A stretch of 64,000 bases of DNA. Source: a virus. Made by a program: the position numbers and the translations under genes. This document shows positions 1 through 64,000 of this stretch, one piece after another. How positions within the stretch are numbered: the first letter of the stretch is position 1; the number at the start of each line of letters is the position of its first letter. The notes under the pieces are model-generated. The model was not told the origin of the DNA. It worked only from the letters and a program-made list of their open reading frames with translations, and did not search any database. The DNA lies in IMG/VR virus record IMGVR_UViG_3300035698_029335, positions 1-64,000 of that record; one strand, given 5' to 3'.

Positions 1-79
1 CTTATAGCTATTATACATCCTTTGTTATAATAGACCGTGTGTTGTACATGTACACTCCTTAACAATAGCGTCTGTTGTT

Positions 80-568
80 TTATTGTTTGGGTGTTTTATT
101 ATTAACTCGTCTTCTGGTATTGATGCTGATACCTTTAATCTTTTTCTTATTATCTCGTCTTCTCTCTTTATCCATCTCTGATATCCGTATGCACAGTTCA
201 TGTCTATTTTCCTGAATATCCACTCTCTCTTTATCCATCTCTATACATTCTTTTATTCTTTGTCTTTTCGACTTTGTTGGTTTCTTGAGCTTATGCACCT
301 TGCTTAATATCATCATATCCATTATACATACTGTGTCTGTCAAGCTTGATGATGGTATTACCTTTACTGAGCTTAGTGATGGTATTCCAATTCCATCATC
401 CTTGCATATGTTTACTTCTGTTACTATGCCTGTTGGTAATCGTCTGCTTGGATCTAGTGTGTAGTATGGATTAAAGAGTGTTAAGTCTCCTACTTCCACA
501 TGTATACTTTTATTCTTTATTTGTTTCAGGTTAATCAAAGCAACTCCCCTCAATGATGTATATCCCAT
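80..568 (-). CDS. GDLV-family small beta-barrel-like protein with basic coiled-coil tail
   Basis: VEVGDLTL...GIVTEV...ILSKV pattern shared with neighbours; EMDKER duplicated internally; true start probably downstream of the ORF-track start. Confidence 0.55.
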   Translation of the reverse strand: MGYTSLRGVALINLKQIKNKSIHVEVGDLTLFNPYYTLDPSRRLPTGIVTEVNICKDDGIGIPSLSSVKVIPSSSLTDTVCIMDMMILSKVHKLKKPTKSKRQRIKECIEMDKERVDIQENRHELCIRISEMDKERRRDNKKKIKGISINTRRRVNNKTPKQ

Positions 569-842
569 AATTTCTTTTGTTTCTTGGTCGAACGGGGTTG
601 CATACTTTGTTTATTATTTGTGTGTCTTCTTTTGGTATATAGCTATGCACTCTACCATCACTTGAAAACAACGATATGCCTCCTCTATGGGGGATGCCTT
701 CGACATAGCTATATATACCAATTACTATGCCGATGTGCGGTAACCAAGGTATCAATGCCAAGTCGCCAATGTCTATATCTTCTGGCTCTTCTGGCTCTTC
801 TGGTTTAGAATTCATTTGTATTACCATCCCACACTCCTTCAA
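531..842 (-). CDS. GDLV-family small protein
   Basis: IDIGDLAL...IGIVIGIY...IINKV; C-terminal RNxRxxGxYIIEG shared with 805..1158; PEE x3 from a 9-bp repeat. Confidence 0.6.
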   Translation of the reverse strand: MKECGMVIQMNSKPEEPEEPEDIDIGDLALIPWLPHIGIVIGIYSYVEGIPHRGGISLFSSDGRVHSYIPKEDTQIINKVCNPVRPRNKRNYGIYIIEGSCFD

Positions 843-1158
843 TGATATAACTGCCTATGTGTCTGATGTTTCTTGATGTGCCTTCTCTCTTTACTTTACT
901 TACTATTCTCATGTCCCTCAACCAATGATGTATATCATTACCCACTAGTGCGGTCACATGGGTTCCTGTGCCGTACGTGGACCTGTATACACCAATTACT
1001 ATGCCTTGTTTATGCCTTACCCAAGTTTGCAAATATGGTGTTGCTATTAAGTCACCAATGTTTATGCCATTGAAGAAGTCATTGTGCTCGTTTTCATAGT
1101 GCTTATTAAAGTCATTATCCATAACAATCCCATATTCCTTCAACAGAGTAGCTACCAA
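805..1158 (-). CDS. GDLV-family small protein
   Basis: INIGDLIA...GIVIGVY...IVSKV...RNIRHIGSYIIEGVWD; paralog of 531..842. Confidence 0.6.
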   Translation of the reverse strand: MVATLLKEYGIVMDNDFNKHYENEHNDFFNGINIGDLIATPYLQTWVRHKQGIVIGVYRSTYGTGTHVTALVGNDIHHWLRDMRIVSKVKREGTSRNIRHIGSYIIEGVWDGNTNEF

Positions 1159-1316
1159 AGTTCCTTATATTCCTTACATCATTATCCTTTTTGCTTACTT
1201 TGCTTACTTTGCTTACTATTGTCCTCACAGTTCGCCAATAATACACTTTTTTGTCTACTAATACGGTTGCATAAGCTTTGCAATCATTGAATTTTCTGCT
1301 CGTTATTTTGTTTCAT
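1115..1316 (-). pseudogene. Truncated paralog of 805..1158
   Basis: One frame reads ATVLVDKKVYYWRTVRTIVSKVSKVSK...RNIRNFGSYSVEGIWD, matching the C-half of 805..1158; the GDLV N-half is missing and the ATG at 1316 is out of frame. Confidence 0.5.
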
Positions 1317-1317
1317 A

Positions 1318-1542
1318 TTAATCTACTACTCTTTGGACCGCAAAGCATTTATCTATTACTGACTCTCTAAAGCCAATAGAATCAGCTCTTGTGCTTACAA
1401 CGTACACAGCCTCTACTCCAGGTGCATAAGAATTACCTGCATCTCCACTAACAAGCGTTCGTTTTATTATTATACCTGTAAGTCCTCCCTTGAACACTAC
1501 CAAGTCCCCTATTCCGTACATGAATGAGTGTTCCTTCTTCAT
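1318..1542 (-). CDS. GDLV-family small protein
   Basis: YGIGDLVVF...GIIIK; ATGA overlap with the upstream ORF. Confidence 0.6.
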   Translation of the reverse strand: MKKEHSFMYGIGDLVVFKGGLTGIIIKRTLVSGDAGNSYAPGVEAVYVVSTRADSIGFRESVIDKCFAVQRVVD

Positions 1543-1754
1543 GACTTCACCACGCTCTGAATTGTATAGAATTCTTTCAACATCCTTTCATCTTCTTTAT
1601 AAGAATAAGTCATATCTAATGCTGATGCTATGACGTACCCGTAATGTTCGGAAGTACTTTTTGCACCATCGAGTGCATCTCGCCATGTTGATTGAGATTC
1701 CCATGTTCCAGATATCACACCTACGATCTTGTCGTTCAGTATTACCAATGTCAC
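1539..1754 (-). CDS. Hypothetical small protein
   Basis: 4-nt start/stop overlaps with both neighbours. Confidence 0.5.
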   Translation of the reverse strand: MTLVILNDKIVGVISGTWESQSTWRDALDGAKSTSEHYGYVIASALDMTYSYKEDERMLKEFYTIQSVVKS

Positions 1755-2035
1755 TTGACTGCCTTACTAATAATCTCGAAGTCACCTCCGCAGTGAGAGA
1801 GAACAAAGCGACCTCCGCAGTGAGAGAGAACAAAGCGATCTTGCCCAGCGCGCCCCAAAAAATCGAAGTATACAACCAATTCATGGAGCTGAAACGATGG
1901 CGAAGACCAACGTTGCACCAGCACAGGGCGTTCCATTGCGCAGCGATCTCTGTTTCTGTACCACGTTGGAGAGTTGAGCTTAACTACCACTAAGTCACCT
2001 ACCTCAAATGAGTGGTTCTTTGTTTCAAGTGTCAT
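1751..2035 (-). CDS. GDLV-family small protein with internal 9-aa duplication
   Basis: FEVGDLVVV...FEIISKAV; RFVLSHCGG twice. Confidence 0.6.
   Translation of the reverse strand: MTLETKNHSFEVGDLVVVKLNSPTWYRNRDRCAMERPVLVQRWSSPSFQLHELVVYFDFLGRAGQDRFVLSHCGGRFVLSHCGGDFEIISKAVK
1784..1837. repeat. Perfect 27-bp tandem duplication
   Basis: acctccgcagtgagagagaacaaagcg x2. Confidence 0.95.
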
Positions 2036-2150
2036 ATTACCGCCTTACTAATCAGCTCAAAGCAACTATTATAGACCTCAACACTAAACATATGCAAGAA
2101 TCCTGTTTCTTTGCTCCTCGAGTTCTCCATAGTCATATTTATGTATGTTG

Positions 2151-2384
2151 CTATTCACTTTCACTGTCGCCCTTCTGTGCAGGAGATATCATCCAAAGGT
2201 CACTAGACCTCAAGTACTCAGCATTTCCTCGTGAAAAGCACACTTTATAACATGGCAATATATAGTGTTCCTTATAATCTTGCTCGATAACTATACCATA
2301 CTCTCCAGTGTCAAGCATTTCTACAAGATCACCAAATTCATAATCATAGTGCACCATGTTGCCCATCCACATCATACAGGTCAA
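2151..2384 (-). CDS. GDLV-family small protein
   Basis: YEFGDLVEM...YGIVIE...YKVCF...LWMIS. Confidence 0.6.
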   Translation of the reverse strand: MTCMMWMGNMVHYDYEFGDLVEMLDTGEYGIVIEQDYKEHYILPCYKVCFSRGNAEYLRSSDLWMISPAQKGDSESE

Positions 2385-2571
2385 AAAGTGTAGTGTTCAA
2401 TATGCCTGTATGAGAATTTGACCATACAACCTCGTAAGAGTTATTGTCGATCATACGAAGGACAAGTCCGACCAAAGGCTTGTCCTTCGCATGCGCTTGT
2501 GCTCGCTCTCCACTCCACATAGCACCAGTAAAGACTACTAAGTCACCAGGAGTGAACCTCTTACCCTTCAT
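2344..2571 (-). CDS. GDLV-family small protein
   Basis: FTPGDLVVF...VGLVLR...YEVVW. Confidence 0.6.
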   Translation of the reverse strand: MKGKRFTPGDLVVFTGAMWSGERAQAHAKDKPLVGLVLRMIDNNSYEVVWSNSHTGILNTTLFDLYDVDGQHGAL

Positions 2572-2851
2572 AGTAAGCTGTTAGATGCGCAGTGTCAGGT
2601 AGTGCTTCTTCATAGTCGTCATCGTTGTCGTCATAGGTTTCCGATTGCACAGCTTTTTCTAATTGTGTAAGCTCACACAAGTCGACCACCACTTTGATTC
2701 GGCTTTCGTCTTTCACTACCATTGCGCTTGTGCTGGTGCTGTCAACATTGATGATCGTGCCGTTAAAATGCTTTCGCGCATAGCAACCTCTACTTTCTTC
2801 AGTCAGTTCGTACCAAGCAACACGTCGATTAACCATATAGTGATGATACAT
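2561..2851 (-). CDS. Hypothetical protein
   Basis: RBS GGAG upstream; lies downstream of the promoter at 2888-2916. Confidence 0.5.
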   Translation of the reverse strand: MYHHYMVNRRVAWYELTEESRGCYARKHFNGTIINVDSTSTSAMVVKDESRIKVVVDLCELTQLEKAVQSETYDDNDDDYEEALPDTAHLTAYYEG

Positions 2852-2887
2852 CTTCTACTCCCTTTGTTTGTTCTTCGTTCCTGTTTT

Positions 2888-2916
2888 ACGATACAGATCT
2901 TTTTTCAACCTGTCAA
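2888..2916 (-). promoter_or_regulatory. Sigma70-type promoter (GATC-box variant)
   Basis: TTGACA-17-TATCGT with AGATCTG abutting the -10. Confidence 0.5.
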
Positions 2917-2986
2917 ATCCTATCGGCACATATTTGAGATCTGCTCTGCCGTCTTGTTGCTATAGATACTACCCTCTCCTCTACAA

Positions 2987-3277
2987 CTACAATTCGATGC
3001 TCGCATCGTAGGATGCTTCTTCGTCGATCTGGCTCTCGAATACATCTTCGCCCACCTTGACCGGCTCATTGACGACGACGACCACTGACGGATAATAAGA
3101 TCCGCGTCTTTGCTCTCGAATAGGAGGCTGCATTGCCCGGTTTGCTCTACGCGCAGCCATCGCCGTAGCGTGGCGCGACAAAACCGTGCCCCATTCGTCG
3201 CCTAGGACGTGCATTCGGGAGAGGAGCACAAAAGGAAGCTTGATTTCTGTCATAATTCCACCTTTAGCCGATGTCAT
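2987..3277 (-). CDS. Hypothetical protein, GC-richer than its surroundings
   Basis: Probable start MTEIKL after AAAGGTGG; has its own promoter at 3353-3381. Confidence 0.5.
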   Translation of the reverse strand: MTSAKGGIMTEIKLPFVLLSRMHVLGDEWGTVLSRHATAMAARRANRAMQPPIREQRRGSYYPSVVVVVNEPVKVGEDVFESQIDEEASYDASIEL

Positions 3278-3352
3278 CGGCTGATTTGACCACCTAGAGA
3301 AGCCTAGGCGTCTGATTCACTCGCTCACGCGAGTCGCTGTTTGGCTGTCCCT

Positions 3353-3381
3353 ACTCTAGCAGATCACATTGCGCTTGTCAA
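3353..3381 (-). promoter_or_regulatory. Sigma70-type promoter, GATC-box class
   Basis: TTGACA agcgcaatgtGATCtgc TAGAGT (17-nt spacer). Confidence 0.75.
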
Positions 3382-3458
3382 CAAACTAAGTGCAGCTGTT
3401 CCGATACGTTTGATGTTGATGGCTTTCGAGTTTTTCATTGAGGTCCTTTTCTTAAGTC

Positions 3459-3487
3459 ATCTTATCAGATCATTTTCTGCCTGTCAA
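3459..3487 (-). promoter_or_regulatory. Sigma70-type promoter, GATC-box class
   Basis: TTGACA ggcagaaaatGATCtga TAAGAT. Confidence 0.75.
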
Positions 3488-3678
3488 CCTTTCGCCGAAA
3501 GGATCTCAAAGCCCTCCCAGAAATAAAGATGATCTGGTTCCCAAAATCCAAACGGCATCGAGCTCTTTACACCAACCAGCTTAACGATGCCCAACCCCTT
3601 CCTTGCTTCATGCACTAGAGCAAGGTATGAGCCATCTTTTTTATATACCAAATCTCCAACTTCTAGACACACACACAT
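3484..3678 (-). CDS. GDLV-family small protein
   Basis: LEVGDLVYK...ALVHE...FEILSAK. Confidence 0.55.
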   Translation of the reverse strand: MCVCLEVGDLVYKKDGSYLALVHEARKGLGIVKLVGVKSSMPFGFWEPDHLYFWEGFEILSAKG

Positions 3679-3943
3679 CAGATAGCCGCTCGGCGCTGCT
3701 TCTTCTCTCTCGATTTAGCTTTGGCGCGATCTCTTTTCTCACCTATAGAGGAGATGCTTAGGTCGTCGTGACTGTCTGGGCGATGTCGTCGCCGCAATGG
3801 CTTTTCGCCATCTGCTTTTGCAGCTGCTTCTTCTCGTCGTTCGACCGTTGTCTTTGGTCGCCGAATATAGTGCTTATATCTCGTTCTTTGCATGCGTCGC
3901 CCCTCATAGAGCATTTGTATTAATTATGTCAACAAAAACCAAC

Positions 3944-4432
3944 TCACCTAGCCAACCTTAATTCAGTGTTACACAATGTGCACTTATAGCGTGCACCATT
4001 CACCATGCGCGTACGCCTATTCATGGTGATGTGGTGCACGCTACAATCACAGAAGGCTTCTTGGTGTTTGGTTATGGAATCTGATTTTTCAATCACACAC
4101 TCAGTCGATACTGGAATGCCGACCAATAACGCAAACTCTTGCCATTCTTTTCCGTGGTGCTCCTCTAGATGCCATGTGGTATCATTGGTGAATGCATGTG
4201 CAAGGTGCGCAACTTCATGAAGTATCACTTCTCGTTGCTTCTCTTTAGTAGCAATACTGAACAATTTCGCTGACAGTTTTATATACTTGCTTTGCATATC
4301 AGCTGACCCGGCGCGCCTTGTGAGTCTATTACTATAACTCCAGTCGATGAGCGGGTACAGCTGCATACAGTCCATTTCCTGACAGGCGCTGAACATGATC
4401 TCGTCTACTTCCCTTTCACATAATCTTGTCAC
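3944..4432 (-). CDS. SprT-like zinc metalloprotease
   Basis: SNRLTRRAG, HEVAH, HGKEWQ and a C-terminal CxC...CxxC zinc ribbon. Confidence 0.85.
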   Translation of the reverse strand: MTRLCEREVDEIMFSACQEMDCMQLYPLIDWSYSNRLTRRAGSADMQSKYIKLSAKLFSIATKEKQREVILHEVAHLAHAFTNDTTWHLEEHHGKEWQEFALLVGIPVSTECVIEKSDSITKHQEAFCDCSVHHITMNRRTRMVNGARYKCTLCNTELRLAR

Positions 4433-4446
4433 TTCTGCCTCACTCT

Positions 4447-4977
4447 TTAGTAGCGGAATCCTACGGTGAGCTTGAACATTTCGTCAAAGCGGCACTCAAG
4501 TTCTGCGACGCCCTCTTTGGTTACTTTTACCACAGTAGGAGACCACGGTCCGCTGTAATATCCGTGAGAATAACGATGGAAAGCAGTGTATGTTTCCCAA
4601 CCAGAGATATCAAGCTCAAATGGTACCTTCTCCATTTCATCGCAACCAAAGGAGTATGTTTCGAAGCGAAGAGTAGTCGAGCGCATTTCAGCAACTTTTT
4701 CAATCAACACTTCCACCTCGTTTTTTGTGTCGATCAAAGCTTGGCGTTCTGCATCGCGCCGCATCAACGCCAAGCAGTCACCTTCTGGCGCTTCACTTGC
4801 AGGCACCTGATCTGTGCTCACATCATACTCAGCACCAAGGCTGCCATACGACAAGACACCATCGAGACCACATTCTTCCGCAAGAGCGACCTCGGCTGCA
4901 GCTGGCGGTGCGCTGGGGCTTGGAGTGCAAGCCGAAAGGATGGTAGCAAAAAGGGCGAGGAGGTTGATTTTTTTCAT
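4447..4977 (-). CDS. Putative lipoprotein
   Basis: MKK + hydrophobic stretch + LSAC lipobox; promoter immediately upstream. Confidence 0.65.
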   Translation of the reverse strand: MKKINLLALFATILSACTPSPSAPPAAAEVALAEECGLDGVLSYGSLGAEYDVSTDQVPASEAPEGDCLALMRRDAERQALIDTKNEVEVLIEKVAEMRSTTLRFETYSFGCDEMEKVPFELDISGWETYTAFHRYSHGYYSGPWSPTVVKVTKEGVAELECRFDEMFKLTVGFRY

Positions 4978-5015
4978 TTTCTTTTTCTTTCTTGCTGCTC
5001 TGCGCAGCTGATTTT

Positions 5016-5044
5016 ATCTTAACAGATCATTTATGAAATGTCAA
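5016..5044 (-). promoter_or_regulatory. Sigma70-type promoter, GATC-box class
   Basis: TTGACA tttcataaatGATCtgt TAAGAT. Confidence 0.75.
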
Positions 5045-5350
5045 CCTCCCTGAGTGAGTGTGGGAAACATTTTTTTTATTGCTCATGCCGATCCCTCACT
5101 TGGTTCTGCTACACTACTAAGCAAGGTAAATAAAACCAAGAACAGTCGCGACGATAGTCATGAAGGAAAAAATCAAAAATACCGACTCAGCGTCTGTTGT
5201 TTTCTGGTGGTTCATGATCTCTTCTTGGTTTACTTGTTGTACGAAATTTCGCTTATTTAGGCGAATGATGTCCTCGATGTTTCTAAATTCCTTGCTGCCT
5301 CTCATCTACACCTCTTTTGTAAGAATAAAAAAATCCCTATTACAGGGATC

Positions 5351-5379
5351 ATTTTAACAGATCATTTTGTTTCTGTCAA
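5351..5379 (-). promoter_or_regulatory. Sigma70-type promoter, GATC-box class
   Basis: TTGACA gaaacaaaatGATCtgt TAAAAT. Confidence 0.75.
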
Positions 5380-5466
5380 TCTATCGCCTGGGGGAAAGAC
5401 CCTCTTTTATTAAAATATATAAAAATGGCAATGAACAACACCATAACAAGGTGCCAAGTAAGAGCA

Positions 5467-6039
5467 TTATGAGCGAACTGCGTCCAACACACCAGGCAAC
5501 TCTTGTTCAATCTCGTCACTAACCTCATCATCCAATTGTTCTAGAACTGCCTTCATTACAGCAGTGACAATAGGTAGCATCTGAGCAATAGGCAAACCTG
5601 TCTGGTTCTGTAGTCTTTTTGCTATCTTTGCTGACAACTGCTTCCCCTTGCTGAAGTTCATTATTTGAGTCAAGTTGTTGTTCCAAATAGTATGCATCTT
5701 TAGTGCGCCAGAACCAGCTGGAGTTATGTTTCCACCTTGCACATATTTAGATGACTTTGTTGCCCTAGAGTCACTTGAAACGTTGTCATCGTCTGACTTT
5801 ATTGGGCGTCGACCTTGGTCAATAATATTCGTTGCAACGTCATCTGAATTGGTCGGAGTTTTTGTGTCTTGGTCGTCGCCTGGTTTCGACCGCACTGTCT
5901 TTTCACCTTGTTCTTCAATAACATGAATATTATCCATGTCTTCGTGGTATCTCCTTACTCGATTTTCAATAAGCGCCTCTCTCAATACCTTCTTGATGTT
6001 ATCTAGCTCTGACATAACTGGACCTCCAATATAATACAA
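5467..6039 (-). CDS. Hypothetical protein, possibly late/virion-associated
   Basis: Probable start MSELD after GGAGG; ACTATTTA motif at 6040-6047. Confidence 0.5.
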   Translation of the reverse strand: MYYIGGPVMSELDNIKKVLREALIENRVRRYHEDMDNIHVIEEQGEKTVRSKPGDDQDTKTPTNSDDVATNIIDQGRRPIKSDDDNVSSDSRATKSSKYVQGGNITPAGSGALKMHTIWNNNLTQIMNFSKGKQLSAKIAKRLQNQTGLPIAQMLPIVTAVMKAVLEQLDDEVSDEIEQELPGVLDAVRS

Positions 6040-6057
6040 TAAATAGTTTTTAGATGC

Positions 6058-6657
6058 TCAAAACCCATTATAATCCCAGTGCCATGGCTCATGTTCGACT
6101 GTATTGTAGAAGCCGAAAGATGGTCCATTCTTCTTTAGCCACCAAAACAACCTTGTCGGGCATCGCACGCCAGAAACACCGTGATGCTTCGTATGTTTGC
6201 AATATTCTTTAGAATAGTGGTTCTTGTTGATGCTTTTATATGGGATAAATGCTGTAGTTCCGGCAATGTCTACAGCCGTACCAGTCTGGTGGTTGCTCCA
6301 CCCGACCTTGGCTGCTATTTCGCCGAGTCTGCGCCGGAGTCGTCGCTGCTCTCTTCGCGTGCGAAAGGCTGAGTTTATGCGAATAGAGAATCCAGCTTCT
6401 TCGGCTTTCTCTGCTAGCTCAACGAAGTTCTCTGCGGCATCTATTTGTAGCTTGAGCCAGTTGCCGTTGACGTCTCTAAAGGGGATGGTCGATGCTACAA
6501 TGAGGACCTTTTCTCCTTCTCTATAACCCTCTACTCGTTCATTATAGTTTATACTATAATCTATACTCTTCTCGATATAACATGAGTCTGCTATAGAGGA
6601 AGGCGTTGCTGTATATATACTAAACAGCGCTCCTACAACAATCACTGTGCTGAGCAT
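6058..6657 (-). CDS. M15-family D-Ala-D-Ala carboxypeptidase (VanY-like) peptidoglycan peptidase
   Basis: INSAFRT..EQ, SNHQTGTAVDI and EPWHWDY motifs; hydrophobic N-terminus. Confidence 0.9.
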   Translation of the reverse strand: MLSTVIVVGALFSIYTATPSSIADSCYIEKSIDYSINYNERVEGYREGEKVLIVASTIPFRDVNGNWLKLQIDAAENFVELAEKAEEAGFSIRINSAFRTRREQRRLRRRLGEIAAKVGWSNHQTGTAVDIAGTTAFIPYKSINKNHYSKEYCKHTKHHGVSGVRCPTRLFWWLKKNGPSFGFYNTVEHEPWHWDYNGF

Positions 6658-6667
6658 GTAAGCCTCT

Positions 6668-6946
6668 TTACTTTGCGCGCCTGTGAATTATGACATCCGA
6701 AGAATAGAACCACATTTTCTTAGAAGCCCACAAAATCAATAGTTGTGGCTTGCTTGGCAGTAAATCTTCACTGTCACTTGTACTAAGCGCTTTAATCAAA
6801 TTGATGGCGTCGTCGAGGTCAGTCAAATCTCTCTCGACGACGAGCACCACTCCCAGCCCTGCTTCTAGCAACTCGTCATTTGCGAGTCTCACTAAATCAC
6901 CTGGCTCAAATTCCAAACTCAGTATTTCCAGCAAATTGCTATTCAT
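6668..6946 (-). CDS. GDLV-family small protein
   Basis: FEPGDLVRL...LGVVLVV...LILW. Confidence 0.5.
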   Translation of the reverse strand: MNSNLLEILSLEFEPGDLVRLANDELLEAGLGVVLVVERDLTDLDDAINLIKALSTSDSEDLLPSKPQLLILWASKKMWFYSSDVIIHRRAK

Positions 6947-7000
6947 AACAGAGCTAATTAGTCAGCCTAAACTAGATGTACTAATCTGGCTTACACTTTT

Positions 7001-8887
7001 TCAAAAACATATATTAGTGAATACTTTTCGTAACTTAGAGACATATTCTTCTGGGTCTGGCGGCATCAATGAGATTAGCCGCTTTGATTCATAGAAAGTC
7101 GGTCTATTCCACATCGGAAAATAAGATGGATGGGTAAAGACATATGTTTCATACCTATCACCTGACACGCATTCTCCCACTCTACAATTTGAAGTATTGG
7201 CTGCTACATTATCTTGATTATATCCCGACCAAGTCTGACCTATTTCATCCGTCATTAAAATGATGTATGGATACGCATCATCTCTCCAACTAATAGCCAA
7301 TGGATTCATCAGCGAAGCCAAGTCATGCATAACATCATAGCTTGGCTCTAATGCTGGATAATCGCATACAATAGAGCTGAGAACAGCTATGAATTGTGTC
7401 ACGCTGACCAAATCAGTAATGACTGCATAAGGCTGATCAGGCGTGACAATATTAACTTCAGCTGGAAATATAACCAAACCAAAGTTGTGTTCGAGTGCCT
7501 GAAACTCTGCCACATATGTGCCCAACCCAATTGCTATTGCGGCAATGTATTCACACATTGATTCTGACCCGTCTATTGCGAAGATTATATCTACCTTGTC
7601 GTGTATGTCCAAATCTTCATCAATTTCACCATCACAATCATTGTCTTTTCCGTCGCAAACTTCTTCTTCTGGTCCAATCGCCCCTATACATTGACTCCAC
7701 TCTCCTGCTATACACGTATTTGCCCCCATTCTGCACTCACCTATGATTGCATATGCAGAGCCTGTGTCTCCGCACGAGCCACTAAAGTTGTCAACCTCCC
7801 CGTCACAATCATCATCATAGTTGTTGCATTCTTCTGTACTATTACTCAGATAATAACAAATGCCCCATTCACCATTGATATCGCATTCTTTCGTACCAAC
7901 ACCGCAACCCAAATACTCTCCAGTAAGTCTATCGACGGTATCGCTAGCACAAAGCGTAAATGTGCCTGGTACACACAGACAATCTTCGTCTATATCTCCA
8001 TCACAATCATTATCGAGCCCGTCACATACTTCTATGGATGGTTGTGGTGCGCTGCAGCTGCCCCATGCTCCTCTTGAGCACGTCTCAACACCGTTTCCGC
8101 ATATTGTCGAACAAGCACGTGCTAAATCATCATCTATTCGCCCGTTGCAATCATTGTCCCTATCATCACATAGCTCTGGTGTTGCAATAACCTGCTCAAA
8201 GCAATATAATTCTCCATTAAAACAATGATACACACCTTGTCGGCACATACCGATCTCTCGGCTGTCACCACAAGCCATACCCTCTATGTCAACGTCATCG
8301 TCTACTTCACCATTGCAATTATTATCCCTTCCGTCACACAATTCGGCTGACCATGGTGCTTGAAGAGGGTCGTTGTCATCACAATCATTGCATGCTGGAT
8401 AACCATCATTGTCAGCGTCTGTAGTTTCATCCAACGGCACAATGCCATCACAATTATTATCAATACCATCACACTCTTCAGGTGCACCTGGGTTTATGTT
8501 CGGATCATTGTCGTCACAATCATTCTGGCATACCGTAAAGCCATCTCTATCGTTGTCATAACCTTCATCTATATAAGAATCGCAATTGTTGTCTCTGCCA
8601 TCACATAGCTCTTCACTTGGCAGTACGTAGCCGAAACAATATACTTCAAAATCTTCCGTACAGCGCGTTGTACCGGTCCTGCACTCGCCGGTAGTATCCA
8701 CTACCCTCAGTTTATCTCCAGTTATAACTAAATTATCGACAACGTAACAAGCTTCGGTTTGTGGACACGTTCTATGTAATTTTTGGTCACACTCACAGCC
8801 ACTTAAAATATATAACAGCAAGAGTGGTAAACACAGGCTTGCTTTAATCTGTTTTGTTTTCAACGTAACCCCCATAAAAAATGCCAT
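7001..8887 (-). CDS. Cys/Asp-rich MopE-type metal-binding-repeat lipoprotein with C-terminal vWA domain
   Basis: About seven E.CDG.DNNC.G.IDE repeats; ILSGC lipobox; VDIIFAIDGSESM (MIDAS DxSxS) and IILMTDE. Confidence 0.85.
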   Translation of the reverse strand: MAFFMGVTLKTKQIKASLCLPLLLLYILSGCECDQKLHRTCPQTEACYVVDNLVITGDKLRVVDTTGECRTGTTRCTEDFEVYCFGYVLPSEELCDGRDNNCDSYIDEGYDNDRDGFTVCQNDCDDNDPNINPGAPEECDGIDNNCDGIVPLDETTDADNDGYPACNDCDDNDPLQAPWSAELCDGRDNNCNGEVDDDVDIEGMACGDSREIGMCRQGVYHCFNGELYCFEQVIATPELCDDRDNDCNGRIDDDLARACSTICGNGVETCSRGAWGSCSAPQPSIEVCDGLDNDCDGDIDEDCLCVPGTFTLCASDTVDRLTGEYLGCGVGTKECDINGEWGICYYLSNSTEECNNYDDDCDGEVDNFSGSCGDTGSAYAIIGECRMGANTCIAGEWSQCIGAIGPEEEVCDGKDNDCDGEIDEDLDIHDKVDIIFAIDGSESMCEYIAAIAIGLGTYVAEFQALEHNFGLVIFPAEVNIVTPDQPYAVITDLVSVTQFIAVLSSIVCDYPALEPSYDVMHDLASLMNPLAISWRDDAYPYIILMTDEIGQTWSGYNQDNVAANTSNCRVGECVSGDRYETYVFTHPSYFPMWNRPTFYESKRLISLMPPDPEEYVSKLRKVFTNICF

Positions 8888-8916
8888 AATTCCTATAAAG
8901 CCATGGCTCTATATTC

Positions 8917-8945
8917 ATTATAGCACAGTGTTCTAATTTTGTCAA
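8917..8945 (-). promoter_or_regulatory. Consensus sigma70-type promoter (non-GATC class)
   Basis: TTGACA aaattagaacactgtgc TATAAT. Confidence 0.75.
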
Positions 8946-8948
8946 CAA

Positions 8949-9293
8949 CTAAATTGCAACTGGTGACGATAAATATTCAAATCTAATAACACCAGGTATC
9001 CGTATCACTTCCTTTTTGATCCTCAAAAAGTTACCTGACACTGATTTTTGCCTAAGAGGAGAAGTGTCAATTTTCAACGTTATCTTAGAGTAATTGTTGC
9101 CTCCAGAATCACGATGCTCTCCCATGTCCACAATCGTAACGCCTTCGATCGCTCTAATATCAGAAAGTATACTTCCTTTCGTTCTTTTTACTGACATACC
9201 TATGACTAAAGCACAATCGATACTGAAGATGTCGGACTTACCATCTTTAGCTTCTGTCAGGAATTTGCGAAATGATTCGTATTGTTTTTTCAT
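8949..9293 (-). CDS. Hypothetical protein, possibly late
   Basis: RBS GAGGT; CTACTTA motif upstream; N-terminal ESFRKFLTE. Confidence 0.5.
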   Translation of the reverse strand: MKKQYESFRKFLTEAKDGKSDIFSIDCALVIGMSVKRTKGSILSDIRAIEGVTIVDMGEHRDSGGNNYSKITLKIDTSPLRQKSVSGNFLRIKKEVIRIPGVIRFEYLSSPVAI

Positions 9294-9339
9294 AGCTATT
9301 ACCTCTTATACTAAGTAGCAAAAGTGCACCTAAACACAC

Positions 9340-9819
9340 CTACAAGATCGAATCATCGCTTCCTTTCTTTTTCTTCCTGCTCACATCCAGACTTGTAATG
9401 CCCTCAGACCAGAAATGTTTGTTTCTTCGCTCATCAATGATGAACTCAACAGCTAGTCTATTTGTAAATCCAGGCAATACTTTTACAGCATACAGACTTG
9501 CGTCTTTTTTGCTTCTCCAGCGTGCTACTACTGGCTCCAAATTACCATACAATGACCGGGGCTTTTTCTTTTGATATTTTTTTCTTACTGGAGGCTTCGA
9601 TAAGAAAGACGCACAGTGCTCAATCAATTCACCTTCACTCATACCTTCATCATAATACTTTTTGTAGTCCACTTCTAAGTAAGCCATGACTACCCAAGCG
9701 CTAATGCCATAACCAGGAATATTATAGCTACACTGAGAATACCTGCCTGACTTTTCCTCAACACTGTCTGTATATTTAGACTTCTTAAGAGACACGAATT
9801 TACATTGAATTTCTTGCAT
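9340..9819 (-). CDS. Hypothetical protein
   Basis: 159-aa ORF coupled to the glutaredoxin stop. Confidence 0.5.
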   Translation of the reverse strand: MQEIQCKFVSLKKSKYTDSVEEKSGRYSQCSYNIPGYGISAWVVMAYLEVDYKKYYDEGMSEGELIEHCASFLSKPPVRKKYQKKKPRSLYGNLEPVVARWRSKKDASLYAVKVLPGFTNRLAVEFIIDERRNKHFWSEGITSLDVSRKKKKGSDDSIL

Positions 9820-10124
9820 TACTCTCCCTTGTTCTTTTCGTATTTTTCTTTTGCCTTTCTTGCTTTATTCTCTTTATCAAAGAATTCTTCAAGCTCTTGG
9901 AATCCGCCAATAAAAGTGTCTTCCTTTGTCATGTCAGAGAAGTCTTCTTTCAATAAGATAATAGGCACTGTGTTTTGCCCCACTCTCGTTGCGATATTAT
10001 CTAACACTTCCGGCGCGAAGTCCATCACAGTTACAACAAACCTCTCCTCTTCTTTGCGCAATAAAGAGATTGCGTGTTTGCAGTACTGACAATCTGTTTT
10101 GGTATACATTTGAAATACTCTCAT
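9819..10124 (-). CDS. Glutaredoxin
   Basis: YTKTDCQYC (CxxC), TVP and FIGGF motifs. Confidence 0.9.
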   Translation of the reverse strand: MRVFQMYTKTDCQYCKHAISLLRKEEERFVVTVMDFAPEVLDNIATRVGQNTVPIILLKEDFSDMTKEDTFIGGFQELEEFFDKENKARKAKEKYEKNKGE

Positions 10125-10130
10125 GGTTTC

Positions 10131-10385
10131 CTACCCCTTTAATAGATGCCGACCGGCTTCACTAATTATTGTTTTTGATAACTCGGCTGGTAAACCTTCA
10201 ACAATGAATTTCTCACCAGCTGTTGTTGTTATTTCTGTATAGTTTTTAGCTCCACCTTCTTCTGACAAGATTTCTCCAAAACTATACACCTGCATGCTAC
10301 CGATGATCTCTGGATTAACATGCTTGACTTTTGTGGTTACGTTGCCATCTGCAAGTACCACCACTTCTTTAACTTCTATTAACAT
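10131..10385 (-). CDS. FlbD/SwrD-like small protein
   Basis: VNPEIIGSM...TEITTTAGEKFIVE resembles the FlbD family pattern. Confidence 0.4.
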   Translation of the reverse strand: MLIEVKEVVVLADGNVTTKVKHVNPEIIGSMQVYSFGEILSEEGGAKNYTEITTTAGEKFIVEGLPAELSKTIISEAGRHLLKG

Positions 10386-10879
10386 CCTGTCCTCCTTTTA
10401 ACAACCTTATGTTCCTACTATCCACCCAATGTATTCCGCTCTCCGTCCACACACACAATAATTGCAGCGTACCTTCTGGCACAGATGAAATTAAAATGCC
10501 ACGCTCCATTCTCTTAGTCGCAATGGCGATGTGAAAATCGCCATCCTTGTTCTTTTGGTGGAGATATGCATTCTGCAGTATTTCTATTGGCTCACCTGGC
10601 ACTAGACTGGTAAAGATCATTCTGTTGTGTCGCTAGGAGCTTTCCCTGAAGCTTCAAGCATTGCAGCTGCTTCAGACATCTGTTTATCAATCAGAATCAG
10701 CATCTCTCTGAAGTTTTCTATTATTCCTGGTAGCTCCACTTTACTGCATCTTGATATTTCTTCTCTTGCCACCTTTAGGCAATGCGCCTGCGCACGATGC
10801 ACTGCTTGTACTGCAGCTACATAGACATCATCCTCGTGCAGAGTGAGGCTGCTACGAAAAACCCTCATCTCTTCTATGC

Positions 10880-12451
10880 TCATTTTACCTCCAGAACAGC
10901 ATGACTGGTAGTAATCAAAGTGCCAGCTACCGATACTGCGTTTTGCAGAGCAACTCTAGTAACCTTTACTGGGTCAATTATGCCAGCCTGGATCATGTCT
11001 ACAAGCTTACCAGTGGCTACATTATATCCTTTACCATCTCTACTCTTCAATACATCAACAATTGCCAACTCTGCATTACCGCAAGCATTAACAATCATTT
11101 GTCGCAATGGAGCCTCGCAAGCTTTACTGACTATCGATACGCCTAGAGACTGAACATCGTTATCTACTTTCAGCTTCTTCAATACGGAACTAGCACGCAA
11201 TAGAGCGGTGCCACCTCCCGCAACAATTCCTTCTTCTTGCGCCGATCTGACGGCAGAAAGTGCATCTTCAATTCGATGCTTCGTTTCAATCATTTCGACC
11301 TCTGTTGAGCCACCAACATGAATAACTGCTACACCACTAGCTAGCCTAGTTATCCGCTCTTGCAGCTTTTCGCATGTATGAAGGTCGTCGGTATGCGCGA
11401 TTTCGTTTTGCAGACTTTCAATGCGTTGAGATAGCTCCTCATCATCAAATTCACCACCGATAATAGTAGTAGTAAATAGGTTCGCTTCTAGCGTCTCACA
11501 AGTGCCAAAGTCACCAAGTTTTACACCCTTAAGATCGTTGCCTGTCACCTTTGTCATAAAGGTAGCACCAACTGCGCATGCTAAGTCTTCAAGGATGCTT
11601 TGTCTTTCGCTACCGAATGCAGGCGGTTTAATTGCAATGACCTTCAGTGTGCCCTTCACCGAGTTCGTGATAATAGAGGCGAGAGCAGCCTCAGCCACCT
11701 CATCTGCGATGATAACCAGCGGTCTCTTCTCCCTGGCTGCCAACTCAAGAGCAGGCATCATAGAGTCAACCTTAGTGATTTTTTCATCAGTAATAAGAAT
11801 TAACGGCTCACTGTATTTGACACTGCCAGTTCGCTCATTTGTTGCAAGTATCTTTGCTGCTAACCCACTTCTAATAGTGAACCCTTCAAGGAAAGACAAT
11901 TCGGTCTGTAAAGACTTTCCTTCTTTCACCGTAATACTACCATCTTTACCGACTGTATCGATTGCTTCTGCAATCACACTTCCAACAACATTATCATTGT
12001 TTGCTGATATTGTTGCAACATGCCTTAGGTCTTGTAGGGTTCGCACCGGGACTGCTTTTTCTTTTAGAGCCTCAACTAGTGCTGCTAGAGCCTTGTCCAT
12101 ACCACGTTTGAGTTCGATTGGCGGTGCACCTGCTGCTAGGTGTGGTTGAGCGGCAACCAATAACGCTCTTGCGAGAACTGTACTAGTAGTGGTTCCGTCG
12201 CCAACTGTATTGTTCGTTTCTTCTGCTGCCTGCTTGATTATTTGCGCACCTGCATCTTCAAAAGGATCCTCTAGGTCCACAAACCTACTAACAGTAACGC
12301 CATCTTTTGTCACTATAGGTCTCTTTCCTTCTTGCTGCAAAATGACATTTCGTCCGCGAGGACCCATTGTCGCTGCTACATTGTCAGCCAATTTGTTGAC
12401 ACCTGCGAGCGTCTTAGCCGTCAGGAGTTCGTTATCTAAAAATTCTTTCAT
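10880..12451 (-). CDS. groEL: Chaperonin GroEL
   Basis: TMGPRGRNV, VTKDGVTV, GDGTTT, GIVAGGG and GIIDPVKVTR; no GGM tail. Confidence 0.97.
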   Translation of the reverse strand: MKEFLDNELLTAKTLAGVNKLADNVAATMGPRGRNVILQQEGKRPIVTKDGVTVSRFVDLEDPFEDAGAQIIKQAAEETNNTVGDGTTTSTVLARALLVAAQPHLAAGAPPIELKRGMDKALAALVEALKEKAVPVRTLQDLRHVATISANNDNVVGSVIAEAIDTVGKDGSITVKEGKSLQTELSFLEGFTIRSGLAAKILATNERTGSVKYSEPLILITDEKITKVDSMMPALELAAREKRPLVIIADEVAEAALASIITNSVKGTLKVIAIKPPAFGSERQSILEDLACAVGATFMTKVTGNDLKGVKLGDFGTCETLEANLFTTTIIGGEFDDEELSQRIESLQNEIAHTDDLHTCEKLQERITRLASGVAVIHVGGSTEVEMIETKHRIEDALSAVRSAQEEGIVAGGGTALLRASSVLKKLKVDNDVQSLGVSIVSKACEAPLRQMIVNACGNAELAIVDVLKSRDGKGYNVATGKLVDMIQAGIIDPVKVTRVALQNAVSVAGTLITTSHAVLEVK

Positions 12452-12524
12452 CCTTTCCTCGTAATATTTGTTAAAAACACCCTTCCATAGTACAACACTT
12501 TCTGCCTTTTGTAAAGCTCTAAAT

Positions 12525-13499
12525 CTATGTTCCGGTAAATTCTTTCATGATAGAGTCTAAATCCTCATCACTGTCCAGATCCTTGGTCGAACTACGAACA
12601 CTGAGCTTGATTGCGGCGGTAAAGCTATGTCGACCATTGTGTGACATATGCGGCTTCACTCGGAACCTTACATTCGCCTTCTCTCCGCTACCTTTGAATA
12701 GTGGGGCTCCAAACGTTCTTTCTTCATCGAAAGAATATAGACCTTTACCTCTTATTTGTATAAAATTGTCACCTTTACTTGAATAATAAGTAGCTATATT
12801 TGCAAAATCTATTCCTGCTTTGAAGTCACTTTTTTCACCAAACCACTCTCTATTCAATTTGTCTCTGAATTCGCCAGTTCTCATCGATGGTTTTAGACCG
12901 ACTATAATATTGCCTTTTATATGCAAGCATTCATCTGAAATATCTCTAAAGAGAGCACGCTTGTCTAGGTATTCGGATAAATAATCTTGATATAAGCTTG
13001 AGAATATCGCTTCATTCTTGCGGAAACCCTTTGTTTTAATCGGGCACCATTTGCCTGTCTGTATATTGAAGCCGAGGGTAAACTGCCCATAATCAGCCCC
13101 ACATGACGTTTTTAACTCTATATTTAAAGTATTCTCTTTACTTATTATTTGCAAATCTGAACCGTGACTAAATCCGGCTGTCTGAACATTTACACCTAAA
13201 CTGTTGTATTTTCCTTGAATATAATCCGCCTTTTGCTTTTCATAATCGGCTCCTGTGTTAGCCGCACAACCTTTACTACTATCCGGCTTAACTAATATAG
13301 TGACCGAACCCGTGTTGTCCTTCTTTTTTAACTGACCCAGTGAACTGCCTCTTATAGGATCGTACAAAAACCCTCTATCTATGAACACTTCTCTCATCTC
13401 TGTCATTACACTTTGTCGCGCTGCTCTTGGCACCAAAACCTTTATTGTATTTCTACCAACTATCTTGGTTTCATATTTTAACTCTTGTATAGCTTGCAA
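12525..13499 (-). CDS. PD-(D/E)XK restriction-endonuclease-like nuclease
   Basis: GADYEK...SDLQI...NIELKT catalytic pattern; start codon uncertain. Confidence 0.55.
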   Translation of the reverse strand: MQAIQELKYETKIVGRNTIKVLVPRAARQSVMTEMREVFIDRGFLYDPIRGSSLGQLKKKDNTGSVTILVKPDSSKGCAANTGADYEKQKADYIQGKYNSLGVNVQTAGFSHGSDLQIISKENTLNIELKTSCGADYGQFTLGFNIQTGKWCPIKTKGFRKNEAIFSSLYQDYLSEYLDKRALFRDISDECLHIKGNIIVGLKPSMRTGEFRDKLNREWFGEKSDFKAGIDFANIATYYSSKGDNFIQIRGKGLYSFDEERTFGAPLFKGSGEKANVRFRVKPHMSHNGRHSFTAAIKLSVRSSTKDLDSDEDLDSIMKEFTGT

Positions 13500-13632
13500 C
13501 GCACTAACAAGATTAGCGTTACTGTCGGGAACTATTTTACACCTCTTTCTCGAAATCCCTTTCTGGTTTAATTAACGTTCGAACTCTTTCGCGAACCTTT
13601 CGTACTCTTCATTGTCGAACCCTGGTGTGCCT

Positions 13633-14403
13633 TCAAGAACACTTGATTTCTTGTAGGATCTTATCTAAAGGTAAGTTGCCAGGATCTGTCTTTTCACTGG
13701 TCAAGTGATAGTGACCCAAGACACCCTTAAATGTACCATTGACCACTCTTTTTTCGACACCACGAACTAGGCTACCATCTTTATTCAACGGAGCTTCTAA
13801 GTGTATGTTATGTGCCGTACAAACAGCTTTCGTCAGGGCTTTCAGAGCCTCTACTTGTATTGGATAAAAACCTAAGTACGGCTTCAATTTCCTGCCATGA
13901 ATTTCATCATCATTGATGACCGGTCTTAATGGCTGCTGTTTTTCTTTGTAGCGTTTATTGAATTTCGCCTTGACTGGATTTGCTATCTCCACCCCGACGG
14001 AATGAGTATTGATACCTCGGGCATGCCAGGCAATGTCTTTTGTGTCTAGCAGTTGATATATGGTACCGTCATTATCGATACCGAAGTGCACAGACAAGCC
14101 ACGTTCTTTAGTCACATCGATCATCTGTTGTGTGTTGATACATGCATCCCAATGTACAGCAAACATCCTTGGGTGGCGCTTGCTTCTTTTCTTATAGTTT
14201 GCTGATTCGTAGCCGGGTCCACCTTTGTCAAACCTTACCACTTGATCCCACTCAATGAGTACTTCTTTACCGTTGCAGAGTATATAATTCTTTTGGCTAA
14301 GAAGTTGCTTGACTCGTTTGGTACGGAACACATTATCGTTCTGTTCTAATGTATCTTCTTTTGCCACACTTTTCTTACCAAGCAACTTCTTTAACCAATT
14401 CAT
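13633..14403 (-). CDS. N-acetylmuramoyl-L-alanine amidase (Amidase_2), probable endolysin
   Basis: AVHWD, SVHFGID.DG.IYQL, AWHA...N.HSVGVEI and GHYH....KTDPG. Confidence 0.9.
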   Translation of the reverse strand: MNWLKKLLGKKSVAKEDTLEQNDNVFRTKRVKQLLSQKNYILCNGKEVLIEWDQVVRFDKGGPGYESANYKKRSKRHPRMFAVHWDACINTQQMIDVTKERGLSVHFGIDNDGTIYQLLDTKDIAWHARGINTHSVGVEIANPVKAKFNKRYKEKQQPLRPVINDDEIHGRKLKPYLGFYPIQVEALKALTKAVCTAHNIHLEAPLNKDGSLVRGVEKRVVNGTFKGVLGHYHLTSEKTDPGNLPLDKILQEIKCS

Positions 14404-14420
14404 TTTATTCCCCTCGTTAT

Positions 14421-15182
14421 CTATACAATAATGTCAGCAATCCCAAACTTGACTGCTTCTTCTGCAGATAAATAGACGTTCATCTTGCGAGCCATCATTT
14501 TGTCCAGCTGTTTTTCTGTCATTTTGGTCTCTTTAACAAGAGCTGCCAAGTATTGTTGTTGTGTATACATGATTTCGGTGACCTCATTCTCGATGTCATG
14601 ACTTGCGCCATGGGTTCCAGATTGAACTGAGTGGATCATAACACGACAATTTTTACCGATTTTGCGATTACCTTTCGTTCCGGCTGCTAACAAAAGCACA
14701 CCTGCAGACATAACAGAGCCTAAGCCAAAGGTATTGATATCACAGTCTTCTTGCACCATCTTCATCACATCATAGAGGGCAAACATACCAAGAGCGCTGC
14801 CACCTGGTGTGTTAATAATAAAATCAATAGGCTGCAAAATATCAACCAAATCCACAAAGAATTCAGCCTCCGGGTCTGATTCGAACATCTTTCGCTCTTG
14901 CTTAGTAAGGTCCCTGGGAACCTGCTTTATGCGCGCCTCATGCAGTGTTAGGAGCTTATATAAGACTTCCTCGGTCTTATCATCGTTCACGGGACCACAG
15001 AGCCCGACCATTCGAAAGTCTTTATTTTTTTGCAAAAATTCCTTCGCATTATCCGTAAGCTTAGGTTTGGACTTAGACTTCATTACTCTTTTAGTCTTTG
15101 TCTTTGCTTTAGAATTATTTTCTTTACCGCTCATCATTATGCACCCTTGTTTAATATTTTTATGTTTGCTTCTTCTATCCAC
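14421..15182 (-). CDS. clpP: ClpP-family serine protease
   Basis: INTPGGS, GSVMSAG (catalytic Ser), RVMIH (His) and YLSAEEAVKFGIAD. Confidence 0.92.
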   Translation of the reverse strand: MDRRSKHKNIKQGCIMMSGKENNSKAKTKTKRVMKSKSKPKLTDNAKEFLQKNKDFRMVGLCGPVNDDKTEEVLYKLLTLHEARIKQVPRDLTKQERKMFESDPEAEFFVDLVDILQPIDFIINTPGGSALGMFALYDVMKMVQEDCDINTFGLGSVMSAGVLLLAAGTKGNRKIGKNCRVMIHSVQSGTHGASHDIENEVTEIMYTQQQYLAALVKETKMTEKQLDKMMARKMNVYLSAEEAVKFGIADIIV

Positions 15183-15865
15183 TCGCTGCTGCCTCCGCCT
15201 TGGAACAACACTTCCACTATCAGATAGATATCGTAGTTATCTGTTGGTCTTGACGACCACCTTGGAATCGACATCCTCTCTTTATATGTCGCTGTATCAA
15301 CCTTTTCAACACCCATGAGTATGCCAATGGGATTACCAGCTCTCACAACATGCTTAACTAACACCCCTCCAACGGTATACTTTTTGTAAGCTCCATACAG
15401 GGTATGAACTCGACGGTGATGCGCAATACTCATGTTATCTCTGAATTGTTTTTTCTTCTTGGTCCTGTGCTAGTCTTTTTACCTGCAGGGCTTTCATATT
15501 CACCCGAAAGGCTTCTTCTTTTTCCGCGAAGGTCTGCTCAGGCTTGTGTTTTTTGTAGATTTCTTTTGGCGATAACTTCTTCATTGAACGTCATAAAGTC
15601 CTCTGGGTGTCGGTACTAGCGAACAAATTCCATGATCTGTTAACAAATCTCTTGAAAGAACGAAAGGGATAAATGGCAAACCAATCGCATTAGTGCACGT
15701 ATACGGAGCATATGTATAGTAAACACTATCTGGCGGAATGCTCTCGAAATCTTTAACTGAAGTGGAAGTGCCTTCTTTCGCCATTTTCAAGATCTCCGAA
15801 ATTGCTTCTTTTCCTAGTTCACTTTTGAACATAACAGCTCTTTCTTTCTGTGTTTGTGTTTAACT

Positions 15866-16390
15866 TCATTTGATACAAGTTTTACTATTGTGTCCCGTTT
15901 CGCCGCACTTGCCGCATTTTCGTGGACCTCTTTCGACACGCTTCTTTCGGACCTTTCCGGTCTTTGTTTTTTTGTCTCTCACTACAGGTGCTACTCCGCA
16001 CGAACGTACATTGTGCCCATATTCTCCGCACTTACTGCATTGGCGAGTAGACGTTTGTTTACCGTCTTTGCCACTCTTCTGCCTTAGTCCTATTTTGACA
16101 TATTTTTTAATGTCGCCATATTGATCAAGTTCGTCCAACTTGAAGGCTTCGAATTCTTTTGCCCACTTTAGCCACTCTTCAGTGGTGCCGAAATCACGTG
16201 CGAAGAACAAAATACTCTCGCCTGTCTTCGGATTCCAGCCGTTGCCAGCTTTATTCCAACCCATCAGGTACATAGCGATTCTTCGCTCTAAGCGCGCTTC
16301 GATACCTTGCTGGATATTGACCTGCATTCGGTATACGCAGTTGCTCAAACCTTCCTGATTCATCTTCCATGCTTTTGCGCTAATGTCCAA
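15866..16390 (-). CDS. Protein with two C-terminal CCHC zinc knuckles
   Basis: CSKCGEYGHNVRSC and CGKCGETGHNSKTC (Cx2Cx4Hx4C) separated by a basic linker. Confidence 0.75.
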   Translation of the reverse strand: MDISAKAWKMNQEGLSNCVYRMQVNIQQGIEARLERRIAMYLMGWNKAGNGWNPKTGESILFFARDFGTTEEWLKWAKEFEAFKLDELDQYGDIKKYVKIGLRQKSGKDGKQTSTRQCSKCGEYGHNVRSCGVAPVVRDKKTKTGKVRKKRVERGPRKCGKCGETGHNSKTCIK

Positions 16391-16514
16391 AACTTCCTCC
16401 TCTTTTGATCATCTTATCACAGGTACGCTCAAAATGCAAGCACTCTTTTCGAGTGTGCTGTTGATTTAACGCACAAGCTCTGCAAGCGCTTCATGAACAG
16501 CGATGGGTAAAAAA

Positions 16515-16771
16515 TCACCAGCTTAATTTTACTTTTTGTCTGTGCATAAAATTATGCAACAAATGTCGCTGTATATAGCCATGATGAATGATAGCGCGTT
16601 TCGTGTCGCAAGACGTCTCGTATCCAGACGCGAATACCTGTCTGACGATGCCATCATGATACAGTTTTATGTCGGTAACCAGAAGGACAAATTGCCTTTA
16701 TGACCGATCAGATCATAATCCTTACTATAGATTAGATCTCCTATTTCAAGTATTTGGTAATCGGTATACAT
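16515..16771 (-). pseudogene. Frameshifted GDLV-family gene
   Basis: MYTDYQILEIGDLIYS...KG continues in another frame as FVLLVTDIK...KVKLSW. Confidence 0.4.
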
Positions 16772-16961
16772 ATGCTACTTATGCAGGTGTAAGGCGACCA
16801 TGAAAGAAAATACTTCTAGTCGGGTGACATTCTTCCAATAAGCCAGTACACAAGTTAACAAAGGTGTTGTTAACTCCGATTGTGGGACTGGTGCACAAAT
16901 ATTTATCTTTTTCTTTGTACATAAAATATCCTTTTTTCGTGTTGAGCCGCAGTGAGTTTTC

Positions 16962-16990
16962 AGTTTATCAGATCATTTTCTTTCTGTCAA
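16962..16990 (-). promoter_or_regulatory. Sigma70-type promoter, GATC-box class
   Basis: TTGACA gaaagaaaatGATCtga TAAACT. Confidence 0.7.
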
Positions 16991-17268
16991 GAGGCAAGAG
17001 CGGCTTTTGAAATTAAAGTCAACTCGCTTCTTAGGAAAAGCTGCGTCTTGGTATTGGTAGCCCATAATACTTCATACTGCGCAAAGAATCTCCTTACTCT
17101 TATTACCAATCCGGGGGTATTCTCGTACCCATACTCACCTGTCTTCACCAGGTCGCCAACTTGTAAGTTTAAGCTTTCTACTGTCATGATGGAGTTACCA
17201 CTTTCGATACAATTGTTGCTGAATAGTCCGATGGGTAAGATTATCAAATTCACTTTCCCACATTTCAA
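16987..17268 (-). CDS. GDLV-family small protein
   Basis: Probable start MTVESL; LQVGDLVKT...PGLVIRV...YEVLW...LTLISKA. Confidence 0.6.
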   Translation of the reverse strand: MKCGKVNLIILPIGLFSNNCIESGNSIMTVESLNLQVGDLVKTGEYGYENTPGLVIRVRRFFAQYEVLWATNTKTQLFLRSELTLISKAALAS

Positions 17269-18415
17269 TTACCGTGTAGCCTTTCTCTTGCAGGGTCTGC
17301 CTTCTCTTTAGCCATTCATTGTATAGTGTTTTGTATTTCTTTTTGGAGATTGGATTTATACCTTCAGGAGGATATTTGCCTGGGTTGCCGTGCCAAAAGT
17401 CACCAAGGAACTCATATACTGTGTTTGTTAATGGATTAAATCCATCAACCCTATATCTACCTATCTTATGCTGCCTTAAGAGTATTGTGTCTTCAGTCAA
17501 TACACCTTTCGTTTCTGTTGTTGCAGCTTCTATTTGATCTAACCAAGCTGCTTCTTTTTTGGAGATTGAATTGCCGCACTTACGACAACCGCTGCCTGCA
17601 AGATGATTGCTAGGTGTCTGCTCAAACGTATTGTGGTTCCTACATGTTATTTTTACTTTTTCTTTATTATTCTTGTATTCGGTCAAACTGTATTCATATT
17701 TATCTCCATGTACCACCTGGGCTCTTTCTATGAACTCCTTAGTTGAGAGTCGTCTAGTATCAGCAACAGTAATAATGCTGCACTTAGGGCAACCATGTCT
17801 TCTCTTGCTAGTATGGTCGCCTGGTGTTTGTAAGAAAGAGCCATGCTGCTTACATACTATTATTATCTTTTCTTTATTACTTCTATACTCAGTCAAACTA
17901 TAATCATATAAGTTACCATGCAACAGTTTTGCTTTTTCTATGAACTCCTTGGTTGAAAGTCGCATACCACATTTAAAGCAGCCGTTGCCGCCATTAGTGT
18001 GGTTGCTTGGTGCTTGCAAGAAAGAGCCGTGCTTTTTACATACTATTTCTACTTTTGTATGAGTGCCTTTGTATTCAGTCGAGCTGTAATCATACTTGTC
18101 ACCATGTGTCGCTCTTGCCTTTTCGATAAACTGCTCGGTTGAAAGTTGCCTGAGGTTGTTAGCTACAACAGCTCCACATTGGGGGCAGCCACTTTTTTTC
18201 GACTTATTGGTGTGATTGCTTGGCGTTTGAAAGAAAGAGCCGTGCTCTCTGCAGACTATCTCGACTCTTGTACGTGTGTTTTTAAATTCAACCAAATTAT
18301 AACTGTATCTTTCTCCATGCACTGCTTGAGCTTTTTCTACGAACTCAATTGTTGTTAATTTTCTTCTCACACTTACCTCTACAAGCACCATAGGGCACAT
18401 ATTGAATTTTGTCAA
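17195..18415 (-). mobile_element. Free-standing homing endonuclease: four DUF723-like zinc repeats plus a Vsr-like/PD-(D/E)XK domain
   Basis: Repeats of FIEKA...HG.KYDYS..EY......V.IVC..HG.F.Q.P.NH....GC..C; YRVDGF...VYEFLGDFWHG...GYTVIEMWE. Confidence 0.85.
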
Positions 18416-18478
18416 CCAAAAAGAAAAAACGCCGGGTGACCAGCGTTATTCTCAAGATTTCTCTACCTAAATCGGATA

Positions 18479-19294
18479 TTACTTTCTTTTTTGCGTGAGT
18501 TTCTTTGCAACTCGTTCTGTGATTTTCGAAATCGCCTCTTGCAAAGCAGCTTCTTCTTCAACCGGTCCTTCTTCTTCGAGCGCAATTGCTCCTCGCTTCT
18601 CTAACTCAGAAACTAATGCTTCGGTCGCAATGCCACTAAACTCATCTTCTTCTTCATCGCCCATTGCTGGAGCTGCATCAAGCTCTGGTGCAGGTGCGTC
18701 GTCCATTGGAGGCTCGTCCATGCCACTTTCTTCACCATCAATACTAACTGCAACGCCAAGGGCTGCAGCAACCGCATTTACAACCTTCTTCAGAAGGTCT
18801 TCTTCACCACTGCCAGCGCCCATTTCTGGTTCCATTTCCGGTTCCATTTCTGGTTCCATTTCTGGTGCCGCGTCCATTGGGGGCACTTCCTCTTCACCAC
18901 CCATTTCCGACTCTTCGTCGCCTTCTAGCTCTTCTTCTTCAAAGTTTTCTGCCAAAGGAGTTCCACCTTCGATACTTTTCTTTGTCACACTAGTATTGGA
19001 TAGCTTATGATCTTTCTCATAAGATGTGCCAGGAATTTGCAACTTACCATCAGGTGAATCAGGTACACCTTTACCTTGATCCGTAGCTACTCCTGATTCA
19101 CCATTAGGGTTACTTTTTCCAGCACCTTCACGATGTGGTCCAGGTCCAGTTTTGTCGAAATTATCTTCCGCAAGTTGCTCTTCTTCATCTTCTTCGTCAT
19201 AATTTTCACTCACAAACCCTTCTGTTAATGCCTTTGTCCCGGCTAACTTCATGAACTTGCGAATGTCGCTCTCTTTGATTATTTTTTTTCCCAT
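18479..19294 (-). CDS. Acidic low-complexity protein, probable virion/scaffold-type late protein
   Basis: IRKFMKLAG N-terminus, very acidic, PEME repeats; ACTATTTA upstream; terminator-like hairpin at ~18418-18448. Confidence 0.5.
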   Translation of the reverse strand: MGKKIIKESDIRKFMKLAGTKALTEGFVSENYDEEDEEEQLAEDNFDKTGPGPHREGAGKSNPNGESGVATDQGKGVPDSPDGKLQIPGTSYEKDHKLSNTSVTKKSIEGGTPLAENFEEEELEGDEESEMGGEEEVPPMDAAPEMEPEMEPEMEPEMGAGSGEEDLLKKVVNAVAAALGVAVSIDGEESGMDEPPMDDAPAPELDAAPAMGDEEEDEFSGIATEALVSELEKRGAIALEEEGPVEEEAALQEAISKITERVAKKLTQKRK

Positions 19295-19359
19295 TGGGTA
19301 CTCCTCAGTATAGAAATCTAAGTTAAATAGTTTTTTAAAACCTAAAAAGGCTTCTTCTA

Positions 19360-19803
19360 CTAGCCGTTGCCAGTATTTTTATCTCGTATCGTTCCGACCA
19401 TGCTCGTTAATGTATGTTGTTCGTTTCGGAAGACTCTTTGTTCTGCCTCTATCTCTTCTAATAGACGTGTTTGTAGCTCTGAATTCTTTGCTATTATCGT
19501 CATCGCTTTTGCAGTATCTCGCATAGTGTCCTCAAGTGACTTACGAACATACCAAATCTTCACACCATCTTGATCACTTTTATCATGCCAGGCGTGCAAT
19601 ACTTCCAGCTTACTTTTGATAGGTTCCAAGAAATCACTCTTCAGTTCCATCAAGCTACCCTTGAGTTTCAAAACACTTTCCTCCACAGCCTTCAGTCTAG
19701 TCTCCGAGTTTTGCAAATTCTTTTGACGGAACCATCCGAACACCTCTTTTACTGCCGCCATCACAATTATAACAACAAGTCCTATTACTGTGATATTTTC
19801 CAT
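19360..19803 (-). CDS. Membrane protein (single N-terminal TM plus coiled coil), possibly lysis-related
   Basis: Hydrophobic residues ~4-19 followed by a heptad-like region; CTATTTA upstream. Confidence 0.4.
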   Translation of the reverse strand: MENITVIGLVVIIVMAAVKEVFGWFRQKNLQNSETRLKAVEESVLKLKGSLMELKSDFLEPIKSKLEVLHAWHDKSDQDGVKIWYVRKSLEDTMRDTAKAMTIIAKNSELQTRLLEEIEAEQRVFRNEQHTLTSMVGTIRDKNTGNG

Positions 19804-19842
19804 CTTTAATTCCCCTTACGAAATACAGTCGTAAATAGAAAA

Positions 19843-20100
19843 TCAATCAGGTAAAATACATAATAATTTTTCTTTATTATATCGCTTTGAAAGCTTCTTT
19901 AGGGCAGCATTTTGAATCTGTAAAACACGCACATGACTTACACCGATCCTCTTACTTATTTCTTCTAAGAACATCGGACCATGTTCATCAATAGCTATCA
20001 ATGCACAATTATGGTCTTCCCCATGATCGATCCAATATTTACACTCCAGCACTGGACACCCAACTCCTTTCTCTCTGCACTTCTCTGAGCATTCTTTCAT
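19843..20100 (-). CDS. Stand-alone sigma70 region 4 HTH protein with Cys-rich N-terminus
   Basis: MFLEEISKRIGVSHVRVLQIQNAALKKL matches the region 4.2 pattern TLEEIG..FGVTRERIRQIE.KAL.KL. Confidence 0.8.
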   Translation of the reverse strand: MKECSEKCREKGVGCPVLECKYWIDHGEDHNCALIAIDEHGPMFLEEISKRIGVSHVRVLQIQNAALKKLSKRYNKEKLLCILPD

Positions 20101-20480
20101 ATGTCACTTTCTTCTTCTAGGATATCATAGATATCTTCGATGTCTTCAGGGTCCAAGATAAACTTGTCGGATATCTCCTTCGCCATTACTTTTTCTTTCG
20201 CCATTATTGTCTCCAATCGCTTGCTACTGTTCTTTTTTGTCTTGCGATATTCTATAAAAAATTCTTCTATTAGTGGGTCTTCATCTATATAAGCTCTCAT
20301 AATAGATCTAAAAAACTCAGCTTTTGTAAGCCTTTCGTTTCTCAACTTTATTGTTAACCTTGTGATCTCACCATCTGTTGTTTTCACTACCACCATCCCA
20401 TCATTCGCCTGGAAGCATGTGTTACCTACTATTCTACCATAGCGACTTGTTCTGCCTTCACCTTCTCTATCTTCACTCAT
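20097..20480 (-). CDS. Hypothetical protein
   Basis: ATGA-coupled to both neighbours. Confidence 0.5.
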   Translation of the reverse strand: MSEDREGEGRTSRYGRIVGNTCFQANDGMVVVKTTDGEITRLTIKLRNERLTKAEFFRSIMRAYIDEDPLIEEFFIEYRKTKKNSSKRLETIMAKEKVMAKEISDKFILDPEDIEDIYDILEEESDI

Positions 20481-21544
20481 TTCAATATATGTGTTGTGGA
20501 TTCTTCTATTGAGGCGGACGTTTGCAATAACGCAGAGGCATTTTCCCGAAGCTCCTCAATATTTCGAGCACCTGAATATGAAAAGCCACTCTTTATATTG
20601 CCGATTAGTTCACTCATCACTGCGTGTATTGAGCCTTTAGCTGGTACCGTTGTTGATACGCCTTCAGGGGCAGTTGCGAAGCCTCTCCACCCTTGTTGTG
20701 CCTCTTCACTCGCCATTCCTCTATATGATTTAAATTTATTTCCATTCACTTCAATTATATCATTTGGCGTCTCATCCGTACCGGCTAGCAACGATCCGCA
20801 CATAACAAAGTCAGCACCAAAAGCAATAGCTTTAACCACATCACCAGCTTTTCGAATGCCGCCGTCAGCGATGATAGTTGGACTCGTTAATCCATAACCC
20901 TGACGATAAAGCTTTTGCTCATAGCATGCAGAAATAGCGCTAACATTTGGCACACCATGCCCAGTTTTTAATCTGGTCGAACAAGTTGCTCCTGCACCGA
21001 TGCCAACCCTCAGACTATCTACACCCCATTCAGCTAAATCGGTGTACGCATCACTGGTAGCTATATTGCCAGCCATAATATGCACTTCATTGCCATATAT
21101 CCCACGTAGCTGCTCTACCGCCTCCTTCACCAATTGATGATGTCCATGTGCCACATCAATACAGATAATGTTGGAATCTTCATCAATCTCCATTAACGCT
21201 GCAGCCCTCTCAAGATAGTCTCCCTTGACGCCGATGGCGGCACCCCAATGAAAGCGATTGCCTATACACACCTTTTTACATATCGCTACTTGTTCATCAA
21301 TAGTGTTATATCTGTGAACAATACCCAGCGCACCAAAATCAGCCAAAGCGTTACACATTGATGATTCTGTCACTGTATCCATAGGAGCAGAAATAATCGG
21401 AGTACGATATAAGTACTGACCGCCCTTGATGTTTTTAAGCTTTGTTGCTAAAGAGACCTCTGCCCGAGATTTTATATCGCTGTATTGTGGCTTCAGTGTT
21501 ACATCATCATAAGTCAATGCTTTTTGTAATTCTCTTAACTTCAT
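20477..21544 (-). CDS. IMP dehydrogenase / GMP reductase family (no CBS domains)
   Basis: LTYDDV.L.P, SAPMDTV, IDVAHGH, VGIGAGATCSTR, IIADGGI and YRGMAS; guaB versus guaC not resolved. Confidence 0.92.
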   Translation of the reverse strand: MKLRELQKALTYDDVTLKPQYSDIKSRAEVSLATKLKNIKGGQYLYRTPIISAPMDTVTESSMCNALADFGALGIVHRYNTIDEQVAICKKVCIGNRFHWGAAIGVKGDYLERAAALMEIDEDSNIICIDVAHGHHQLVKEAVEQLRGIYGNEVHIMAGNIATSDAYTDLAEWGVDSLRVGIGAGATCSTRLKTGHGVPNVSAISACYEQKLYRQGYGLTSPTIIADGGIRKAGDVVKAIAFGADFVMCGSLLAGTDETPNDIIEVNGNKFKSYRGMASEEAQQGWRGFATAPEGVSTTVPAKGSIHAVMSELIGNIKSGFSYSGARNIEELRENASALLQTSASIEESTTHILK

Positions 21545-21804
21545 ACTTCACGCTCCTTCACTCTTTCTGCAAAACCTTTTACTGCTTCTTCTGCTGCGTT
21601 CCAGCAAGTCGGGCAATAAGTCGCGACATTTTCACCACTTATGACAACCCTCCAAGTACTCACTTCCTTAATGTCAGTCTTGTCGAAATCCTTGCCGCAA
21701 GTAAGACATTCATCGCCCAACTCGTCAAACAGTGCCATTTTCTGCTTCATATCCTTCTCAGCCATTTTTCTATTTTTCAACATACCACCACGAATCTTCT
21801 TCAT
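21541..21804 (-). CDS. Small zinc-binding protein
   Basis: CLTC...CPTC. Confidence 0.55.
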   Translation of the reverse strand: MKKIRGGMLKNRKMAEKDMKQKMALFDELGDECLTCGKDFDKTDIKEVSTWRVVISGENVATYCPTCWNAAEEAVKGFAERVKEREV

Positions 21805-22274
21805 CGTCTCTCCAGTGTCTCACATACTAGTGGACCTTCTCTAGTGCCATCAAACTCCACAACCATTGATGGAAAAGGTGCGCAATTTTTTTGATTACCG
21901 AACTTAAGACGACCTCTCACGAAGTAGATCTTTGTAGCTAGCATCACAAAGTCATTAAAGTATTTTGTGTCAGTACGTGAAGGTATAAGCATGACCGTCA
22001 TCGTATCATCTTCTTTCGACTCCTCATAACACTTCTTTGCCCACCCCTTTACGTCAGAATAAGGAGGGTTAACAAATACAGTATGCCCTTTCCATGATCT
22101 ACTCAGTCCATCCATATCTTCAGTAAAGAAAACAGGGCACTTGGCGCTAGTAGCAGAAGCGCAAGGATCTAGTGTAAAATTGTACTTCTCATCTAGCATA
22201 TCATAGAAGTCTTGCGGGGTGTCCCACTCATCACTCTTATTCGAAAACATTACTTTTGTTGAACTTTTATCCAT
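21801..22274 (-). CDS. Phage DNA N6-adenine methyltransferase (T1/HP1 Dam-like family)
   Basis: DEWDTPQDFY, FTLDPCA, DGL..SW, VFVNPPYS, LIPSRTDT and RGRLKF. Confidence 0.92.
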   Translation of the reverse strand: MDKSSTKVMFSNKSDEWDTPQDFYDMLDEKYNFTLDPCASATSAKCPVFFTEDMDGLSRSWKGHTVFVNPPYSDVKGWAKKCYEESKEDDTMTVMLIPSRTDTKYFNDFVMLATKIYFVRGRLKFGNQKNCAPFPSMVVEFDGTREGPLVCETLERR

Positions 22275-22785
22275 TACCCTTTCCGCCCTTGTAGTTAGAA
22301 CCTGACGATCCGAAGCCGTCAGTACCTCTATTACTAATTGTTATTTCTCTATTATACAATTCTCCTTCGTCACATATAGCTGCGTCAAAGTGTACAACTG
22401 GAATCAGTACTAATTGAGCTATTTTGTCTCCCGGTTCAATGAGTTGAGGGGAGTTAGATACATTGTGCAAGATTACAGAAACTTCACCAGCGTACCCTGC
22501 ATCGAGAACCCCACCGCCAACTATCAAATCTTTCTTACTGGACATACTAGAGCGATTTTTGACTTCAAGCATATAACCGTGTGGTATCTCAAACTTAAGT
22601 CCTGTCCTGAGTTTACTGTTTTTACCAGGGTGTACTACAATAGAACCACTAAGCATGTTCTTTTTCGGATCCATCTTATTCGGCTCAACGTCAGGGCAGA
22701 AAAATACATCGATACCAGCATCACTAGGGTTTTTTCTACTAGGAGAAATCACGTATGTGTGTGCCTTAGCATACCTTAAGATCAT
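22267..22785 (-). CDS. dut: Trimeric dUTPase
   Basis: DAGID, RSS, GVLDAGYAGE, GDKIAQL and RGTDGFGSSG. Confidence 0.95.
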   Translation of the reverse strand: MILRYAKAHTYVISPSRKNPSDAGIDVFFCPDVEPNKMDPKKNMLSGSIVVHPGKNSKLRTGLKFEIPHGYMLEVKNRSSMSSKKDLIVGGGVLDAGYAGEVSVILHNVSNSPQLIEPGDKIAQLVLIPVVHFDAAICDEGELYNREITISNRGTDGFGSSGSNYKGGKGNG

Positions 22786-23059
22786 TTGTCACCCCTTGCG
22801 GTTATAACCATCTCTTCCTCTCCATCTAAAAATAGAGCGAACTTCTTTTCCTCTACGTATTCTTCATATTCACCAATAACGAGTTTTGTAAGCTCGGTAC
22901 CATCTTCCATTATCTCTAGAGTCATTTCAATCATTTTTCCTCCTTTATTATACAATGCATACCATTACCACACTTGCTGCACTCTGGTGGCTTTCTAGGT
23001 TCTTTAGTCACTACTTTTTGTTTGTTCCCACAAACACTACACTCATATGTCCTCATTAC

Positions 23060-24055
23060 TTATCCCAATAATTTAAGGTTGTGTCTTATGGAGCGCGTAC
23101 TAAAGCCCCACTGTTCATCATAATCTAGCTTTGCCATGTATGGTCTATTCATGTGCACAACATCCTTCTTCTTATCATAGCCCCAACACTTGATCCTCGT
23201 GACTGTGTTTGTTTCATCGATAGTTTCCAAGATGGCGTAATCTTTTCCTTTTGCCGTTTTCTTTAGAACAATAGCCTTAGGGATAAACCAAGTTAATTCC
23301 ATTACTGGATCATATTCAGCTATCGGAGGTACCTTATATGCTTCCAGACGTTCCCTCACTGCATCACTCAGTACCATAGCTATAGGATATATACCAGTTA
23401 ACTGAATAAGGTTCAGTATCCTCTCTTCTCTCGAAAAGTCGCCTTCAGGAGCGTACAATTTAATGTTGGCTTCCAGCTGGTCTTTGTTTCTTGGTCGATC
23501 GACTGCGACACACGACCAAAAATGCTTAGCCCCAGTGAACCTTTCATCAACTAGCTGCGCTAGCGCACCTGAACGGCACAATACATCTAAGTTGCCTTTG
23601 TTTAGTTTTCCGTATGAAACTCTTTCGTGGAAAAGCAACTCCTCAACGCTATTAAATGGTCGGTAATTAACTATCTCTTTAATCGCCGCATCACCAACAC
23701 CCTTTATAGAGCTGAGTGGTTGAATTAGTGTTTTGCTATCTTCTTCAGCAATTTCCCACTTTGAACCAGAGGCATTAATATCAAGACCTCTAATTTTATA
23801 ACCAAGACTCTTAATGATGTTGTTCGCTTCTTCTTTCTTTGCTTCGCCTTGAGCATCCAAATAAGCAGCCAGCCACTCTGATGGGTGATAAGTCATCAAC
23901 CAAGCACACTGATAAGAAACCATTGAATATGAAACGGCATGGCTATTCGAGGTCAATGTACCGTCAGTCAAATAAAATTGATGATCTTCGTGCTCTACCT
24001 CTAAGTCATAAGTGTCTATCTCGCCCATTTCTTCACAAGAAATTATCATCGCCAT
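23060..24055 (-). CDS. dnaE: DNA polymerase III alpha, C-terminal half, led by a split-intein C-fragment
   Basis: After ...LTSN: SHAVSYSMVSYQCAWL, DINAS, LSSIKGVG (HhH) and an OB-fold-like KTAKGKDY; RBS AGGAG. Confidence 0.93.
   Translation of the reverse strand: MAMIISCEEMGEIDTYDLEVEHEDHQFYLTDGTLTSNSHAVSYSMVSYQCAWLMTYHPSEWLAAYLDAQGEAKKEEANNIIKSLGYKIRGLDINASGSKWEIAEEDSKTLIQPLSSIKGVGDAAIKEIVNYRPFNSVEELLFHERVSYGKLNKGNLDVLCRSGALAQLVDERFTGAKHFWSCVAVDRPRNKDQLEANIKLYAPEGDFSREERILNLIQLTGIYPIAMVLSDAVRERLEAYKVPPIAEYDPVMELTWFIPKAIVLKKTAKGKDYAILETIDETNTVTRIKCWGYDKKKDVVHMNRPYMAKLDYDEQWGFSTRSIRHNLKLLG
23945..24055 (-). mobile_element. Split intein C-fragment (37 aa) of DnaE
   Basis: TYDLEV...HQFYL..GTLTSN|S (blocks F/G); +1 Ser; penultimate Ser in place of His. 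Confidence 0.92.
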
Positions 24056-24087
24056 ATTCTTCTCCTAATTTGTAGACGCCTTTATTG

Positions 24088-24327
24088 TTACGTCGTATTA
24101 ATTCTTCTATTACTTCCAAGTGTTTTCGTTCGAATTCTTCTCTTCTGTAGTTGTATAAACTCACCCCTACGGATCAGTTTATATTGTATCACATATGTTT
24201 GCCCTTCATAGGAGAAACATGGAAGCTCCTGCAATATTTCAACGACAAGAACGAACTTGCCGCGAATATCATTAAAGCCAGACCAATTCGCACCTGTTAG
24301 CACTAAGTCGCCTACTTCGAACTTCAT
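24088..24327 (-). CDS. GDLV-family small protein
   Basis: MKFEVGDLVLTGANW. Confidence 0.6.
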   Translation of the reverse strand: MKFEVGDLVLTGANWSGFNDIRGKFVLVVEILQELPCFSYEGQTYVIQYKLIRRGEFIQLQKRRIRTKTLGSNRRINTT

Positions 24328-24665
24328 TCAATTGCCTTTATCTTCGTGGTTACATAGCCAATAGCCTGCCACTATCCATCATCACTAGTGTACCTTTGGC
24401 GACAAGAATTTTTGTCGTTTTCCTTCTTTTTGTCACCATGGCAACCAGCACCAGAAATATTCCATGCCTTTAATGCATTGAGATTCCTAGTTGCTGCAAT
24501 TTTATTCCTGCGTCTTTTCTTTTTTCTCTTTCCCACATGTCCCACCGGTCGCCATATCTTCGACGACCTTACAGTCATCACCTGAAAACTCTTCAGACCA
24601 ATGATCATTCCAGCTTTCACCAGTCAATTGTATGAGATCGCCGACCTGAAACATGTTTTTTGTCA

Positions 24666-24998
24666 TTATTTTGCCAAGGAGAAGGTGCCATAAACATTAT
24701 CACCGGTCTCATACTTCAACTCAAAGTCAACTGTTACCTCCTGATCGAACTCTAGTACCTCCATGATGATCGTCTTTGCTTTGCGATCATATTCCCAACC
24801 AGCTGCAGCGGAACCAGAACAACCAAGCCCTACGACTTCACCATCAGTATGCTCGAATGTGTGAGTTCCAGTGCTCAAGTTCTGTGCATTGAGACCGCTT
24901 TCGAGGAACATAAATTTAGCCATGTACATTTTCTCGCCGTTTGTCGTGACGAGACTAAACTCCTCGAAGCCATGTGAGTCTGTACACACCTTCTTCAC
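24666..24998 (-). CDS. Hypothetical protein
   Basis: 110-aa ORF with GTGA coupling. Confidence 0.5.
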   Translation of the reverse strand: MKKVCTDSHGFEEFSLVTTNGEKMYMAKFMFLESGLNAQNLSTGTHTFEHTDGEVVGLGCSGSAAAGWEYDRKAKTIIMEVLEFDQEVTVDFELKYETGDNVYGTFSLAK

Positions 24999-26317
24999 GC
25001 AACTACTTTTGAAATCAACTTGATGGTCTCACGTTTGTACAAATTGTTGTCGGTCGCGTGCACGTCTGGCGTACACCATTCAATTCTGTAAAATCGCATA
25101 GCATAAATAATTACTCCAATCACAATGCCATAACCTAGCCTGGCGAACCTTTCGCCTGAAGCATGTCTCACTAGGTCTCCAATATGAACTTTTCGCATCA
25201 CAAAACCTTTGTCTTAGCTATCAGAGAAAGGGAAGTTGCGCTTCTGGTGATAATGAGTTCTCCATACTCTAAGCGATACACAAGCTTGTTGTCCCAATAG
25301 TGTGACCTATATTTTTCTACAATTAGAAAAGGTCGAACTGTAGTTATGGGAACCCCGTCGTTCAGCCGCTCTTCATCAACCAAACAAACTAAATCACCAA
25401 TTTGAAAACTATAATCATCACAGTCATCATCACAGTCATGCATTGGGGTCCTTAAGTTGTAGAAACAAGTGAATCACAGGGCATTTCAATTCTCACAGCA
25501 CACTGATTAATGCGTTTTTCCATTATATGATTTCGCCGGGTATGTGCACCAGAACTGCATGCCTTCAAGTAGTTCACTTCTGTTCTTCCTGAAGCTCTCA
25601 ATAAATAAAGTCTTGCCTCACCTTTACCTAGCTGATAAGATACCATCACATTCATCATAACTTTTCTGCTTTCTGTATTAGGAGGAGCGGCTTGTTTGAG
25701 CCTTGTTGGTTGCCAAAGAGCGAATGTTTCTCGCCAAAGGCAACAACGTAAGTGAGATTTGTATCTGCATAGTTTTGATAGACAGAATCATACACACTAA
25801 TAACTACACCTATACCATGCTCATTGATCAATTTATTAGAGTATATACTTGAAAGAGATACTAAGTCGCCGACCTCTATTTCTTCCATTTTATCACCCTT
25901 TCGATATTTTATATTTCTTCCAGTTTCTGAGAGCGCCTCCGTATTCTTCTCGTTCGACTACTTCGCAGGTGCCATCAAAAGGACAACTCGTGCCTGAAAG
26001 TAAAACATATGAATCATTTATTCCATCTGTAGCAACTACTAGAAATCGACAAGTACCCGTGTCTTCATTAATATCAATGTCGCTGCTGTATATAAGGTCT
26101 CCAACTTTTAGATACATTCTTCTAGCTCCTTTACTCTCGCGACAAGTTTCAAACTAGAGCCTTTGTGGGTCCTATTTGAATAGGTTGAATGAGGTTTATT
26201 ATCTTGCCAGAGAATGATATATCTCTCGCCCTTAAAAGCAAAAGTAATTATGCCCAATGCATTGTTCAAAATGGGACTCTTCTTGCATACTAAATCGCCT
26301 ACTTTAAACATCAACAT
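24995..26317 (-). CDS. Cluster of five GDLV-family genes (24995-25201, 25198-25443, 25655-25888, 25893-26117, 26108-26317) plus one unrelated small ORF (25452-25658)
   Basis: Each has (I/V)GDL(V/I) near the N-terminus and most end in L.L(I/V)(S/A)K(V/A). Confidence 0.6.
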
Positions 26318-26667
26318 AATTATTCGTCCGACAAATTAATTGCCCGTACAACTCTTGCGACTGGGTTTGTAGCAGCAGCAATCAACTGAAGGTTTGTGGT
26401 TTTGATTGCGAAGCTTTAAGAAATGCCATACACAAACTCAAGCATAGGCAACTCTTCTTTGATCTGATGCTTATAGAGGCTATCTTTGGCTCGTGGGTGG
26501 TGGTCTGCTTTTAACTCAAAGCCATGCAAACCACACTTTCCAGACCACACTTTCCTAATGGCTTGCTCATCTGCAGAAGCAAAATAAATGTCGCCCATTG
26601 AAGACGTTCCAGTGCTATCGCACCGCCTAATCAAAACATACATACCCAGCACCCTTTCGTCTGCAAA

Positions 26668-26994
26668 TTATCTTAAAATAGTACCGCGAAAGCATCTTGT
26701 TATTGTGTGCCACTCACCGTCCCACGATGAATCACCCAACATCAATTGCCCTTTTTTGGTGTATACACCAACTCCATCAGTAACACCAAATTCATTCAGC
26801 AGACCGTTGAGTCGCTCTCTAGTGGTGGTCGTGTTCCATCCGGCAGTAGTAATGTGCAGCCCGAGATTAGAGAACTTTGCAATCTTGTTGCCGCGCAAAA
26901 ACATCTCACCATCACGCACACATGTGTTTGCTTTGCCGAAGTTTTCTCCATCGAAAAAGGCTGCAGCTGCTTCTTTAGTGATCTTTCGTGACAT
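26668..26994 (-). CDS. Hypothetical early phage protein
   Basis: RBS AGGAG; directly downstream of the promoter at 27022-27050; LRGNKIA...GWNTTTTRERLN. Confidence 0.6.
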   Translation of the reverse strand: MSRKITKEAAAAFFDGENFGKANTCVRDGEMFLRGNKIAKFSNLGLHITTAGWNTTTTRERLNGLLNEFGVTDGVGVYTKKGQLMLGDSSWDGEWHTITRCFRGTILR

Positions 26995-27021
26995 GCGTAG
27001 CTCCTGGTTTTTGTTAAATTA

Positions 27022-27050
27022 AGTTTAGCAGATCATTTTGCATTTGTCAA
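27022..27050 (-). promoter_or_regulatory. Sigma70-type promoter, GATC-box class
   Basis: TTGACA aatgcaaaatGATCtgc TAAACT. Confidence 0.75.
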
Positions 27051-27591
27051 ATATGTTACGGCTCATATTCAACCACGCACTGTACCAGCATTAGTTCGTT
27101 CTGGTTCCGGTGCGCGAAAAGTGTTTTCGAGTCATCTCAACTCCTCAGTTGTTTTCGCCCATGAGACAATTCAGCAAGAGCAAAGCCTCGAATGAAGGCT
27201 TTGAAGAGTGGAATATTACAACCCACTTCACCGCCTTTCTTGACTAGCGTCATTAATTCATCATGCAACAATGGCACACATGTACCACCATCCTTGAAGT
27301 GCATTTTTCCCATTCGCTGAGCTTCTAAGAGTACTTCGCGAGCGTAAATCACAGCCATTTTTGTTTCCTTCTTTTAAAAGATGCTCTTTTTAGCCGAAAG
27401 AGCGCACTGTTCCATCGATTCATCAACTGTGAGAGGTCGCAAGCCCATGATTTTATAGATTTTTCCGGTAACTGCACGAATCTTCTTTTCACAGGCGACT
27501 GCCTCTGCCAACGTATCAGTGCATGCACAGACTTGCTTTGTTTCGTTCAAGATCACATACATATTGAACACCTCATCTTTCTTATTTTCTT

Positions 27592-27620
27592 ACTCTACCA
27601 GATCATTTTGGTAAAATCAA
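27592..27620 (-). promoter_or_regulatory. Sigma70-type promoter, GATC-box class
   Basis: TTGATT ttaccaaaatGATCtgg TAGAGT. Confidence 0.65.
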
Positions 27621-27624
27621 CCTT

Positions 27625-28119
27625 CTATTCGCATTTCGTTGAGGCAGGTGGCAATTCGTTTTGAGTTGCAGTCTTTATTAAGCCGACTCTCTCTGTATCT
27701 TCTTCTGTCCAATAAGTATCTTCGCTGTGAGTGGAACCATCATACAACCAGCCGGTCCTATCTCTAATATCCGTATGGGTTAGTTCGTGCGGCAATGCTA
27801 GTGGTATAGTGTATATGTCACTATTGGAAGTATTGTATCCAGTAACACAAATATCATCTTCTACCATATACGCGTCTTTGTATTGTTGTGTCACATCTAA
27901 TGCAGCACTAAAGAACTCGATAGTGACTCCTTCATAGTTCCTACCAAGAAGAGCTAATACTCTTTCAGCATACACTCTCTCATCAACGCTCATGCCAATC
28001 AAGCATGCTCCAGAAGGCGCACTTTTGTGACCACCCCTTGCGAACTCGTTCTTACATGGTCCTTCTGGAATACAAGAGTTCATTAAGCAGACGGCAAGTA
28101 TCATGATAGCATATTTCAT
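27625..28119 (-). CDS. Putative lipoprotein with HExxH motif
   Basis: MKYAIMILAVCLMNSC signal; LPHELTH. Confidence 0.5.
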   Translation of the reverse strand: MKYAIMILAVCLMNSCIPEGPCKNEFARGGHKSAPSGACLIGMSVDERVYAERVLALLGRNYEGVTIEFFSAALDVTQQYKDAYMVEDDICVTGYNTSNSDIYTIPLALPHELTHTDIRDRTGWLYDGSTHSEDTYWTEEDTERVGLIKTATQNELPPASTKCE

Positions 28120-28679
28120 TCGACTACGCTCTTGATTGCCTTCTTGTCTAAGCCAATAATAGCTCTATTAAGTGAACGCATGATGTGTTCCACTTTATTA
28201 GTTTCATCTCTGGTTACAGTGTCGGCATTTAGATGAGCTTCAAAGATGCATAGCTGCGCCACCAACTTTCTCGTTGCAATAATTGCAGTTGCGGTGCACT
28301 TATCATGACGACCCTTTACTCGTGCGGCTCGCTGCTGAGCTTCTTTCTTAGTCACGCCAAAGGCTTTTCTGGCTTCTATACGCTTTTTGTTCCACAATTC
28401 AATGATTGGCAACGAGAGATCATCGTCCTTCATGAAGAAGAGGCATGTTCGCTTATTTGAATTCAAAAAATGTATGAACTCATTCCACAAACCTGCCTCT
28501 TCTTGTGAAAGGTCGACATGTCTTGTAGCAGCTGCTTTTGTCATAGCATACGTCTGGGCTCCTAACGATCTCCTGCTGCTGTCCCAACGATTTGTTATCG
28601 ACCACATTCGCTCTGTAAATTGCTCCAGGCGCTTCATTATTTCGCTCGCCAACGCTGACGGCTCCTTATACTCTTTCAT
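28116..28679 (-). CDS. Hypothetical helical protein
   Basis: 187-aa ORF with RBS GAGGAAAGG. Confidence 0.5.
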   Translation of the reverse strand: MKEYKEPSALASEIMKRLEQFTERMWSITNRWDSSRRSLGAQTYAMTKAAATRHVDLSQEEAGLWNEFIHFLNSNKRTCLFFMKDDDLSLPIIELWNKKRIEARKAFGVTKKEAQQRAARVKGRHDKCTATAIIATRKLVAQLCIFEAHLNADTVTRDETNKVEHIMRSLNRAIIGLDKKAIKSVVE

Positions 28680-28943
28680 CCTTTCCTCTTATTTGTATAC
28701 TTTCGTTAATACACTGCTTGCATGCAAGAGTGTGGCACCTTTGTAGGTGCCAACTACCCACTCGACGCGTACAAATTGGTAGCCTATAGTTTGCACTATT
28801 TTTCCTAAGCTACCAGCTTCCAAGCGTACTTCTTCACCTATCTTAAAATACATCTCATACTCTTATTAAGGGGTGGGTGAAGTACAATGTCCAGCGGCGA
28901 ACACAACTCTTATAGCGCTGATGTTTTACCGCTTTAATTATAA

Positions 28944-29264
28944 TCACGCCGATCCGTATTTCGTCAGGGCTCGTTCTAGGAAGCCACCATCGAAAAGAGA
29001 CTCGAACACTTCTTGTGGGATGCCCACCTTTGCGTGACTGAAGCGTGTCTTATTTTGAGCCATATTGAGGCGCTGTACTGCGATGTGCACCCCGAGCTTA
29101 CGATTAGGGTTGTCGGCTGGATTCACAACACTGTACGCTGCGTCGAACGTACCATTGTCGTTTACAGTGTACACTAGGGTGCCCATCAAACGACCTCGCT
29201 CCGAGCTGTAATCGTTCTTGTTTTGGTGGAAATGTTTTACTTTAACTTTTTTAACTTCTTGCAT
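28944..29264 (-). CDS. Hypothetical small phage protein
   Basis: AYSVVNPADNPNRKLGVHIAVQRL motif (see findings). Confidence 0.5.
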   Translation of the reverse strand: MQEVKKVKVKHFHQNKNDYSSERGRLMGTLVYTVNDNGTFDAAYSVVNPADNPNRKLGVHIAVQRLNMAQNKTRFSHAKVGIPQEVFESLFDGGFLERALTKYGSA

Positions 29265-29303
29265 GTGTTCTTCCCTCAGCCTTGAATGGCTATTTGTTTA
29301 CTG

Positions 29304-29989
29304 TTACTTCTCTTCGTCTTCGTCTATACTTACTGCTCTGCCTTTAATTAATGACAAAGGCACCCGGCAGCTGCGACCTAAATTCTGTAAGTACACCTCA
29401 TATATACAGGTTAAATGTCCACCCACAACAGACGTATAAGGTCCTGAAAGAATGTACCCAACCCCAGCCACAAACTTTCCTTCTTCTTGCTTGTAAAGGC
29501 GACGTCGCATCGCGTGATCGCTCATGCTTATTTCGACCAAGTCACCTTCGTGATATACTTCTTTCATGCTAGTTCACCTTCGGAGAATACACAGCTCGCT
29601 AGTTTGATTCTAAGCTCACGAGTCATACAGGTCCCTCTTTTATTCCACAATACTTTAGCTAAGTGCAGTTGCTCTGCATAAGATACATGTTACCGATGAC
29701 AATACCTATGTCGCCCTTAGATCCCTCTTCCTCTTGTAGGAGCTGCACTAAGTCGCCGATGTTATATTGCACTTCAATCTCCTTCGGGTATATATACAGC
29801 TTTCGCTAGTTTGACGTATGAGGCGTTATCAATACAGTGAACAGTCTGCCCTTCTAGCTCTCCCCACGACACCCTAATATAACGATCGTGCATTATATCG
29901 ATGACAATACCTATATCACACACATGTTTTCCTTGCATGAAATACACTAAATCACCAACGCTATAGTGCACCTTTCTTTTCTTCATCAC
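29304..29989 (-). CDS. Three GDLV-family genes: 29304-29567, frameshifted ~29564-29772, and 29774-29989
   Basis: YHEGDLVEI; YNIGDLVQL...DIGIVI (frame breaks mid-gene); YSVGDLVYF...DIGIVI. Confidence 0.55.
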
Positions 29990-30005
29990 TCACCTTGTTG
30001 CAGTG

Positions 30006-30057
30006 AAGTGAAGGTGTGACAACAGTGTTATTCAAAGTAGTTGTCACACCTTCACTT
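30006..30057. repeat. Perfect 18-bp inverted repeat with 16-nt loop
   Basis: aagtgaaggtgtgacaac ... gttgtcacaccttcactt. Confidence 0.95.
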
Positions 30058-30061
30058 TTTC

Positions 30062-31303
30062 TTAGTAGTCGATAGCCACTACTTTTTCGTGAGTAGTGAA
30101 GTATGGATCTTTGGCTCCTCGAGAGTCAGTCATCCACAGTCTAGTACACTTTGAATTGATGGGCTTTTCAGCATACATATCTGTCAATACAATGCAGCCA
30201 TCAAAGCTTCGCTCGTTGATATATCGCGCAGGTGCATTGAAATCAGTACCACCACACATCACTCGTTCGTGCGCCTTTCGTTCGTTCTTCTTCCAAATAT
30301 ACACCAAGTTGTCATCAACAACTGTGTCGAAAGGTACAACAGTGAATTCTGCCACTTCTGCAAGCTTATTCAATTCACTATAGAACGCTGACAACATCAT
30401 GTCGCTGACTGAGCCAGACTGATCGATTGCGATTGCGATCTTTGCAGTTCTGAGGGTTTTTCGTCCGCTGTGAATGTATGGGTATCTACGGTTAATCTTC
30501 TTGACTGAAGATTGGTGGCTTGATCGTTGTGAGGTCTTCACAAAGTAACGAAGTACCGACTTCCAATCAACCTTTGGAGTGATTCGGTCAATGATTTCTT
30601 GGCGCATGCTCGATGACACCGTGCCCCAACCACCCTTCATGCTTTGTTGCGCAGCTGAGGATATCGCCCCTTTCAATCGCTGCCTTGCAAGTTCCTTGAT
30701 AGCCTCTGGGATCTTTCCGTCTTTCGACCAGCCATTGTGGGAATCAAACCCCTCACCATTGCCGTCGCTGTCACCCTCACCGCCTTCGCCGTCGCTTGGC
30801 TGACCTCCTGGAATCCTTATTCCCTTCACTCCGAGACCAGATTTGAAATACCACTCTGCAGATTTCCCGCGCGGCATTTTCAACTTTTCTGGCAAGATTG
30901 CCTTAGCGTAAAGTTTCTTGATGTCGTCTCTGGGTTGGGCGGGGAAAATTTCGCTATTGATCGCTGCATCGGTCGCATAGTTCCATCGCTTTGTCATGCC
31001 TTCGGCAGGCATGCGTTCAGTGACATGTCCCAGGACGAGGTGCAGGAATTCATGAATCAAAACAAGCCTGATCTCTGCATCAGTGAGCTTGGAGAAGAAG
31101 TCGGCATTATATAGCATATCAAAACGCCCACTATGTGGGTTGACCCGAACTCCTGCAGTCGGAATCATCGTCGTAGGCGATTTAGTGACATGGCGGGAGA
31201 GTGCAGCATAGAATGGCTCTTCAGCCAAGAGTCGAGCAACGTGCATGTTCAGATCGAAAGTCATCTTTTTTCCTTTTGGTTCTGGTGATCTGCCTGGAAA
31301 CAT
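30062..31303 (-). CDS. DUF2201-type metallopeptidase plus vWA-domain protein
   Basis: IPTAGV, LIHEFLHLVLGH, WNYATDAAIN, IDQSGSV (MIDAS), GGTDF and VLTD; probable start MTFDL at 31264. Confidence 0.88.
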   Translation of the reverse strand: MFPGRSPEPKGKKMTFDLNMHVARLLAEEPFYAALSRHVTKSPTTMIPTAGVRVNPHSGRFDMLYNADFFSKLTDAEIRLVLIHEFLHLVLGHVTERMPAEGMTKRWNYATDAAINSEIFPAQPRDDIKKLYAKAILPEKLKMPRGKSAEWYFKSGLGVKGIRIPGGQPSDGEGGEGDSDGNGEGFDSHNGWSKDGKIPEAIKELARQRLKGAISSAAQQSMKGGWGTVSSSMRQEIIDRITPKVDWKSVLRYFVKTSQRSSHQSSVKKINRRYPYIHSGRKTLRTAKIAIAIDQSGSVSDMMLSAFYSELNKLAEVAEFTVVPFDTVVDDNLVYIWKKNERKAHERVMCGGTDFNAPARYINERSFDGCIVLTDMYAEKPINSKCTRLWMTDSRGAKDPYFTTHEKVVAIDY

Positions 31304-31330
31304 TATAGCAGATCATTGTGGTTATGTCAA
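31302..31330 (-). promoter_or_regulatory. Sigma70-type promoter, GATC-box class
   Basis: TTGACA taaccacaatGATCtgc TATAAT (perfect consensus hexamers). Confidence 0.85.
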
Positions 31331-31427
31331 ATACGTTTCCCAAGTATCTTTTTCAGTTTACATCTGCGATGATCTCGGAAACTTTTCTAATATCTTCAGA
31401 TTTCATAATGATCCCTGCCTTTCAAAG

Positions 31428-31456
31428 ATCGTAACAAATCATTCTCCTGTTGTCAA
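31428..31456 (-). promoter_or_regulatory. Sigma70-type promoter, GATC-box variant (GATT)
   Basis: TTGACA acaggagaatGATTtgt TACGAT. Confidence 0.6.
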
Positions 31457-31582
31457 CGCTTTGCTTATCATGGTGGCGGAATAGTCACAATGCCCACTAT
31501 TGAAAGTAATCTCTTCCATTGTACCGTCACTCATTGCGAAGAACGGGTCACCAATCTCAAACTGCATAAATACCTCCTTGCT

Positions 31583-31611
31583 AGGATATCAGATCATCTC
31601 ACTTCTGTCAA
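31583..31611 (-). promoter_or_regulatory. Sigma70-type promoter, GATC-box class
   Basis: TTGACA gaagtgagatGATCtga TATCCT. Confidence 0.7.
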
Positions 31612-31622
31612 CAACTACTCGT

Positions 31623-31650
31623 AAAGAAAAAGAGGGGCTTGCGCCCCCCT
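31623..31650 (-). terminator. Intrinsic terminator after the AAA ATPase gene
   Basis: AGGGG-gcgcaag-CCCCT followed by CTTTTTCTTT on the minus strand. Confidence 0.7.
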
Positions 31651-31671
31651 CAATCACCATTCAACTACTTC

Positions 31672-32814
31672 CTAGCTCTTAGCAGCTGCTTCTTCAGCCT
31701 CTTTCTTGGCTTGCATCCCAGTCAACAACTCACGAAGGTAAATAGAGACAGCTGTTTTCTTGCCATTAATAGTCACAGGTTGTGCATGCAAAGCAACAGT
31801 GTTTTCCGTCGGACCAACATTGAGTCCTCCCCAGATCTTCATGGCTGCTTCCGATGGCAAGGTGATGAAGTATTCACCAAGATTCTTGATCTGCTTCTTG
31901 GTCAACTTCTTAGCGAGCGACTCCATTGTTGCCATCTTCTCGATCAAGGTCAAGTGCTCAATAAGACCGTAGTCTTTAGTCAGCTCGAGCTTACCCTTGT
32001 CGATGATGTCAGCTGGCGACACTTGACGGTCATAAGATCCGAAGAAGTCTGAGAACGCACAGGCTGCTTCAAACCCTACATAGCCAAGAGACAGAAGACG
32101 AATCTTATCGCTCCACTCTTCGAGCAGCCCTGATTCTCGCATGGTGTCATTCAGACGCTTCCAGGAGCGTCGCGAAGGGTACTTCTTATTTGCCACGAAG
32201 TCATCCTTCGCGTTCTCAAGGTGAGGAATGTTCTGATTCACGAAATCAAGAACAACCTTGTCGAGGTTATTATGCCCCAGCTCTCTGCCATCGGCATCAC
32301 GAGCAGGAGCTTTGCCCCATTGCATCCAATCTTCAACAGAAGGAGAAATGTCGTATACAGTCCAGCGATCGAGTTCTGCCGGATCCATCTCACCAACTTG
32401 ATATTGTGCCCCCTCGTCACCCCCATTAACTGCCGCGACTACCAAAGTGTCCTTGTGTAGGGCAAAGCCGTTGAGCTTTCGCGAGTCAGTAAGCTCGAAG
32501 ATGCCTTGACGTACTTCGATTACGGCACGGTCAACTTCATCGAGGAACAACATTACTGGGCTGCAGCATGCATCTTTAAACCAGTCTGGCGGGTTCCAAG
32601 CCGTTGCTGCATCTTCAATAGTCGGCAACCCAACCAGGTCACCTTCAGTCATTTGTGAGGCACGTCGTTCGACGACGCGAAGACCAAGATCTGCAGCTGC
32701 TTGGTAGACGACCTCAGATTTACCAATTCCATGTCGACCACGGATCATTAGCGGGTGCTTTGCTTCAAATACGAATGGAGCGATTTCACGGAACGTAGCA
32801 AAGTCAATCTTCAT
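31672..32814 (-). CDS. MoxR-like AAA+ ATPase
   Basis: GRHGIGKS Walker A, GDLVGLP, LFLDEVDRA Walker B, MDPAELDRW and PSRRSW. Confidence 0.92.
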   Translation of the reverse strand: MKIDFATFREIAPFVFEAKHPLMIRGRHGIGKSEVVYQAAADLGLRVVERRASQMTEGDLVGLPTIEDAATAWNPPDWFKDACCSPVMLFLDEVDRAVIEVRQGIFELTDSRKLNGFALHKDTLVVAAVNGGDEGAQYQVGEMDPAELDRWTVYDISPSVEDWMQWGKAPARDADGRELGHNNLDKVVLDFVNQNIPHLENAKDDFVANKKYPSRRSWKRLNDTMRESGLLEEWSDKIRLLSLGYVGFEAACAFSDFFGSYDRQVSPADIIDKGKLELTKDYGLIEHLTLIEKMATMESLAKKLTKKQIKNLGEYFITLPSEAAMKIWGGLNVGPTENTVALHAQPVTINGKKTAVSIYLRELLTGMQAKKEAEEAAAKS

Positions 32815-32860
32815 TTCTCATCCTTTAGCAGAGAGTGGTTTGTTTGTCTCTCTTGGAACC

Positions 32861-32889
32861 AGTCTATCAGATCATTTCTAATGTGTCAA
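32861..32889 (-). promoter_or_regulatory. Sigma70-type promoter, GATC-box class
   Basis: TTGACA cattagaaatGATCtga TAGACT. Confidence 0.75.
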
Positions 32890-33025
32890 CGTTCCTGGTG
32901 GTGTTTTTTATTCTTCTTTATAAACAGATAGTTATGCGGCTGTAGCTCTTATTTCTGTTCCTCCACAGTTCCTCTTTAAGGCTGCGCAGGGGAATGATCA
33001 CTTTTGAGATCAAAAAAGCCAGACA

Positions 33026-33381
33026 TCAGCCTGGCAGTCTTCCGTCATATTTATCGAAGTCGCTTTCCCACATCTCCGCCACCGTATATCCTTGTTCTTG
33101 CAGAGCCTTTTTTCTTTTCAGCCACTCGTTGTGTAATGCACCATATTTTTTTTGACAACCGGGTTTGTTCCCTCAGCTAGGTATTTGTCTGGCGAGTGTG
33201 CCGAGCGCACATTGGGCAACCTGCTGCACTACTTATGTGATTGCTAGGTGATTGCATAAAGACTCCGTGTTCTAAGCACACTATCTTTACTTTTGTGCGC
33301 GCCCTTGTAGTCAGTCAAATTATAGTTATAAGTGCCTTTGTGCACTAACCTAGCTCGTTTGATAAACTCATCTGTAGTCAT
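33026..33381 (-). pseudogene. Decayed paralog of the homing endonuclease at 17195-18415
   Basis: MTTDEFIKRARLVH...(frameshift) KVKIVCLEHGVFMQSPSNH...GCPMC...(deletion) KYGALHNEWLKRKKALQEQGYTVAEMWESDFD; the catalytic D...E region is missing. Confidence 0.85.
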
Positions 33382-33392
33382 TGTTCTCCTAC

Positions 33393-34472
33393 TCATTCTT
33401 GATCCCACTTCCTGAACATCGAGACCTGATACCAGTCATCATCCTGGGTGGTGTACTTCTGACATGTGACATACTCTCCATTCCATTGGAAGGCTGGAGC
33501 GCCGTCGCCCCATTGTACAGCCATCGCAACGATAAGTTTAAATTCTCCTTTGAGACCAAAGTTCGCCCAACTTTCCCCTGTCAATTGTACAAGATCACCT
33601 ATTTCAATTTCTTGTTCACTCATGGGATGTATACATTACTTACAATGGTGGCTGAGTAGTCTTCGTAGCCACTTACGTAAGTTTCTTTACAATAAATGCT
33701 CAGGTAGTCGTAGATGTTGCCACTATCATAAGCAATTCTCGGGTGCTTCCCCACACCAATGATAAGTGTCATTGTGTTGTACAACTCTGGAAAGTCACTC
33801 CGCCATGTAAGCCCAGTCAACTGCACAAGATCACCTATTTCGAATTCTTGCTCTTTCATGGTTTATATACTTTGCTTACAATAGTGGCTGCCCACCTTTC
33901 ATTGACGTAATACAATTCGCCATTGTTAATAAACGCTGGTCCAAACATGTCTGATGTTGTTAATAATACAACGCTATCTTTAAGTTCTCCCCACCAATCT
34001 GCACCAGTTAATCTTACCAAGTCTCCTATTTCAAACTCTTGTTTTTTCATGGTCTACATACCTTACTTACAATAGTGGCTGAGAAGTCGGTTTCGTATTC
34101 ATCATAATAATAAATACTCCAGGTTTGCCGACAGGTCGAGAATGAGCCAACTGGAAATACCGGATCACCTTCAGCGTCATAACCAGTAATTCTGACCAGT
34201 CAGAATTACCAGGTCACCTATTTCAATTTTTTGTTCACTCATGGATTGTATACCTTACTTACAACTGTAACTTCCCATTCCTCGCCAACATAATATTTTT
34301 CACAATCAATAGGATCACAAAAACATGGCTGATAGGAGTTATTGAGTGACGTTATCAATACAGTTTTGTTTTTAACTTCTTCCCACCAAGCATCACCAGT
34401 CAATTGTACAAGATCACCTATTTCAATTTCTTGCTCTTTCATGGTTTATATACTTTGCTTACAATAGTGGCT
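33393..34472 (-). repeat. Tandem array of five ATGA-coupled GDLV mini-genes joined by ~77-bp direct repeats
   Basis: Repeats at ~33577-33653, 33813-33889, 34004-34080, ~34196-34270 and 34396-34472; genes 33393-33623, 33620-33859, 33856-34050, 34047-34242 (frameshifted) and 34239-34442. Confidence 0.9.
34047..34242 (-). pseudogene. Array cassette interrupted by a 13-nt insertion
   Basis: MSEQKIEIGDLV... and ...FSATIVSKVCRP are in different frames; the span is 196 nt = 183 + 13. Confidence 0.8.
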
Positions 34473-35121
34473 ATAGTTTATACTTTTTAATGTCGCGCTC
34501 CTCTACCGTTACAGCACAAGTTCCACCAACAGGCATCAAGAGGTATTTTTTCGCCCCCATTGCATGAGATGTTGGGACCTGGTGGTTAGAAGCAACGACG
34601 AGAGCGGCTTTCCACTCTGCAATATCTTTGAGGTGCTTCTTCAGAGTAACAAGCGCACCATCAGCGAACTTTGGCTTTTCAGTGTATGCTATATAATAGC
34701 CTTCTGCGTACTTGCTGTGCACAAATTGCTTGTAAGTTCTCCTTGGCACAACATAGTCTTCTTCTTCAAAAATCCTGCTTATTAGTGCGCCCCAATAGCC
34801 AGTCTGATTGAGTTTGTTTGTCTCAAAGTAGAACTTAGCCATGATCATTGCACGTGGTCGCAATTCTGTTAAGTAATCACGCTTGTGCTTTTCTTCAAGC
34901 GCTAAGTAAGCCGGAGCGGTAGTTTCTTCGATTTTCTCAAAAGTTTTCATTTGCGCGTAGCTGAGATCACCATATTTTCGAAGAGTTTGCTCAATAGACT
35001 CAAGAAATTTCTTGTTCCACTCCGAAGTGTTGTCGGAGAGGGCTTCTGCTGTGTTTTGAATTCTCTCAAGGATCTGGTCAGGCATTCTAAACTCCTCTGT
35101 ATGTATACTCCATCTTATCAC
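34471..35121 (-). CDS. Hypothetical protein with SH3-like C-terminus
   Basis: 216-aa ORF; KFADGALVTL...ALVV...YLLM...VEERDIKK. Confidence 0.55.
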   Translation of the reverse strand: MIRWSIHTEEFRMPDQILERIQNTAEALSDNTSEWNKKFLESIEQTLRKYGDLSYAQMKTFEKIEETTAPAYLALEEKHKRDYLTELRPRAMIMAKFYFETNKLNQTGYWGALISRIFEEEDYVVPRRTYKQFVHSKYAEGYYIAYTEKPKFADGALVTLKKHLKDIAEWKAALVVASNHQVPTSHAMGAKKYLLMPVGGTCAVTVEERDIKKYKL

Positions 35122-35360
35122 GGATCACTTTGAGAGTCAACCTCCATTTCCTCGCACGCCACCAACAAGCGCAGGCAGCGCAGCGCTATGTATTGTGGTC
35201 TCCTGGCTTTTCGAAACTTAACTACAAACCATGCCGATGGTAATACTGGCTTCTCAGTGACTACGCCGACGTCGCTCTGCAAATACCCAAAGAGACTGGT
35301 CGAATATTTGTCATCAGCTATGCATACCAAGTCGCCAACACTAATATCTTCTCGGTTCAT
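35118..35360 (-). CDS. GDLV-family small protein
   Basis: ISVGDLVCI...VGVVTE...VVKF...LRLL. Confidence 0.6.
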   Translation of the reverse strand: MNREDISVGDLVCIADDKYSTSLFGYLQSDVGVVTEKPVLPSAWFVVKFRKARRPQYIALRCLRLLVACEEMEVDSQSDP

Positions 35361-36244
35361 AGTTCACGCTCACGCACTTTACTTGCAAGAGTGGCTGTAT
35401 AATCGATCGCGTATTTGTGGACCCTAATCAATAGAATGTCTTTGGTAGCTACATACTTTTCGAGCATCAGATCTTTCTTTTGTACAACTTCAAGCTGCCC
35501 ATGTATTTCTCTAAAATGATGTGGACCATCAACTTCTATTATCACCTTCATCCTTTTCGCATATATATCTATTTGCTTTCTCGACGTCAAGTTCATATCG
35601 AATAATACACTTTTTATCTGCCTGTTACTCTTAAAATCATATGTCGGAAATCTTTCCTTAATGTACATATACATCCACTTCTCTGGTTTAGACTTATACT
35701 TGTGCATTTGCTTTATACATTTGTTGTAGAAATCTTCTGGATTTTCTTTCCTCCATCGAGCAAGTACTTCAGCTCTCTTGTCTTGCACATCTTGTCTGGC
35801 TGAAGTTTTCATTGCTGTCTTTGAAGCACGTTCTCTAAAATCCTCTCTTTTGTTCAGATTCCCAAGGAGTCTTGAGCGGCGAAGCCTCTCGGCAGGATTA
35901 GCCATTATCGATTTTGTTACAACTTGACCCATCCTAAGTTTTGCCTTCTCGGTCATGGTTTCATACCCCATCTCTTTACATCTGCTATTACTGCAGTTGT
36001 GCTCCTCCTTATAGTGTGGCGACAAATCGGCAGATACAAAGCTGCACAACTCACACGCTATAAGGTCTCCCAATTCTACACCCCTTTCCTTACAAAGCTC
36101 ACAAACGTATCTGTGATTGAAGAAAGCCTTTATACTGTATAGTTCATAATCGCAAGCTACAGCAGTTCCAAACCTCTCTTCGCAATCTCTCTTATTGGCA
36201 GCTTTTCTCCGCATTTTGTCCTGAATTTGTGATCTTTCGTGCAT
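35357..36244 (-). mobile_element. Free-standing Vsr/DUF559-like homing endonuclease next to the dnaE N-fragment
   Basis: SKPEK...QIDIY....VIIEVDGPHHF...KKD...LIRV; N-terminal CxxC...HxxxxH; start uncertain. Confidence 0.75.
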
Positions 36245-36453
36245 CTTATTACTCTCCCGTCACTTAAAGTATACTTATACACTTTTTTGACGCCGTTTTT
36301 ATGTCTCTTTTTGACAGGGAGAAAAATATCCTTTTTCGTCTTTTCAGAGCGCGAACGCACAATATCACCTGGCAGTACGTCAATAATCCTCTTATCACAC
36401 AAAACATCACCACCGTCACTATAAATAGTAACCAGTTCATCAAAGTGCAAGCA
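36157..36453 (-). mobile_element. Split intein N-fragment (98 aa) of DnaE
   Basis: CLHFDELV (block A), GRVIRCTKDHKF (block B TxxH), then stop. Confidence 0.93.
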
Positions 36454-39036
36454 AGCGTTGAAACCATAGCCAGCCCATAGCTCGCAGGAATGATACAACT
36501 TTTCTGCATCCATCTTACTAATTCCTTTTTCAATGCAGCCATCAATAAACTTCGGCTTAATCTCAGCCAACACCTTGTCTGCTTTGCCAGTACCCTTCTT
36601 AGTTAATACCTTTCTGAAGATGTTTCCGTCGTTCAGCGAAATACCTTTGCCAAGCTTGTGTGCCAATAATGCGATTTGTTCTTGAAACACAAGGAACCCA
36701 TAAGTATCTTCGGTAACTTCTTTATGTAGTGGATGCAAATACTCAATTGAAGATGGGTCTTTTCTTGCTTCAATATACAACTTATCCACCTTCATACCCA
36801 ATGCAGCTGGTCGAAAGATAGAAGTGACTGCTGAAATATCAGTGATATTGGTAGGCTTTACTTTTGTGCAAAACTTCTGTGCTCCTTCACCTGTAAATTG
36901 AAAGATGCCAGCCCACTTGCCTTGATGGAACACTTCTTCATATACTCTTTGATCGTCCACGTCCAAAACATCTGGGTGTAGATTTTCATCATAATACTTC
37001 CTAACATCCTCAAAAGAAGGTCTCTTGATGCCGCGTGTGCGCTGCAGAATTCTCCTTGTCGCACCATCGATCATCTCTAAAGTAGACAAACCTAAGATGT
37101 CGAACTTAATAAAGCCCATAGGTTCCAAGTGCCTAACATTTTGACCTTCACTCCACGGCGTTTGACGTACACCCTTGCCGCTGATTAGTGGCATGTATTT
37201 GTTTAAGTCTTCTCCAATAACGCAGCCACCAGCATGCTTTGACTGACTACGAATGGAGCCGTAAAGTGCATCAATATACACTTCCACTTGTGGGTGTTTA
37301 ACTAGAAACTTGTTAAGCGTATCACTGTATTTTTTGATTTCCTCAAAAGTAGGCACATATATACCAGTCTTTATGCCATTAGCTTTTTTAGCAGCTGGTG
37401 TTGCCTCTGAAATCATCTTACCGGTCACAACATTGACCTCAGCAAAAGGTATATCATAAAGCTTCGAGATGTCTTTGACTAACGATTTCAGTTGCAAAGT
37501 ATTCCAGTTGGTAATAGGTACCACTCGGTTCTCGCCCCAATCTTCGATAAGCAAATCTTTCAATTCTGATGGATTTGAAACATCATAATCGATATCAGGC
37601 ATATCAACTGCATCCGCACGCAAGAAGCGTTCGAATTGTAGGTTGTATTTTATAGGATCAATCTGCGTAATACCAAGCGCATATGCCACGATGCTACCAG
37701 CTGCAGAGCCTCGCCCAGGAGCAGTTAATTGTACTTTTACAGCCTTATCTGCAATAGCATTCATTGTCAAGAAGTATTTTGCAAAATTAAGCTTAGAGAT
37801 TACCCCTAGTTCGTACTCAATTCTGTTCGTGTATGCGTTAGATATACGATATATCCTTTTCTTGCTTTTGTTCTTAATACTGAAGACCTTTTTCAGTCCT
37901 ATCCCAACCAGCTCTTTTAGTTCTTCATCAGCCGTTTTACCTTCAGGCACAACAAAGTCAGGCAAACGAATTGTTGTGTCTGGCGCAAAATCTTCGATTA
38001 CGTCATGAGCAATACTGTGTGTTAACTCGATGGATTTTAGCACCAAGTCATCATCATATTTAATGTCCAAATCTTTCGTATATTTCTTGTACGCTTCCCA
38101 CATCTGATTGCCGTTTTTAGGATACAATTCATACCCAACTTCTTCAACAGTCGAAGGGATATCTTCGATGGACGCGCCCTTGCCTCCCATCCAGCCCAAC
38201 TTCTTGTATACTAGTCGTGACTGCCATGCTTCGGGGCTAGGGTAGTGGCTGTCAGCTGTAGAGATTAGTTGTACTCCAAACTCCTTAGCCACCTTAATTA
38301 CTAATTGATTAATTTCGTGTTGTTCAGGAATTGCATTCCACTGCAGCTCTGCATACCATCTATCACCAAAAATACCTTGCATCCTTCGTGTAGTTTCGCG
38401 CATTGCCTCTAGGACTGTTTCCTCCCCTTCCTCTCTATGCAACCAATAATCTTGAGCATAAATTCCACCCATACAAGCCGATGTTGCAATAACGCCTTCG
38501 CTGTGCTTCTCCAACAGAGCATAGTCAATGCGAGGGAAGCGATAAAAGTTCTTCTCAGTGTAGGATTGTGAAATAATCTGAAAGAGGTTGTTTAACCCTG
38601 TTTGGTTTTGCGCCAACAGGATCATATGCGCTCTTCTGTTTACTATGTTTTTATTACTTTTTTTAGTTTCTTCTTCATCTTCGATAGTAGCGCCAATAGA
38701 TGAACCTTCATCTTTCTTTTTTCTACCTTTCTTAGTTTTATTTTCTTCCGCAATCCGCTCTTTGTCGAGCTTCCATTGTGTTAGGTCTGGGTGGAAGTAA
38801 GCCTCTACACCATAGATTGCCTTAAACTCTTTACCAGCTTCTTTCATCTTCTTGGTATGCAATACTTGCTCTACTAGACCGTTCATATGCCCATGGTTTG
38901 TGATAGCCATAGCATCTCCTCCGTTTTGATAACAAAAATCAAGATGTTGATCAGTAGGACCAAACCCGTCAAAAATTGAATATCCGTCATGAGCATGCAA
39001 ATTGACATATGGGATTTTAGAAACTGTTCTTTTCAT
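36157..39036 (-). CDS. dnaE: DNA polymerase III alpha, N-terminal half (PHP plus polymerase core), ending in a split-intein N-fragment
   Basis: NLHAHDGYSIFDG, TADSHY, GRGSAAGS, FERFL, MPDIDYD, KHAGG, IKFDILGL, GIFQF and WAGYGFNA|C. Confidence 0.96.
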   Translation of the reverse strand: MKRTVSKIPYVNLHAHDGYSIFDGFGPTDQHLDFCYQNGGDAMAITNHGHMNGLVEQVLHTKKMKEAGKEFKAIYGVEAYFHPDLTQWKLDKERIAEENKTKKGRKKKDEGSSIGATIEDEEETKKSNKNIVNRRAHMILLAQNQTGLNNLFQIISQSYTEKNFYRFPRIDYALLEKHSEGVIATSACMGGIYAQDYWLHREEGEETVLEAMRETTRRMQGIFGDRWYAELQWNAIPEQHEINQLVIKVAKEFGVQLISTADSHYPSPEAWQSRLVYKKLGWMGGKGASIEDIPSTVEEVGYELYPKNGNQMWEAYKKYTKDLDIKYDDDLVLKSIELTHSIAHDVIEDFAPDTTIRLPDFVVPEGKTADEELKELVGIGLKKVFSIKNKSKKRIYRISNAYTNRIEYELGVISKLNFAKYFLTMNAIADKAVKVQLTAPGRGSAAGSIVAYALGITQIDPIKYNLQFERFLRADAVDMPDIDYDVSNPSELKDLLIEDWGENRVVPITNWNTLQLKSLVKDISKLYDIPFAEVNVVTGKMISEATPAAKKANGIKTGIYVPTFEEIKKYSDTLNKFLVKHPQVEVYIDALYGSIRSQSKHAGGCVIGEDLNKYMPLISGKGVRQTPWSEGQNVRHLEPMGFIKFDILGLSTLEMIDGATRRILQRTRGIKRPSFEDVRKYYDENLHPDVLDVDDQRVYEEVFHQGKWAGIFQFTGEGAQKFCTKVKPTNITDISAVTSIFRPAALGMKVDKLYIEARKDPSSIEYLHPLHKEVTEDTYGFLVFQEQIALLAHKLGKGISLNDGNIFRKVLTKKGTGKADKVLAEIKPKFIDGCIEKGISKMDAEKLYHSCELWAGYGFNACLHFDELVTIYSDGGDVLCDKRIIDVLPGDIVRSRSEKTKKDIFLPVKKRHKNGVKKVYKYTLSDGRVIRCTKDHKFRTKCGEKLPIREIAKRGLELL

Positions 39037-39788
39037 TCTTCTCTCCAGTGATGATTTAAGATTACCCTATTACAATAGGTTCTACTTAAGTTATATTGTT
39101 TAGCTAGTGCTGTTATTGTAATGTCGCCTTGTGCATGGCGCTGTCGCATCTCTTTAACGATTTCCCATGTTAACTTGTGCCCTCCTTTTGCACACAACCG
39201 TGCTTTTCTAAGGATCGACATTTTTTCTTTAATTTCAACTGAATGGAGTTCCCCGTGCATAGGGTTACCTTTGCCTTGCATTCTCTTACTTTGTTCTGGT
39301 CGTTTCTTGCCTTTGCACCATGACTCCTTACCTTTTAGCGCTTTTGATAACTTTTCTCTTGTCTCGGGCGATTGAGTCTTGCCATACATAGGACTCAGAT
39401 CTCCCCTCATTCCATACATCGGGTTGTTTTCACCGGATACATCAGCATGATTTTCAGACATCCTCTTTCGTGCCTCTTCGGAGTGCTTTCTACCTAATGT
39501 ATTTCCTGCTTTTGGGCAAATATTGATCAGCTGGCAAAATTCATAACTATCAATAACCGCCTACTCGCTCTCTATAAGTAATGCGGTTGTTGCAACTTGT
39601 TGAACTATTTCGAAACATATATCCTCCTCACCAAACTTATTATACACTCTTTGTAAATGTATGTTGCCATGCTTATTGCCCCTTAGCATGCTTAAGTGAT
39701 GAGCTTTACGTTTTGCAAAATTTATAGCGGAGCCTATATAAAACTTATCATAATTTGCAAAACAAATCTTGTATATAACATTGTTCAT
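39033..39788 (-). pseudogene. GIY-YIG / NUMOD3 homing endonuclease with one in-frame TAG
   Basis: VIYKI...FYIGSA...R...H, then E-S-E-*-A-V-I-D, continuing in frame into GRKHSEEARKRMS and NPMYG NUMOD3 repeats. Confidence 0.85.
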
Positions 39789-39806
39789 TAATACTATTCT
39801 CCATCC

Positions 39807-40130
39807 TTATACGTGGTTCTTTTCTGCCCAATCAAATACAATTGAACGTACACCACCTTCCTTCTTGATAATCATAAAGTGCGCGCCATGTTTTTCTCTA
39901 AATCTTTGCGGAAACTTGTCAAACACTTTCTTTCTCATGTCTGCCATACAATCATATTCGACACGTTGTTTGCCTAATGCAGCTGCATCTTTAATATACA
40001 AGCTTGCCATTTCGACGCTCATTCTCAGAAATTCCTCTTCCTCTTCCGTGAGGTCTTTGTCGTCGTCAGCGTCCCTACCTTCCAGGATACTTTTAGACAT
40101 TTCTCGCACTTCATCATAAAAATTCTTCAT
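39807..40130 (-). CDS. Hypothetical protein
   Basis: 107-aa ORF in the operon with RBS. Confidence 0.5.
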   Translation of the reverse strand: MKNFYDEVREMSKSILEGRDADDDKDLTEEEEEFLRMSVEMASLYIKDAAALGKQRVEYDCMADMRKKVFDKFPQRFREKHGAHFMIIKKEGGVRSIVFDWAEKNHV

Positions 40131-40132
40131 CT

Positions 40133-41053
40133 CTACTCCTCTTCTTTATCTTCGCCTACCTTAGAAAACTCGTGATACTTAAATCTAAATGGGCGTTTTG
40201 TTACTTTTTGAAGATCGGAACCGATATATTTACAATAGCTATCCCAATTTGAGATATCGTGATAACCTTCGATCTCACAAACATTTCCGTCTTCTAATAT
40301 AGCACCTCCGAAGACATTTGTCAAGCCAAAATGCCGTGCTGAAAATCTTCTTTCAACAGGTATCTTTTCGCCCTTCAACGTCCTCTCTTCTTCGCTCCAA
40401 TATGCATTCTCCCATGCGCCCGTGCCTTTTCTTATCTCTCTTCTAAACTGTACAAAAGTTGATGCGTCAAGTGTGAAGCCAAGAAACTTACCATCAGCTA
40501 CAGTTTGACCTTCATGCGATAAATAAAACAACTCAGCTGAAGAGATCGCCAACCTGTTTTGCCACACTAGGTCAGTTGGGTATATGCCATACGGAAAGGA
40601 AACATAATATTTGCCTGGTGCAACCCATTTACTAATCAGCATTGAAATGTGATACGAACGCTGAATTCCATACAGAATACTCCACGATAGACAATCCCTT
40701 CTCTTCCTGTCCTTGGGGTGAATCGGGATATAATATATCGGTATTTCCTTCTGTTCACTCTTAGCATACTTTATATACTTGTGGCGATAATGGCTCGTAG
40801 GATCGAGAATCCAATCCCCTAATCGATGTCTTATTAGCGGTTGCATTTCTTTGTGACACACTATCCAAATAGTTTCACATCCAGCCACTGCACATTCGTA
40901 GACTGCAGCTTCTACTGCTAAAAAATCCTGAGCTACTGGCATAAGAGAATCGTGCCATGGCATATTAAAGTCTAATTTAGCGCCTGCTACAGGAACAATA
41001 CCTGCCAGATGAAACCCGTTGTTTCCCGTAAAACCTGCCTCTATTTCTCCCAT
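40133..41053 (-). CDS. Nucleotidyltransferase-fold (sugar-phosphate NTase-like) protein, divergent
   Basis: AGIVPVAG...LMPVA...AVAGCETIWIV; C-terminal YHDISNWDSY. Confidence 0.55.
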   Translation of the reverse strand: MGEIEAGFTGNNGFHLAGIVPVAGAKLDFNMPWHDSLMPVAQDFLAVEAAVYECAVAGCETIWIVCHKEMQPLIRHRLGDWILDPTSHYRHKYIKYAKSEQKEIPIYYIPIHPKDRKRRDCLSWSILYGIQRSYHISMLISKWVAPGKYYVSFPYGIYPTDLVWQNRLAISSAELFYLSHEGQTVADGKFLGFTLDASTFVQFRREIRKGTGAWENAYWSEEERTLKGEKIPVERRFSARHFGLTNVFGGAILEDGNVCEIEGYHDISNWDSYCKYIGSDLQKVTKRPFRFKYHEFSKVGEDKEEE

Positions 41054-41844
41054 ATGCCACTCCCATCAAGAGGATCGCCCAGATTATTTGCCATTTGTTC
41101 GATCCCCCTAACTAAACCACAACACTTTTCTCGTTCTTCTTTCAGTACAGTATCTTCATCAACTACGAGCAAGGGTCTGATATCTCGACGTACGTGCTCT
41201 ATTTTTACAAGCAAATAAACCTGCTGACCCTTTCTACCCTTACCGTTTTTCACTCCTCTAATTCCATTAGCCTTCATTATGTCTGTAGTCTGAAACTTTG
41301 TCATAAGTTCAGAATTATTACCTTCTTCTTTTTCTTCTTCCGTCATTATCGAAGTTGTAACACATTCCTTTTCACCCCACTGCACACCAACTTCATAAAA
41401 CGTTAATTTCTTTAAATTGCCTTCAGCAGCTACTTCTATCTCATCATGTTCATGCATACTACCGCTCTTACTTGTAAACCAATCAAACACTTCACACAAC
41501 GTACGCCCATCTTTTGTCAACACCTTGTCATATTGTACTATCTCTATTTCATTAGCTTTTATCAGGCAGCTATCGTTGCCTTTTGTGATGATAGTTATTT
41601 GTTCAGGGTTGTCTTCATCAAAGCGTATGTTTTGCACCTTGTCACCGAAAGGCATCAATCCAGCCATCGAAAGGCAGAGTGCGTACCTGCGCCACAACTC
41701 TTCTTTCTCTAGTTCTCCCACCTTGTCGAAGAAGTGGTATTCTGGGCGTCCTTTTACTATTATAGTGGTGCCGGTATAGTAAGCCCTTGCAAGAGCTTGC
41801 AAGGTATTACCTATTATGACTTTCTCATAACTAAAGCCCTTCAT
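41041..41844 (-). CDS. Hypothetical protein with Rossmann-like N-terminus
   Basis: YEKVIIGNTLQALARA resembles a degenerate dinucleotide-binding start. Confidence 0.35.
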   Translation of the reverse strand: MKGFSYEKVIIGNTLQALARAYYTGTTIIVKGRPEYHFFDKVGELEKEELWRRYALCLSMAGLMPFGDKVQNIRFDEDNPEQITIITKGNDSCLIKANEIEIVQYDKVLTKDGRTLCEVFDWFTSKSGSMHEHDEIEVAAEGNLKKLTFYEVGVQWGEKECVTTSIMTEEEKEEGNNSELMTKFQTTDIMKANGIRGVKNGKGRKGQQVYLLVKIEHVRRDIRPLLVVDEDTVLKEEREKCCGLVRGIEQMANNLGDPLDGSGIWEK

Positions 41845-41847
41845 TGT

Positions 41848-42513
41848 CTAAAGGAACCCGGCTTCACGCATAGAAGAAATAGTGAGAGGGAATGTATCTA
41901 GTTGTTCCACCAGCTCCAACATTGCACGCGCCACATCGCGCACTTCTTTCTGTGCGTGTTCGTCATTACGCAGCTTCTGAAAGTGTGCAAATGAACGCCA
42001 ATTGAATGAGATGTCTGCTGTAATTTGAGTACCATATGGTAAATAAAAGCGCGCACTCTCTTTGGCTCTTGCACGTGTATATCCATCAGCTACTAATCTA
42101 TCCAGACATTCGTGATATTTCTTAAAAGAACCTTCAATATGTTCCTTTAGTAAATCTGCCTCTCCAGCCTTCCAATCAACTGGTAAATAATACTTATCCT
42201 TCAATTCTCGATAGCGTGCCGACTCGCCATTGATCGACACACCGACTCTATGCTTCAAGAGGTGAATATGTGTTGCAATATCCGTGGTTACCAAGAAATG
42301 TAACATAGATTTTTCAAACGGAGTATGGTGAGAATCCTTCGCCAACATTTTCAACAAATTTCCGACCCTAGCTTTCTTAGCCTCAGTTAAGTCTCTACTA
42401 GTCGATGTCCAAGCCGACAATCCGTGTATCAGATCGCTTCCATATGTCCCAATTAACTCTACTTTATTTACTGTCATTATTCTCCCATTTGTTTTCCCAT
42501 TTCTAGGAAACAT
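41848..42513 (-). CDS. thyX: Flavin-dependent thymidylate synthase
   Basis: HHTPFE, LLKHRVGVSINGESARY, KESARFYLP, NWRSF and HAQKEVR; probable start MTVNK at 42477. Confidence 0.93.
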   Translation of the reverse strand: MFPRNGKTNGRIMTVNKVELIGTYGSDLIHGLSAWTSTSRDLTEAKKARVGNLLKMLAKDSHHTPFEKSMLHFLVTTDIATHIHLLKHRVGVSINGESARYRELKDKYYLPVDWKAGEADLLKEHIEGSFKKYHECLDRLVADGYTRARAKESARFYLPYGTQITADISFNWRSFAHFQKLRNDEHAQKEVRDVARAMLELVEQLDTFPLTISSMREAGFL

Positions 42514-43052
42514 GCTTTTATCGATTCGTACTGAAACAAATTAAATTCTAAGAACTTATGCTTATACTTACTGATTTTATCATACACGTATAGAGTGCAA
42601 GTTGAGAATTCTTTACCAAAACGATCATCGCTATTTTCTTTTTCTTCGTATAGCAGCCGTTTTGGCTCTGCATCTTCATAATGTAAAGGCAAGCCGCCTT
42701 CCCCTCCTCCTGTCTTAAACCATAGTAAAACTGTCCTAAAGTGAGGGGCTGATAGGTAGACGCTGCCTTCTGTTACTCTCCTGAATTTGTAGTGTGTCTC
42801 TGTGTTTGACTTTTCAATATAAGTGCTACCAGCGCCAGCACTCACTCTGGTCACCTTAGCCACTGTGATTTTTTCAGCAACCATCTTGAGGTTCCTTCTG
42901 ACGTTGTTTAAGAAGCACTATTTCCATTCTTGCTTTCGAAAGAGCAAACAAAGCGTCATCATTTGCGGATTGCCAAAACAATATTTCGTCGTGCTCTTCT
43001 TCACTAGCCAAGCATGCTAGAAAGTACTTCAGTACTTTAACTAAAATGTGCC

Positions 43053-43367
43053 TCATTCTTGTTCCAGAATACACTCGACATAGTTTTCAAGGACAAGGTA
43101 CACTCGCTCATTGCCAAGTACGAAACTCTCTACCATATTAGGAGTAACCTTTATCAGCTGCCCTTTGGTGATATCTACCGTTGAATCTGGCGCGCATTCT
43201 ACAACATAATATAACCCATCATCAGTTACTGCTTCAGCAGCTTGTTGTATGAATGTCTCTAATGGATTAACCTCTTCCGAAGCCGCTGGGTCGTCTCGTC
43301 TAAGTCTGATGCGACGATTTCTTGGTCGTACTATCATTATTTTCTCCTTCTTCTGATTCAGAATCAA
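43053..43367 (-). CDS. GroES/Cpn10-like co-chaperonin (divergent)
   Basis: IVRPRNRRIRL...VVECAPD...ITKGQLI...YLVLENYVECIL follows the Cpn10 layout; a groEL gene is in the window. Confidence 0.55.
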   Translation of the reverse strand: MILNQKKEKIMIVRPRNRRIRLRRDDPAASEEVNPLETFIQQAAEAVTDDGLYYVVECAPDSTVDITKGQLIKVTPNMVESFVLGNERVYLVLENYVECILEQE

Positions 43368-43469
43368 ATGGTGATTGAACTATTTTCTTCGCAAAGTCCA
43401 ATGTAAGACCTGCGAAGAAAATAGCCACGCATATGATTATGAAAAAATACATAAGCGTGTTCATTAAAC

Positions 43470-43745
43470 TTACCGCCTTTGGCTTCGCTTAATGACCTCA
43501 AATACTTCTGCAATATCCTCAATAGTTTCGTCGTTCTTCAACATGCGCATGGCTTTCGTTGTCAAAGTCATCTCTTCTTTAGTCAGCCACCCTTCGGTCT
43601 TGTAAAGCTCCTTGAGGGAAGCTTTGTGCTCTTTAAACGGTTGAATCGATTCGTCAATGACGGTCATTGCCTTCGCAAAATCCACCATTCGTTCTTCTTT
43701 CGTTTTGTCTTCGTCTTCTACCTGTCCAGTCTGTTCGTTGCTCAT
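43470..43745 (-). CDS. Small helical protein, possible DsbA/GapR-like dsDNA-binding protein
   Basis: Coiled-coil ID.....KE.K..LKE.Y...G pattern; promoter TTGACG-17-TATCAT at 43782-43810. Confidence 0.3.
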   Translation of the reverse strand: MSNEQTGQVEDEDKTKEERMVDFAKAMTVIDESIQPFKEHKASLKELYKTEGWLTKEEMTLTTKAMRMLKNDETIEDIAEVFEVIKRSQRR

Positions 43746-43813
43746 TTTTCACTCCTAAAAGACGGGGCTCCCGCCCCATCTATGATATCACATTTATCCC
43801 AATCCGTCAAGAA

Positions 43814-45835
43814 CTATTTTATGGGGCAAGCTCCTGACGCGCAACCAAGTTGGTCTTCTGTAATATCCTTTTCGGATATATGCAGATTAGTAATCGGTTG
43901 CACTTTTGCACGCATCTCTTCATATTCTTCTTTAGTGATCTCTTCGTATGGTGCCTGCACAAATCCATGATCTGAATGTAAGCAAAATGATAGAGATTTT
44001 ATATTAACGTTGTAGTTTTCTGTTAGCCAATTTTTTATAGCAGGCAGTTCTTCTTTCTTGTAATAAACTGTAACCGAAACTGCATTATCCGACCACTCAG
44101 TTTGTAAGCGCTTTACGATATCCAGTTGTTCAGTTGCATTAATATCTTTCGAAAATATTGCGTGACTTGGCAGTTTGCATGGAAATTCAATGACATTTGT
44201 GCCATAGTTTTCAGAGCCATCGAGTTCTTTAGCAAATTCCACCTTATAGCCTTTTTCACGACAAACATTGACCAATTCACTATCTGATGCGATTCTCATT
44301 CTCCGAATATGGTACTCAGAAAACCCTGGATGCCCGCCTGGTGTGACCCCAGCCAAAAGACTCAATGTACCACTAGGCTTGACTGTTGTCAATTTAATAC
44401 TTTCAGGGAAACCATGTTTGTCACTATATTGTTTGTCGTATTCTCTTAGTTTTACGTAAGCTCCTGCTAGCCAACTCTTCTGCTCTTCTGTTGCCATACA
44501 GTAGCCTGTAATACCGATACCCATGCGCATATTAGCGTTCACAATAGCTTCCGTCTCCTTTTGGTGACATGGCAGTGCCAAACTATGCTTGTTTATTCTA
44601 TAGAGGTACTTCAGCACTTTCATCAACTCTTCTTCACTCTCTATATTAGGGAGGAACGTCTCTGCCAAACAGCACGTTTCCTTATCAGCTAAACCTTGTT
44701 CGGCACATGGGTTAACCCCCTCAACTTTTGGATCTGGATATTGTAACTCTCCGGCTCGACCCATCTTTCTGAAGTTTTCTATATTAATCAGTCCATATGG
44801 TTCTCCGTTGCCATTATATCCTTCCCAAAACTGCTCAGGCAACTTAGAAAAGTCGTCGCACACTACTGAGTTGTTGGAATTCTTTCGCCAATTAGGAATA
44901 TTTCCCAAATCCCACCTTTTCGCATTTAGAAATTCAAAATCATCCATATCGCCGATGGCTATTTGCGCTGATCTTCTTATATTTCCAGCTACAACTATCT
45001 CTCCAATGATATTCATAATGTCCAAGCAATCAATTGGTCGAGCGCGCTTTCCTCGTCGAGCATCTAGCACTTTACAGATGTTGTCGATACCCTCAACAAG
45101 AATCTCAGGACCAGAAGCAGTACCTCCGAACCCCTTAATCTGGGTACCAGCTCCACGTACACACATTGTAGAATAGCTAAAGCCTTCACCGGACAAAAAG
45201 TAAGCTTTAAGTACTTTACCCAAGAGTTTAACCCAACCTTGCCTCGTATCAGGTACAATAAAGTCTACCCCTGCGCCCTCTTCTCTGTTAATTGCAATTT
45301 TCTTCTTCTTTACTTTAGGAAGTTGATATACATTTTCTCTCTGAATATTAAAGCCGACGCCCGACCCTAACATTAGAGCATCCATTGCCCAAATAAAAGG
45401 ATTGATAGGGTGATCTATAACCGTGAAAGAACAGTTCTGCAGGCTGAACAGTCCAAGCTTGTCGACTGTTTTCGTGCCGAGTTGCCAGAGAAATCGACCG
45501 GCGACGCTTCCTTTGAGATTCAAGAAGATATCTCGTAATTCCTCCTCTTCCTTGACACTGAATCCTACACCTAGTTGCTTGTCGCAACCCTTCAGGATCC
45601 GCTCTATTGTGTCTTTAAACTCTTCTGTCTTTTCAGAATTCTCTTTCAGCCTACGCGCATAGGTTCTCTTATAAACAATATAGCCAATCTCTCCCCATGG
45701 CGTTTCTACTTCTCTACTAAACAAGCTATCAATATTCATTATTCTATTCCTCTTCCTTATTGTTTTTGTTTTTACTTTTCGTCTTAAAAGCTTCGTACTT
45801 TTCTTTAAGTCGCTCTTTTTGCACTTTCGCGCCAT
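43814..45835 (-). CDS. nrdJ: Class II (adenosylcobalamin-dependent, monomeric-type) ribonucleotide reductase
   Basis: YKRTYAR, AGRFLWQLG, LQNC, VAGNIRRSA, NPCAE, TVKPSGT and CASGACPIK; probable start MNIDS at 45739. Confidence 0.93.
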   Translation of the reverse strand: MARKCKKSDLKKSTKLLRRKVKTKTIRKRNRIMNIDSLFSREVETPWGEIGYIVYKRTYARRLKENSEKTEEFKDTIERILKGCDKQLGVGFSVKEEEELRDIFLNLKGSVAGRFLWQLGTKTVDKLGLFSLQNCSFTVIDHPINPFIWAMDALMLGSGVGFNIQRENVYQLPKVKKKKIAINREEGAGVDFIVPDTRQGWVKLLGKVLKAYFLSGEGFSYSTMCVRGAGTQIKGFGGTASGPEILVEGIDNICKVLDARRGKRARPIDCLDIMNIIGEIVVAGNIRRSAQIAIGDMDDFEFLNAKRWDLGNIPNWRKNSNNSVVCDDFSKLPEQFWEGYNGNGEPYGLINIENFRKMGRAGELQYPDPKVEGVNPCAEQGLADKETCCLAETFLPNIESEEELMKVLKYLYRINKHSLALPCHQKETEAIVNANMRMGIGITGYCMATEEQKSWLAGAYVKLREYDKQYSDKHGFPESIKLTTVKPSGTLSLLAGVTPGGHPGFSEYHIRRMRIASDSELVNVCREKGYKVEFAKELDGSENYGTNVIEFPCKLPSHAIFSKDINATEQLDIVKRLQTEWSDNAVSVTVYYKKEELPAIKNWLTENYNVNIKSLSFCLHSDHGFVQAPYEEITKEEYEEMRAKVQPITNLHISEKDITEDQLGCASGACPIK

Positions 45836-46226
45836 TCCTTTGAATGTCTTCTATTGAGTCGTCTGTTGGCTCAAATACCTTTATGGCAACATTGGAGGTG
45901 TCCATGAAAACTGGACATACAATCCCATCATCTCCGTTCCGGTTCTTAGCTATAAAAATCCTACCGCCATTAACCTGCTTATCAGCAATTGTTCGTGAAA
46001 GAGAGAAGATAAAGTCTGCCACAAAGCACTTATTGAATGCCTCGCTGATCGCCTCCATAGTTACCACTTCTGCATTAAGACCTGAATTATGCGTGTACAC
46101 TCCATTTTCTAGAAAAAACATATGAGTATCATCAACAGTAATGTCTATTGTTTCTTCATCTCCGTACTCTTCTATCGAAGCTATTTCATCTATATTAAAA
46201 TCTGCTATATTAAGTTCATGTTTCAT
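45744..46226 (-). CDS. DnaB/gp41 helicase, C-terminal half, led by a 47-aa split-intein C-fragment (46086-46226)
   Basis: TIDITVDDTHMFFLENGVYTHN|SG, then ISEAFNK..VADFIFSL...IAKNRNG. Confidence 0.93.
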   Translation of the reverse strand: MKHELNIADFNIDEIASIEEYGDEETIDITVDDTHMFFLENGVYTHNSGLNAEVVTMEAISEAFNKCFVADFIFSLSRTIADKQVNGGRIFIAKNRNGDDGIVCPVFMDTSNVAIKVFEPTDDSIEDIQRNGAKVQKERLKEKYEAFKTKSKNKNNKEEE

Positions 46227-47299
46227 TTTTTCTCCATGAGATAATGTACGCACTTATCTACTGCTTTTAGTGGGTTTTCATCATATTCTTCTTCAGTGAT
46301 CCTGAGAATTTGATAGCCTTTTTTTCTTAAGATTTTTTCCTTAATCGAGTCTTTCTCTTCTATTCTCGCAAGTGAGTGCCAATAAGTTCCATCAAACTCT
46401 ATCACTTTGTCTTTATATAAAAAATCAACAGAAAACCAAAAACCACCTCCCATATCTTGATATTCTTTAAATTTAAATTTCTTCTCATTTCCAGCTTCTG
46501 CAAACAACACTTCAGACTCTAACAAAGAAGACTCTTTTAGGATACTCCAAAAAAGATTTTGAGATTTTTTGGAATAAGTATTACCTCGGCTACTACGCCT
46601 TGGGCTATCCATACCTTTGATAGATAACTCTGACATATGTTGGCAATATTTTTCCCATTCTACTTCTGATTCTTCGCCATATTTCTCTTCAAACCACTCT
46701 TTTGAAAACCTTTTTCTCTGGTTCTTTCTTCTAGCATCCCACTTCCTGAGCCCCTCTTCTTTGCCATCGCGCTCAACAAACGATTCGAGCGATAATCCAT
46801 TACCCCATCCGCCTTTACTTTTGACACTTTTTGTCCACTTTTCCAAATATTCTTCCCTCTTTTGCTTACCGACCTCATCACCATAACGTCTAATAAAAGA
46901 AGCCTCATCTATACTTGCTTTTGATGCACATAAATCTTCCCAAGCCAGTGTGCCATGGGTTTCGCTATAAACTTCCTTACTGAGTTTTTCTTTAGATGCT
47001 GCTATTTTTTCTTCGCGGAGTCTTTTTCCTTTCACGCCATATCTATTCTCATATGATTCTAAAGAACTGCTATCGTTTTTGAATTTCATTTTTGAGTTTT
47101 CAACTCGTTCACACCAATTTGGCTCAACGTTATGCTCTATCATTCTCAATAACATCGGTGTACAATTGTGAAAAGACCACCCTCGCTCTGTGCACATTTC
47201 ATACACAGCTGCTAACTCTAGTGCTGCAGAGTCTGAAATGTTCACAACTCCTTTGTAACTCTTGAACGACAATATTCTATTTATTATTTCATGTTTCAT
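46223..47299 (-). mobile_element. Free-standing Vsr-like homing endonuclease between the helicase halves
   Basis: Repeated F..RYG.E.G helical units; SVDF....VIEFDGTYWH...KD......GYQILRI.E. Confidence 0.85.
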
Positions 47300-47320
47300 G
47301 TTTCATGTTTCATGTTTCAT
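47287..47320. repeat. Heptamer tandem repeat (ATGAAAC x ~5 on the minus strand)
   Basis: tttcatg x4 + tttcat. Confidence 0.95.
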
Positions 47321-48652
47321 TTTTTTTGTTAATATCCCATCAGACACTTCTAAGCCTTCGTTTATTGACTTTAGTGTGCCATCTGCTGTTGGAAATTGAT
47401 GTCTTGCAGAACAAATCATCGTTTTTCCACTTTTTAATGTAATTTTATAGGTTTTTTGTACTTCTTTAGGAAATACCTTAGTAACATCTTTGAAACCTTT
47501 ATGTGTTTCAACCTGGTCGCCAACTCTTATGTCTCCTATTTTGATACTCCTTGATGCACTACCATCTCTAATAAGTAGTTTAGTAGAGGTTGAAAAGCAT
47601 CTATTTGTTTGGCTCGCAGTCCACAATGGACAAGCAAACTCGCCCGCAAGACCTCTTAATTCCTCATAGATTGACTCCAGCTCATTTCTCTTCTCACGTT
47701 CCATCCTAGTTGGCTTGAGTAGATCGCCATAGTCAACTATAATAAGATTTACTTCGAAGCCTCGCTGAATTACTCTTGTCAAGTGGCTTCTAATCGTCGC
47801 AACACTCGCCGACTTAGTTGGATATTCTTTGATAATCAATTTACCGTTAAGGCTTTTGATTTCTTCAAAGACTTCATCCTTCAGTCCATTGAGGGAGTTT
47901 AAGGGAAATTCAGTAATACACGAATCATATCTTCTGCCAACAACGGTATCTTGCAACTCTAGTGTATAGTGCACCACATTTAAGCCTGCTTTGAGAGCTG
48001 CAGCGCCAATATGCACCAATGCCATACTCTTACCCGCACCTGTTGGAGCGATACACACTCCTAACTCTCCCTTACCGTGTCCACCTTGAATTAGACCATC
48101 AATAACATCCCAACCAGTTGATACTGGGTTTCGAGATTTCACGAGATAGCGTGACTCAAAATGCTTCAGGAAATCGTAACCCTGCTCATTGTCAGAACCT
48201 AATTTCAAGGCTTTGTTGATTATTTCTTGCACTGCGTCAAAAGAACTACTCTCCATCAACTGAACGCTTTCTAACATTGCCGCTTTGAGGGTCTGCTTTT
48301 TGCAAAAATCAATTGACTTTTCCTTAACATACTCTTCATTAACTTCTTTCAGTGCACCAGAGACGATCTTAGCAAAATAATCCCTCACCTGCTTCTGCAC
48401 AGTAGCATTCATGTGCTCTATTTCAGACCTAAGGAGAGATTCTACTGTATTTCTACTAGGATAAGCGCCATACTTATCTCGATAAGAATAGATAAGCTTG
48501 GTGAACTCTTGCAGATACTTTAATTCAAGAAAACTGGTCTTTAATACTTCGCCTACTTGATCTGCAAACATCGTATCGTCCATTATCAGCTGTGCCAGTT
48601 TTTCTTGAAACGGCTTTCCGAACTTCGATAATGAGGCTTCTTCTTCTATCAT
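47303..48652 (-). CDS. DnaB/gp41 replicative helicase, N-terminal half, ending in a 98-aa split-intein N-fragment (47303-47599)
   Basis: APTGAGKS, YTLE, IIKEYPT, IIVDYGDL, WTASQTNR|CFSTST ... ICSARHQF. Confidence 0.95.
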   Translation of the reverse strand: MIEEEASLSKFGKPFQEKLAQLIMDDTMFADQVGEVLKTSFLELKYLQEFTKLIYSYRDKYGAYPSRNTVESLLRSEIEHMNATVQKQVRDYFAKIVSGALKEVNEEYVKEKSIDFCKKQTLKAAMLESVQLMESSSFDAVQEIINKALKLGSDNEQGYDFLKHFESRYLVKSRNPVSTGWDVIDGLIQGGHGKGELGVCIAPTGAGKSMALVHIGAAALKAGLNVVHYTLELQDTVVGRRYDSCITEFPLNSLNGLKDEVFEEIKSLNGKLIIKEYPTKSASVATIRSHLTRVIQRGFEVNLIIVDYGDLLKPTRMEREKRNELESIYEELRGLAGEFACPLWTASQTNRCFSTSTKLLIRDGSASRSIKIGDIRVGDQVETHKGFKDVTKVFPKEVQKTYKITLKSGKTMICSARHQFPTADGTLKSINEGLEVSDGILTKKMKHET

Positions 48653-49638
48653 TTGCTCCCCTTGATCATTCTATAAAAATTGATGAACATATTGTTAAAG
48701 TTCACTTCTCCAAATCCCTCCCTTATAATGTCTAACGAAAAGTTAGTTTGATTAAAGGCAGGCACAAAGTTGGCTAAAATGTCCTCCAGCACCTCTGTTC
48801 CTGCGTCACCAACCAGCGGCTTTGTTAGTTGCATCATCTTATAGTTCAATTCCACTACTGCTCTACCCTCTTTGAGGCTTTCGTGTGCCTTGGAAGGCTT
48901 CTCAAGGGTGCCAATATATTCCACCAGATCATCAAAACTGTATCGTTGTTCTCCTACAAGGAATGGAAACCTTTTTGCTACAGTAGGCAACCCCAAACCT
49001 CTCACGCCGGGCAAGTTATCCGAAGAATCTCCTGTAATGGCTCTTGCGAGTGCAAAGTTATTTGGATGAATCTGAAACTTTTCAATTATACTATTTCGAT
49101 TCAAGACCTCCTTTTGGATAGGTCTCATCATAACTGTGTTGCCATCTAACAATTGATAAAAATCTTTGTCGCTCGAAACTATTACTTTTTCACAATCTTT
49201 GTATTTTTCATGCTGTACAACGTAAGCGATTAAATCATCTGCTTCAACGCCTTCTACTAGCAGCTGCATCACTGGTGTCTTATTTAACATTTCAAACAAT
49301 TTCAATAACTGCCAGTCTTTGTTTTCCGCTTCCTGTTTCTCGGTCAGTTGTCGTATGTTACGATTCAATCGTAAAGGGCTGCGTCCGTCCTTGTAGTCGC
49401 TCACTAGAGCCTTTCTACCTAATGAACCACCTGGTGCATCCCAAGCTACAATAACCTCATCAGGGCTCGTCTCACGAATGATTTTTTGCAATGTTCTTAA
49501 AAAAGATATAGTGCCACCGCAAGGCTCTCCATTGGATGAGATGGCGGGAGAGACAATATAGCCACGTATAAACTGATTAAGTCCGTCCAGCACCAAAACT
49601 CTTCTTTTCTTTTTACTGTCCATAAAGTGCCTCATCAA
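48649..49638 (-). CDS. 5'-3' exonuclease / flap endonuclease (T4 RNase H-like)
   Basis: LVLDG, AWD, YKDGR, EADDLIA, VSSDKDFYQL and GDSSDNLPGVRGLG. Confidence 0.93.
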   Translation of the reverse strand: MMRHFMDSKKKRRVLVLDGLNQFIRGYIVSPAISSNGEPCGGTISFLRTLQKIIRETSPDEVIVAWDAPGGSLGRKALVSDYKDGRSPLRLNRNIRQLTEKQEAENKDWQLLKLFEMLNKTPVMQLLVEGVEADDLIAYVVQHEKYKDCEKVIVSSDKDFYQLLDGNTVMMRPIQKEVLNRNSIIEKFQIHPNNFALARAITGDSSDNLPGVRGLGLPTVAKRFPFLVGEQRYSFDDLVEYIGTLEKPSKAHESLKEGRAVVELNYKMMQLTKPLVGDAGTEVLEDILANFVPAFNQTNFSLDIIREGFGEVNFNNMFINFYRMIKGSK

Positions 49639-49830
49639 AAAGCTCTAATTGCTCCTTTTCTGTTTGCACTTTATCAGCTAAATTGTCTAACTTCTTTGAA
49701 GCTAACCCAGAATCAAGACACTTTTGTCTCTCTTTGTCCAGTTGTTCAATTAATTCTTCTAACATTACCACCTCTCTGTTGAAAAGAAGCTGCTCCTGCC
49801 AAGGAGCAGCCTATATCTATCATTATTTTA

Positions 49831-50994
49831 TTATTCTACCTGTAGAGCTTCACCAACACCGTCATTAAAATAGTCCTCGGCTTTACCAAGGCGCTGATCG
49901 AATTTTAGTATTATTTCTTCTTCTACAATCTCATTTACGCGTGCAACGAAAGAGGGGTCTGTCTTCATAAGTTCCACAAATTTCTTGTCACCTTGCCACT
50001 TCCTGAATTCAGTACCATCCTTATTAAGAAGCGTACCCCAGGTGCCACCAATGTAATACTCTGAACCTTTAATCGCCAGCAAAATGGACTCTTCGTCCAT
50101 TATGCCAACATGATCGCCCCAAAGAATCTTGAACTCCGCAAACCTATCCTGTGTTCCAAATCTAGACTTGACTAAACTTGCCTTAACATAAGAGCCGACT
50201 CTATAATCGTTATCATCGAACACGTTCTGCTTGTTGGAGGTCGAACTAGTAAGCCAGATCCTTAGAGACGTTGCGTATACTGGTGTTTTTCCGCCAGGAG
50301 TAGTATACTTCTGCGTCATTTTAGCATACTTAGCGCCGCCTTGCACTGAAGCCATCCCATCAATATTTGCCTTCAATTGATTCAATAATAGAACCGTACC
50401 ATCATTATCACTTAATGGATTGATGATCTTGGAGAAAGCCTTGCTCAAGACACGTGCTTTCACGCCCACACTTGAGTTTGGATTCATATCTCCTTCCACA
50501 TCTGACTTGGTCGGTGCCATCGCAACTGAGTCGAGAATGAAGAGAAACTTCATTTCTTTTATTTGCAGAAACTGTTCTATTACTTCCAAAAATGTTTCAA
50601 GATTTTCTGGAACCATCAATTGTATTTTAGATATATCTATTCCAGCAGCTTCCAGAAATTCAGTATTTATGGCGCGTTCGAAGTCGGCATATATTGGCGT
50701 AATTCCCATCTCTATTGCATTTTTGGCTATTTGTACTGCCATATAACTCTTACCAGTGGACGATAGACCGGCTAACTCTGTTACTCGTCCAACCGGAATA
50801 CCTGCTTTTTTACCCCTACAAATAGCAGAATCTAGCCATGTCGAACCAGTGGGAATCCACTCTTTCACATCTGCTAGATTTTCCCCCTCTAAAAGGTCTG
50901 CGGATATCTTCGAGCCCGCTATTTTGTCAGCCATCTTGCGTAGCTGTGACATATCTATCTTTCCTGGCGCTACTTTTTCTTTCTTTTTTCTCAT
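49831..50994 (-). CDS. recA: RecA/UvsX-like recombinase
   Basis: IPTGS..LD, GIPVGRVTELAGLSSTGKS, ILDSVA, LNQL and TPGGK. Confidence 0.93.
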   Translation of the reverse strand: MRKKKEKVAPGKIDMSQLRKMADKIAGSKISADLLEGENLADVKEWIPTGSTWLDSAICRGKKAGIPVGRVTELAGLSSTGKSYMAVQIAKNAIEMGITPIYADFERAINTEFLEAAGIDISKIQLMVPENLETFLEVIEQFLQIKEMKFLFILDSVAMAPTKSDVEGDMNPNSSVGVKARVLSKAFSKIINPLSDNDGTVLLLNQLKANIDGMASVQGGAKYAKMTQKYTTPGGKTPVYATSLRIWLTSSTSNKQNVFDDNDYRVGSYVKASLVKSRFGTQDRFAEFKILWGDHVGIMDEESILLAIKGSEYYIGGTWGTLLNKDGTEFRKWQGDKKFVELMKTDPSFVARVNEIVEEEIILKFDQRLGKAEDYFNDGVGEALQVE

Positions 50995-51026
50995 TCCTTA
51001 CCTCGTAATAGGTTAGGTAGTAGTGA

Positions 51027-51054
51027 AAGAAAGGGGAACGTAAGCCCCCCTTTC
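51027..51054 (-). terminator. Intrinsic terminator after the SSB gene
   Basis: GAAAGGGG...CCCCTTTC followed by TTT on the minus strand. Confidence 0.6.
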
Positions 51055-51077
51055 CTCACCATTACTTTTGCTTAGCG

Positions 51078-51845
51078 CTAGCTAAGTTGCTCAAAGGCAC
51101 TGTCTACACTGCTAGCACCACCACCTTCATCAGAAGCAGTAGAACTGCCGTACTTCTCGGTACCATCATCACCTTCATCAGTTACTTCACCTTCATCACC
51201 AGCCAAATGCTTGTCAAGAGCAACTCTAGCATCAGCTGACGAGACCCGGTCATACAACTCATCAAAATCAGGCACTGAATCTAGCAGTTCCTTGACTTCT
51301 TCTGCGGACTTGCCAGGCAAAAGTTCGCTACTCTTTCGGCGGGGTGTTACGCCAGTAGAAGGAAATTGAGCGCCCGATTCCTTGCCGTATTGCAGGGTCA
51401 AATCGACACCGTTATCGACATCAGTAATGTCGCCAAAGTCAGGATTTAGCACCAGACCGAGGAACTCCTCGTAGACTGTTTTGGAGTACCCATACACCTT
51501 GATTCCCGCATCTTCATCACCACGTACAATAACGGGAGAAAAGAAGCGTTGCTTTGCTGATATTTCTTTTGCCATCTTGATCGACTCTTCATCACCATCT
51601 TTATAGAGTTGATGTGCAAAGTCACACACTGCGCAATCTTCGTTGAAATTACGCTTTGGACACAAAAACCCCTGCTCTCCTACATTGTAGTGAAAGAAGT
51701 AATTCTTGAAAGGGTCTCCGTCGGCAGTCGGGACGATACGAATATCTTGCTTACCGTCTTTTGGCTTCCAAAACATTCCGCCTTTGCCGCGTTGCTTTGA
51801 TTGAGCGAGTTTTGCCTTCATTTTTTTAATATCTAATTTAGCCAT
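51078..51845 (-). CDS. gp32-like single-stranded DNA-binding protein
   Basis: FWKP....IRIVP, HY, CP...CAVC, FGDITD...G.DL and an acidic C-terminal tail. Confidence 0.85.
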   Translation of the reverse strand: MAKLDIKKMKAKLAQSKQRGKGGMFWKPKDGKQDIRIVPTADGDPFKNYFFHYNVGEQGFLCPKRNFNEDCAVCDFAHQLYKDGDEESIKMAKEISAKQRFFSPVIVRGDEDAGIKVYGYSKTVYEEFLGLVLNPDFGDITDVDNGVDLTLQYGKESGAQFPSTGVTPRRKSSELLPGKSAEEVKELLDSVPDFDELYDRVSSADARVALDKHLAGDEGEVTDEGDDGTEKYGSSTASDEGGGASSVDSAFEQLS

Positions 51846-51886
51846 TTTTCCTTTCCTCTTGTTGTTTTTTTACACCACTCTACGTT

Positions 51887-52159
51887 TTAGAGCGGCACTG
51901 TTTTGCCGAGTATATCATTTGCTACCTCGGTAATTGTTAATTCACCCTCAAGTGTTGAATAATTGAAAACTCTGAAAGCAGACTTTTCAACATCCCACAC
52001 ACTCTCAAGTCCGTCGGGTAAAACCGGACTCTTTCCACCCTTACTAATCGCGTTTGCGAACTCTTGTGGAAAATCTTCTTTTTTGACAAAGCGCATTGTT
52101 CGCTTTGTTCCATCTTTCTTCGTATAAGTCCCTTCGAATAATCTCAAGCTTACCTCCAT
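51887..52159 (-). CDS. WYL_2 / Sm-like SH3 beta-barrel protein
   Basis: YTKKDGTKRTM...VWDVEKSAFRVF. Confidence 0.7.
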   Translation of the reverse strand: MEVSLRLFEGTYTKKDGTKRTMRFVKKEDFPQEFANAISKGGKSPVLPDGLESVWDVEKSAFRVFNYSTLEGELTITEVANDILGKTVPL

Positions 52160-52194
52160 TGTGATGTGTATTCTACATCAATTCGATCACTTTG

Positions 52195-53040
52195 TCAAGA
52201 ACTTTTTTCGCCCTGGACGTGTTTTGTGTTCGCTAGGCAAAATACAAAATTATCCGCATAAGACGTAGTGAAGATACCGTACATGACTTCGGCGTTCTCT
52301 TCTGCTCTTTCTTTTACTTGTATTTTTATCTTGCCCAACAGCTGCTTGTCTTCTTCTAGAAGAGCAGAGCTGACTGCATATAAATAGTATTTCTCATAGG
52401 TTTTATCCAGCGAAAAAAGCCATTTATCTTCTTTTTCTCCAATCTCAGTAACTCCTAAGGTACTGATTCTATTGGGGTCTTGGGGAGGGACTAACCTTCC
52501 CATGATAGGTTGAGTGTGCATAAACACTTGTGTCATATGGTATGTGGAAGCTATCAAATCAGCTTGCTTTTCCTCATATTCCAAGATTGACACATCGCCA
52601 ATTATGGTGTCTACAAGAGGCATATCGATGAGGAAAATTCTCTCAAAGACGCCAGATCTTGCATAGTTTTGCAAGACACTATATGTTACATGTTCCTGTG
52701 CTTTCTCTAGCTGCGTCATAAGTTCTGCGTCAGACTTCAAAAACATACACACTATCTTCTTTTGCTGAAGCTGTGACATTACTGCCAACGCAGAGCCACA
52801 AATAGCCTCAGAGCCAGTACAGATAAACAATACCTCTTCTTCGACATCAGCAAAGAACTCACTGCAGTCCGGCGTGGCTTCTTCATAAGCTTCTACGCTC
52901 ACTTGTTTCTGGAATCTTTTGGTATCCAAAGAGTCCTCAATATCAGTGTCAATTTTATACACCTTGTATTGCGGATACTTTTTAAACTTTTCAGATACTT
53001 TTCCAGCTAATTCACCTAAAGCCACTATACTTTGCATCAA
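52195..53040 (-). CDS. Divergent tubulin/FtsZ-like protein (tentative)
   Basis: SIVALGELAGKV...YKIDT N-terminus and FICTGSEAICGS where the GGGTGSG loop would lie; the signature is degenerate. Confidence 0.4.
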   Translation of the reverse strand: MMQSIVALGELAGKVSEKFKKYPQYKVYKIDTDIEDSLDTKRFQKQVSVEAYEEATPDCSEFFADVEEEVLFICTGSEAICGSALAVMSQLQQKKIVCMFLKSDAELMTQLEKAQEHVTYSVLQNYARSGVFERIFLIDMPLVDTIIGDVSILEYEEKQADLIASTYHMTQVFMHTQPIMGRLVPPQDPNRISTLGVTEIGEKEDKWLFSLDKTYEKYYLYAVSSALLEEDKQLLGKIKIQVKERAEENAEVMYGIFTTSYADNFVFCLANTKHVQGEKSS

Positions 53041-54218
53041 TTCACCTCAATCATTTTGTTAAGATCTTTGCCCACTTTCAATGATGTCCTGAATACGCCC
53101 AAGTCAGTTTTTGAAAATACTCTTGCCATTTCCATGATTTTGTCTTTTTCCAAAATATCCAAGTCTACAATAATAGAATCGTGGATGATGAAGGCAATGT
53201 GAGAAGTAAGATCCTGTAGGAGCGCGTGCACCTTTACAGCTTGTCGCAAAACAAGGTCACTTGTCGTACTTTGAATGATGTAATTTAGTGAATGATATTC
53301 ATTAGAGGGAATCATACGCCCGAAATGGTTCTTTACGTCAAATCCGTTCCAGTACTTCTCCTTCACTGCGTCTGCATCATACAGTTTCGCAAAGGATGTT
53401 CCATCAACTTGTGTCGAGCCATAAAGCCAGGCAAAAATATCAGCTTTCGCCTTTTCTCTAGTTATGCCCAATTTCTCTGCATTCCAAGCATGTATATCTT
53501 CATCTGGTTGTGGAATCCCACTTAATGCTAGTAGCGTACGCAGATCTGCTGCATTGTAATCCAGTTCAACAAACCAGCCGTTTTTAGGTTTAATCACAGA
53601 GCGGAAGCTTTTATCCATTGATAATATGGGAAAAGTACCTTTTAGGCTAGTGAGGCGACCAGTCTTGGAACCAAATTGATCGAAATCAACAGTGTGTCTT
53701 GTCGCTTTCAGTTTTTTGATAAAATTCCTAACACGAACCTCTGATAGTCTATCCTTTAGCACTTGAGTGTCCACACCTACGCCTCTACTGCGTATATCTG
53801 AGAGCAATATTTCCAAGTTCAGGCGATGTTCATAATCGACGGGCTTTTTATAATGCAGAAACACACTGTCGATTATTCTACATTTGGCATCAAAATATTC
53901 TTTCAAAAATTGAACTGGCACCAAGTCATAAAAACAGACTTCATTTAAGTTTATCTTTGCCTCGAAAAAGGAAGTAATGAAAGCGCGAAGCTTTTTTGTC
54001 AAACGTTGCCACTCTGGCTTCATCTCTTCTGGGCAAACCTCGTCAAAAGTTTTTCCGCCACAATACAGATGGGCGTACTCTATACTTGAATCATGAAGAA
54101 ACGGCATATAACGCCAAGTTCTGTCTAGGTTGTCCGGTATGTCGCCATGAAGCTTCAACTCCCCCTTTGTATAGATCCCTACGCATTCCTGTTTGTCGTC
54201 GAGAGCGATAAAGGTCAT
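53037..54218 (-). CDS. Short family A DNA polymerase
   Basis: KTGRL, VELDYNAADLR (motif A), DIH, REKAK...AWLYG (B), NYIIQST.SD and IIHDS (C); start ATG at 54218. Confidence 0.85.
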   Translation of the reverse strand: MTFIALDDKQECVGIYTKGELKLHGDIPDNLDRTWRYMPFLHDSSIEYAHLYCGGKTFDEVCPEEMKPEWQRLTKKLRAFITSFFEAKINLNEVCFYDLVPVQFLKEYFDAKCRIIDSVFLHYKKPVDYEHRLNLEILLSDIRSRGVGVDTQVLKDRLSEVRVRNFIKKLKATRHTVDFDQFGSKTGRLTSLKGTFPILSMDKSFRSVIKPKNGWFVELDYNAADLRTLLALSGIPQPDEDIHAWNAEKLGITREKAKADIFAWLYGSTQVDGTSFAKLYDADAVKEKYWNGFDVKNHFGRMIPSNEYHSLNYIIQSTTSDLVLRQAVKVHALLQDLTSHIAFIIHDSIIVDLDILEKDKIMEMARVFSKTDLGVFRTSLKVGKDLNKMIEVN

Positions 54219-54224
54219 TGATGC

Positions 54225-54253
54225 ATCATAACACGATCTCTTTCTTTTGTCAA
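54225..54253 (-). promoter_or_regulatory. Sigma70-type promoter of the family A polymerase gene
   Basis: TTGACA aaagaaagagatcgtgt TATGAT; the ATG lies 7 nt after the -10. Confidence 0.7.
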
Positions 54254-54255
54254 GC

Positions 54256-55491
54256 TCAGGAGGAGCGTTTTTTTGCAGAAAAATAAAAGTTACGTTCTTT
54301 CTTGCTTGAGCCAGAAGAGTTTTTGACCTTACGATCAATGTAATCGGCTGCAGTGTTGGGGTCTTTGCCAATGGCATAGAAATTTGCATTTTTTGCAAAT
54401 ATTTCAAACTTTGCCTGATCCCAGCTTAAATTCTCTTCGCGAGCACGGACAAAAGTATAAAAGCGAAGCCAATATTCACTACCATATTCCTCGTCGAGGC
54501 TCACCTTTTCTTGCGGAGCCCGCACAAGCTCTTTCGTGCATACTTTCACTTTGCCGTTTTTGACCTTAAAGTCTGGTCTAACAATTATAGGCTTAGATGT
54601 TACATAAGAATTGTAAAACTCTATAACATATGTCTTCAAGGTATCGATATCGTAAAGGTGAGATTTGTAAAAACACTTATCTATTACAGTTGTAGCGGTC
54701 AAGCCATACTTAGCTAAGTATGGTGCCATAGCTGGAGAACCAATATCCGCAACAATCCTCCATGGGGCGTGTTTATCTACCTTGAACCCAAAGCGTTGAG
54801 CCGCTTCATTAAAGATTGGAAAATTAGCGTCCTCTAGGAAGTTTGCCACCTTTGGTAAGTCTTCTGAAAAGAGAGCATCTGATAACTCAAGTGCGAGACC
54901 TGATATTAGCGGAGAGGTCTTTTCAGACAGAATTAACTTTGTTCTAGTCATCGGAACTAATGGAGTAACTGAGTCTACAAATTCAGCAAAAACAATCATA
55001 AAGCTGTTAAAGTCCTTTATCGCTGCTTCCTTTTTATAAGCGAGCAAATAAGACTTGAATTTTGTATAAATAACTTCCATCAGTTGGTGATAAGAAGTAT
55101 TAATTGATTGCCACCCTCTTACCGGCTGGAAGTTCGCATATGGTCCTGATTCGTTAATCGCACCTCTGCCTCTAAGGAATGCAAAATACTGCGTCAAGTC
55201 GCTAAAAGCGTCTGCAACAAAGTTTACAGCGAAGACAGCATCGCCAGTTATTGGCAGCTGCACTAAATGTCTTTCTGACAAATGGATCGCCCTTGCTTGA
55301 ATATCCGATCTGCCATAATAAGGCTTTTCGTTCCAAAAGTCAATAGGTTTTCTTGGAGAAATCAATGATGATGAGAAAGCTAACTTATCATACAATTTTC
55401 TCTGGAAAAACAAGCTCCTAGAGTTGAGTGAATTACTTGCCTCAGGCATTGTATTCAATAGGAGCGGTTCGTCTCTTTCTTTTTTAGCCAT
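54256..55491 (-). CDS. Hypothetical protein (end of the tail operon)
   Basis: 411-aa ORF overlapping the upstream gene. Confidence 0.6.
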   Translation of the reverse strand: MAKKERDEPLLLNTMPEASNSLNSRSLFFQRKLYDKLAFSSSLISPRKPIDFWNEKPYYGRSDIQARAIHLSERHLVQLPITGDAVFAVNFVADAFSDLTQYFAFLRGRGAINESGPYANFQPVRGWQSINTSYHQLMEVIYTKFKSYLLAYKKEAAIKDFNSFMIVFAEFVDSVTPLVPMTRTKLILSEKTSPLISGLALELSDALFSEDLPKVANFLEDANFPIFNEAAQRFGFKVDKHAPWRIVADIGSPAMAPYLAKYGLTATTVIDKCFYKSHLYDIDTLKTYVIEFYNSYVTSKPIIVRPDFKVKNGKVKVCTKELVRAPQEKVSLDEEYGSEYWLRFYTFVRAREENLSWDQAKFEIFAKNANFYAIGKDPNTAADYIDRKVKNSSGSSKKERNFYFSAKKRSS

Positions 55492-58174
55492 TTATGATTC
55501 TCACTTTATTGGTGATAGATGCCTTGTGGCGAACATCACTTGTCTTGACGAGGGCTACTTCCTCATCTCCAATATTAAAAGTGCCATCACCCCTTGAGGT
55601 CCACTTAGTTTCTAATTCAGTGTCATATGTTCCTGGCGAAATACTACCCTTGACTGATATTATGTCAAAATAGCCTCCAATACCAAGGTCCCTTAAGACT
55701 TTTGCACGAGAATTAAGGCTAGCACCTCCACCGGCAATACTAGGAAAAACCGTCGGTGTAATGTGAACTTTACCACCCACATCAAACAAATTGTTTCCGA
55801 CCATAGCTACTGTGGCATTATACTTATCTCTTAGTATTTTGGCAGGTCCTTGCTTATCAACCAAGTTGTTTTGAATGTTCGCCTCTGGCATGAATGGCAT
55901 ATCTTCACGTGTGAAATTAATATTCTTCGTTAATCCATTTTCATTGCCAAAGAATATATGGTATATACCTTTACTTCTGTCGATATCGCCGTCTCCTTTT
56001 AGGTCAAAGGGGTTTTCGACAGTACCATATATAATAAGATAATTCTGTAATTGCTTATCTTGAGCGGCTTTGCTTTTCTTCATAACAAATGGATGGTTCT
56101 TAAGTGCGTCTGCTTGCATTCTGATACCGCCCAATCCTTGCTCTTCAGCAAACAACTTCTCCCTAGCCTCACTTTCTGGCACAGATATGGCTTTATATGT
56201 AATTCTAGCTTGCTGTTTCGGTGCAAACTCACTACATTCGGTACTCAGAGCCCGTATAACAAGATCGTTGATAACTGAATCTATGAACTTTTTAAAGCTC
56301 ATGTTCTCTTTTCCAGGATCCGCTATGTTTTCATGGAACCAGTTGGCAAAAACTTTGAAAGACACAGGGATATCTGCAATATTAACACTAACCCTTTTTC
56401 CTTGATACACTTTATCATAAGTATATTTTTCATTCTTCAGACCCTTGACTTTTGCTACCATGCCTGTATCAGACATCTGCCCATAATCATAGAAAGTCAA
56501 TGGACCAGTCAAGACGCGCAAGTCTTTTTCCATAAAGCCAGCATTTTCGCCAGAACCTTTGTGATTAAACATGCCTTCTAGAACTATATTAATCAAGTCT
56601 CCCAAATAGAAAAACGTAACCATATAGGAATCTTCATCATATGCTTGACCTTCAGAAGTAAAATCCGATAGATTCTTGATAAGTTTGTTGGAGTACGCCA
56701 GCCTATCCTCAGGAGACAGATTAGCATTTTCTTCATTAGCATTCAAATAATCGACATATCCACTTGATGCACCTACTGCTTTTGCGCCAGTAAGGAGATT
56801 TTGAGCCCCATCAGGGTTCTTTTCTGCATTTCTCAACTTAGTGCCTTCTGATTCTTTGTTTACCGCCTCTATGTCGCTTGTGTTGAGCTTATTTTGCGAC
56901 GATAAAGTCTTTATCCTTATCTTCTTGTCGAAGAAGTTCTTGGGTGCACGTAAGTACCTAAGCTGCTTCTTTTCATATAAGCCTGTCATTATTCTTCGAT
57001 AGCTAGCTTCCTTCGACGAACTACCTAGTTCTTCATATCGCTCTCGGGCTTCCTTCAACTGTGCATCACTAATAGTCAATACATCATCTTTCCCAAGATC
57101 ACTAATCTTCACTCCCGCCTTTTCCAATCTTGAGCGCTCCTTTGCGTTAAACGACTCATGACGAGCGACTAGTGCAGCAAGGCGTTTTTGCTCCGCCACT
57201 GTTCTGGCATCCTGAAAAAGTATGTTTGCGTCTCTTGGGTCCGACATCGCCGACTCAGTGTATGATATATATTTAATTGTAAGCTCTACAGTTCCATCTT
57301 CTCGGAAGTCAATTTCATGTTTCTTTAAACCAAGATACATTACGATGTTATTTTTCTCCAATTCCTCGGTTATCGCCTGAGGAATCAAAGCTCTGTAGGT
57401 GTTCACTGGCAGTGTAGGTGCGTGCCACCCAACAACTGCTTTGATACGAAAATAATCTTTATTATACGTAAAACTTCCTTCGTTCTCGCCTTCTCTGAAC
57501 TTTCTTTGAGGCAACAACAGGTCCGAATAAGCGATGTCCACCGATTCTTGTTTTGCTCCGAAATTAATCAATTTGGTATCCCTGACTTCGAACAAATCTT
57601 CTATGTTCTGAAAATGTAAAACAAGATCGGCTCCAAATGTATATTTATTAGCTGGATTGGTGCCAAGTGTCTTCCACTCAAAGCTCTTCAAGCCGACACC
57701 TGAGCCTCTACCGACGCCAGTCTTCATCATATCTGCTATCTTATCTTCTCTAGCAATATCATCAAAAGGCAGCTCTACTGATGCAGTTTTGCCAGTAGCC
57801 GGATCCTTATATTCTTTATAGAGGCGTACTTTTGGTACTAATGCGCTAATTTGAGCTGCCGACATTGTCATTAATAAGTCAGCTTTGTCTGACTTATTAA
57901 ACAACAAGTTTATAAGCTCAAAAGGTCGTTGGTGCTCGATTATCCCAAACTGCTTATAGCGCTTTGGTCCATTAAAGAGACCGCGATTAGAGGAGACCAG
58001 CACTTCCCAATTAAGCATCAAATAACATTGCTCTTGGAAACGAAGAGCTGCTTGGCGCTCATCACCCTTTAGTTCCTTATATTGATCTTTATCTAGTCTT
58101 TCTTTTTTGCCTTGCTCAACTTCGGCGGAGGTTGCTCCGCCAATAAGTCCATAAAGCGTGTCTTTTAATGTCAT
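55484..58174 (-). CDS. Large virion protein, probable baseplate hub-like
   Basis: Position after the tail-initiator/LysM genes; C-terminal YNATVAMVGN..F..G...GGYF.I.SV......G.Y.T.L typical of hub proteins. Confidence 0.5.
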   Translation of the reverse strand: MTLKDTLYGLIGGATSAEVEQGKKERLDKDQYKELKGDERQAALRFQEQCYLMLNWEVLVSSNRGLFNGPKRYKQFGIIEHQRPFELINLLFNKSDKADLLMTMSAAQISALVPKVRLYKEYKDPATGKTASVELPFDDIAREDKIADMMKTGVGRGSGVGLKSFEWKTLGTNPANKYTFGADLVLHFQNIEDLFEVRDTKLINFGAKQESVDIAYSDLLLPQRKFREGENEGSFTYNKDYFRIKAVVGWHAPTLPVNTYRALIPQAITEELEKNNIVMYLGLKKHEIDFREDGTVELTIKYISYTESAMSDPRDANILFQDARTVAEQKRLAALVARHESFNAKERSRLEKAGVKISDLGKDDVLTISDAQLKEARERYEELGSSSKEASYRRIMTGLYEKKQLRYLRAPKNFFDKKIRIKTLSSQNKLNTSDIEAVNKESEGTKLRNAEKNPDGAQNLLTGAKAVGASSGYVDYLNANEENANLSPEDRLAYSNKLIKNLSDFTSEGQAYDEDSYMVTFFYLGDLINIVLEGMFNHKGSGENAGFMEKDLRVLTGPLTFYDYGQMSDTGMVAKVKGLKNEKYTYDKVYQGKRVSVNIADIPVSFKVFANWFHENIADPGKENMSFKKFIDSVINDLVIRALSTECSEFAPKQQARITYKAISVPESEAREKLFAEEQGLGGIRMQADALKNHPFVMKKSKAAQDKQLQNYLIIYGTVENPFDLKGDGDIDRSKGIYHIFFGNENGLTKNINFTREDMPFMPEANIQNNLVDKQGPAKILRDKYNATVAMVGNNLFDVGGKVHITPTVFPSIAGGGASLNSRAKVLRDLGIGGYFDIISVKGSISPGTYDTELETKWTSRGDGTFNIGDEEVALVKTSDVRHKASITNKVRIING

Positions 58175-58516
58175 TTATACACCAAACAAAGATAGTACTT
58201 TTTCTAAAGGTTGTGGGATGAGAATTGTGTCGTTTAGCGCAACATCTGCTTCAGTTGGTTTTTTATTATACCATGCAATTACCCACCACAACTGTGCATT
58301 TCCATAAAACTGTTCTGCGAGCTTCCAATATCTATCGCCGCGCTTCCACAAAACAACCTCTACATCCAATGCAGCCATCTCTGAAGTGGAGGGCTGACCT
58401 AATGTTGGCGTCGTATGGTGCTTTATCTTCTTAACTCCACGCTCTTGGAGGTGTTTACTATAAAGCTTGTCTTTATTATCTTTCGTTGAGCGCTCTTCAT
58501 ACCTAGAATAAGCCAT
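58175..58516 (-). CDS. LysM-like baseplate wedge protein (gp53/gpX-like)
   Basis: WKRGDRYWKLAEQFYGNAQLWWVIAWYN...ILIP. Confidence 0.75.
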   Translation of the reverse strand: MAYSRYEERSTKDNKDKLYSKHLQERGVKKIKHHTTPTLGQPSTSEMAALDVEVVLWKRGDRYWKLAEQFYGNAQLWWVIAWYNKKPTEADVALNDTILIPQPLEKVLSLFGV

Positions 58517-59451
58517 TATTTTCTCCTACTCTTCGTAACATCGCCACTGTGGTATGGGAAACCCCTACTTCGTTTCCTGTCACTTAACCGAAGCTTCCTA
58601 TTCCACCCTAATGGGCTGGTATGTAAGACAGTAAACTCACATGAGAATTTTATAGTCTGTGGAATTAACACTCCCTCAGCGACACCATCAATGCCAGAGT
58701 GTCCGAAAAACCCTTGCTCAATATCAGGTTCATAAGTCAACCCAGAGAGCTTACCTGTTAGCCCCGATGACGCTGCTCCGCCTCTAATACTTGCTCCATC
58801 GCGATTGTCCATGATTAGGTTTGCAAATTTCAACTTAAACAATGGTGCTGCAACCATAACGCCTACCTTTCTCTTAATACCACCCCGCTTTCCGGCTAAT
58901 ATTTCTTGTTGAACTCTTTTTTCTGCAGCGAGTGCATTATTCTCCGCTGTTCCTGTTGCTGTATCGCCTGCTTCCAAGGTGTCCAAATAAGCCTGGTTAG
59001 CTCTATCAATACCAGCATCTTCGGTAGAAGAAGAAGCTGTATTAAGTTCCTCATATGTCGGATACAACATTGATATAAAACGTTCGGCTTCCCGTAAATT
59101 GAACCTTGCTTCTTCTACCGAAGCTGCTGGTACATCCCAAGACAGAGTAATGACTCGTCCTGTACGCTTAAAGGTGGAAATAGGGTCCATTCTACCAAAT
59201 GTCTCTTGGTCGTTCCAAGTCGACTCATAACGGTCCTTAAAGTCAGTCAAAAAAGCCTTGAAATGCACTGTCGCACCGGTAGCTACTGAATGCCAATGGA
59301 TAACATGACCCTTAGCGGTCGCTGTAGGTCGCTGAGTTCCTATATTATCAGACATATCAGAAAAGTGGTGACCATACCGGTCTTTGCCACGATTCACTCG
59401 CTCTTTATCGTTCAGCGAGTCATCTAATTGTCCTTTTCCATCACTCGACAT
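58516..59451 (-). CDS. Tail tube initiator / baseplate protein
   Basis: FKAFLTDFKDRY...W.....GRMDPI.TFK.T.R.I.LSW; follows the tape measure gene. Confidence 0.6.
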   Translation of the reverse strand: MSSDGKGQLDDSLNDKERVNRGKDRYGHHFSDMSDNIGTQRPTATAKGHVIHWHSVATGATVHFKAFLTDFKDRYESTWNDQETFGRMDPISTFKRTGRVITLSWDVPAASVEEARFNLREAERFISMLYPTYEELNTASSSTEDAGIDRANQAYLDTLEAGDTATGTAENNALAAEKRVQQEILAGKRGGIKRKVGVMVAAPLFKLKFANLIMDNRDGASIRGGAASSGLTGKLSGLTYEPDIEQGFFGHSGIDGVAEGVLIPQTIKFSCEFTVLHTSPLGWNRKLRLSDRKRSRGFPYHSGDVTKSRRK

Positions 59452-59492
59452 TCCTATTACCCCTCTTTATCATACTTAGTCCGCCAAATATA

Positions 59493-61883
59493 TTATTCTA
59501 ATGGAGTACGAGTTGTTCTACCACCAAGTACACTCTCATTAGCCTTTATTCTCGCCTTAATTTCAGAATCCAAAACACGACCAATTTCTTTCTTATCAAT
59601 AACGAGCTTAATGTTAGGTTTAATGATGACTTGTGGTGCAGGTCCATTTACTTGAGGTTGATTACGATTCGAGGTGTTTTGAGCGTATTTAGCGCTGGCA
59701 CTATTCATCTTGTTTACACTCTGTGTCGCAGTGGCTATCTGTGATGACGAGGCTGCCGCTCCAGAGGCTACAGCAGCACCAGCTAACACTGGCGCACCAA
59801 TCATATAAGAGAAGGTCATAGCCTTTGTGAGAGGCATTCTTTCGATACTATTAACAATATTATTAATTTCTTGAGCTATCCTACTGTACCCTGCAATAGC
59901 TCCGGTGAAATCCACTCCCTTAAGTGTCGAATTGAACGCGCTCATAGCAAGGAGTACCCCAACAACTAGTGGAGCCACGAGAGCTATTGCGCCCATTGCT
60001 AATACTGATGTTGTGAAGGAACCTAATGCAGCTGCTGAAGCCAGCAACTGAGTTGGAGACAACTTGGCAATTTCTGTCACTAATGCAGTTATGCCTTTCA
60101 CAGCAACCCAAATTCCTACGCCAACCAAGGCAATACCACCGCCAATAAGAAGCATGGTGCCTCCCAATGCCAATAAGCCAGGAGCAGTAGCGGTTGCAGC
60201 TGCGCCCAATGCAGCGATACCTCCAGCTGCAGCTGTTGCACCTGCGCCTGCTGCGGCACCACCAGCACCAATTGGACCCAATGATAAGCCGAAAAGTGCC
60301 GTTAACTTTGTGCCTATTACGAGCGCAGCAAAGAGACCAACCAGCGCAGCAAAGAAACCAACCAAGATTGGCATCAAGACTCCGCCCATCATATCACTTA
60401 TAGCCAAAAGACCATCCAAAACAAATTTAAATGTATTTACAAGCGGTCTAAGGCTCACGGCAAATCTCATCATCACTGCCTGTAGCTGTGCAAAGATCGA
60501 TTGTACATGCTTTGCATTTGCAGCCAGTTCAGCTTGTGATTTTGCAGCTTTCTTTTGTGCTTCTGTCATCCCGATCATTTGAGGGTTAAAAATTGCAGCC
60601 GCCTCGGTCATATCAGTGATACCTGCAGCATTCGCAACAGCCATCTTTAGAAACTTGCTCATTTCATGCCATTGTTGACCAGACAATTTTATAGAATCCT
60701 GCATCATCTTCAATCTTTCGTCTTCGGAAGCCAATAGCAAATCAACACTGTTAAGCAAATCACCACCCAATATAGCATTAAGTTTGCCAGCTGAATCAGC
60801 TGCACCTTCAAATGTATTCATCTGGGAAGTAATAGCTAGCAAACTCTCAATAGCTACACCAGTTCGTTTAGCACCTTCTGCCAAGTTCTTGAACACATCC
60901 ACCATATTGGCGCCATGTTGAGCCAGTTGCGGAGCAGCATTTGCAAAGCCTTCTGCTATTGCTGCAGGAGGCATAGCCAGAGCCTCTGCTGTAGCTATAA
61001 GCTCACGCTGCAGAACTTCTGCTTGCGTAACGGTCATACCCAGGGATCTAGTTGCAATATTTAAGTTTGATGCAGTTGTCGACGCATCAACACCCATCTT
61101 TTCTAGGATGGCAGTAGTCTTAGCTAGAGCTTGTTGTGACTGCGCACTTAAGGCGGTAAATTCCGCCATACCAACGTAAAGAGTTTGGATTGCATGCGCT
61201 GAATCGCTAGATGTGATGCCGAATTGACCAGTAGAACGTTCTATATCGACGATCATATCGTTATATTTGCCCGCTGCGCCAGTGACCTTATTAAAAGAAG
61301 CTAGTGCTTCCTCTTGTGCAGCCAACAACAACAAGCTTGCCTGAACCATCGTGTCAATGCCAGCTGTAGCTACATTTATTGGAGAAACCTGCTTCTTGAG
61401 GGTCACTAATGCAGCTGCCATCGATATACTGAACTTTTCGCCAGAGTGCAACATATGACCAGCCATTGTTTCTGCCTCACCAGTAATGCCGGTAAATCTA
61501 GAAATAGCGCTGCTTAGCTTGTTAACATATCCATCTAATGCATTGCTCTGTTGAGCGACCAATTCAAGAATCTCTTCGTTCTCTTGTCGAGTCTTGACGT
61601 ACTCTTCTGCAGTTATCTTACCCATTTCGAATTGAGTTTTAGCCTCTCTAACAAGAAGCTTTGCTATCTCAAGTTCTTTCTGCTGTATCTCTTTATGAAC
61701 ATTTAATTGACTGCCAATATCAGACTCAAACTTAAGGCGTTTCTCGATAAGGACGAGCTCCGCTGCAAGCTCGCCCTTACTTGCTTCGATAATAGCTAGC
61801 CTTTTTTCAGCTGACTTATTCAACTCTTCGGAAAGACGTAAAGCCTCCGCAAGTATTTTTGGGTCTATTATTTCATCTGCCAT
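59493..61883 (-). CDS. Tail tape measure protein
   Basis: 796-aa Ala-rich helical protein with hydrophobic segments; FEGAADSAGKLNAILG; synteny. Confidence 0.75.
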   Translation of the reverse strand: MADEIIDPKILAEALRLSEELNKSAEKRLAIIEASKGELAAELVLIEKRLKFESDIGSQLNVHKEIQQKELEIAKLLVREAKTQFEMGKITAEEYVKTRQENEEILELVAQQSNALDGYVNKLSSAISRFTGITGEAETMAGHMLHSGEKFSISMAAALVTLKKQVSPINVATAGIDTMVQASLLLLAAQEEALASFNKVTGAAGKYNDMIVDIERSTGQFGITSSDSAHAIQTLYVGMAEFTALSAQSQQALAKTTAILEKMGVDASTTASNLNIATRSLGMTVTQAEVLQRELIATAEALAMPPAAIAEGFANAAPQLAQHGANMVDVFKNLAEGAKRTGVAIESLLAITSQMNTFEGAADSAGKLNAILGGDLLNSVDLLLASEDERLKMMQDSIKLSGQQWHEMSKFLKMAVANAAGITDMTEAAAIFNPQMIGMTEAQKKAAKSQAELAANAKHVQSIFAQLQAVMMRFAVSLRPLVNTFKFVLDGLLAISDMMGGVLMPILVGFFAALVGLFAALVIGTKLTALFGLSLGPIGAGGAAAGAGATAAAGGIAALGAAATATAPGLLALGGTMLLIGGGIALVGVGIWVAVKGITALVTEIAKLSPTQLLASAAALGSFTTSVLAMGAIALVAPLVVGVLLAMSAFNSTLKGVDFTGAIAGYSRIAQEINNIVNSIERMPLTKAMTFSYMIGAPVLAGAAVASGAAASSSQIATATQSVNKMNSASAKYAQNTSNRNQPQVNGPAPQVIIKPNIKLVIDKKEIGRVLDSEIKARIKANESVLGGRTTRTPLE

Positions 61884-61900
61884 TAAGTGGTGCCTCTATT

Positions 61901-62281
61901 TTAGTCTGAAAATGCCCAAGGTATTCCGGTGGCTCTTGTGAACTTTGCCGTTGCAGCATCTAACTCTGCTTTACTTCTATATGTTCTGGGGTTATCTAGT
62001 CCATATTCGGAAAAAGCCTCTAAATACCTTTTCTCTCTAGAGAGCGCTTTTGCGAAACTATCTATCTGAGATGGGCTACCTTTTATTTTAATAGGTAGTG
62101 AACTTCCTCGAAACATAGCACTCATTATATCTTTGATCCAAGCACCCATCATGCCCAACAAGCCTTCATCGAGATTACCTGCTCTATATGACCCTAAATC
62201 AAGCACCATTGGTGGAATTTCACCGTCGTCTGCTATTACAGCGCCAGCTTGATGTGATTCTTCAATATCTTCTTGCTTCAT
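61901..62281 (-). CDS. Hypothetical late protein
   Basis: RBS GAGGT; ACTATTTA at 62300-62307. Confidence 0.55.
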   Translation of the reverse strand: MKQEDIEESHQAGAVIADDGEIPPMVLDLGSYRAGNLDEGLLGMMGAWIKDIMSAMFRGSSLPIKIKGSPSQIDSFAKALSREKRYLEAFSEYGLDNPRTYRSKAELDAATAKFTRATGIPWAFSD

Positions 62282-62311
62282 TTTATATACCTCGCCCTAT
62301 AAATAGTGTCA

Positions 62312-62338
62312 CAAAAAAGAAGGAGGCATGTGCCTCCC
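62312..62338 (-). terminator. Intrinsic terminator
   Basis: GGAGGC-acat-GCCTCC followed by TTCTTTTTT on the minus strand. Confidence 0.75.
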
Positions 62339-62342
62339 CTTA

Positions 62343-62516
62343 TTATCGTTCTGTAGCTTCTGCTTCCAACTCTTTCTGTTTTACCAGTTTAGTAAACATC
62401 CACTTTCTTAACTTCACGTGCATGTTGTATGATTCTTGAAAGCCAAAGTTTCCATGGTAATTCAAGTAAAAAAGTTGTTCATAAACCTTTTCGATGTAAT
62501 TATCGCTTAGACCAAA
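62343..62516 (-). CDS. Tail assembly chaperone extension (probable frameshift product)
   Basis: FGLSDNYIEKVYEQLFYLNYHG...; overlaps the end of the upstream gene with no convincing start of its own. Confidence 0.55.
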   Translation of the reverse strand, partial: FGLSDNYIEKVYEQLFYLNYHGNFGFQESYNMHVKLRKWMFTKLVKQKELEAEATER

Positions 62517-63363
62517 AGAAGTCCGTATTAAACGGCACCTCCATTTCTGTTTCGAAATCACAATCACTACACTTAAATGGTTGTCGCAATTCTATACTAG
62601 GCGCTAACCCAGCATATACCTTTCTAAGATGTCTGGCATCTACTGCAATCATGGATTCAATAGCATTTTCCAATTTAATACTATTCTTCTCATCGTTGAT
62701 TGAAACAATAAACAACTTCATCTGCTCTGTGACAGTGTTTTCCGGCTGTTTATTCTTCTTTCGTTTAGCTAGTGTATCAGTCAGACTTCTCTCATCTCTA
62801 CCAGAAAGAAGTCTGACTTCTACGTTCCATTTCGATCTAGGTAAAAGAATTTTCCACGTCCCATTTTCGGTAACAGTGGCTAAACTTGCATCACCCCCTT
62901 TAACGGTTTGCTGTTGTTCTAGATCAAACTTGAAATCTGTTTTTGCTTCACATGCCTGACATACAACGCTCGTCTCGTAATCTGAGCCGTAGCCTGTAAT
63001 CCTGGCAGCTATAAGTATAGCATTCTTGTCGGCTATTAGCATGTCGTCCGTTGACACTTTAGGTTCGATAAGAACACTTTCAACTAGGCGATTCAAAGCG
63101 ACACCCTTTTTAAGCAAACTTCTGTTTACAAGGATATCTTCTTCCTTCGCCGTCATATACCTGATTTCTACTGTAGATCGACCTGCAAATGGGTGACCAT
63201 CTGGATAATAGAGCCCCCGAGATGGCAAGTCGACTTGTTCTGTTGGCATCGGAAAGGATAACCCTTCTGGAGCCGATGTTGTTTCTTTTTGTGCTTCTAC
63301 AAGCAAAGAAGCACGTTCAGGCTCATCAACCCCGATACGTGCTTCATTATCTCTCTCTGTCAT
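62500..63363 (-). CDS. T4 gp26-like baseplate hub / tail assembly chaperone
   Basis: VDLPSRG.YY, IRYMTAKEEDIL, D.NAIL..AR...YG..Y, two CxxC motifs and a terminal FFW. Confidence 0.75.
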   Translation of the reverse strand: MTERDNEARIGVDEPERASLLVEAQKETTSAPEGLSFPMPTEQVDLPSRGLYYPDGHPFAGRSTVEIRYMTAKEEDILVNRSLLKKGVALNRLVESVLIEPKVSTDDMLIADKNAILIAARITGYGSDYETSVVCQACEAKTDFKFDLEQQQTVKGGDASLATVTENGTWKILLPRSKWNVEVRLLSGRDERSLTDTLAKRKKNKQPENTVTEQMKLFIVSINDEKNSIKLENAIESMIAVDARHLRKVYAGLAPSIELRQPFKCSDCDFETEMEVPFNTDFFWSKR

Positions 63364-63386
63364 TCTAACCTCGTGAAACTAAAGTT

Positions 63387-64000
63387 TTAGTTTAGCTTCC
63401 ATCTAGTATTTGCTTCGAGCCCAAGTGCTCCAATGATTTCATCTGCTTCGCTATGTCCAGAATTAGCTCCTGGTGCTGATTCAAGCTCTGCCCAGTCATA
63501 CGTAATTTGGATTTTAATCTCTGACAAGTCGTCTGAATCATAGTCCAAGTCGCCAAAGTCGACATCAGAAATCCAAGCATTTTTCAAACGCCATGTTTCC
63601 AACTTTCCGTCTGCTGTTTCTGGCAGACCTTCCGAACCGAAGTTAGCTGGGTGATTGTCGCCCCATTGTTCGATAGTGATTGAGCCAAGCATGGAGACCG
63701 CTGAAGCTTTCGACATTGTCGTAACATCATTAGGAGTCTTTGGGATGATATACCCTGAAGCCTCAAGAATAGATGTCAATCCTTTTGCAGCATCTGGATT
63801 GGTTGGATCAACAATAGTAATCTCTACGTCATTCCACTCTACACGACCAGGATATTTAAAAGTATGATTAACATACTTGTGTTCAGCCTTCGTAACTGAC
63901 ATTTTTGGCTTAGTGGCTTTCTTTGCGACAAACGTTAGTCCGCCATCAAAAGCACCAAAGCGCACAAGAAAGCGATACTTTCTTTTTGGTTCTAAAGTTT
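63387..64000 (-). CDS. Tail tube protein (T4 gp19-like), 5' end outside the window
   Basis: EPKRKYRF, KYPGRVEWNDVEITIVDP and ETWRLKNAWISDVDFGDLDY...I...YDWA. Confidence 0.85.
   Translation of the reverse strand, partial: TLEPKRKYRFLVRFGAFDGGLTFVAKKATKPKMSVTKAEHKYVNHTFKYPGRVEWNDVEITIVDPTNPDAAKGLTSILEASGYIIPKTPNDVTTMSKASAVSMLGSITIEQWGDNHPANFGSEGLPETADGKLETWRLKNAWISDVDFGDLDYDSDDLSEIKIQITYDWAELESAPGANSGHSEADEIIGALGLEANTRWKLN

Follow-up and report, generated by a model that had tools for sequence, protein, structure and literature searches.

The dnaE gene of this phage is divided by an intein into two open reading frames, and the last codon of IntN and the ATG of IntC lie 12,104 nt apart. We consider it likely that a fractured dnaE gene was pushed further apart by a block of the phage's own accessory DNA, which appears to have landed within the homing endonuclease gene lying between the two halves. 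The split of dnaE is itself an already described arrangement, found in a widespread family, and the locus reveals no new kind of system; what is new here is how the halves became separated. Both scars of the event are readable, and they capture the step at which a fractured gene starts to become two dispersed genes, a step predicted by the 2009 gene-breaking model discussed below. A limited literature search found no phage example of this dispersal step.

The two dnaE reading frames and the intein halves

The window analyzed here consists of the first 64,000 nt of the IMG/VR record IMGVR_UViG_3300035698_029335, a phage from a salt lake, and the dnaE halves, the endonuclease gene, and the island between them lie on its minus strand. 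The DnaE-N reading frame (P0001, 959 aa, 36157-39036) is composed of an N-extein of 861 residues (36454-39036) with the PHP, pol III alpha, and finger domains of Pfam, which ends in GYGFNA and is followed by CLHF...TKDH and a stop codon. The DnaE-C reading frame (P0002, 331 aa, 23060-24055) opens with a 37-aa IntC ending in LTSN, followed by a 294-aa C-extein (23060-23944; HHH_6 in Pfam) that begins with SHAVSY, the Ser being the +1 nucleophile. Both frames therefore read as the first-pass annotation of this DNA had described them, confirming its observation of a split dnaE. The halves are long open frames that together carry all polymerase domains, and PF07733 has a single match in the whole record. 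Both parts are on the same strand and in their original order and locus, with the flanking genes on both sides syntenic with those of relatives that have an intact dnaE.

The intein halves occupy separate reading frames. IntN (98 aa, 36160-36453) has its own stop codon (36157-36159), and its first residue, which immediately follows the N-extein, is a Cys nucleophile (GYGFNA/CLHF, the slash marking the splice point); relatives have C, S or T at this position. Its block B motif (TxxH) is TKDH at residues 71-74, aligned to TKDH of the Npu DnaE intein, and the fragment matches the N fragment of the Npu/Ssp DnaE split intein (4kl5, 2keq) with E=3.5e-11, ending at the same split point. IntC (37 aa, 23945-24055) starts at its own ATG at 24055, preceded by AGGAG, and contains block F (DLEVEHEDHQF), block G, the terminal Ser-Asn, and the +1 Ser (YDLEVEHEDHQF...LTSN/S). 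Its alignment to IntC of the Npu type covers the full length (7qil, E=1.6e-3; also 4lx3_B and 4qfq_B). This fragment is conserved in 42 metagenome protein clusters, and D17, L18, E19, H22, H25, S36, N37, and S38 were invariant in all 30 DnaE-C proteins drawn from these clusters and aligned. Position -1, usually Lys, is Ala in this phage; residues other than Lys (A, R, Q or H) are found there in further relatives with the intein as well. From these alignments the two fragments appear to constitute a naturally split class-1 intein with the HINT fold. IntN (net charge +10) and IntC (net charge -10) would associate and trans-splice, yielding a full-length polymerase with the junction GYGFNA-SHAVSY, as predicted from the conserved catalytic residues and the charge complementarity.

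Insertion site and spacing among relatives

The intein-free DnaE proteins of 41 IMG/VR relatives (49-60% identity) read uninterrupted across the break point as GYGFNK/SHAVSY. The match of the N-extein to these proteins ends at residue 860 and that of the C-extein starts exactly one codon later. Because the extein matches join one codon apart in the 41 relatives, the break point can be placed exactly and does not reflect a fortuitous match. The same intein occupies this GFN(K/A)/SHA site in about 78 other viral contigs. The placement proposed in the first-pass annotation is supported: the site lies four residues downstream of Y/CFNKSH, the site of the cyanobacterial DnaE intein.

Fractured genes had been expected normally to hold an endonuclease alone between their halves, and this is borne out both by the published set (Dassa et al. 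2009, PMC2677866) and by the 64 loci in which the gap from IntN to IntC could be measured. A homologue of the same endonuclease is present in most of the surveyed split-dnaE loci. The distance between dnaE-N and dnaE-C, which had been proposed for comparison among related phages, has a median of ~950 nt and a maximum of 4,687 nt at the measurable loci; the 12.1-kb gap is extreme, and such spacing was found only here. The comparison supports reading the 12-kb spacing as both derived and extreme. In independent lineages the corresponding gap holds between 2 and 4.7 kb of additional genes, including TnpB-like, methylase, and Tad-like genes where it measures 3.5-4.7 kb. Since these lineages also hold non-endonuclease genes between the halves, the gap can be said to collect DNA.

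The endonuclease gene

Full endonuclease genes of relatives typically encode 316-413 aa and end over the ATG of IntC. Endonucleases of at least 300 aa from related fractured dnaE loci were used to build a family HMM of 348 nodes. The 5' part of the gene in this phage (282 codons, 35399-36244), the first 88 nt of which overlap the end of IntN, matched nodes 1-308 of this model with 219 bits. It is a putative homing endonuclease of the Vsr-like (DUF559-like) type, with a match to phrog_559 at 5e-8 and a weak match to DUF559 (PF04480, E=0.005) that falls below the curated cut-off. The frame then continues into 13 unrelated codons (TATLASKVREREL, then stop; 35357-35398) at the left edge of the island. 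The missing 3' end is found 11.2 kb away as 46 open codons ending in GEEYGDDNFL and a stop (24033-24173), a remnant that matched nodes 302-346 (E=7e-10), aligned to the relatives, and, like the ends of their genes, extends over the IntC ATG and its ribosome-binding site. The endonuclease has lost its full length in this phage. Whereas the endonuclease had originally been described as followed by some 30 genes, the alignments place the 11.2-kb block inside the endonuclease gene, the product of which it would truncate.

Contents and provenance of the island

The island (24174-35398, 11.2 kb) coincides with a break in synteny and comprises about 29 minus-strand ORFs besides the endonuclease ORF 35357-36244, close to the approximately 30 genes originally claimed. 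The MoxR/vWA pair, the mini-gene cassette array, and the six promoter-motif matches that had been noted between the halves were all recovered. A 216-aa protein (34471-35121), which has weak homologues in the relatives G005 and G002 and no match in Pfam or PHROG, is the first conserved gene of the apparently relocated module. The array of GDLV mini-genes (33393-34472) contains an 87-nt repeat that spans each stop/start overlap, in five copies of 60-84% identity. A MoxR-like AAA_5 ATPase (31672-32814; PF07728, phrog_1297) is accompanied by its partner, a DUF2201 VWA-like protein or putative metallopeptidase (30062-31303; PF13203, PF09967). Six putative sigma-70-like promoters (TTGACA-N10-TGATCTG-N-TA) are distributed over 27026-32889, at 27026, 27596, 31306, 31432, 31587, and 32865, and two strong terminator-like hairpins lie at 33018-33035 and 31630-31651. 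The promoter class had 13 matches compared with 1.9 expected by chance and was also recovered in a consensus scan; beyond the island, another five good sites are located at 3357-5379 and 16966.

The edges of the island carry parts of GDLV mini-genes. The right edge holds the 5' 50 codons of such a gene (24178-24327) without the usual tail; the corresponding ORF (24088-24327) extends beyond them and enters the endonuclease remnant in a different reading frame. In the six-frame translation there are eight occurrences of the motif T[ILV][AV]S[KN]V: seven terminate small minus-strand frames or fall close to their termini, including four at GDLV ORF ends, and the eighth is in the foreign tail of the endonuclease. 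This tail (35357-35398) resembles the 3' terminus of GDLV-type mini-genes. When 24178-24327 was joined to its codons at 35360-35398, the resulting 63 aa aligned end to end with a 64-aa paralogue (33856-34050).

Whole-record synteny with G002 and G005 revealed collinear genomes except at the island, with the ATPase/VWA module of these relatives located 26-30 kb downstream of dnaE. Orthologues of the ATPase are at 18.3 kb in G005 and 62.8 kb in G002, and those of the VWA protein at 19.5 kb (E 9e-142) and 64.1 kb, respectively. In both genomes the ATPase, the VWA gene, and the adjacent GDLV gene occur together in the same order and orientation. The homologue of the 216-aa protein lies just upstream of the pair in G005 (16.5 kb) and away from it in G002 (49.7 kb). 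Within 10 kb of dnaE in the 41 relatives, no homologue of an island gene was found except for one weak ATPase match. The promoter class and the GDLV family of the island also occur elsewhere in the same genome. The GC content of the island is 0.438, compared with 0.41 in the flanks, and the 1-5.4 kb region, where synteny would place the module, has a GC content of 0.428 and the same promoters. The contig ends ~5 kb past the last syntenic gene, so the donor site is out of view. Gene order, the promoter class, and the GDLV family indicate that most of the island was relocated as a module from within the accessory region of this phage and is not foreign DNA. Orthologues in relatives could be detected for only 3-4 of the ~29 ORFs in the island, and part of it could be of other origin. 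The suggestion in the first-pass annotation that the split gene became a landing site for cargo stands insofar as the gap does collect DNA, but not insofar as the block would be foreign.

Proposed history and alternative explanations

In the history that we favor, the first step is documented by comparison with relatives: an intein of class 1, a homologue of the split DnaE intein of cyanobacteria, lies between GYGFN(K/A) and SHA and has been divided at the canonical point by the free-standing gene of a putative Vsr-like homing endonuclease. The product is a single locus with DnaE-N/IntN, endonuclease, and IntC/DnaE-C, the usual arrangement in the ~78 related viral contigs. According to the anatomy and synteny of the locus, an 11.2-kb accessory segment of the phage's own then probably moved into the endonuclease at codon ~282, truncating it and leaving the intein halves 12.1 kb apart; this segment carries GDLV mini-genes, the 216-aa/ATPase/VWA module, and predicted promoters similar to host sigma-70 promoters. 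The ends of the island may be complementary parts of one GDLV mini-gene, and a single reciprocal crossover between a circularized segment and the endonuclease gene would leave such ends. No significant DNA repeat or target-site duplication was found at the junctions, and each flank of the island seems to retain a diverged version of ~7-11 endonuclease codons; the crossover is consequently a proposal. Given the internal promoters and terminators, the halves are probably on different transcripts, a separation that the split intein would make tolerable. The island and the gap genes of other lineages suggest that a split intein frees the interior of an essential gene to accept DNA.

Mis-assembly had been named as what could undo this account. 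The GDLV mini-genes and promoters are repeated genome-wide and could mislead an assembler into placing 11-12 kb between the halves through a chimeric or repeat-induced join, and there are loose ends at 30793 and 30846, which are local variants. However, the junctions lie in unique endonuclease sequence rather than in repeats, and each is bridged with 0 mismatches by Logan contigs of three runs: the right one by X1 record 1 (22500-26436), X3 record 17, and X4 record 25, and the left one by X1 record 6 (34443-37456), X3 record 20, and X2 record 14. Run X1 may be the sample from which the window was assembled. No alternative joint at either junction was present among the bridging contigs. Because independently assembled contigs of several runs span both junctions, an artefact is extremely unlikely. 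That the island is foreign cargo, a mobile or horizontally acquired element for which the split gene served as landing site, would fit its slightly elevated GC content, the lack of a homologue in relatives for most of its ORFs, and the clearly extraneous TnpB-like, methylase, and Tad-like genes in the gap of other lineages. We nevertheless regard it as quite improbable: searches of the island revealed no integrase, transposase or recombinase, the ATPase, VWA, and GDLV genes have orthologues in the same order and on the same strand in collinear relatives (with weak homologues of the 216-aa protein), the promoter class and GDLV family are the genome's own, and the 1-5.4 kb region matches the island in promoters and closely in GC content.

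Two other readings concern function. The separation could be adaptive: the halves would be transcribed at different times or under different classes of promoter, and trans-splicing would serve as an AND gate controlling when phage replication begins. The six predicted sigma-70-like promoters and two strong terminators between the halves are compatible with such a gate, as are the nearest predicted promoter upstream of DnaE-C being that of the island at 27026-27050 and the occurrence of the arrangement in contigs of several runs from 2017-2018. Yet the spacing is unique when compared with the 64 measurable loci, which a neutral accident fits better than a selected design, and the endonuclease fragments are still recognizable, suggesting a recent event; we hold the gate to be unlikely. 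Similar doubt attaches to the broader idea that the gap is a recurrent 'safe harbour' that accepts DNA at no cost, with halves made from different transcription units and a splicing gate on replication start. That the split dnaE is instead decaying and non-functional, replication being carried out by another polymerase or that of the host, seems very unlikely. In its favor are the broken endonuclease, Ala instead of Lys at position -1, and a record that is 43% complete, so that a second polymerase gene could lie outside it; but the two halves have remained open over long stretches and encode all polymerase domains, every catalytic residue of the intein is kept, IntC has a good ribosome-binding site, PF07733 matches once in the record, and the -1 residue also varies in other intein-bearing relatives.

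Relation to known split dnaE genes

Fractured genes that combine split inteins and Vsr-like homing endonucleases were described by Dassa, London, Stoddard, Schueler-Furman and Pietrokovski (NAR 2009, PMC2677866), and their set includes three metagenomic DnaE loci with integration points that differ from the cyanobacterial one. The phage locus shares with these the dnaE host gene, the non-cyanobacterial integration point, halves on the same strand in original order, an intein split at the endonuclease-insertion point, and a free-standing, putatively Vsr/DUF559-like endonuclease after IntN. Unlike these loci, in which only the endonuclease separates the halves, it has 11.2 kb of DNA with about 29 ORFs and a truncated endonuclease. 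Furthermore, in the phage family the endonuclease ORF overlaps IntN by ~85 nt and also the IntC ATG, whereas the published loci have a spacer of 27-51 nt after IntN. The phage locus is a derivative of the fractured-gene arrangement and not a plain member. The gene-breaking model of Dassa et al. proposes loss of the endonuclease (step III), followed by dislocation into separate loci (step IV). The parts of the gene here look to be starting to drift apart, as in step IV; in contrast to the order of the model, this dislocation would have proceeded by insertion into an endonuclease gene still recognizable on both sides.

The cyanobacterial split DnaE intein (Ssp, Npu; PDB 1zd7, 2keq, 4kl5) is the best structural-database relative of both halves. 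The phage intein resembles it in its split point, the lengths of IntN (~100 aa) and IntC (~36 aa), the Ser-Asn end, and the polymerase motif that it interrupts, but differs in having Ser rather than Cys as +1 nucleophile. The cyanobacterial DnaE halves are at distant loci and without an endonuclease, unlike those of the phage. The charge polarity of the Npu fragments is opposite to that of the phage, in which IntN is positive and IntC negative. The DnaE mini-intein of Rhodococcus phages (e.g., Dorin gp77, Weasels2) occupies the same insertion site (SFNK/CLAE...THN/SHSVAY); however, it is an unsplit, cis-splicing element of ~156 aa within a single ORF of 1,267 aa, with no endonuclease between halves. 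The split inteins related to that of the phage make up a large natural family with Cys1, Ser1 or Thr1, a Ser+1, and strong charge complementarity, which could interest protein engineers.

The break point in dnaE

The polymerase is encoded by two minus-strand ORFs. The first, DnaE-N (36157-39036, 959 aa), comprises PHP, pol III alpha and finger domains (Pfam) in residues 1-861, which end in GYGFNA, followed by the IntN segment (residues 862-959), which starts with CLHF, contains TKDH and runs to the stop codon. The second, DnaE-C (23060-24055, 331 aa), has an AGGAG upstream of its ATG; its first 37 residues (IntC) end in ...DLEVEHEDHQFYLTDGTLTSN, and the remainder, from SHAVSY onwards, carries HHH_6. 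Scanning IMG/VR with DnaE-N as query recovered 41 relatives at 49-60% identity. In all sufficiently long loci the N-extein alignment stopped at residue 860 and the C-extein resumed one codon on in the same frame, the join in relatives being GYGFNK|SHAVSY. This one-codon, in-frame join indicates that the two ORFs of the window are a single polymerase gene broken at one peptide bond, and on the alignments the extra 98 and 37 residues are an insertion. The first-pass annotation had placed the split at an intein with a GFNA|SHA join, a proposal borne out by both ORFs and by the junction in relatives. Identity of cultured phages to DnaE-N did not exceed about 31%, and a megablast with dnaE-N as query gave no match in the phage collection.

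Identity and relatives of the split intein

IntN matched the N fragments of the Npu and Ssp DnaE split inteins (4kl5, 2keq, 4lx3, 1zd7) with E=3.5e-11. Since the alignment reaches the last residue of both sequences, the split point is identical to that of Npu/Ssp DnaE; IntC, in turn, aligned end to end with a 36-aa Npu-type C fragment. The insertion site differs, lying four residues downstream of Y|CFNKSH, the established site of the cyanobacterial DnaE intein. Cys1, TxxH, the block F Asp/His, the terminal Asn and the Ser at +1 were all found in the intein of the window. The net charges of IntN and IntC are +10 and -10, and charge complementarity of this sort has been reported for other split inteins (PMC2677866). 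From its sequence features we infer that the intein would join the two DnaE halves by trans-splicing.

Residues 1-100 of DnaE-C, used as a protein query, retrieved 42 metagenome clusters (250-555 aa), and nearly all of these begin with a highly conserved IntC (...TYDLEVxHxDHQFYLxNGxLTSN|SHA). At the N-extein/intein junctions of the dnaE intein loci L044-L121, the -1 residue is K, R, A, Q, H, L or S, and intein residue 1 is Cys in some and Ser or Thr in many (GYGFNK|SLHF, |TLAL). In one metagenome cluster (P0009, 555 aa) IntN and IntC are fused in frame (...GLEIV-MAKII...) as a contiguous mini-intein; another intein's C-terminal end (...LLVHN|CIFQEQ) opens the fragment, which is reminiscent of the 'DnaE-1' locus of Dassa 2009. 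The DnaE-like gp77 of the cultured Rhodococcus phage Dorin (locus L043, 2510-6313) has the same insertion site (SFNK|CLAE...VTHN|SHSVAY), and its mini-intein is contiguous, at about 156 aa.

The usual arrangement and the enlarged gap

The basic split-dnaE arrangement is already known and common. In the 'fractured genes' described by Dassa et al. 2009, a free-standing GIY-YIG or Vsr-like homing endonuclease gene lies between split-intein halves, and the set includes three DnaE loci with integration points unlike the cyanobacterial one (PMC2677866). Our IMG/VR scan anchored on the IntC motif yielded 80 loci, with the usual order DnaE-N/IntN, a homologue of the endonuclease ORF of the window (35357-36244), and IntC/DnaE-C, the endonuclease being absent from some. 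The endonuclease homologue typically starts about 85 nt inside IntN and ends over the IntC ATG. When the distance between dnaE-N and dnaE-C was compared as the first-pass annotation had proposed, the IntN-to-IntC gap ranged from 15 to 4,687 nt (median about 950) in the 64 measurable loci, against 12,104 nt in the window.

Filled gaps occur in other lineages as well. The distantly related contigs L063 (gap locus 6462-10001), L064 (5313-10001) and L065 hold 3.5-4.7 kb between the halves, without an endonuclease, that encode TnpB-like (PF07282) and Tad/TadE-like pilus-type proteins and an N6/N4 DNA methylase. Gaps of about 2 kb were found in L077 (8016-10001) and L079, that of L077 consisting of a 661-aa ORF of no known family, again without an endonuclease. 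The recurrence of filled gaps in several lineages indicates that the gap has gathered DNA more than once. The earlier notion that a split gene becomes a landing site for DNA gains support as a general idea from these loci, but not as an account of the island described here. Literature searches returned nothing relevant on phage split genes with many genes between the halves.

Insertion within the endonuclease gene

The endonuclease of the window has 295 aa, compared with mostly 316-413 aa in relatives, several checked examples of which terminate over the IntC start codon. Against an HMM of 348 nodes built from relatives' endonucleases of at least 300 aa, the window protein covers nodes 1-308, after which come 13 codons of unrelated sequence. 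The end that it lacks (nodes 302-346, E=7e-10) was located at 24033-24173, directly upstream of and overlapping the IntC ATG, as in relatives; the 11.2 kb between (24174-35398, minus strand) is therefore an insertion within the endonuclease gene.

The foreign tail of 13 codons (TATLASKVREREL) bears a C-terminal signature of the GDLV mini-protein family of this genome. This tail motif occurs eight times in the six-frame translation, the 13-codon tail included; the other seven copies are terminal or nearly so in small minus-strand frames, of which four are GDLV ORFs. The GDLV ORF at the right edge (24088-24327) is without that tail and continues out of frame into the endonuclease remnant. Joined to the 13-codon tail, this part gives a product of 63 aa, which can be aligned over its whole length with a paralogue of 64 aa. 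Reciprocal GDLV parts at the two edges are what would be expected after a single crossover of a circular DNA with the endonuclease gene. Neither a significant direct repeat nor a target-site duplication was found where the island meets the endonuclease gene; the best local match, 14 nt with 2 mismatches, was rejected as evidence of a crossover core. A TTATACA 7-mer common to the junctions was likewise rejected, with p=0.31 against shuffles and the wrong frame to rebuild the endonuclease. Because the junction DNA carries no significant repeat, the crossover is put forward as a proposed mechanism.

The endonuclease begins within IntN and shares the final 88 nt of it (36157-36244, minus strand) in a different reading frame; the shared stretch includes the conserved block B codons, so the conserved N-terminus of the endonuclease (MHERSQIQDK) may be a by-product of constraint on the intein. 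In like manner, the DNA for its conserved C-terminal GEEYG contains the ribosome-binding site and ATG of IntC.

Assembly and origin of the island

The possibility that the intervening 12 kb is a mis-assembly was checked in 'salt lake metagenome' runs of 2017-2018, in which the island was found. Logan contigs of four of these runs (X1-X4), X1 of which may be the source sample, were placed on 22500-39500. These short-read contigs spanned the right junction (X1 record 1, X3 record 17, X4 record 25) and the left (X1 record 6, X3 record 20, X2 record 14) with zero mismatches in all spanning records, and no alternative joints at the island junctions occurred among the contigs of the four runs. The placement of the island is therefore very unlikely to be an assembly artefact. 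Runs X5-X17 contained only small shares of the island's words and were left out of the junction evidence. Some X1 and X4 contigs match only 53 nt of the DUF2201/VWA gene (30793-30846), with unlike sequence on both sides; they may represent a related strain or a paralogue with a short conserved segment.

The island could be cargo that landed from elsewhere, as first proposed, or a displaced part of the phage genome. All 77 kb of the record are collinear with the records of two relatives, G002, in which dnaE is fractured, and G005 (191 kb, rated 100% complete), in which it is intact; the island is the sole exception. In both, orthologues of the island ATPase (31672-32814) and its DUF2201/VWA partner (30062-31303) are found 26-30 kb downstream of dnaE with order and strand unchanged, and in G002 this also applies to the adjacent GDLV gene. 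A 216-aa protein (34471-35121) has weak homologues, of which the one in G005 is beside the ATPase/VWA pair and the one in G002 is at 49.7 kb, away from it. Six of the 11 good copies of the promoter motif TTGACA-N10-TGATCTG-N-TA lie in the island (27026-32889, minus strand); four of the other five cluster at 3.3-5.4 kb (3357-5379), where synteny predicts the module and GDLV genes are also present, and a further site lies at 16966. Twenty island ORFs were scanned against Pfam and PHROG, with few annotations and no recombinase or transposase as the result. Orthologues elsewhere in relatives, the genome's own promoter class and GDLV genes, and the lack of a recombinase among the ORFs scanned together indicate that the island is mostly a relocated part of the phage's own accessory region rather than foreign cargo. 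Most small island ORFs are without a detectable homologue, and the origin may therefore be mixed.

The promoter class is sigma-70-like, with TGATCTG invariant just before the -10 element, and all 11 good copies are on the coding strand, clustered in two accessory regions. A small island gene (26668-26994, minus strand) matches Pfam Kyano_Gp96 (E=2e-15) and phrog_554, a family otherwise named from T4-like cyanophages.

Expression and evolutionary setting

The interval between the dnaE halves contains six promoter motifs, the nearest one upstream of DnaE-C being at 27026-27050, and a pair of strong terminator-like hairpins, at 33018-33035 and 31630-31651. DnaE-N and DnaE-C are likely, on this layout, to be carried on different transcripts. 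The observation in the first-pass annotation was confirmed, and its interpretation was partly supported. The split dnaE is of a kind already known, and this locus is a new form of it, set apart by its larger gap, its interrupted endonuclease and the native module that has moved there. It captures in nature the 'dislocation' step by which split inteins evolve.

The same phage has a second fractured gene (45744-48652, minus strand), a replicative helicase encoded by a 449-aa ORF (47303-48652) and a 169-aa ORF (45744-46253). Its halves are about 1 kb apart and map to adjoining positions in relatives, a compact layout unlike that of dnaE.

Follow-up and report, generated by a model that had tools for sequence, protein, structure and literature searches.

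A tandem cluster of small, predicted SH3-like genes with conserved coding junctions in an uncultured salt-lake phage

Organisation of the array

All positions given here refer to the window, the 64,000-nt stretch that was analysed from the 77-kb record of an uncultured salt-lake phage. Five mini-genes (c1 to c5) lie in tandem on its minus strand, each pair meeting at an ATGA stop/start overlap, and an isolated gene end (c0) precedes the first of them:

34443..34472, minus strand: c0, orphan family tail without a gene body (ATIVSKVYKP followed by TGA), 10 of 10 codons as in the c3 tail
34239..34442, minus strand: c1, 67 aa, intact, mosaic (head c4/c5-like, core c3-like)
34047..34242, minus strand: c2, pseudogene, frameshifted
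33856..34050, minus strand: c3, 64 aa, intact, modelled as a small six-strand beta barrel
33620..33859, minus strand: c4, 79 aa, intact, with longer loops
33393..33623, minus strand: c5, 76 aa, final unit; the head is that of the family, and the tail (YQVSMFRKW) has diverged but still forms the last strand in the model

A preliminary description of this DNA had recognised five mini-genes joined by a repeat across the ATGA overlaps. This layout holds, except that the genes are not all intact. The head of c2 remains in frame for 20 codons and is followed by a +1 frame break near 34181, so that the remainder, including the family tail SATIVSKVCRP, lies in the next frame. The break is spanned with 0 differences by contigs from two independent runs (X1 and X3), and an intact c2 protein is absent from the protein collections searched. 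Programmed +1 frameshifting at this position (UUA UGA C) was considered and rejected on sequence grounds: the site has no upstream Shine-Dalgarno-like stimulator, and +1 re-pairing would be poor. The orphan tail, which had been reported as adjoining the stop of another gene, indeed begins at the TAG of a 216-aa gene, in a different frame, and the translation-initiation region of c1 lies within it. All 10 of its scorable codons match those of the c3 tail, the DNA being identical from AGCCAC to ATGA.

It is extremely improbable that the array is an assembly artefact in which repeats were collapsed or expanded, leaving a false copy number or a false c2 frameshift. Short-read graphs do break at every junction, and the depth of the phage is low (~3-7x). 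However, every core is unique and is covered by contigs reaching both flanking junctions; record 4 of X1 spans 33860-34433 (c3, c2 and c1) in one piece, and record 17 of X3 spans the c2 break. The single point left unfixed by the short contigs is the order of the blocks separated by identical runs of 45 and 35 nt (see below).

Further features of the window that bear on the array are the following:

35357..36244, minus strand: HNH endonuclease gene (phrog_559), whose last residues, DYTATLASKV, are a family tail
35118..35360, minus strand: distant family member, 80 aa, with the head ISVGDLV, ATGA-joined to the upstream endonuclease gene
34471..35121, minus strand: upstream gene, 216 aa, of no known family, whose stop touches c0
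33018..33035, minus strand: terminator-like hairpin and T run (consensus match only)
31442..31567, minus strand: collapsed paralogue, 41 aa, consisting of head and tail with almost no core
24505..24666, minus strand: head-only paralogue (QVGDLIQLTGESW) with an unrelated Lys/Glu-rich end
24091..24327, minus strand: further paralogue, LTG-W subfamily
49831..50994, minus strand: RecA-family recombinase (PF00154, 109.6 bits)

The hairpin likely terminates the transcription unit to which the array belongs. In the HNH gene, the DNA of the tail shares ~22 of 30 nt with the array tail (manual count from the printed sequence). The end of the 216-aa gene, KKYKL, resembles the family tail SKVYKP and might be related to it, but the family HMM does not match this gene. 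Both dispersed copies that had been reported, the collapsed 41-aa gene and the head-only gene, are present, the former with a ribosome-binding site of its own (AGGAGG) and a promoter-like site.

The junction repeat

A repeat search returned one family with five 87-nt junction copies, which are 74-84% identical and spaced at intervals of 191-236 nt:

34386..34472, minus strand: c0/c1 junction, containing the 77-nt patch 34396-34472
34186..34272, minus strand: c1/c2 junction
33994..34080, minus strand: c2/c3 junction
33803..33889, minus strand: c3/c4 junction, containing the partner of the patch (33813-33889)
33567..33653, minus strand: c4/c5 junction, with a 35-nt identical run in common with the c1 head

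Each copy encodes the end of one protein, its last strand (DYSATIVSKV), and the beginning of the following one, comprising first strand and turn (FEIGDLVQLTGxxW). In a DNA scan the tail motif occurs four times and the head motif three times, against 0 expected from shuffles. The repeat at the DNA level is absent from the other family clusters of the same genome. The junctions contain no conserved hairpin (the five-copy consensus folds at -4.68 kcal/mol, with a covariation term of +0.48), and among the 12 promoter-like sites found, against 8.9 expected in shuffles, none coincides with all junctions.

Conserved ends as a family signature

The head F-x-V-G-D-x-V-x-L-T-G-x-x-W and the tail D-Y-S-A-x-L-V bound the domain not only in the array but also in distant metagenomic homologues. 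An exhaustive profile search recovered P0006, with six domains in 493 aa, P0007/P0016, P0010, P0012 and P0014, with two or three, and P0013, a single domain of 73 aa; P0015 was likewise found. In total, 25 heads were counted in nine external homologues, and 14 tails lie 46-65 residues downstream of a head. Since head and tail delimit the domain in these proteins too, the conserved ends represent the family's signature strands, the first and the last; and as the homologues are distant and come from other metagenomes, exchange with the array cannot account for their ends. Protein constraint therefore preserves the strands that the junctions encode. Within the genome itself, the head motif occurs in ~24 small minus-strand ORFs, against 2 matches on the plus strand, and nine genome ORFs passed jackhmmer inclusion.

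The existence of homologues with two to six fused domains raises the question of whether the array could be a single multi-domain gene of the P0006 type, broken up or read through by frameshifting. Several features make this highly improbable. Each unit has its own ATG, a short MKEQE leader and a stop overlapping the next ATG. Moreover, neighbours lie in different frames, so that four -1 shifts would be needed, and the CCATGA junction is without a slippery heptamer. Gene callers in several assemblies also recovered separate small proteins.

Core homology and predicted fold

The segments between the junctions had been described as unrelated. At the DNA level this is true of most core pairs, which are near random (30-44%). 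The cores are nevertheless homologous: c1 and c3 share 55% protein identity over their whole length and 55% core DNA identity, a single HMM built from the four intact copies covers positions 1-74 in each, and the modelled strand order is the same. Structure prediction of the cores, proposed with the original description, gave an all-beta AF2 model with six strands for c3 (pLDDT 93.4), and the c5 model (pLDDT 84.8) is alike in the order of its six strands.

Structural neighbours of c3 (VIA) include Spt5 KOW (Z 7.0, rmsd 2.3 over 57 residues), NdhS (6.4) and PsaE (6.2); by the tool's own rating, the best Z of 7.0 may reflect no more than a common arrangement. In the Atlas, DUF4314 and KOW proteins are the neighbours by structure, and Foldseek against PDB and BFVD gave only weak SH3-like rows (E >= 0.01). 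Sequence searches of Pfam, PHROGs and PDB matched no family member to a known family. In Pfam, c3, c4 and c5 are without a match at E up to 1 and c1 has chance-level matches only; the KOW (PF00467) and DUF4314 (PF14192) profiles give no significant match to the array proteins, DUF4314 being a structural neighbour only. According to the models, the array proteins belong to the predicted class of small SH3-like beta barrels (5-6 strands, ~60 residues, adjacent termini). Their predicted fold and size agree with those of KOW, Tudor, PsaE, NdhS, YorP and DUF4314, and they possess the GD-x-V first strand typical of the fold class. Unlike these proteins, they carry an LTG-x-x-W turn and a DYSA-x-LV last strand, which define an unnamed family.

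DNA exchange between junctions

Part of the similarity of the junctions is found in the DNA itself. As had been reported, exactly 4 of 77 nt distinguish the copies at 33813-33889 and 34396-34472, which have an identical run of 45 nt in common. This 77-nt patch, common to the c0/c1 and c3/c4 junctions (73/77), is sharply bounded, since identity in the flanks drops at once to random values (21/60 and 8/30). In a run-length simulation at typical junction identity, the 45-nt run has a probability of about 3e-5. In addition, c1 is a mosaic, with a c5-like head (11 versus 5 sites) and a c3-like core (31 versus 9; Fisher p=0.002).

The preliminary description had also put forward synonymous conservation beyond protein constraint as a means of examining the repeats. 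Such an excess is present in some comparisons and not in others. In the c0-c3 tail, 10 of 10 codons are identical against 3.6 expected (P=2e-5), and in the c1-c4 and c1-c5 heads 11 of 14 are identical against ~5.5 expected (P about 0.002), whereas the heads of c3 and c4, and of c3 and c5, agree no more often than chance predicts. Blocks in the synonymous and mosaic tests were short (16 and 11 codons), and ten pairs were compared; only two results, those for the c0-c3 tail and for the 45-nt run, withstand multiple testing. Selection acting on the nucleotides of the translation-initiation regions could contribute to junction conservation in addition to gene conversion. At least two DNA-level exchanges have been confined to the junctions: the 77-nt patch and the placement of a c5-like head on the c3-like c1.

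Searches for recombination enzymes

The proposal originally made for this locus was a recombination-driven cassette system, CRISPR- or integron-like in layout, in a window without an integrase or a reverse transcriptase and with the phage RecA as a candidate catalyst. The tyrosine recombinase profile PF00589, which matches all control genomes, and the reverse transcriptase profile PF00078 have no match in the 77-kb record (~43% complete), and no tyrosine or serine recombinase, integrase or resolvase was found in it. The RecA-family gene is present. Of the proposal itself, junction-confined exchange is retained, as seen in the patch and in mosaic c1, whereas a dedicated system of the CRISPR or integron type is not.

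In such a dedicated system the junction would act as a site comparable to attC or a CRISPR repeat, at which a specific enzyme swaps unrelated coding cores in frame. A layout in which conserved segments alternate with variable ones, and an orphan tail heading the array, are in keeping with it. It is nonetheless very unlikely, and already disfavoured, on several counts. The cores are homologous and of one fold family, and the ends are a protein signature found in unrelated genomes. The junctions lack conserved secondary structure (-4.7 kcal/mol), their copies are only 74-84% alike, and the repeat does not recur as DNA in the other family clusters of the genome. The lack of a recombinase or reverse transcriptase in the record, at its ~43% completeness, also speaks against it.

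Relatives and variants

Searches for related arrays were negative. Neither a DNA search of the region against 50,697 phage records, in near and distant modes, nor tblastn with c3 found anything. Viral contig scans (with the 216-aa gene, the four-copy profile, P0006 and a junction DNA pattern) and metagenome contig scans likewise found nothing in collections where the window's own record may be masked. Seventeen distant phages identified through their ATPase (45-59% identity) have generic GDLV-type heads and no LTG-W array.

Wherever contigs from four runs, made on different samples in 2017-2018, cover the window, they are identical to it. They contain no rearrangement joints, other letters or loose ends, contigs being a form of the data from which rare variants are dropped. 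All public assemblies give single, identical c1, c3 and c4 proteins, and the coverage of the 45-mer unitig is about double that of its neighbours, which agrees with two copies per genome. In P0001, a database protein from a 576-nt contig of another assembly, a c1-type start (MKEQ) stands on a c5 body. P0001 could be a true deletion recombinant, in which case the repeats would be more than occasionally active.

These observations bear on whether the array is actively and adaptively shuffled by general homologous recombination, with the identical stretches of 35-45 nt as hot spots at which blocks of mini-genes would be deleted, duplicated or circularised at an appreciable rate in the population, and with selection acting on the resulting variants in number and order. 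The bounded 77-nt patch flanks the c1-c3 block and is the footprint expected of circle integration or block duplication. The mosaic structure of c1 points in the same direction, P0001 is the product expected of a crossover in the 35-nt run of c1 and c5, and a RecA-family gene is at hand; a precedent exists in the mini-circles of T4-type phages (PMC2839356). Against this stand the contigs of the four runs, identical to the window and free of joints (contigs cannot show rare variants), the ~2x depth of the 45-mer unitig, which fits two copies per genome, and the single c1, c3 and c4 proteins of all assemblies. Moreover, P0001 is equally explicable as an assembly chimera, since 31-mer graphs break exactly at the repeats. 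Active shuffling is considered unlikely.

Comparison with known systems

One close parallel is the lpl cluster of Staphylococcus aureus, in which tandem paralogues on the same strand show a highly conserved DNA segment alternating with a variable one (Tsuru and Kobayashi 2008, PMC2568036). The phylogenies of neighbouring lpl segments disagree, general homologous recombination at the conserved segment has been inferred, and the evolutionary unit is offset from the ORF (PMC2568036). As in that cluster, c1 joins a head and a core with different affinities, c5-like and c3-like. The phase is different: in lpl the middle of each ORF is conserved, and the variable unit extends across the region between genes, whereas the conserved segment of the array spans the stop/start and the variable part is in mid-ORF. 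The array genes are also four to five times smaller, are carried by a phage and are known here from one genome.

The PeSL elements of T4-type phages, which are large and lytic, are short conserved repeats on either side of small accessory genes within a plastic region; when adjacent repeats recombine, genes are deleted or inserted and mini-circles arise (Arbiol et al. 2010, PMC2839356; PMC4122927). This repeat-mediated deletion and insertion of genes corresponds to what had been proposed for the array. However, PeSL is a non-coding promoter and stem-loop terminator located between unrelated ORFans, whereas the array repeat is coding and the genes between its copies are paralogues. The combination of a sigma-70-like early promoter and a stem-loop terminator that characterises the PeSL repeat was not found in the array junctions.

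With integrons and CRISPR arrays, only the alternation of repeated and variable segments is shared. There is no IntI-type recombinase in the 77-kb record (~43% complete) and no attC-like hairpin at the junctions. Unlike CRISPR repeats, those of the array are coding and 74-84% alike, and the segments between them are homologous; no cas genes were noted. A diversity-generating retroelement would call for a reverse transcriptase, and PF00078 has no match in the record.

Origin and significance of the array

The locus has several properties of a tandem paralogue cluster under concerted, or birth-and-death, evolution: homology over the whole length of its members, segments with differing nearest relatives, and pseudogenes or truncated members beside intact ones (the frameshifted c2, the orphan c0, the collapsed gene 31442-31567 and the head-only gene 24505-24666). 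The array is probably the youngest cluster of a large phage multigene family of SH3-like beta-barrel proteins of ~60-80 aa. Its conserved ends are due to the protein fold together with some ordinary gene conversion, and not to a dedicated cassette-swapping machine.

Unequal homologous recombination, acting between the conserved ends, would have enlarged the array, and short-tract gene conversion would have homogenised it in part, a form of concerted evolution. Both processes may have used the general recombination functions of the phage (RecA family), with no dedicated enzyme. The DNA of the tails would be under a second constraint, since the ribosome-binding region of the following gene lies within it (AAGG in two junctions), and translation of neighbouring units may be coupled through the ATGA overlaps. 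Insertion or deletion could have replaced the 5' parts of former family members, leaving c0 as an orphan and a family tail at the end of the HNH gene. The products are proposed to be binding modules of one domain each, in which beta1 and beta5 provide a fixed scaffold and the loops have diversified; they would be co-expressed from an accessory region adjoining the replication genes. As a guess, and a tentative one, they might target host or phage macromolecules in host takeover or counter-defence.

A bolder view, in which the phage's own recombination functions excise, duplicate and reinsert translationally coupled cassettes in frame at a useful rate in the manner of PeSL, including as small circles, with P0001 as the first recombinant seen, is unlikely. 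If it were correct, the phage population would carry many combinations of binding modules. Activity of the repeats in populations would extend the repeat-mediated shuffling of PeSL to coding, frame-preserving junctions.

The 77-nt patch and the mosaic c1 are traces, open to dating, that short-tract recombination has left in a large phage known only without culture. The locus is also a worked example of how signature first and last strands, combined with gene conversion, can yield a 'repeat-spacer' picture in raw sequence. The domain itself is an unnamed family, which occurs either alone, as a mini-protein, or in tandem repeats of 2-6 copies within metagenomic proteins. The presence of ~24 head-bearing ORFs in one phage suggests a set of diversifying small binding modules, which may merit tests for a role in host takeover or counter-defence.

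Organization of the array

The array, built of genes from an unnamed family of small beta-barrel proteins, is a young and ordinary tandem cluster with clear but generic footprints of gene conversion. Five paralogous genes lie head to tail on the minus strand, from 34472 to 33393, in the same orientation and with an ATGA stop/start overlap at every unit boundary:

34443-34472, minus: c0, a family tail without a body, beginning where an unrelated gene (216 aa, different frame) ends in TAG
34239-34442, minus: c1, 67 aa
34047-34242, minus: c2
33856-34050, minus: c3, 64 aa
33620-33859, minus: c4, 79 aa
33393-33623, minus: c5, 76 aa
33026-33396, minus: endonuclease-like gene straight after c5, ATGA-joined, split over at least three frames
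33018-33035: terminator-like site downstream of the array (consensus match only)

The IMG/VR virus record is 77 kb long (completeness estimate 43%); the window covers its first 64 kb, and the same DNA is present in salt-lake metagenome runs. A single repeat family accounts for the junctions: five 87-nt copies centred on the ATGA overlaps, with 74-84% identity to the reference copy and a spacing of 191-236 nt. The conserved C-terminal motif (tail, D-Y-S-A-x-L-V) was recovered four times and the N-terminal motif (head, F-x-V-G-D-x-V-x-L-T-G-x-x-W) three times within the window; 100 shuffles gave neither. As first described, the copies at 33813-33889 and 34396-34472 are alike but for 4 of 77 nt, with an identical run of 45 nt, and the first repeat is a C-terminal half (c0) with no gene body at the stop of an unrelated gene. 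The c0 and c3 tails have the same codon at 10/10 scorable positions and identical DNA from AGCCAC through ATGA.

The array is bordered by two further genes. The last codons of the 216-aa gene (34471-34490, minus; AAAAAGTATAAACTATAG, KKYKL*) are similar to the family-tail end (GCAAAGTATATAAACCATGA, SKVYKP*) and may be what is left of a second, older tail; the gene is not matched by the family HMM. On the other side, the pieces following c5 (MSRRTMTTDEFIKRARLVHKGTYNY..., ...KVKIVCLEHGVFMQSPSNHISSAAGCPMCA..., ...GYTVAEMWESDFDKY...) look like a decaying homing-endonuclease gene.

The preliminary description of five mini-genes joined by a repeat is correct as to the five units and their ATGA junctions, but c2 is broken: it is in frame over a head of 20 codons (MSEQKIEIGDLVILTGQNYW), and the remainder, including a normal family tail, lies in the +1 frame. 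Since this break is spanned without difference by contigs of two sequencing runs (X1 record 4, X3 record 17) and an intact c2 protein is absent from collections of 5.8 billion sequences and 1.8 billion representatives, c2 is a real pseudogene.

Head and tail delimit a protein domain

The cores had been described as unrelated, which does not hold. Most core pairs are indeed near random as DNA (30-44% identity), but c1 and c3 share 55% core DNA identity and 55% protein identity over their whole length, and one profile, made from the four copies that are intact, covers positions 1-74 of each. AlphaFold models of c3 (pLDDT 93.4) and c5, the most divergent copy (pLDDT 84.8), have six strands in the same order and differ in loop lengths only, so that structure prediction also argues against unrelated cores. 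In both models the head forms strand 1 and the next turn, and the tail the last strand. The predicted fold is a generic SH3-like small barrel: structural comparison (VIA) gave Z scores of 7.0 for the Spt5 KOW domain, 6.4 for NdhS and 6.2 for PsaE, Atlas structural neighbours were DUF4314 and KOW proteins, and Foldseek returned weak rows only. Pfam, PHROG and PDB sequence families gave no match.

When 1.84 billion cluster representatives were searched exhaustively with a profile, ten proteins from outside this genome were retrieved, all unnamed, from unrelated assemblies and of strongly differing composition. They range from a single domain (P0013, 73 aa) through chains with two, three or six tandem copies (P0010, P0012, P0014, P0007/P0016, P0006) to P0009 (1056 aa), with several; P0015 is a further homologue. 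Nine of the ten contain 25 head motifs (G-D-x-V/I-x-L/F/Y-x-G-x-x-W) and 14 tail motifs (Y/W-x-A/V-x-L/I-V), each tail 46-65 residues past a head. This recurrence in unrelated assemblies shows that head and tail are the signature of a protein domain. Since six or more head/tail-bounded copies are fused per polypeptide in P0009 and in the metagenomic P0006 (493 aa), the domain occurs in two forms, as separate coupled mini-genes and as tandem repeats within one gene.

The family elsewhere in the genome

A six-frame scan for a shorter head motif (hydrophobic-x-hydrophobic-G-D-L-V/I) gave 25 minus-strand and 2 plus-strand matches. One of the 25 falls within the large polymerase gene, and the remaining 24 belong to small ORFs that have the motif near the start and cluster at 800-3700, 16670-17268, 24091-26335, 29662-29989 and 31442-35363. 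Nine family members passed jackhmmer inclusion. Variant members include the following, of which the first two are the dispersed copies reported previously:

31442-31567: collapsed copy, 41 aa
24505-24666: head-only copy
35118-35360: distant member, 80 aa, ATGA-joined to an HNH endonuclease gene
35357-36244, minus: HNH endonuclease gene ending in a family tail (DYTATLASKV), its DNA like the array tail at about 22/30 nt

The last gives the impression of a family member whose 5' part has been exchanged for an endonuclease gene. Repeat and motif scans of the window did not find the junction DNA repeat outside the five-unit array; the array is thus the youngest cluster in a family that is both old and large.

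Two other genes were noted on the minus strand. The DNA polymerase profile phrog_405 matches in two pieces 12 kb apart, at 36157-39036 (profile positions 38-793, a 959-aa ORF) and 23060-24055 (positions 793-998, a 331-aa ORF), and the whole mini-gene region lies between the halves. A phage-encoded GroEL-type chaperonin occupies 10880-12451 (phrog_5725, E 1.6e-141).

DNA exchange among units

Synonymous sites were compared at codons for identical residues, with expectations from the phage's own codon usage. Conservation exceeds protein constraint in the c0-c3 tails (10/10 identical codons, 3.6 expected, P 2e-5) and in the c1-c4 and c1-c5 heads (11/14, about 5.5 expected, P about 0.002), whereas the c3-c4 and c3-c5 heads are at chance, which argues against a general nucleotide-level constraint on the head. 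DNA-level exchange has thus occurred in places. At the borders of the 77-nt patch common to the c0/c1 and c3/c4 junctions identity drops sharply, to 8/30 upstream and to 21/60 on the side of the cores. The longest identical runs between junction pairs are 11-17 nt, except for 45 nt in c0c1-c3c4 and 35 nt in c0c1-c4c5; for a run of 45 nt, P is about 3e-5 if identity is 75% over 95 nt. Moreover, c1 is apparently a mosaic: its head sides with c5 against c3 at 11/16 informative sites and its core with c3 at 31/40 (Fisher p=0.002).

Patch, runs and mosaic are traces of short-tract gene conversion or of unequal crossing-over, both to be expected among tandem paralogues in a phage encoding a RecA-family recombinase (49831-50994). 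The c1-c3 block, with its two near-identical flanking patches, could stem from either a block duplication or the integration of a circle through a junction. The proposal of recombination in the junction repeats is thus retained, but not that of a dedicated CRISPR- or integron-like coding cassette system. No secondary structure is conserved among the five junctions (consensus fold -4.68 kcal/mol, covariation term positive). Searches of the 77-kb record (estimated 43% complete) for tyrosine recombinases, serine recombinases and reverse transcriptases were negative. Four runs (2017-2018, different samples) gave contigs that match the window without a difference wherever they overlap it and that contain no joints; the depth of the 45-mer unitig is about twice that of its neighbours, as predicted by two copies per genome. 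The c1, c3 and c4 proteins are single and identical in all assemblies. The database protein P0001, on a 576-nt contig of another assembly, is c5 with a c1-type start (MKEQ, not MSEQ), the product expected from crossover in the 35-nt run common to c1 and c5. A short-read assembler would yield the same product at that repeat, and a recombinant and an assembly chimera would fit equally well.

Known systems and possible function

No close relative of the phage was found in the phage records, viral contigs or metagenome contigs searched. Seventeen more distant phages, reached via the neighbouring AAA ATPase (45-59% identity), contain generic GDLV-type small genes only and no LTG-W array. The array fails the defining features tested for integrons, CRISPR and DGRs. 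The nearest described behaviour is that of the Staphylococcus aureus lpl cluster, where a conserved segment in every tandem paralogue is a homologous recombination site and the unit that evolves is shifted relative to the ORF (PMC2568036); the registers are swapped, however, the conserved segment of the array spanning the gene boundary. Among phages, the PeSL of T4-type phages come nearest as a precedent for shuffling through repeats and for mini-circles (PMC2839356); there the repeats do not encode protein but are promoter-terminator modules that separate unrelated ORFans.

The ATGA overlaps would couple translation, and AAGG about 10 nt ahead of the next ATG in two tails suggests that tail DNA may double as a ribosome-binding region. 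The proteins would show variable loops on a fixed scaffold of first and last strands. Family size, together with the decay products (c2, c0, collapsed and head-only copies), points to rapid birth and death, a pattern that would be usual for accessory genes interacting with the host. Tentatively, and with the odds against it, the proteins could represent a diversified set of binding modules that serve in host takeover or counter-defence.

Follow-up and report, generated by a model that had tools for sequence, protein, structure and literature searches.

Does an exact repeat on either side of a homing endonuclease gene, lying between the two halves of a split intein, record the event that broke the intein, or was it acquired later? 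We asked this of a DnaB/gp41-like helicase locus in a stretch of 64,000 nucleotides (hereafter the window; positions 1-64,000 of a 77,458-bp viral record), parts of which occur in 16 sequencing runs, all labelled salt lake metagenome; the locus lies entirely on the minus strand. The initial annotation of this DNA had described a fractured helicase, a split intein, and a free-standing endonuclease between the intein halves, all of which our reading of the ORFs bears out; it had also taken the 17-bp repeats around the endonuclease to be a target-site duplication recording the fracture, a reading that our comparisons do not support. We favour, with about evenly balanced confidence, another account of this fractured replicative helicase of a large phage, in which the repeat would be a recent templated copy, private to one lineage and followed by slippage of a heptamer, and not the scar of the original break.

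The Fractured Helicase Locus

The helicase is encoded by two adjacent ORFs. The first (48,652-47,303) contains the N-extein (47,606-48,652, ending ...CPLWTASQTNR) and the N-terminal intein half (IntN), and ends in ...GILTKKMKHET and a stop codon; the second (46,226-45,744; MKHELNIADF...THN/SGLNAE, the slash marking the splice junction) contains the C-terminal half (IntC) and the C-extein (45,744-46,085, stop codon included, beginning with SGLNAEVVTMEAISEAFNKCF). The N-extein matched Pfam DnaB_C (5e-15) and PHROG 19 (1.6e-53), and the C-extein also matched PHROG 19. In an intein-less relative, L081, the C-extein runs on from the N-extein: its uninterrupted 464-aa helicase is 80% identical, reads SQTNR-SGLNAE at the junction, and aligns end to end with the N part (48,652-47,606) and the C part (46,085-45,744) of the window's gene. 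L081 has the same gene order, including the class II ribonucleotide reductase (NrdJ-like, with Pfam RNR domains; 43,814-45,742, minus strand) that lies directly downstream of the helicase in the window. Our alignment-based locus search classified 85 loci, 81 of them intein-less helicases; two of the other four are the window's own record. Searching a phage collection with blastn returned no match, tblastn with the endonuclease returned distant matches only, and a degenerate IntC DNA pattern was found across viral contigs in the L001 contig only.

As a fractured gene (Dassa et al., 2009), the locus is of the textbook kind, with an EDxHD/Vsr-like endonuclease; its arrangement, a helicase broken by a split intein with an endonuclease gene in between, is already known and published. 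Fractured genes, which have been proposed as an intermediate between contiguous and naturally split inteins, include gp41-8 and gp41-9, phage-like helicase loci whose endonuclease is Vsr-like (Dassa et al., 2009; PMC2677866). The window shares with these its phage origin, the two adjacent same-strand helicase ORFs with a Vsr-like ORF between IntN and IntC, the overlap of the endonuclease 3′ end with the IntC start, and a junction of the form xNR/C...HN/S; the likeness to gp41-8 is one of architecture and splice-junction type. A gp41-8-type insertion site had been proposed for the window, and its xNR/C...HN/S junction agrees with this (gp41-8 uses LNR/SAY).

The Intein Halves

IntN (47,303-47,599; 98 aa) runs from Cys1 (47,599-47,597) through ...GILTKK to a tail, MKHET, and its TGA stop (47,305-47,303); IntC (46,086-46,226; 47 aa) reads MKHELNIADF...GVYTHN, its last Asn codon ending at 46,086, and its ATG is preceded, at a distance of 6 nt, by GGAG. 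Both halves are homologous to the Hint fold of gp41-1 (6QAZ/6RIZ, an engineered cis-splicing fusion), with E-values against 6QAZ of 3e-14 for IntN and 0.003 for IntC (6QAZ residues 89-128), and the split in the window falls in the loop where gp41-1 is split too (about residues 88-90 of 6QAZ). The helicase insertion site of gp41-1 is another than the window's, and its intervening endonuclease is not of the type found at the phage-like gp41-8/9 loci; the window's IntC is also about 6-10 aa longer N-terminally than that of gp41-1, and its IntN has the MKHET tail. Split inteins of the gp41 type are important tools in protein engineering, and fused halves of gp41-1 and gp41-8 have been reported to cis-splice. 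At the splice site of the window, SQTNR/C...THN/S, Cys1, THN, and Ser+1 are conserved; together with the homology to active gp41-1 and gp41-8, this suggests that the two polypeptides (N-extein-IntN and IntC-C-extein) would be rejoined by protein trans-splicing, restoring the helicase.

We found 369 homologues of IntN, mostly placed at protein C-termini. In relatives, IntN stops at T[RK]K or VKK, to which a short unrelated tail is added in some (TRK, TKK, VKK, TRKKR, or TRKKETEDGD, each followed by the stop codon), and IntC starts with VKHELN, MNHSLN, MNKHKLN, MKTHKLN, or MKHDLD. The closest relatives of IntC are P0002 and P0004 (VKHELN), and P0015. KH-x-LN is conserved among these starts and is, judging from them, ancestral to IntC and native to IntC only.

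The Endonuclease and Its Junctions

The free-standing homing endonuclease (46,223-47,299, minus strand; 358 aa, MKHEIINR...MEKK) has an EDxHD/Vsr-like C-terminal nuclease domain. It matched PF04480 at 26.6 bits (cut-off 20.6), PF18741, and the structure of I-Bth0305I (3R3P; E 0.0015), and E301, D303, H308, and D317 are nearly invariant in the alignment of its family; orthologues are 44-55% identical, and the one in L002 28%. I-Bth0305I is the EDxHD (Vsr-like) prototype; its cuts have 2-nt 5′ overhangs, and its homing proceeds through homologous repair (PMC3239194). It shares with the window's enzyme a homologous C-terminal nuclease domain, including the conserved E/D/H/D positions; it resides, however, in a group I intron in recA, whereas the window's enzyme is encoded by a free-standing gene between the halves of a split intein, and its nuclease domain follows a long stretch (about 280 aa) of unrelated N-terminal sequence. 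Both cleavage by this enzyme and splicing of the intein are predicted activities.

The endonuclease gene occupies the canonical split site, separated from the IntN stop by a 3-nt spacer (TGA-AAC-ATG) and overlapping the IntC start by 4 nt (ATGA), so arranged that it is probably made by translational coupling, with coupling predicted at both junctions. In the loci of Dassa et al. (2009; PMC2677866), 15 of 16 have a hairpin or late-promoter element in a 5′ UTR ahead of the endonuclease, and the endonuclease-IntC overlaps are 6-69 nt, in contrast to the window with its short spacer and overlap and no 5′ UTR. We found no RNA hairpin before the window's endonuclease (fold z-score -0.56), no excess of promoter-like sites, and no transposase. 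The hairpin or promoter element is frequent in fractured genes and not a defining feature of them. To these genes the window adds one from a salt-lake phage, whose endonuclease gene is compact, lacks a hairpin, and is predicted to be translationally coupled.

The 17-bp Repeats and the Heptamer Array

The 17-mer AAAAAATGAAACATGAA occurs at exactly two sites in the whole 77,458-bp record, without mismatch, on the minus strand, and at the positions reported initially: copy 1 (47,309-47,325) at the IntN end, and copy 2 (46,215-46,231) at the endonuclease stop and the overlapping IntC start (AAA AAA TGA/ATG AAA CAT GAA, the slash here separating the overlapping stop and start). The two copies directly flank the endonuclease ORF, and MKHE does recur, as had been noticed, at the IntN end, the endonuclease start, and the IntC start. 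With up to two mismatches allowed, five matches were found in the window (0.08 expected by chance); the three extra ones are register-shifted copies within a tandem array of heptamers, (ATGAAAC)x4 + ATGAAAT (47,287-47,324, minus strand; TRF period 7, 5.4 copies, 96% matches). Copy 1 is the first 1.7 units of this array, whose third unit supplies the IntN stop and whose fourth supplies the endonuclease ATG. The array, which holds the IntN-side copy, is absent from the initial annotation. Phase-variable simple-sequence contingency loci have a tandem repeat at a gene start, of a unit length not divisible by 3, whose copy number switches expression. For the window's array, we simulated changes in copy number: two or more units encode identical proteins and only the stop-to-start spacing changes, a single unit fuses IntN in frame to the endonuclease, and without any unit there is no start. 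Because all copy numbers of two or more encode the same proteins, the array would be free to drift.

Neither the 17-bp flanking repeat nor the 7-nt array is described in Dassa et al. (2009; PMC2677866). Joining the two 17-mer copies in silico removes 1094 nt and leaves the frame open (...GILTKKMKHELNIADFNIDEI...THN/SGLN...), giving an in-frame mini-intein of 140 aa (...GILTKKMKHELNIADF...THN/S), in agreement with what had been proposed. Recombination across the 17 bp would remove the endonuclease precisely and restore a mini-intein that splices in cis, which we regard as a side effect of the repeat; that the event may be reversible is plausible. Among the cases examined, only here would an exact homology, of 17 bp, allow loss of the endonuclease together with in-frame rejoining of the intein.

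Comparison with Relatives and Origin of the Repeat

The longest word common to both junctions is 17 nt in the window and 6-8 nt in four relatives with an orthologous endonuclease at the same position (L164, L165, L167, and L002; identities of 48-55%, and 28% for L002); 6-8 nt is the chance level, and shuffled junction windows average about 7 nt and never exceed 13 nt. MKHE is absent from the IntN tail and from the endonuclease start in all four. Relatives' endonucleases start with MEIDILL, MKVETLL, (V)EIERIL, or MDEVKNLI, and in an alignment with them the window's copy has an N-terminal extension; the IntN ends and endonuclease starts of the relatives being different, the MKHET tail and the MKH head are private to the window's lineage. 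Among the relatives examined we found neither an empty site with one repeat copy nor comparable repeats around orthologous insertions. The IntN tail of L164 (AAAAAAGGAAACAGAA) was considered as kin of the 17-mer and dropped, the similarity being out of frame and of low-complexity, A-rich sequence.

Contiguous relatives give a second comparison. Four mini-inteins (P0150, P0221, P0163, and P0202) occupy the same helicase site (Q-x-N-R/C...THN/S) and have their linker exactly at the window's split; unlike the window's intein, each is encoded in one ORF and lacks an endonuclease. P0150, one of the four, is the closest homologue of IntN (56% identity in IntN, with an IntC-equivalent segment close to the window's), and its linker region reads ..CKK-EESTEVSSEQGNWL-LNIDEF..; that of P0221 reads ..LLTKK-KIVKRE-FNIKDF... 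These two linkers, and EILYNNLSKNENE, are unrelated to MKHE, which is absent from the linker in all four; the initial annotation had itself named contiguous inteins of this kind as evidence against its reading of the repeats.

Insertion of the endonuclease with duplication of its target site, at the founding fracture or in a recent re-invasion of an endonuclease-less allele, would explain why the repeats directly adjoin the ORF and why they combine IntN-end with IntC-start sequence so that recombination restores an in-frame intein. It would also fit the contiguous mini-inteins of this family, whose linker lies at the same point, and the published model in which a free-standing endonuclease invades an intein gene. 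Such an origin nevertheless seems quite unlikely to us. The fracture is common to relatives whose endonucleases are 28-55% identical, none of which keeps a flanking repeat, and a founding scar would not be expected to stay 17/17 identical in just one lineage. The absence of MKHE from the contiguous linkers also argues against it, and M-K-H marks an IntC that was already split (a start codon plus the conserved His), so that a recent re-invasion would need a prior precise loss and then a regain. In addition, the 2-nt overhangs and homologous repair reported for the characterised EDxHD enzyme, which is not the window's own, would not produce a 17-bp duplication, and the copy at the IntN side lies within the slippage array.

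In the account that we favour, templated copying followed by slippage, the native copy would be the endonuclease/IntC junction, where K-K-stop overlaps ATG-AAA-CAT-GAA. The IntN/endonuclease junction may then have received this sequence from the IntC start, through templated copying of a short stretch or through conversion, the two junctions probably having had a common A-rich AAAAAATGAAA design beforehand; the ATGAAAC unit would afterwards have expanded through replication slippage, with a 5-aa IntN tail (MKHET), a 3-aa endonuclease head (MKH), and a new coupled start codon as the outcome. The IntN ends of L167 (AAAAAATGAAAA) and L165 (AAAAAAAGATGAAAG) give microhomology with the endonuclease/IntC junction, and the heptamer array shows local slippage. 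Against this account, how and in which direction the copying went is judged from proteins 28-70% identical, the relatives available having endonucleases of no more than 70% identity. In addition, the 17-mer joins AAAAA native to the IntN end (of T-K-K) to ATGAAACATGAA native to the IntC start, and a duplicated ancestral joined linker would look the same.

The match could also have arisen with no copying between the junctions, if a K-K-stop/ATG-AAA coupling signal had evolved independently at both, and if the IntN-side CATGAA had come from ...TGA AAC ATG GAA ATA... by loss of one G, followed by slippage of ATGAAAC/ATGAAAT. Relatives do show ATGA-type overlaps and A-runs at both junctions, endonuclease/IntC overlaps also occur in published loci, relatives' endonucleases start with M-E-I (ATG GAA AT., one G away from the ATGAAAT unit), and the array proves slippage at the IntN/endonuclease junction. 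We consider this unlikely, since it needs a 17/17 match by coincidence, of a length never reached by the shuffled windows, and since the proposed precursor with an AAC spacer is seen in no relative.

Splitting and Rejoining of the Intein

It could be asked whether the repeats and the array are a functional switch, selected for frequent, reversible loss of the endonuclease or for the tuning of its expression through stop-start spacing. The in-frame deletion product would fit such a role, as would the behaviour of the array (in-frame fusion at one unit, altered spacing alone at two or more) and the IntN tree, in which contiguous and split forms are interspersed and well-supported branches force at least four transitions. 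We find a switch very improbable: repeats and array are absent from all relatives examined and thus not conserved, the deletion is irreversible without a donor copy, and array copy numbers of two or more give identical proteins.

A bolder proposal, to which we assign little probability, takes the repeats as a functioning state that precedes excision: in this intein family, free-standing endonucleases would repeatedly be lost by precise short-repeat deletion, giving cis-splicing mini-inteins, and later be regained. If so, the split and the contiguous intein would alternate in a recurrent cycle and not be stages of a one-way path, and the traces of this cycle would be the contiguous forms scattered among split ones on the IntN tree, with P0150 in or beside the fractured clade of the window. 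The same site is found without an intein, with a fractured one in several relatives, and with a natural contiguous one; together these alleles form a concrete system for the rate of split/contiguous interconversion. Monophyly of the fractured clade against the contiguous P0150 gave an AU p of 0.18, and P0221 provides a natural contiguous relative whose architecture matches that of the mini-intein joined in silico.

Organization of the fractured helicase locus

The window is part of a 77-kb IMG/VR viral record, and parts of it occur in sequencing runs labelled as salt lake metagenome. Its minus-strand gene order begins with a 5′-3′ exonuclease (49638-48649), followed by the N-terminal part of a DnaB/gp41-type helicase with IntN, the N-fragment of a split intein (449 aa; 48652-47303), a middle ORF of 358 aa (the endonuclease; 47299-46223), IntC (the C-fragment) fused to the C-terminal part of the helicase (46226-45744), and a class II ribonucleotide reductase. 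IntN opens with a cysteine at 47599, preceded by ...SQTNR, and IntC ends in ...THN, followed by SGLNAE; as the initial annotation proposed, the splice site is of the gp41-8 type (gp41-8 LNR|SAY). Residues 89-128 of the gp41-1 intein (6QAZ) align with IntC, and IntN is a homologue of the same intein (E 3e-14), so the split lies at the canonical loop. The related phage contig L081 shares the gene order of the window, and its helicase (80% identical) is uninterrupted, reading SQTNR-SGLNAE; this locus is an empty allele.

The 358-aa ORF has a Vsr-like nuclease domain at its C-terminus (PF04480, over the cut-off) and matches I-Bth0305I (PDB 3R3P, E 0.0015), and its residues E301, D303, H308, and D317 are kept among relatives; these sequence features place it in the EDxHD family, which was first predicted from fractured genes. 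No hairpin was found ahead of the endonuclease, and promoter-like sites were not in excess there; a GGAG lies 6 nt 5′ of the IntC ATG, while the endonuclease start is without one. The endonuclease is probably translated by coupling to the N-fragment. Work published in 2009 had already described this arrangement, this endonuclease family, and an endonuclease end that overlaps the start of IntC, and had proposed a model in which an intein gene is invaded by an endonuclease gene that brings stop and start codons along (Dassa et al., 2009; PMC2677866). New in the window are the exactly matching repeats on either side of the endonuclease, the heptamer array, and the lack of a 5′ UTR hairpin.

The 17-bp repeat and the heptamer array

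The 17-mer AAAAAATGAAACATGAA occurs exactly at 47309-47325 and 46215-46231 (minus strand), confirming the pair as first described, and nowhere else in the whole record; the pair is beyond chance. Copy 2 takes in the endonuclease stop together with the IntC start that overlaps it (GAG AAA AAA TGA / ATG AAA CAT GAA). Copy 1 covers the IntN end (ACA AAA AAA ATG AAA CAT GAA) and heads a 7-nt tandem array, (ATGAAAC)x4 + ATGAAAT, in which unit 3 provides the IntN stop and unit 4 the endonuclease ATG, in the frame of IntN. In silico, arrays of at least two copies leave both encoded proteins unchanged, so the array looks neutral except in setting the stop-to-start spacing; a single unit would fuse IntN and the endonuclease in frame, and with none the endonuclease start would be lost. 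Eight A's (47321-47328, minus strand) precede the TG of the first ATG of the array. With seven, IntN would end in ...TKK*, like the IntN of relatives, and the MKHET tail could stem from a homopolymer slip, real or assembly-derived. Elsewhere in the window, TRF reported tandem duplications that are perfect or nearly so, one of 27 bp (x2.0) at 1784-1838 and one of 21 bp (x2.0) at 60322-60364.

Junctions in relatives

We compared junction DNA among relatives in which the three ORFs are arranged as in the window and the endonuclease is orthologous (48-55% identical to that of the window in L164, L165/L166, L167, and L168; 28% in L002). The IntN ends vary (TRK*, TKK*, VKK*, TRKKR*, TRKKETEDGD*), none of them having MKHE, and so do the endonuclease starts (MEIDILL, MELEQLL, MKVETLL, (V)EIERIL, MDEVKNLI), against which the MKH of the window endonuclease aligns as an N-terminal extension. 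The IntC start, in contrast, is kept (VKHELNIEDF, MNHSLNIEDF, MNKHKLNKNDF, MKTHKLNPMEF, MKHDLDLSKF). This comparison indicates that ATG-AAA-CAT-GAA is native to IntC, and that its presence at the IntN/endonuclease junction is derived. Two split inteins break the helicase of L002 (793-5531; IMGVR_UViG_3300014838_000017) into three pieces. The first interrupts the P-loop (..GAGK|C..) and comes with a Vsr-like endonuclease of 316 aa; the second lies at SQSNR|C, where the endonuclease has 403 aa and is homologous to that of the window. The middle ORF has one IntC at its start and the next IntN at its end.

The initial annotation, although correct in its description, read the repeats as a target-site duplication left when the endonuclease invaded the intein. 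The exact pair flanking the endonuclease invites this reading, but when the two junctions are compared over 80 nt each, the longest shared word measures 6 nt in L164, 6 nt in L165, 8 nt in L167, and 7 nt in L002, which is what shuffled sequence yields (about 7 nt), against 17 nt in the window. Moreover, the characterized EDxHD enzyme cuts to leave 5′ overhangs of 2 nt, and its spread relies on homologous repair (PMC3239194), which would not produce a 17-bp duplication. We thus regard a target-site duplication as quite improbable, and the proposed mechanism as mostly wrong.

Contiguous and split forms of the intein

An exhaustive HMMER search gave 369 IntN homologues, and we scored forms in 155 proteins (150 listed hits of the 369 and five further proteins): 132 are split (about 85%) and 13 contiguous (about 8%), nearly all of the latter mini-inteins. 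P0264 has an insert of 208 aa at the split site, and the P0240 linker is identical to the engineered gp41-1 fusion, so synthetic constructs are present in the library. In the IntN tree, contiguous forms are scattered among split ones (12 changes needed, at least four forced by well-supported branches); in the IntN+IntC tree, contiguous P0150 falls within the fractured clade of the window (support 91/86), although monophyly of the fractured members was not rejected (AU p = 0.18). These trees indicate that transitions between split and contiguous forms have happened several times in the family.

The top IntN match, P0150 (616 aa), occupies the helicase site used in the window and is contiguous, with the linker ..CKK-EESTEVSSEQGNWL-LNIDEF... 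Its linker (CKK-EESTEVSSEQ...) is weakly similar, as one short acidic peptide to another, to the extended IntN tail of L164 (P0125, L164:2441-2510; TRKK-ETEDGD*); the endonuclease of L164 may therefore have broken into an acidic linker of ancestral origin. MKHE is absent from the linkers of contiguous P0150, P0221, P0163, and P0202, which again speaks against a target-site duplication; contiguous relatives without MKHE were what the initial annotation itself had named as refuting its reading. A version with recent re-invasion needs a contiguous recipient already bearing M-K-H; since M-K-H is composed of the IntC start codon and the conserved His, it marks the split state, and such a version therefore calls for a loss and a later regain.

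Origin of the repeat

Both junctions in the family of the window are already alike: in each, a Lys-Lys-stop run overlaps ATG-AAA or abuts it; for example, the IntN end reads AAAAAATGAAAA in L167 and AAAAAAAGATGAAAG in L165. The most likely history would be that a short stretch of the endonuclease/IntC junction was copied from template, or transferred by conversion, to the IntN/endonuclease junction, where the ATGAAAC unit then slipped. Together these steps would account for the identity of the 17-mers, the heptamer array, and two added peptides, the private MKHET tail of IntN and the MKH head of the endonuclease. Convergent coupling signals might instead have arisen with no copying, an ancestral ATG GAA ATA start having lost one G before slippage, but this history is unlikely, as it requires a 17/17 coincidence.

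Deletion of the 1094 nt between the copies would, as first suggested, leave a single open frame encoding a mini-intein of 140 aa (...GILTKKMKHELNIADF...). Its linker (KK-MKHE-LN) is similar in length to those of natural contiguous relatives (P0221: KK-KIVKRE-FN), and good cis-splicing has been reported for joined gp41-1 and gp41-8 halves, so a working mini-intein is plausible. Repeat-mediated excision to a cis-splicing intein is a modestly interesting, testable idea.
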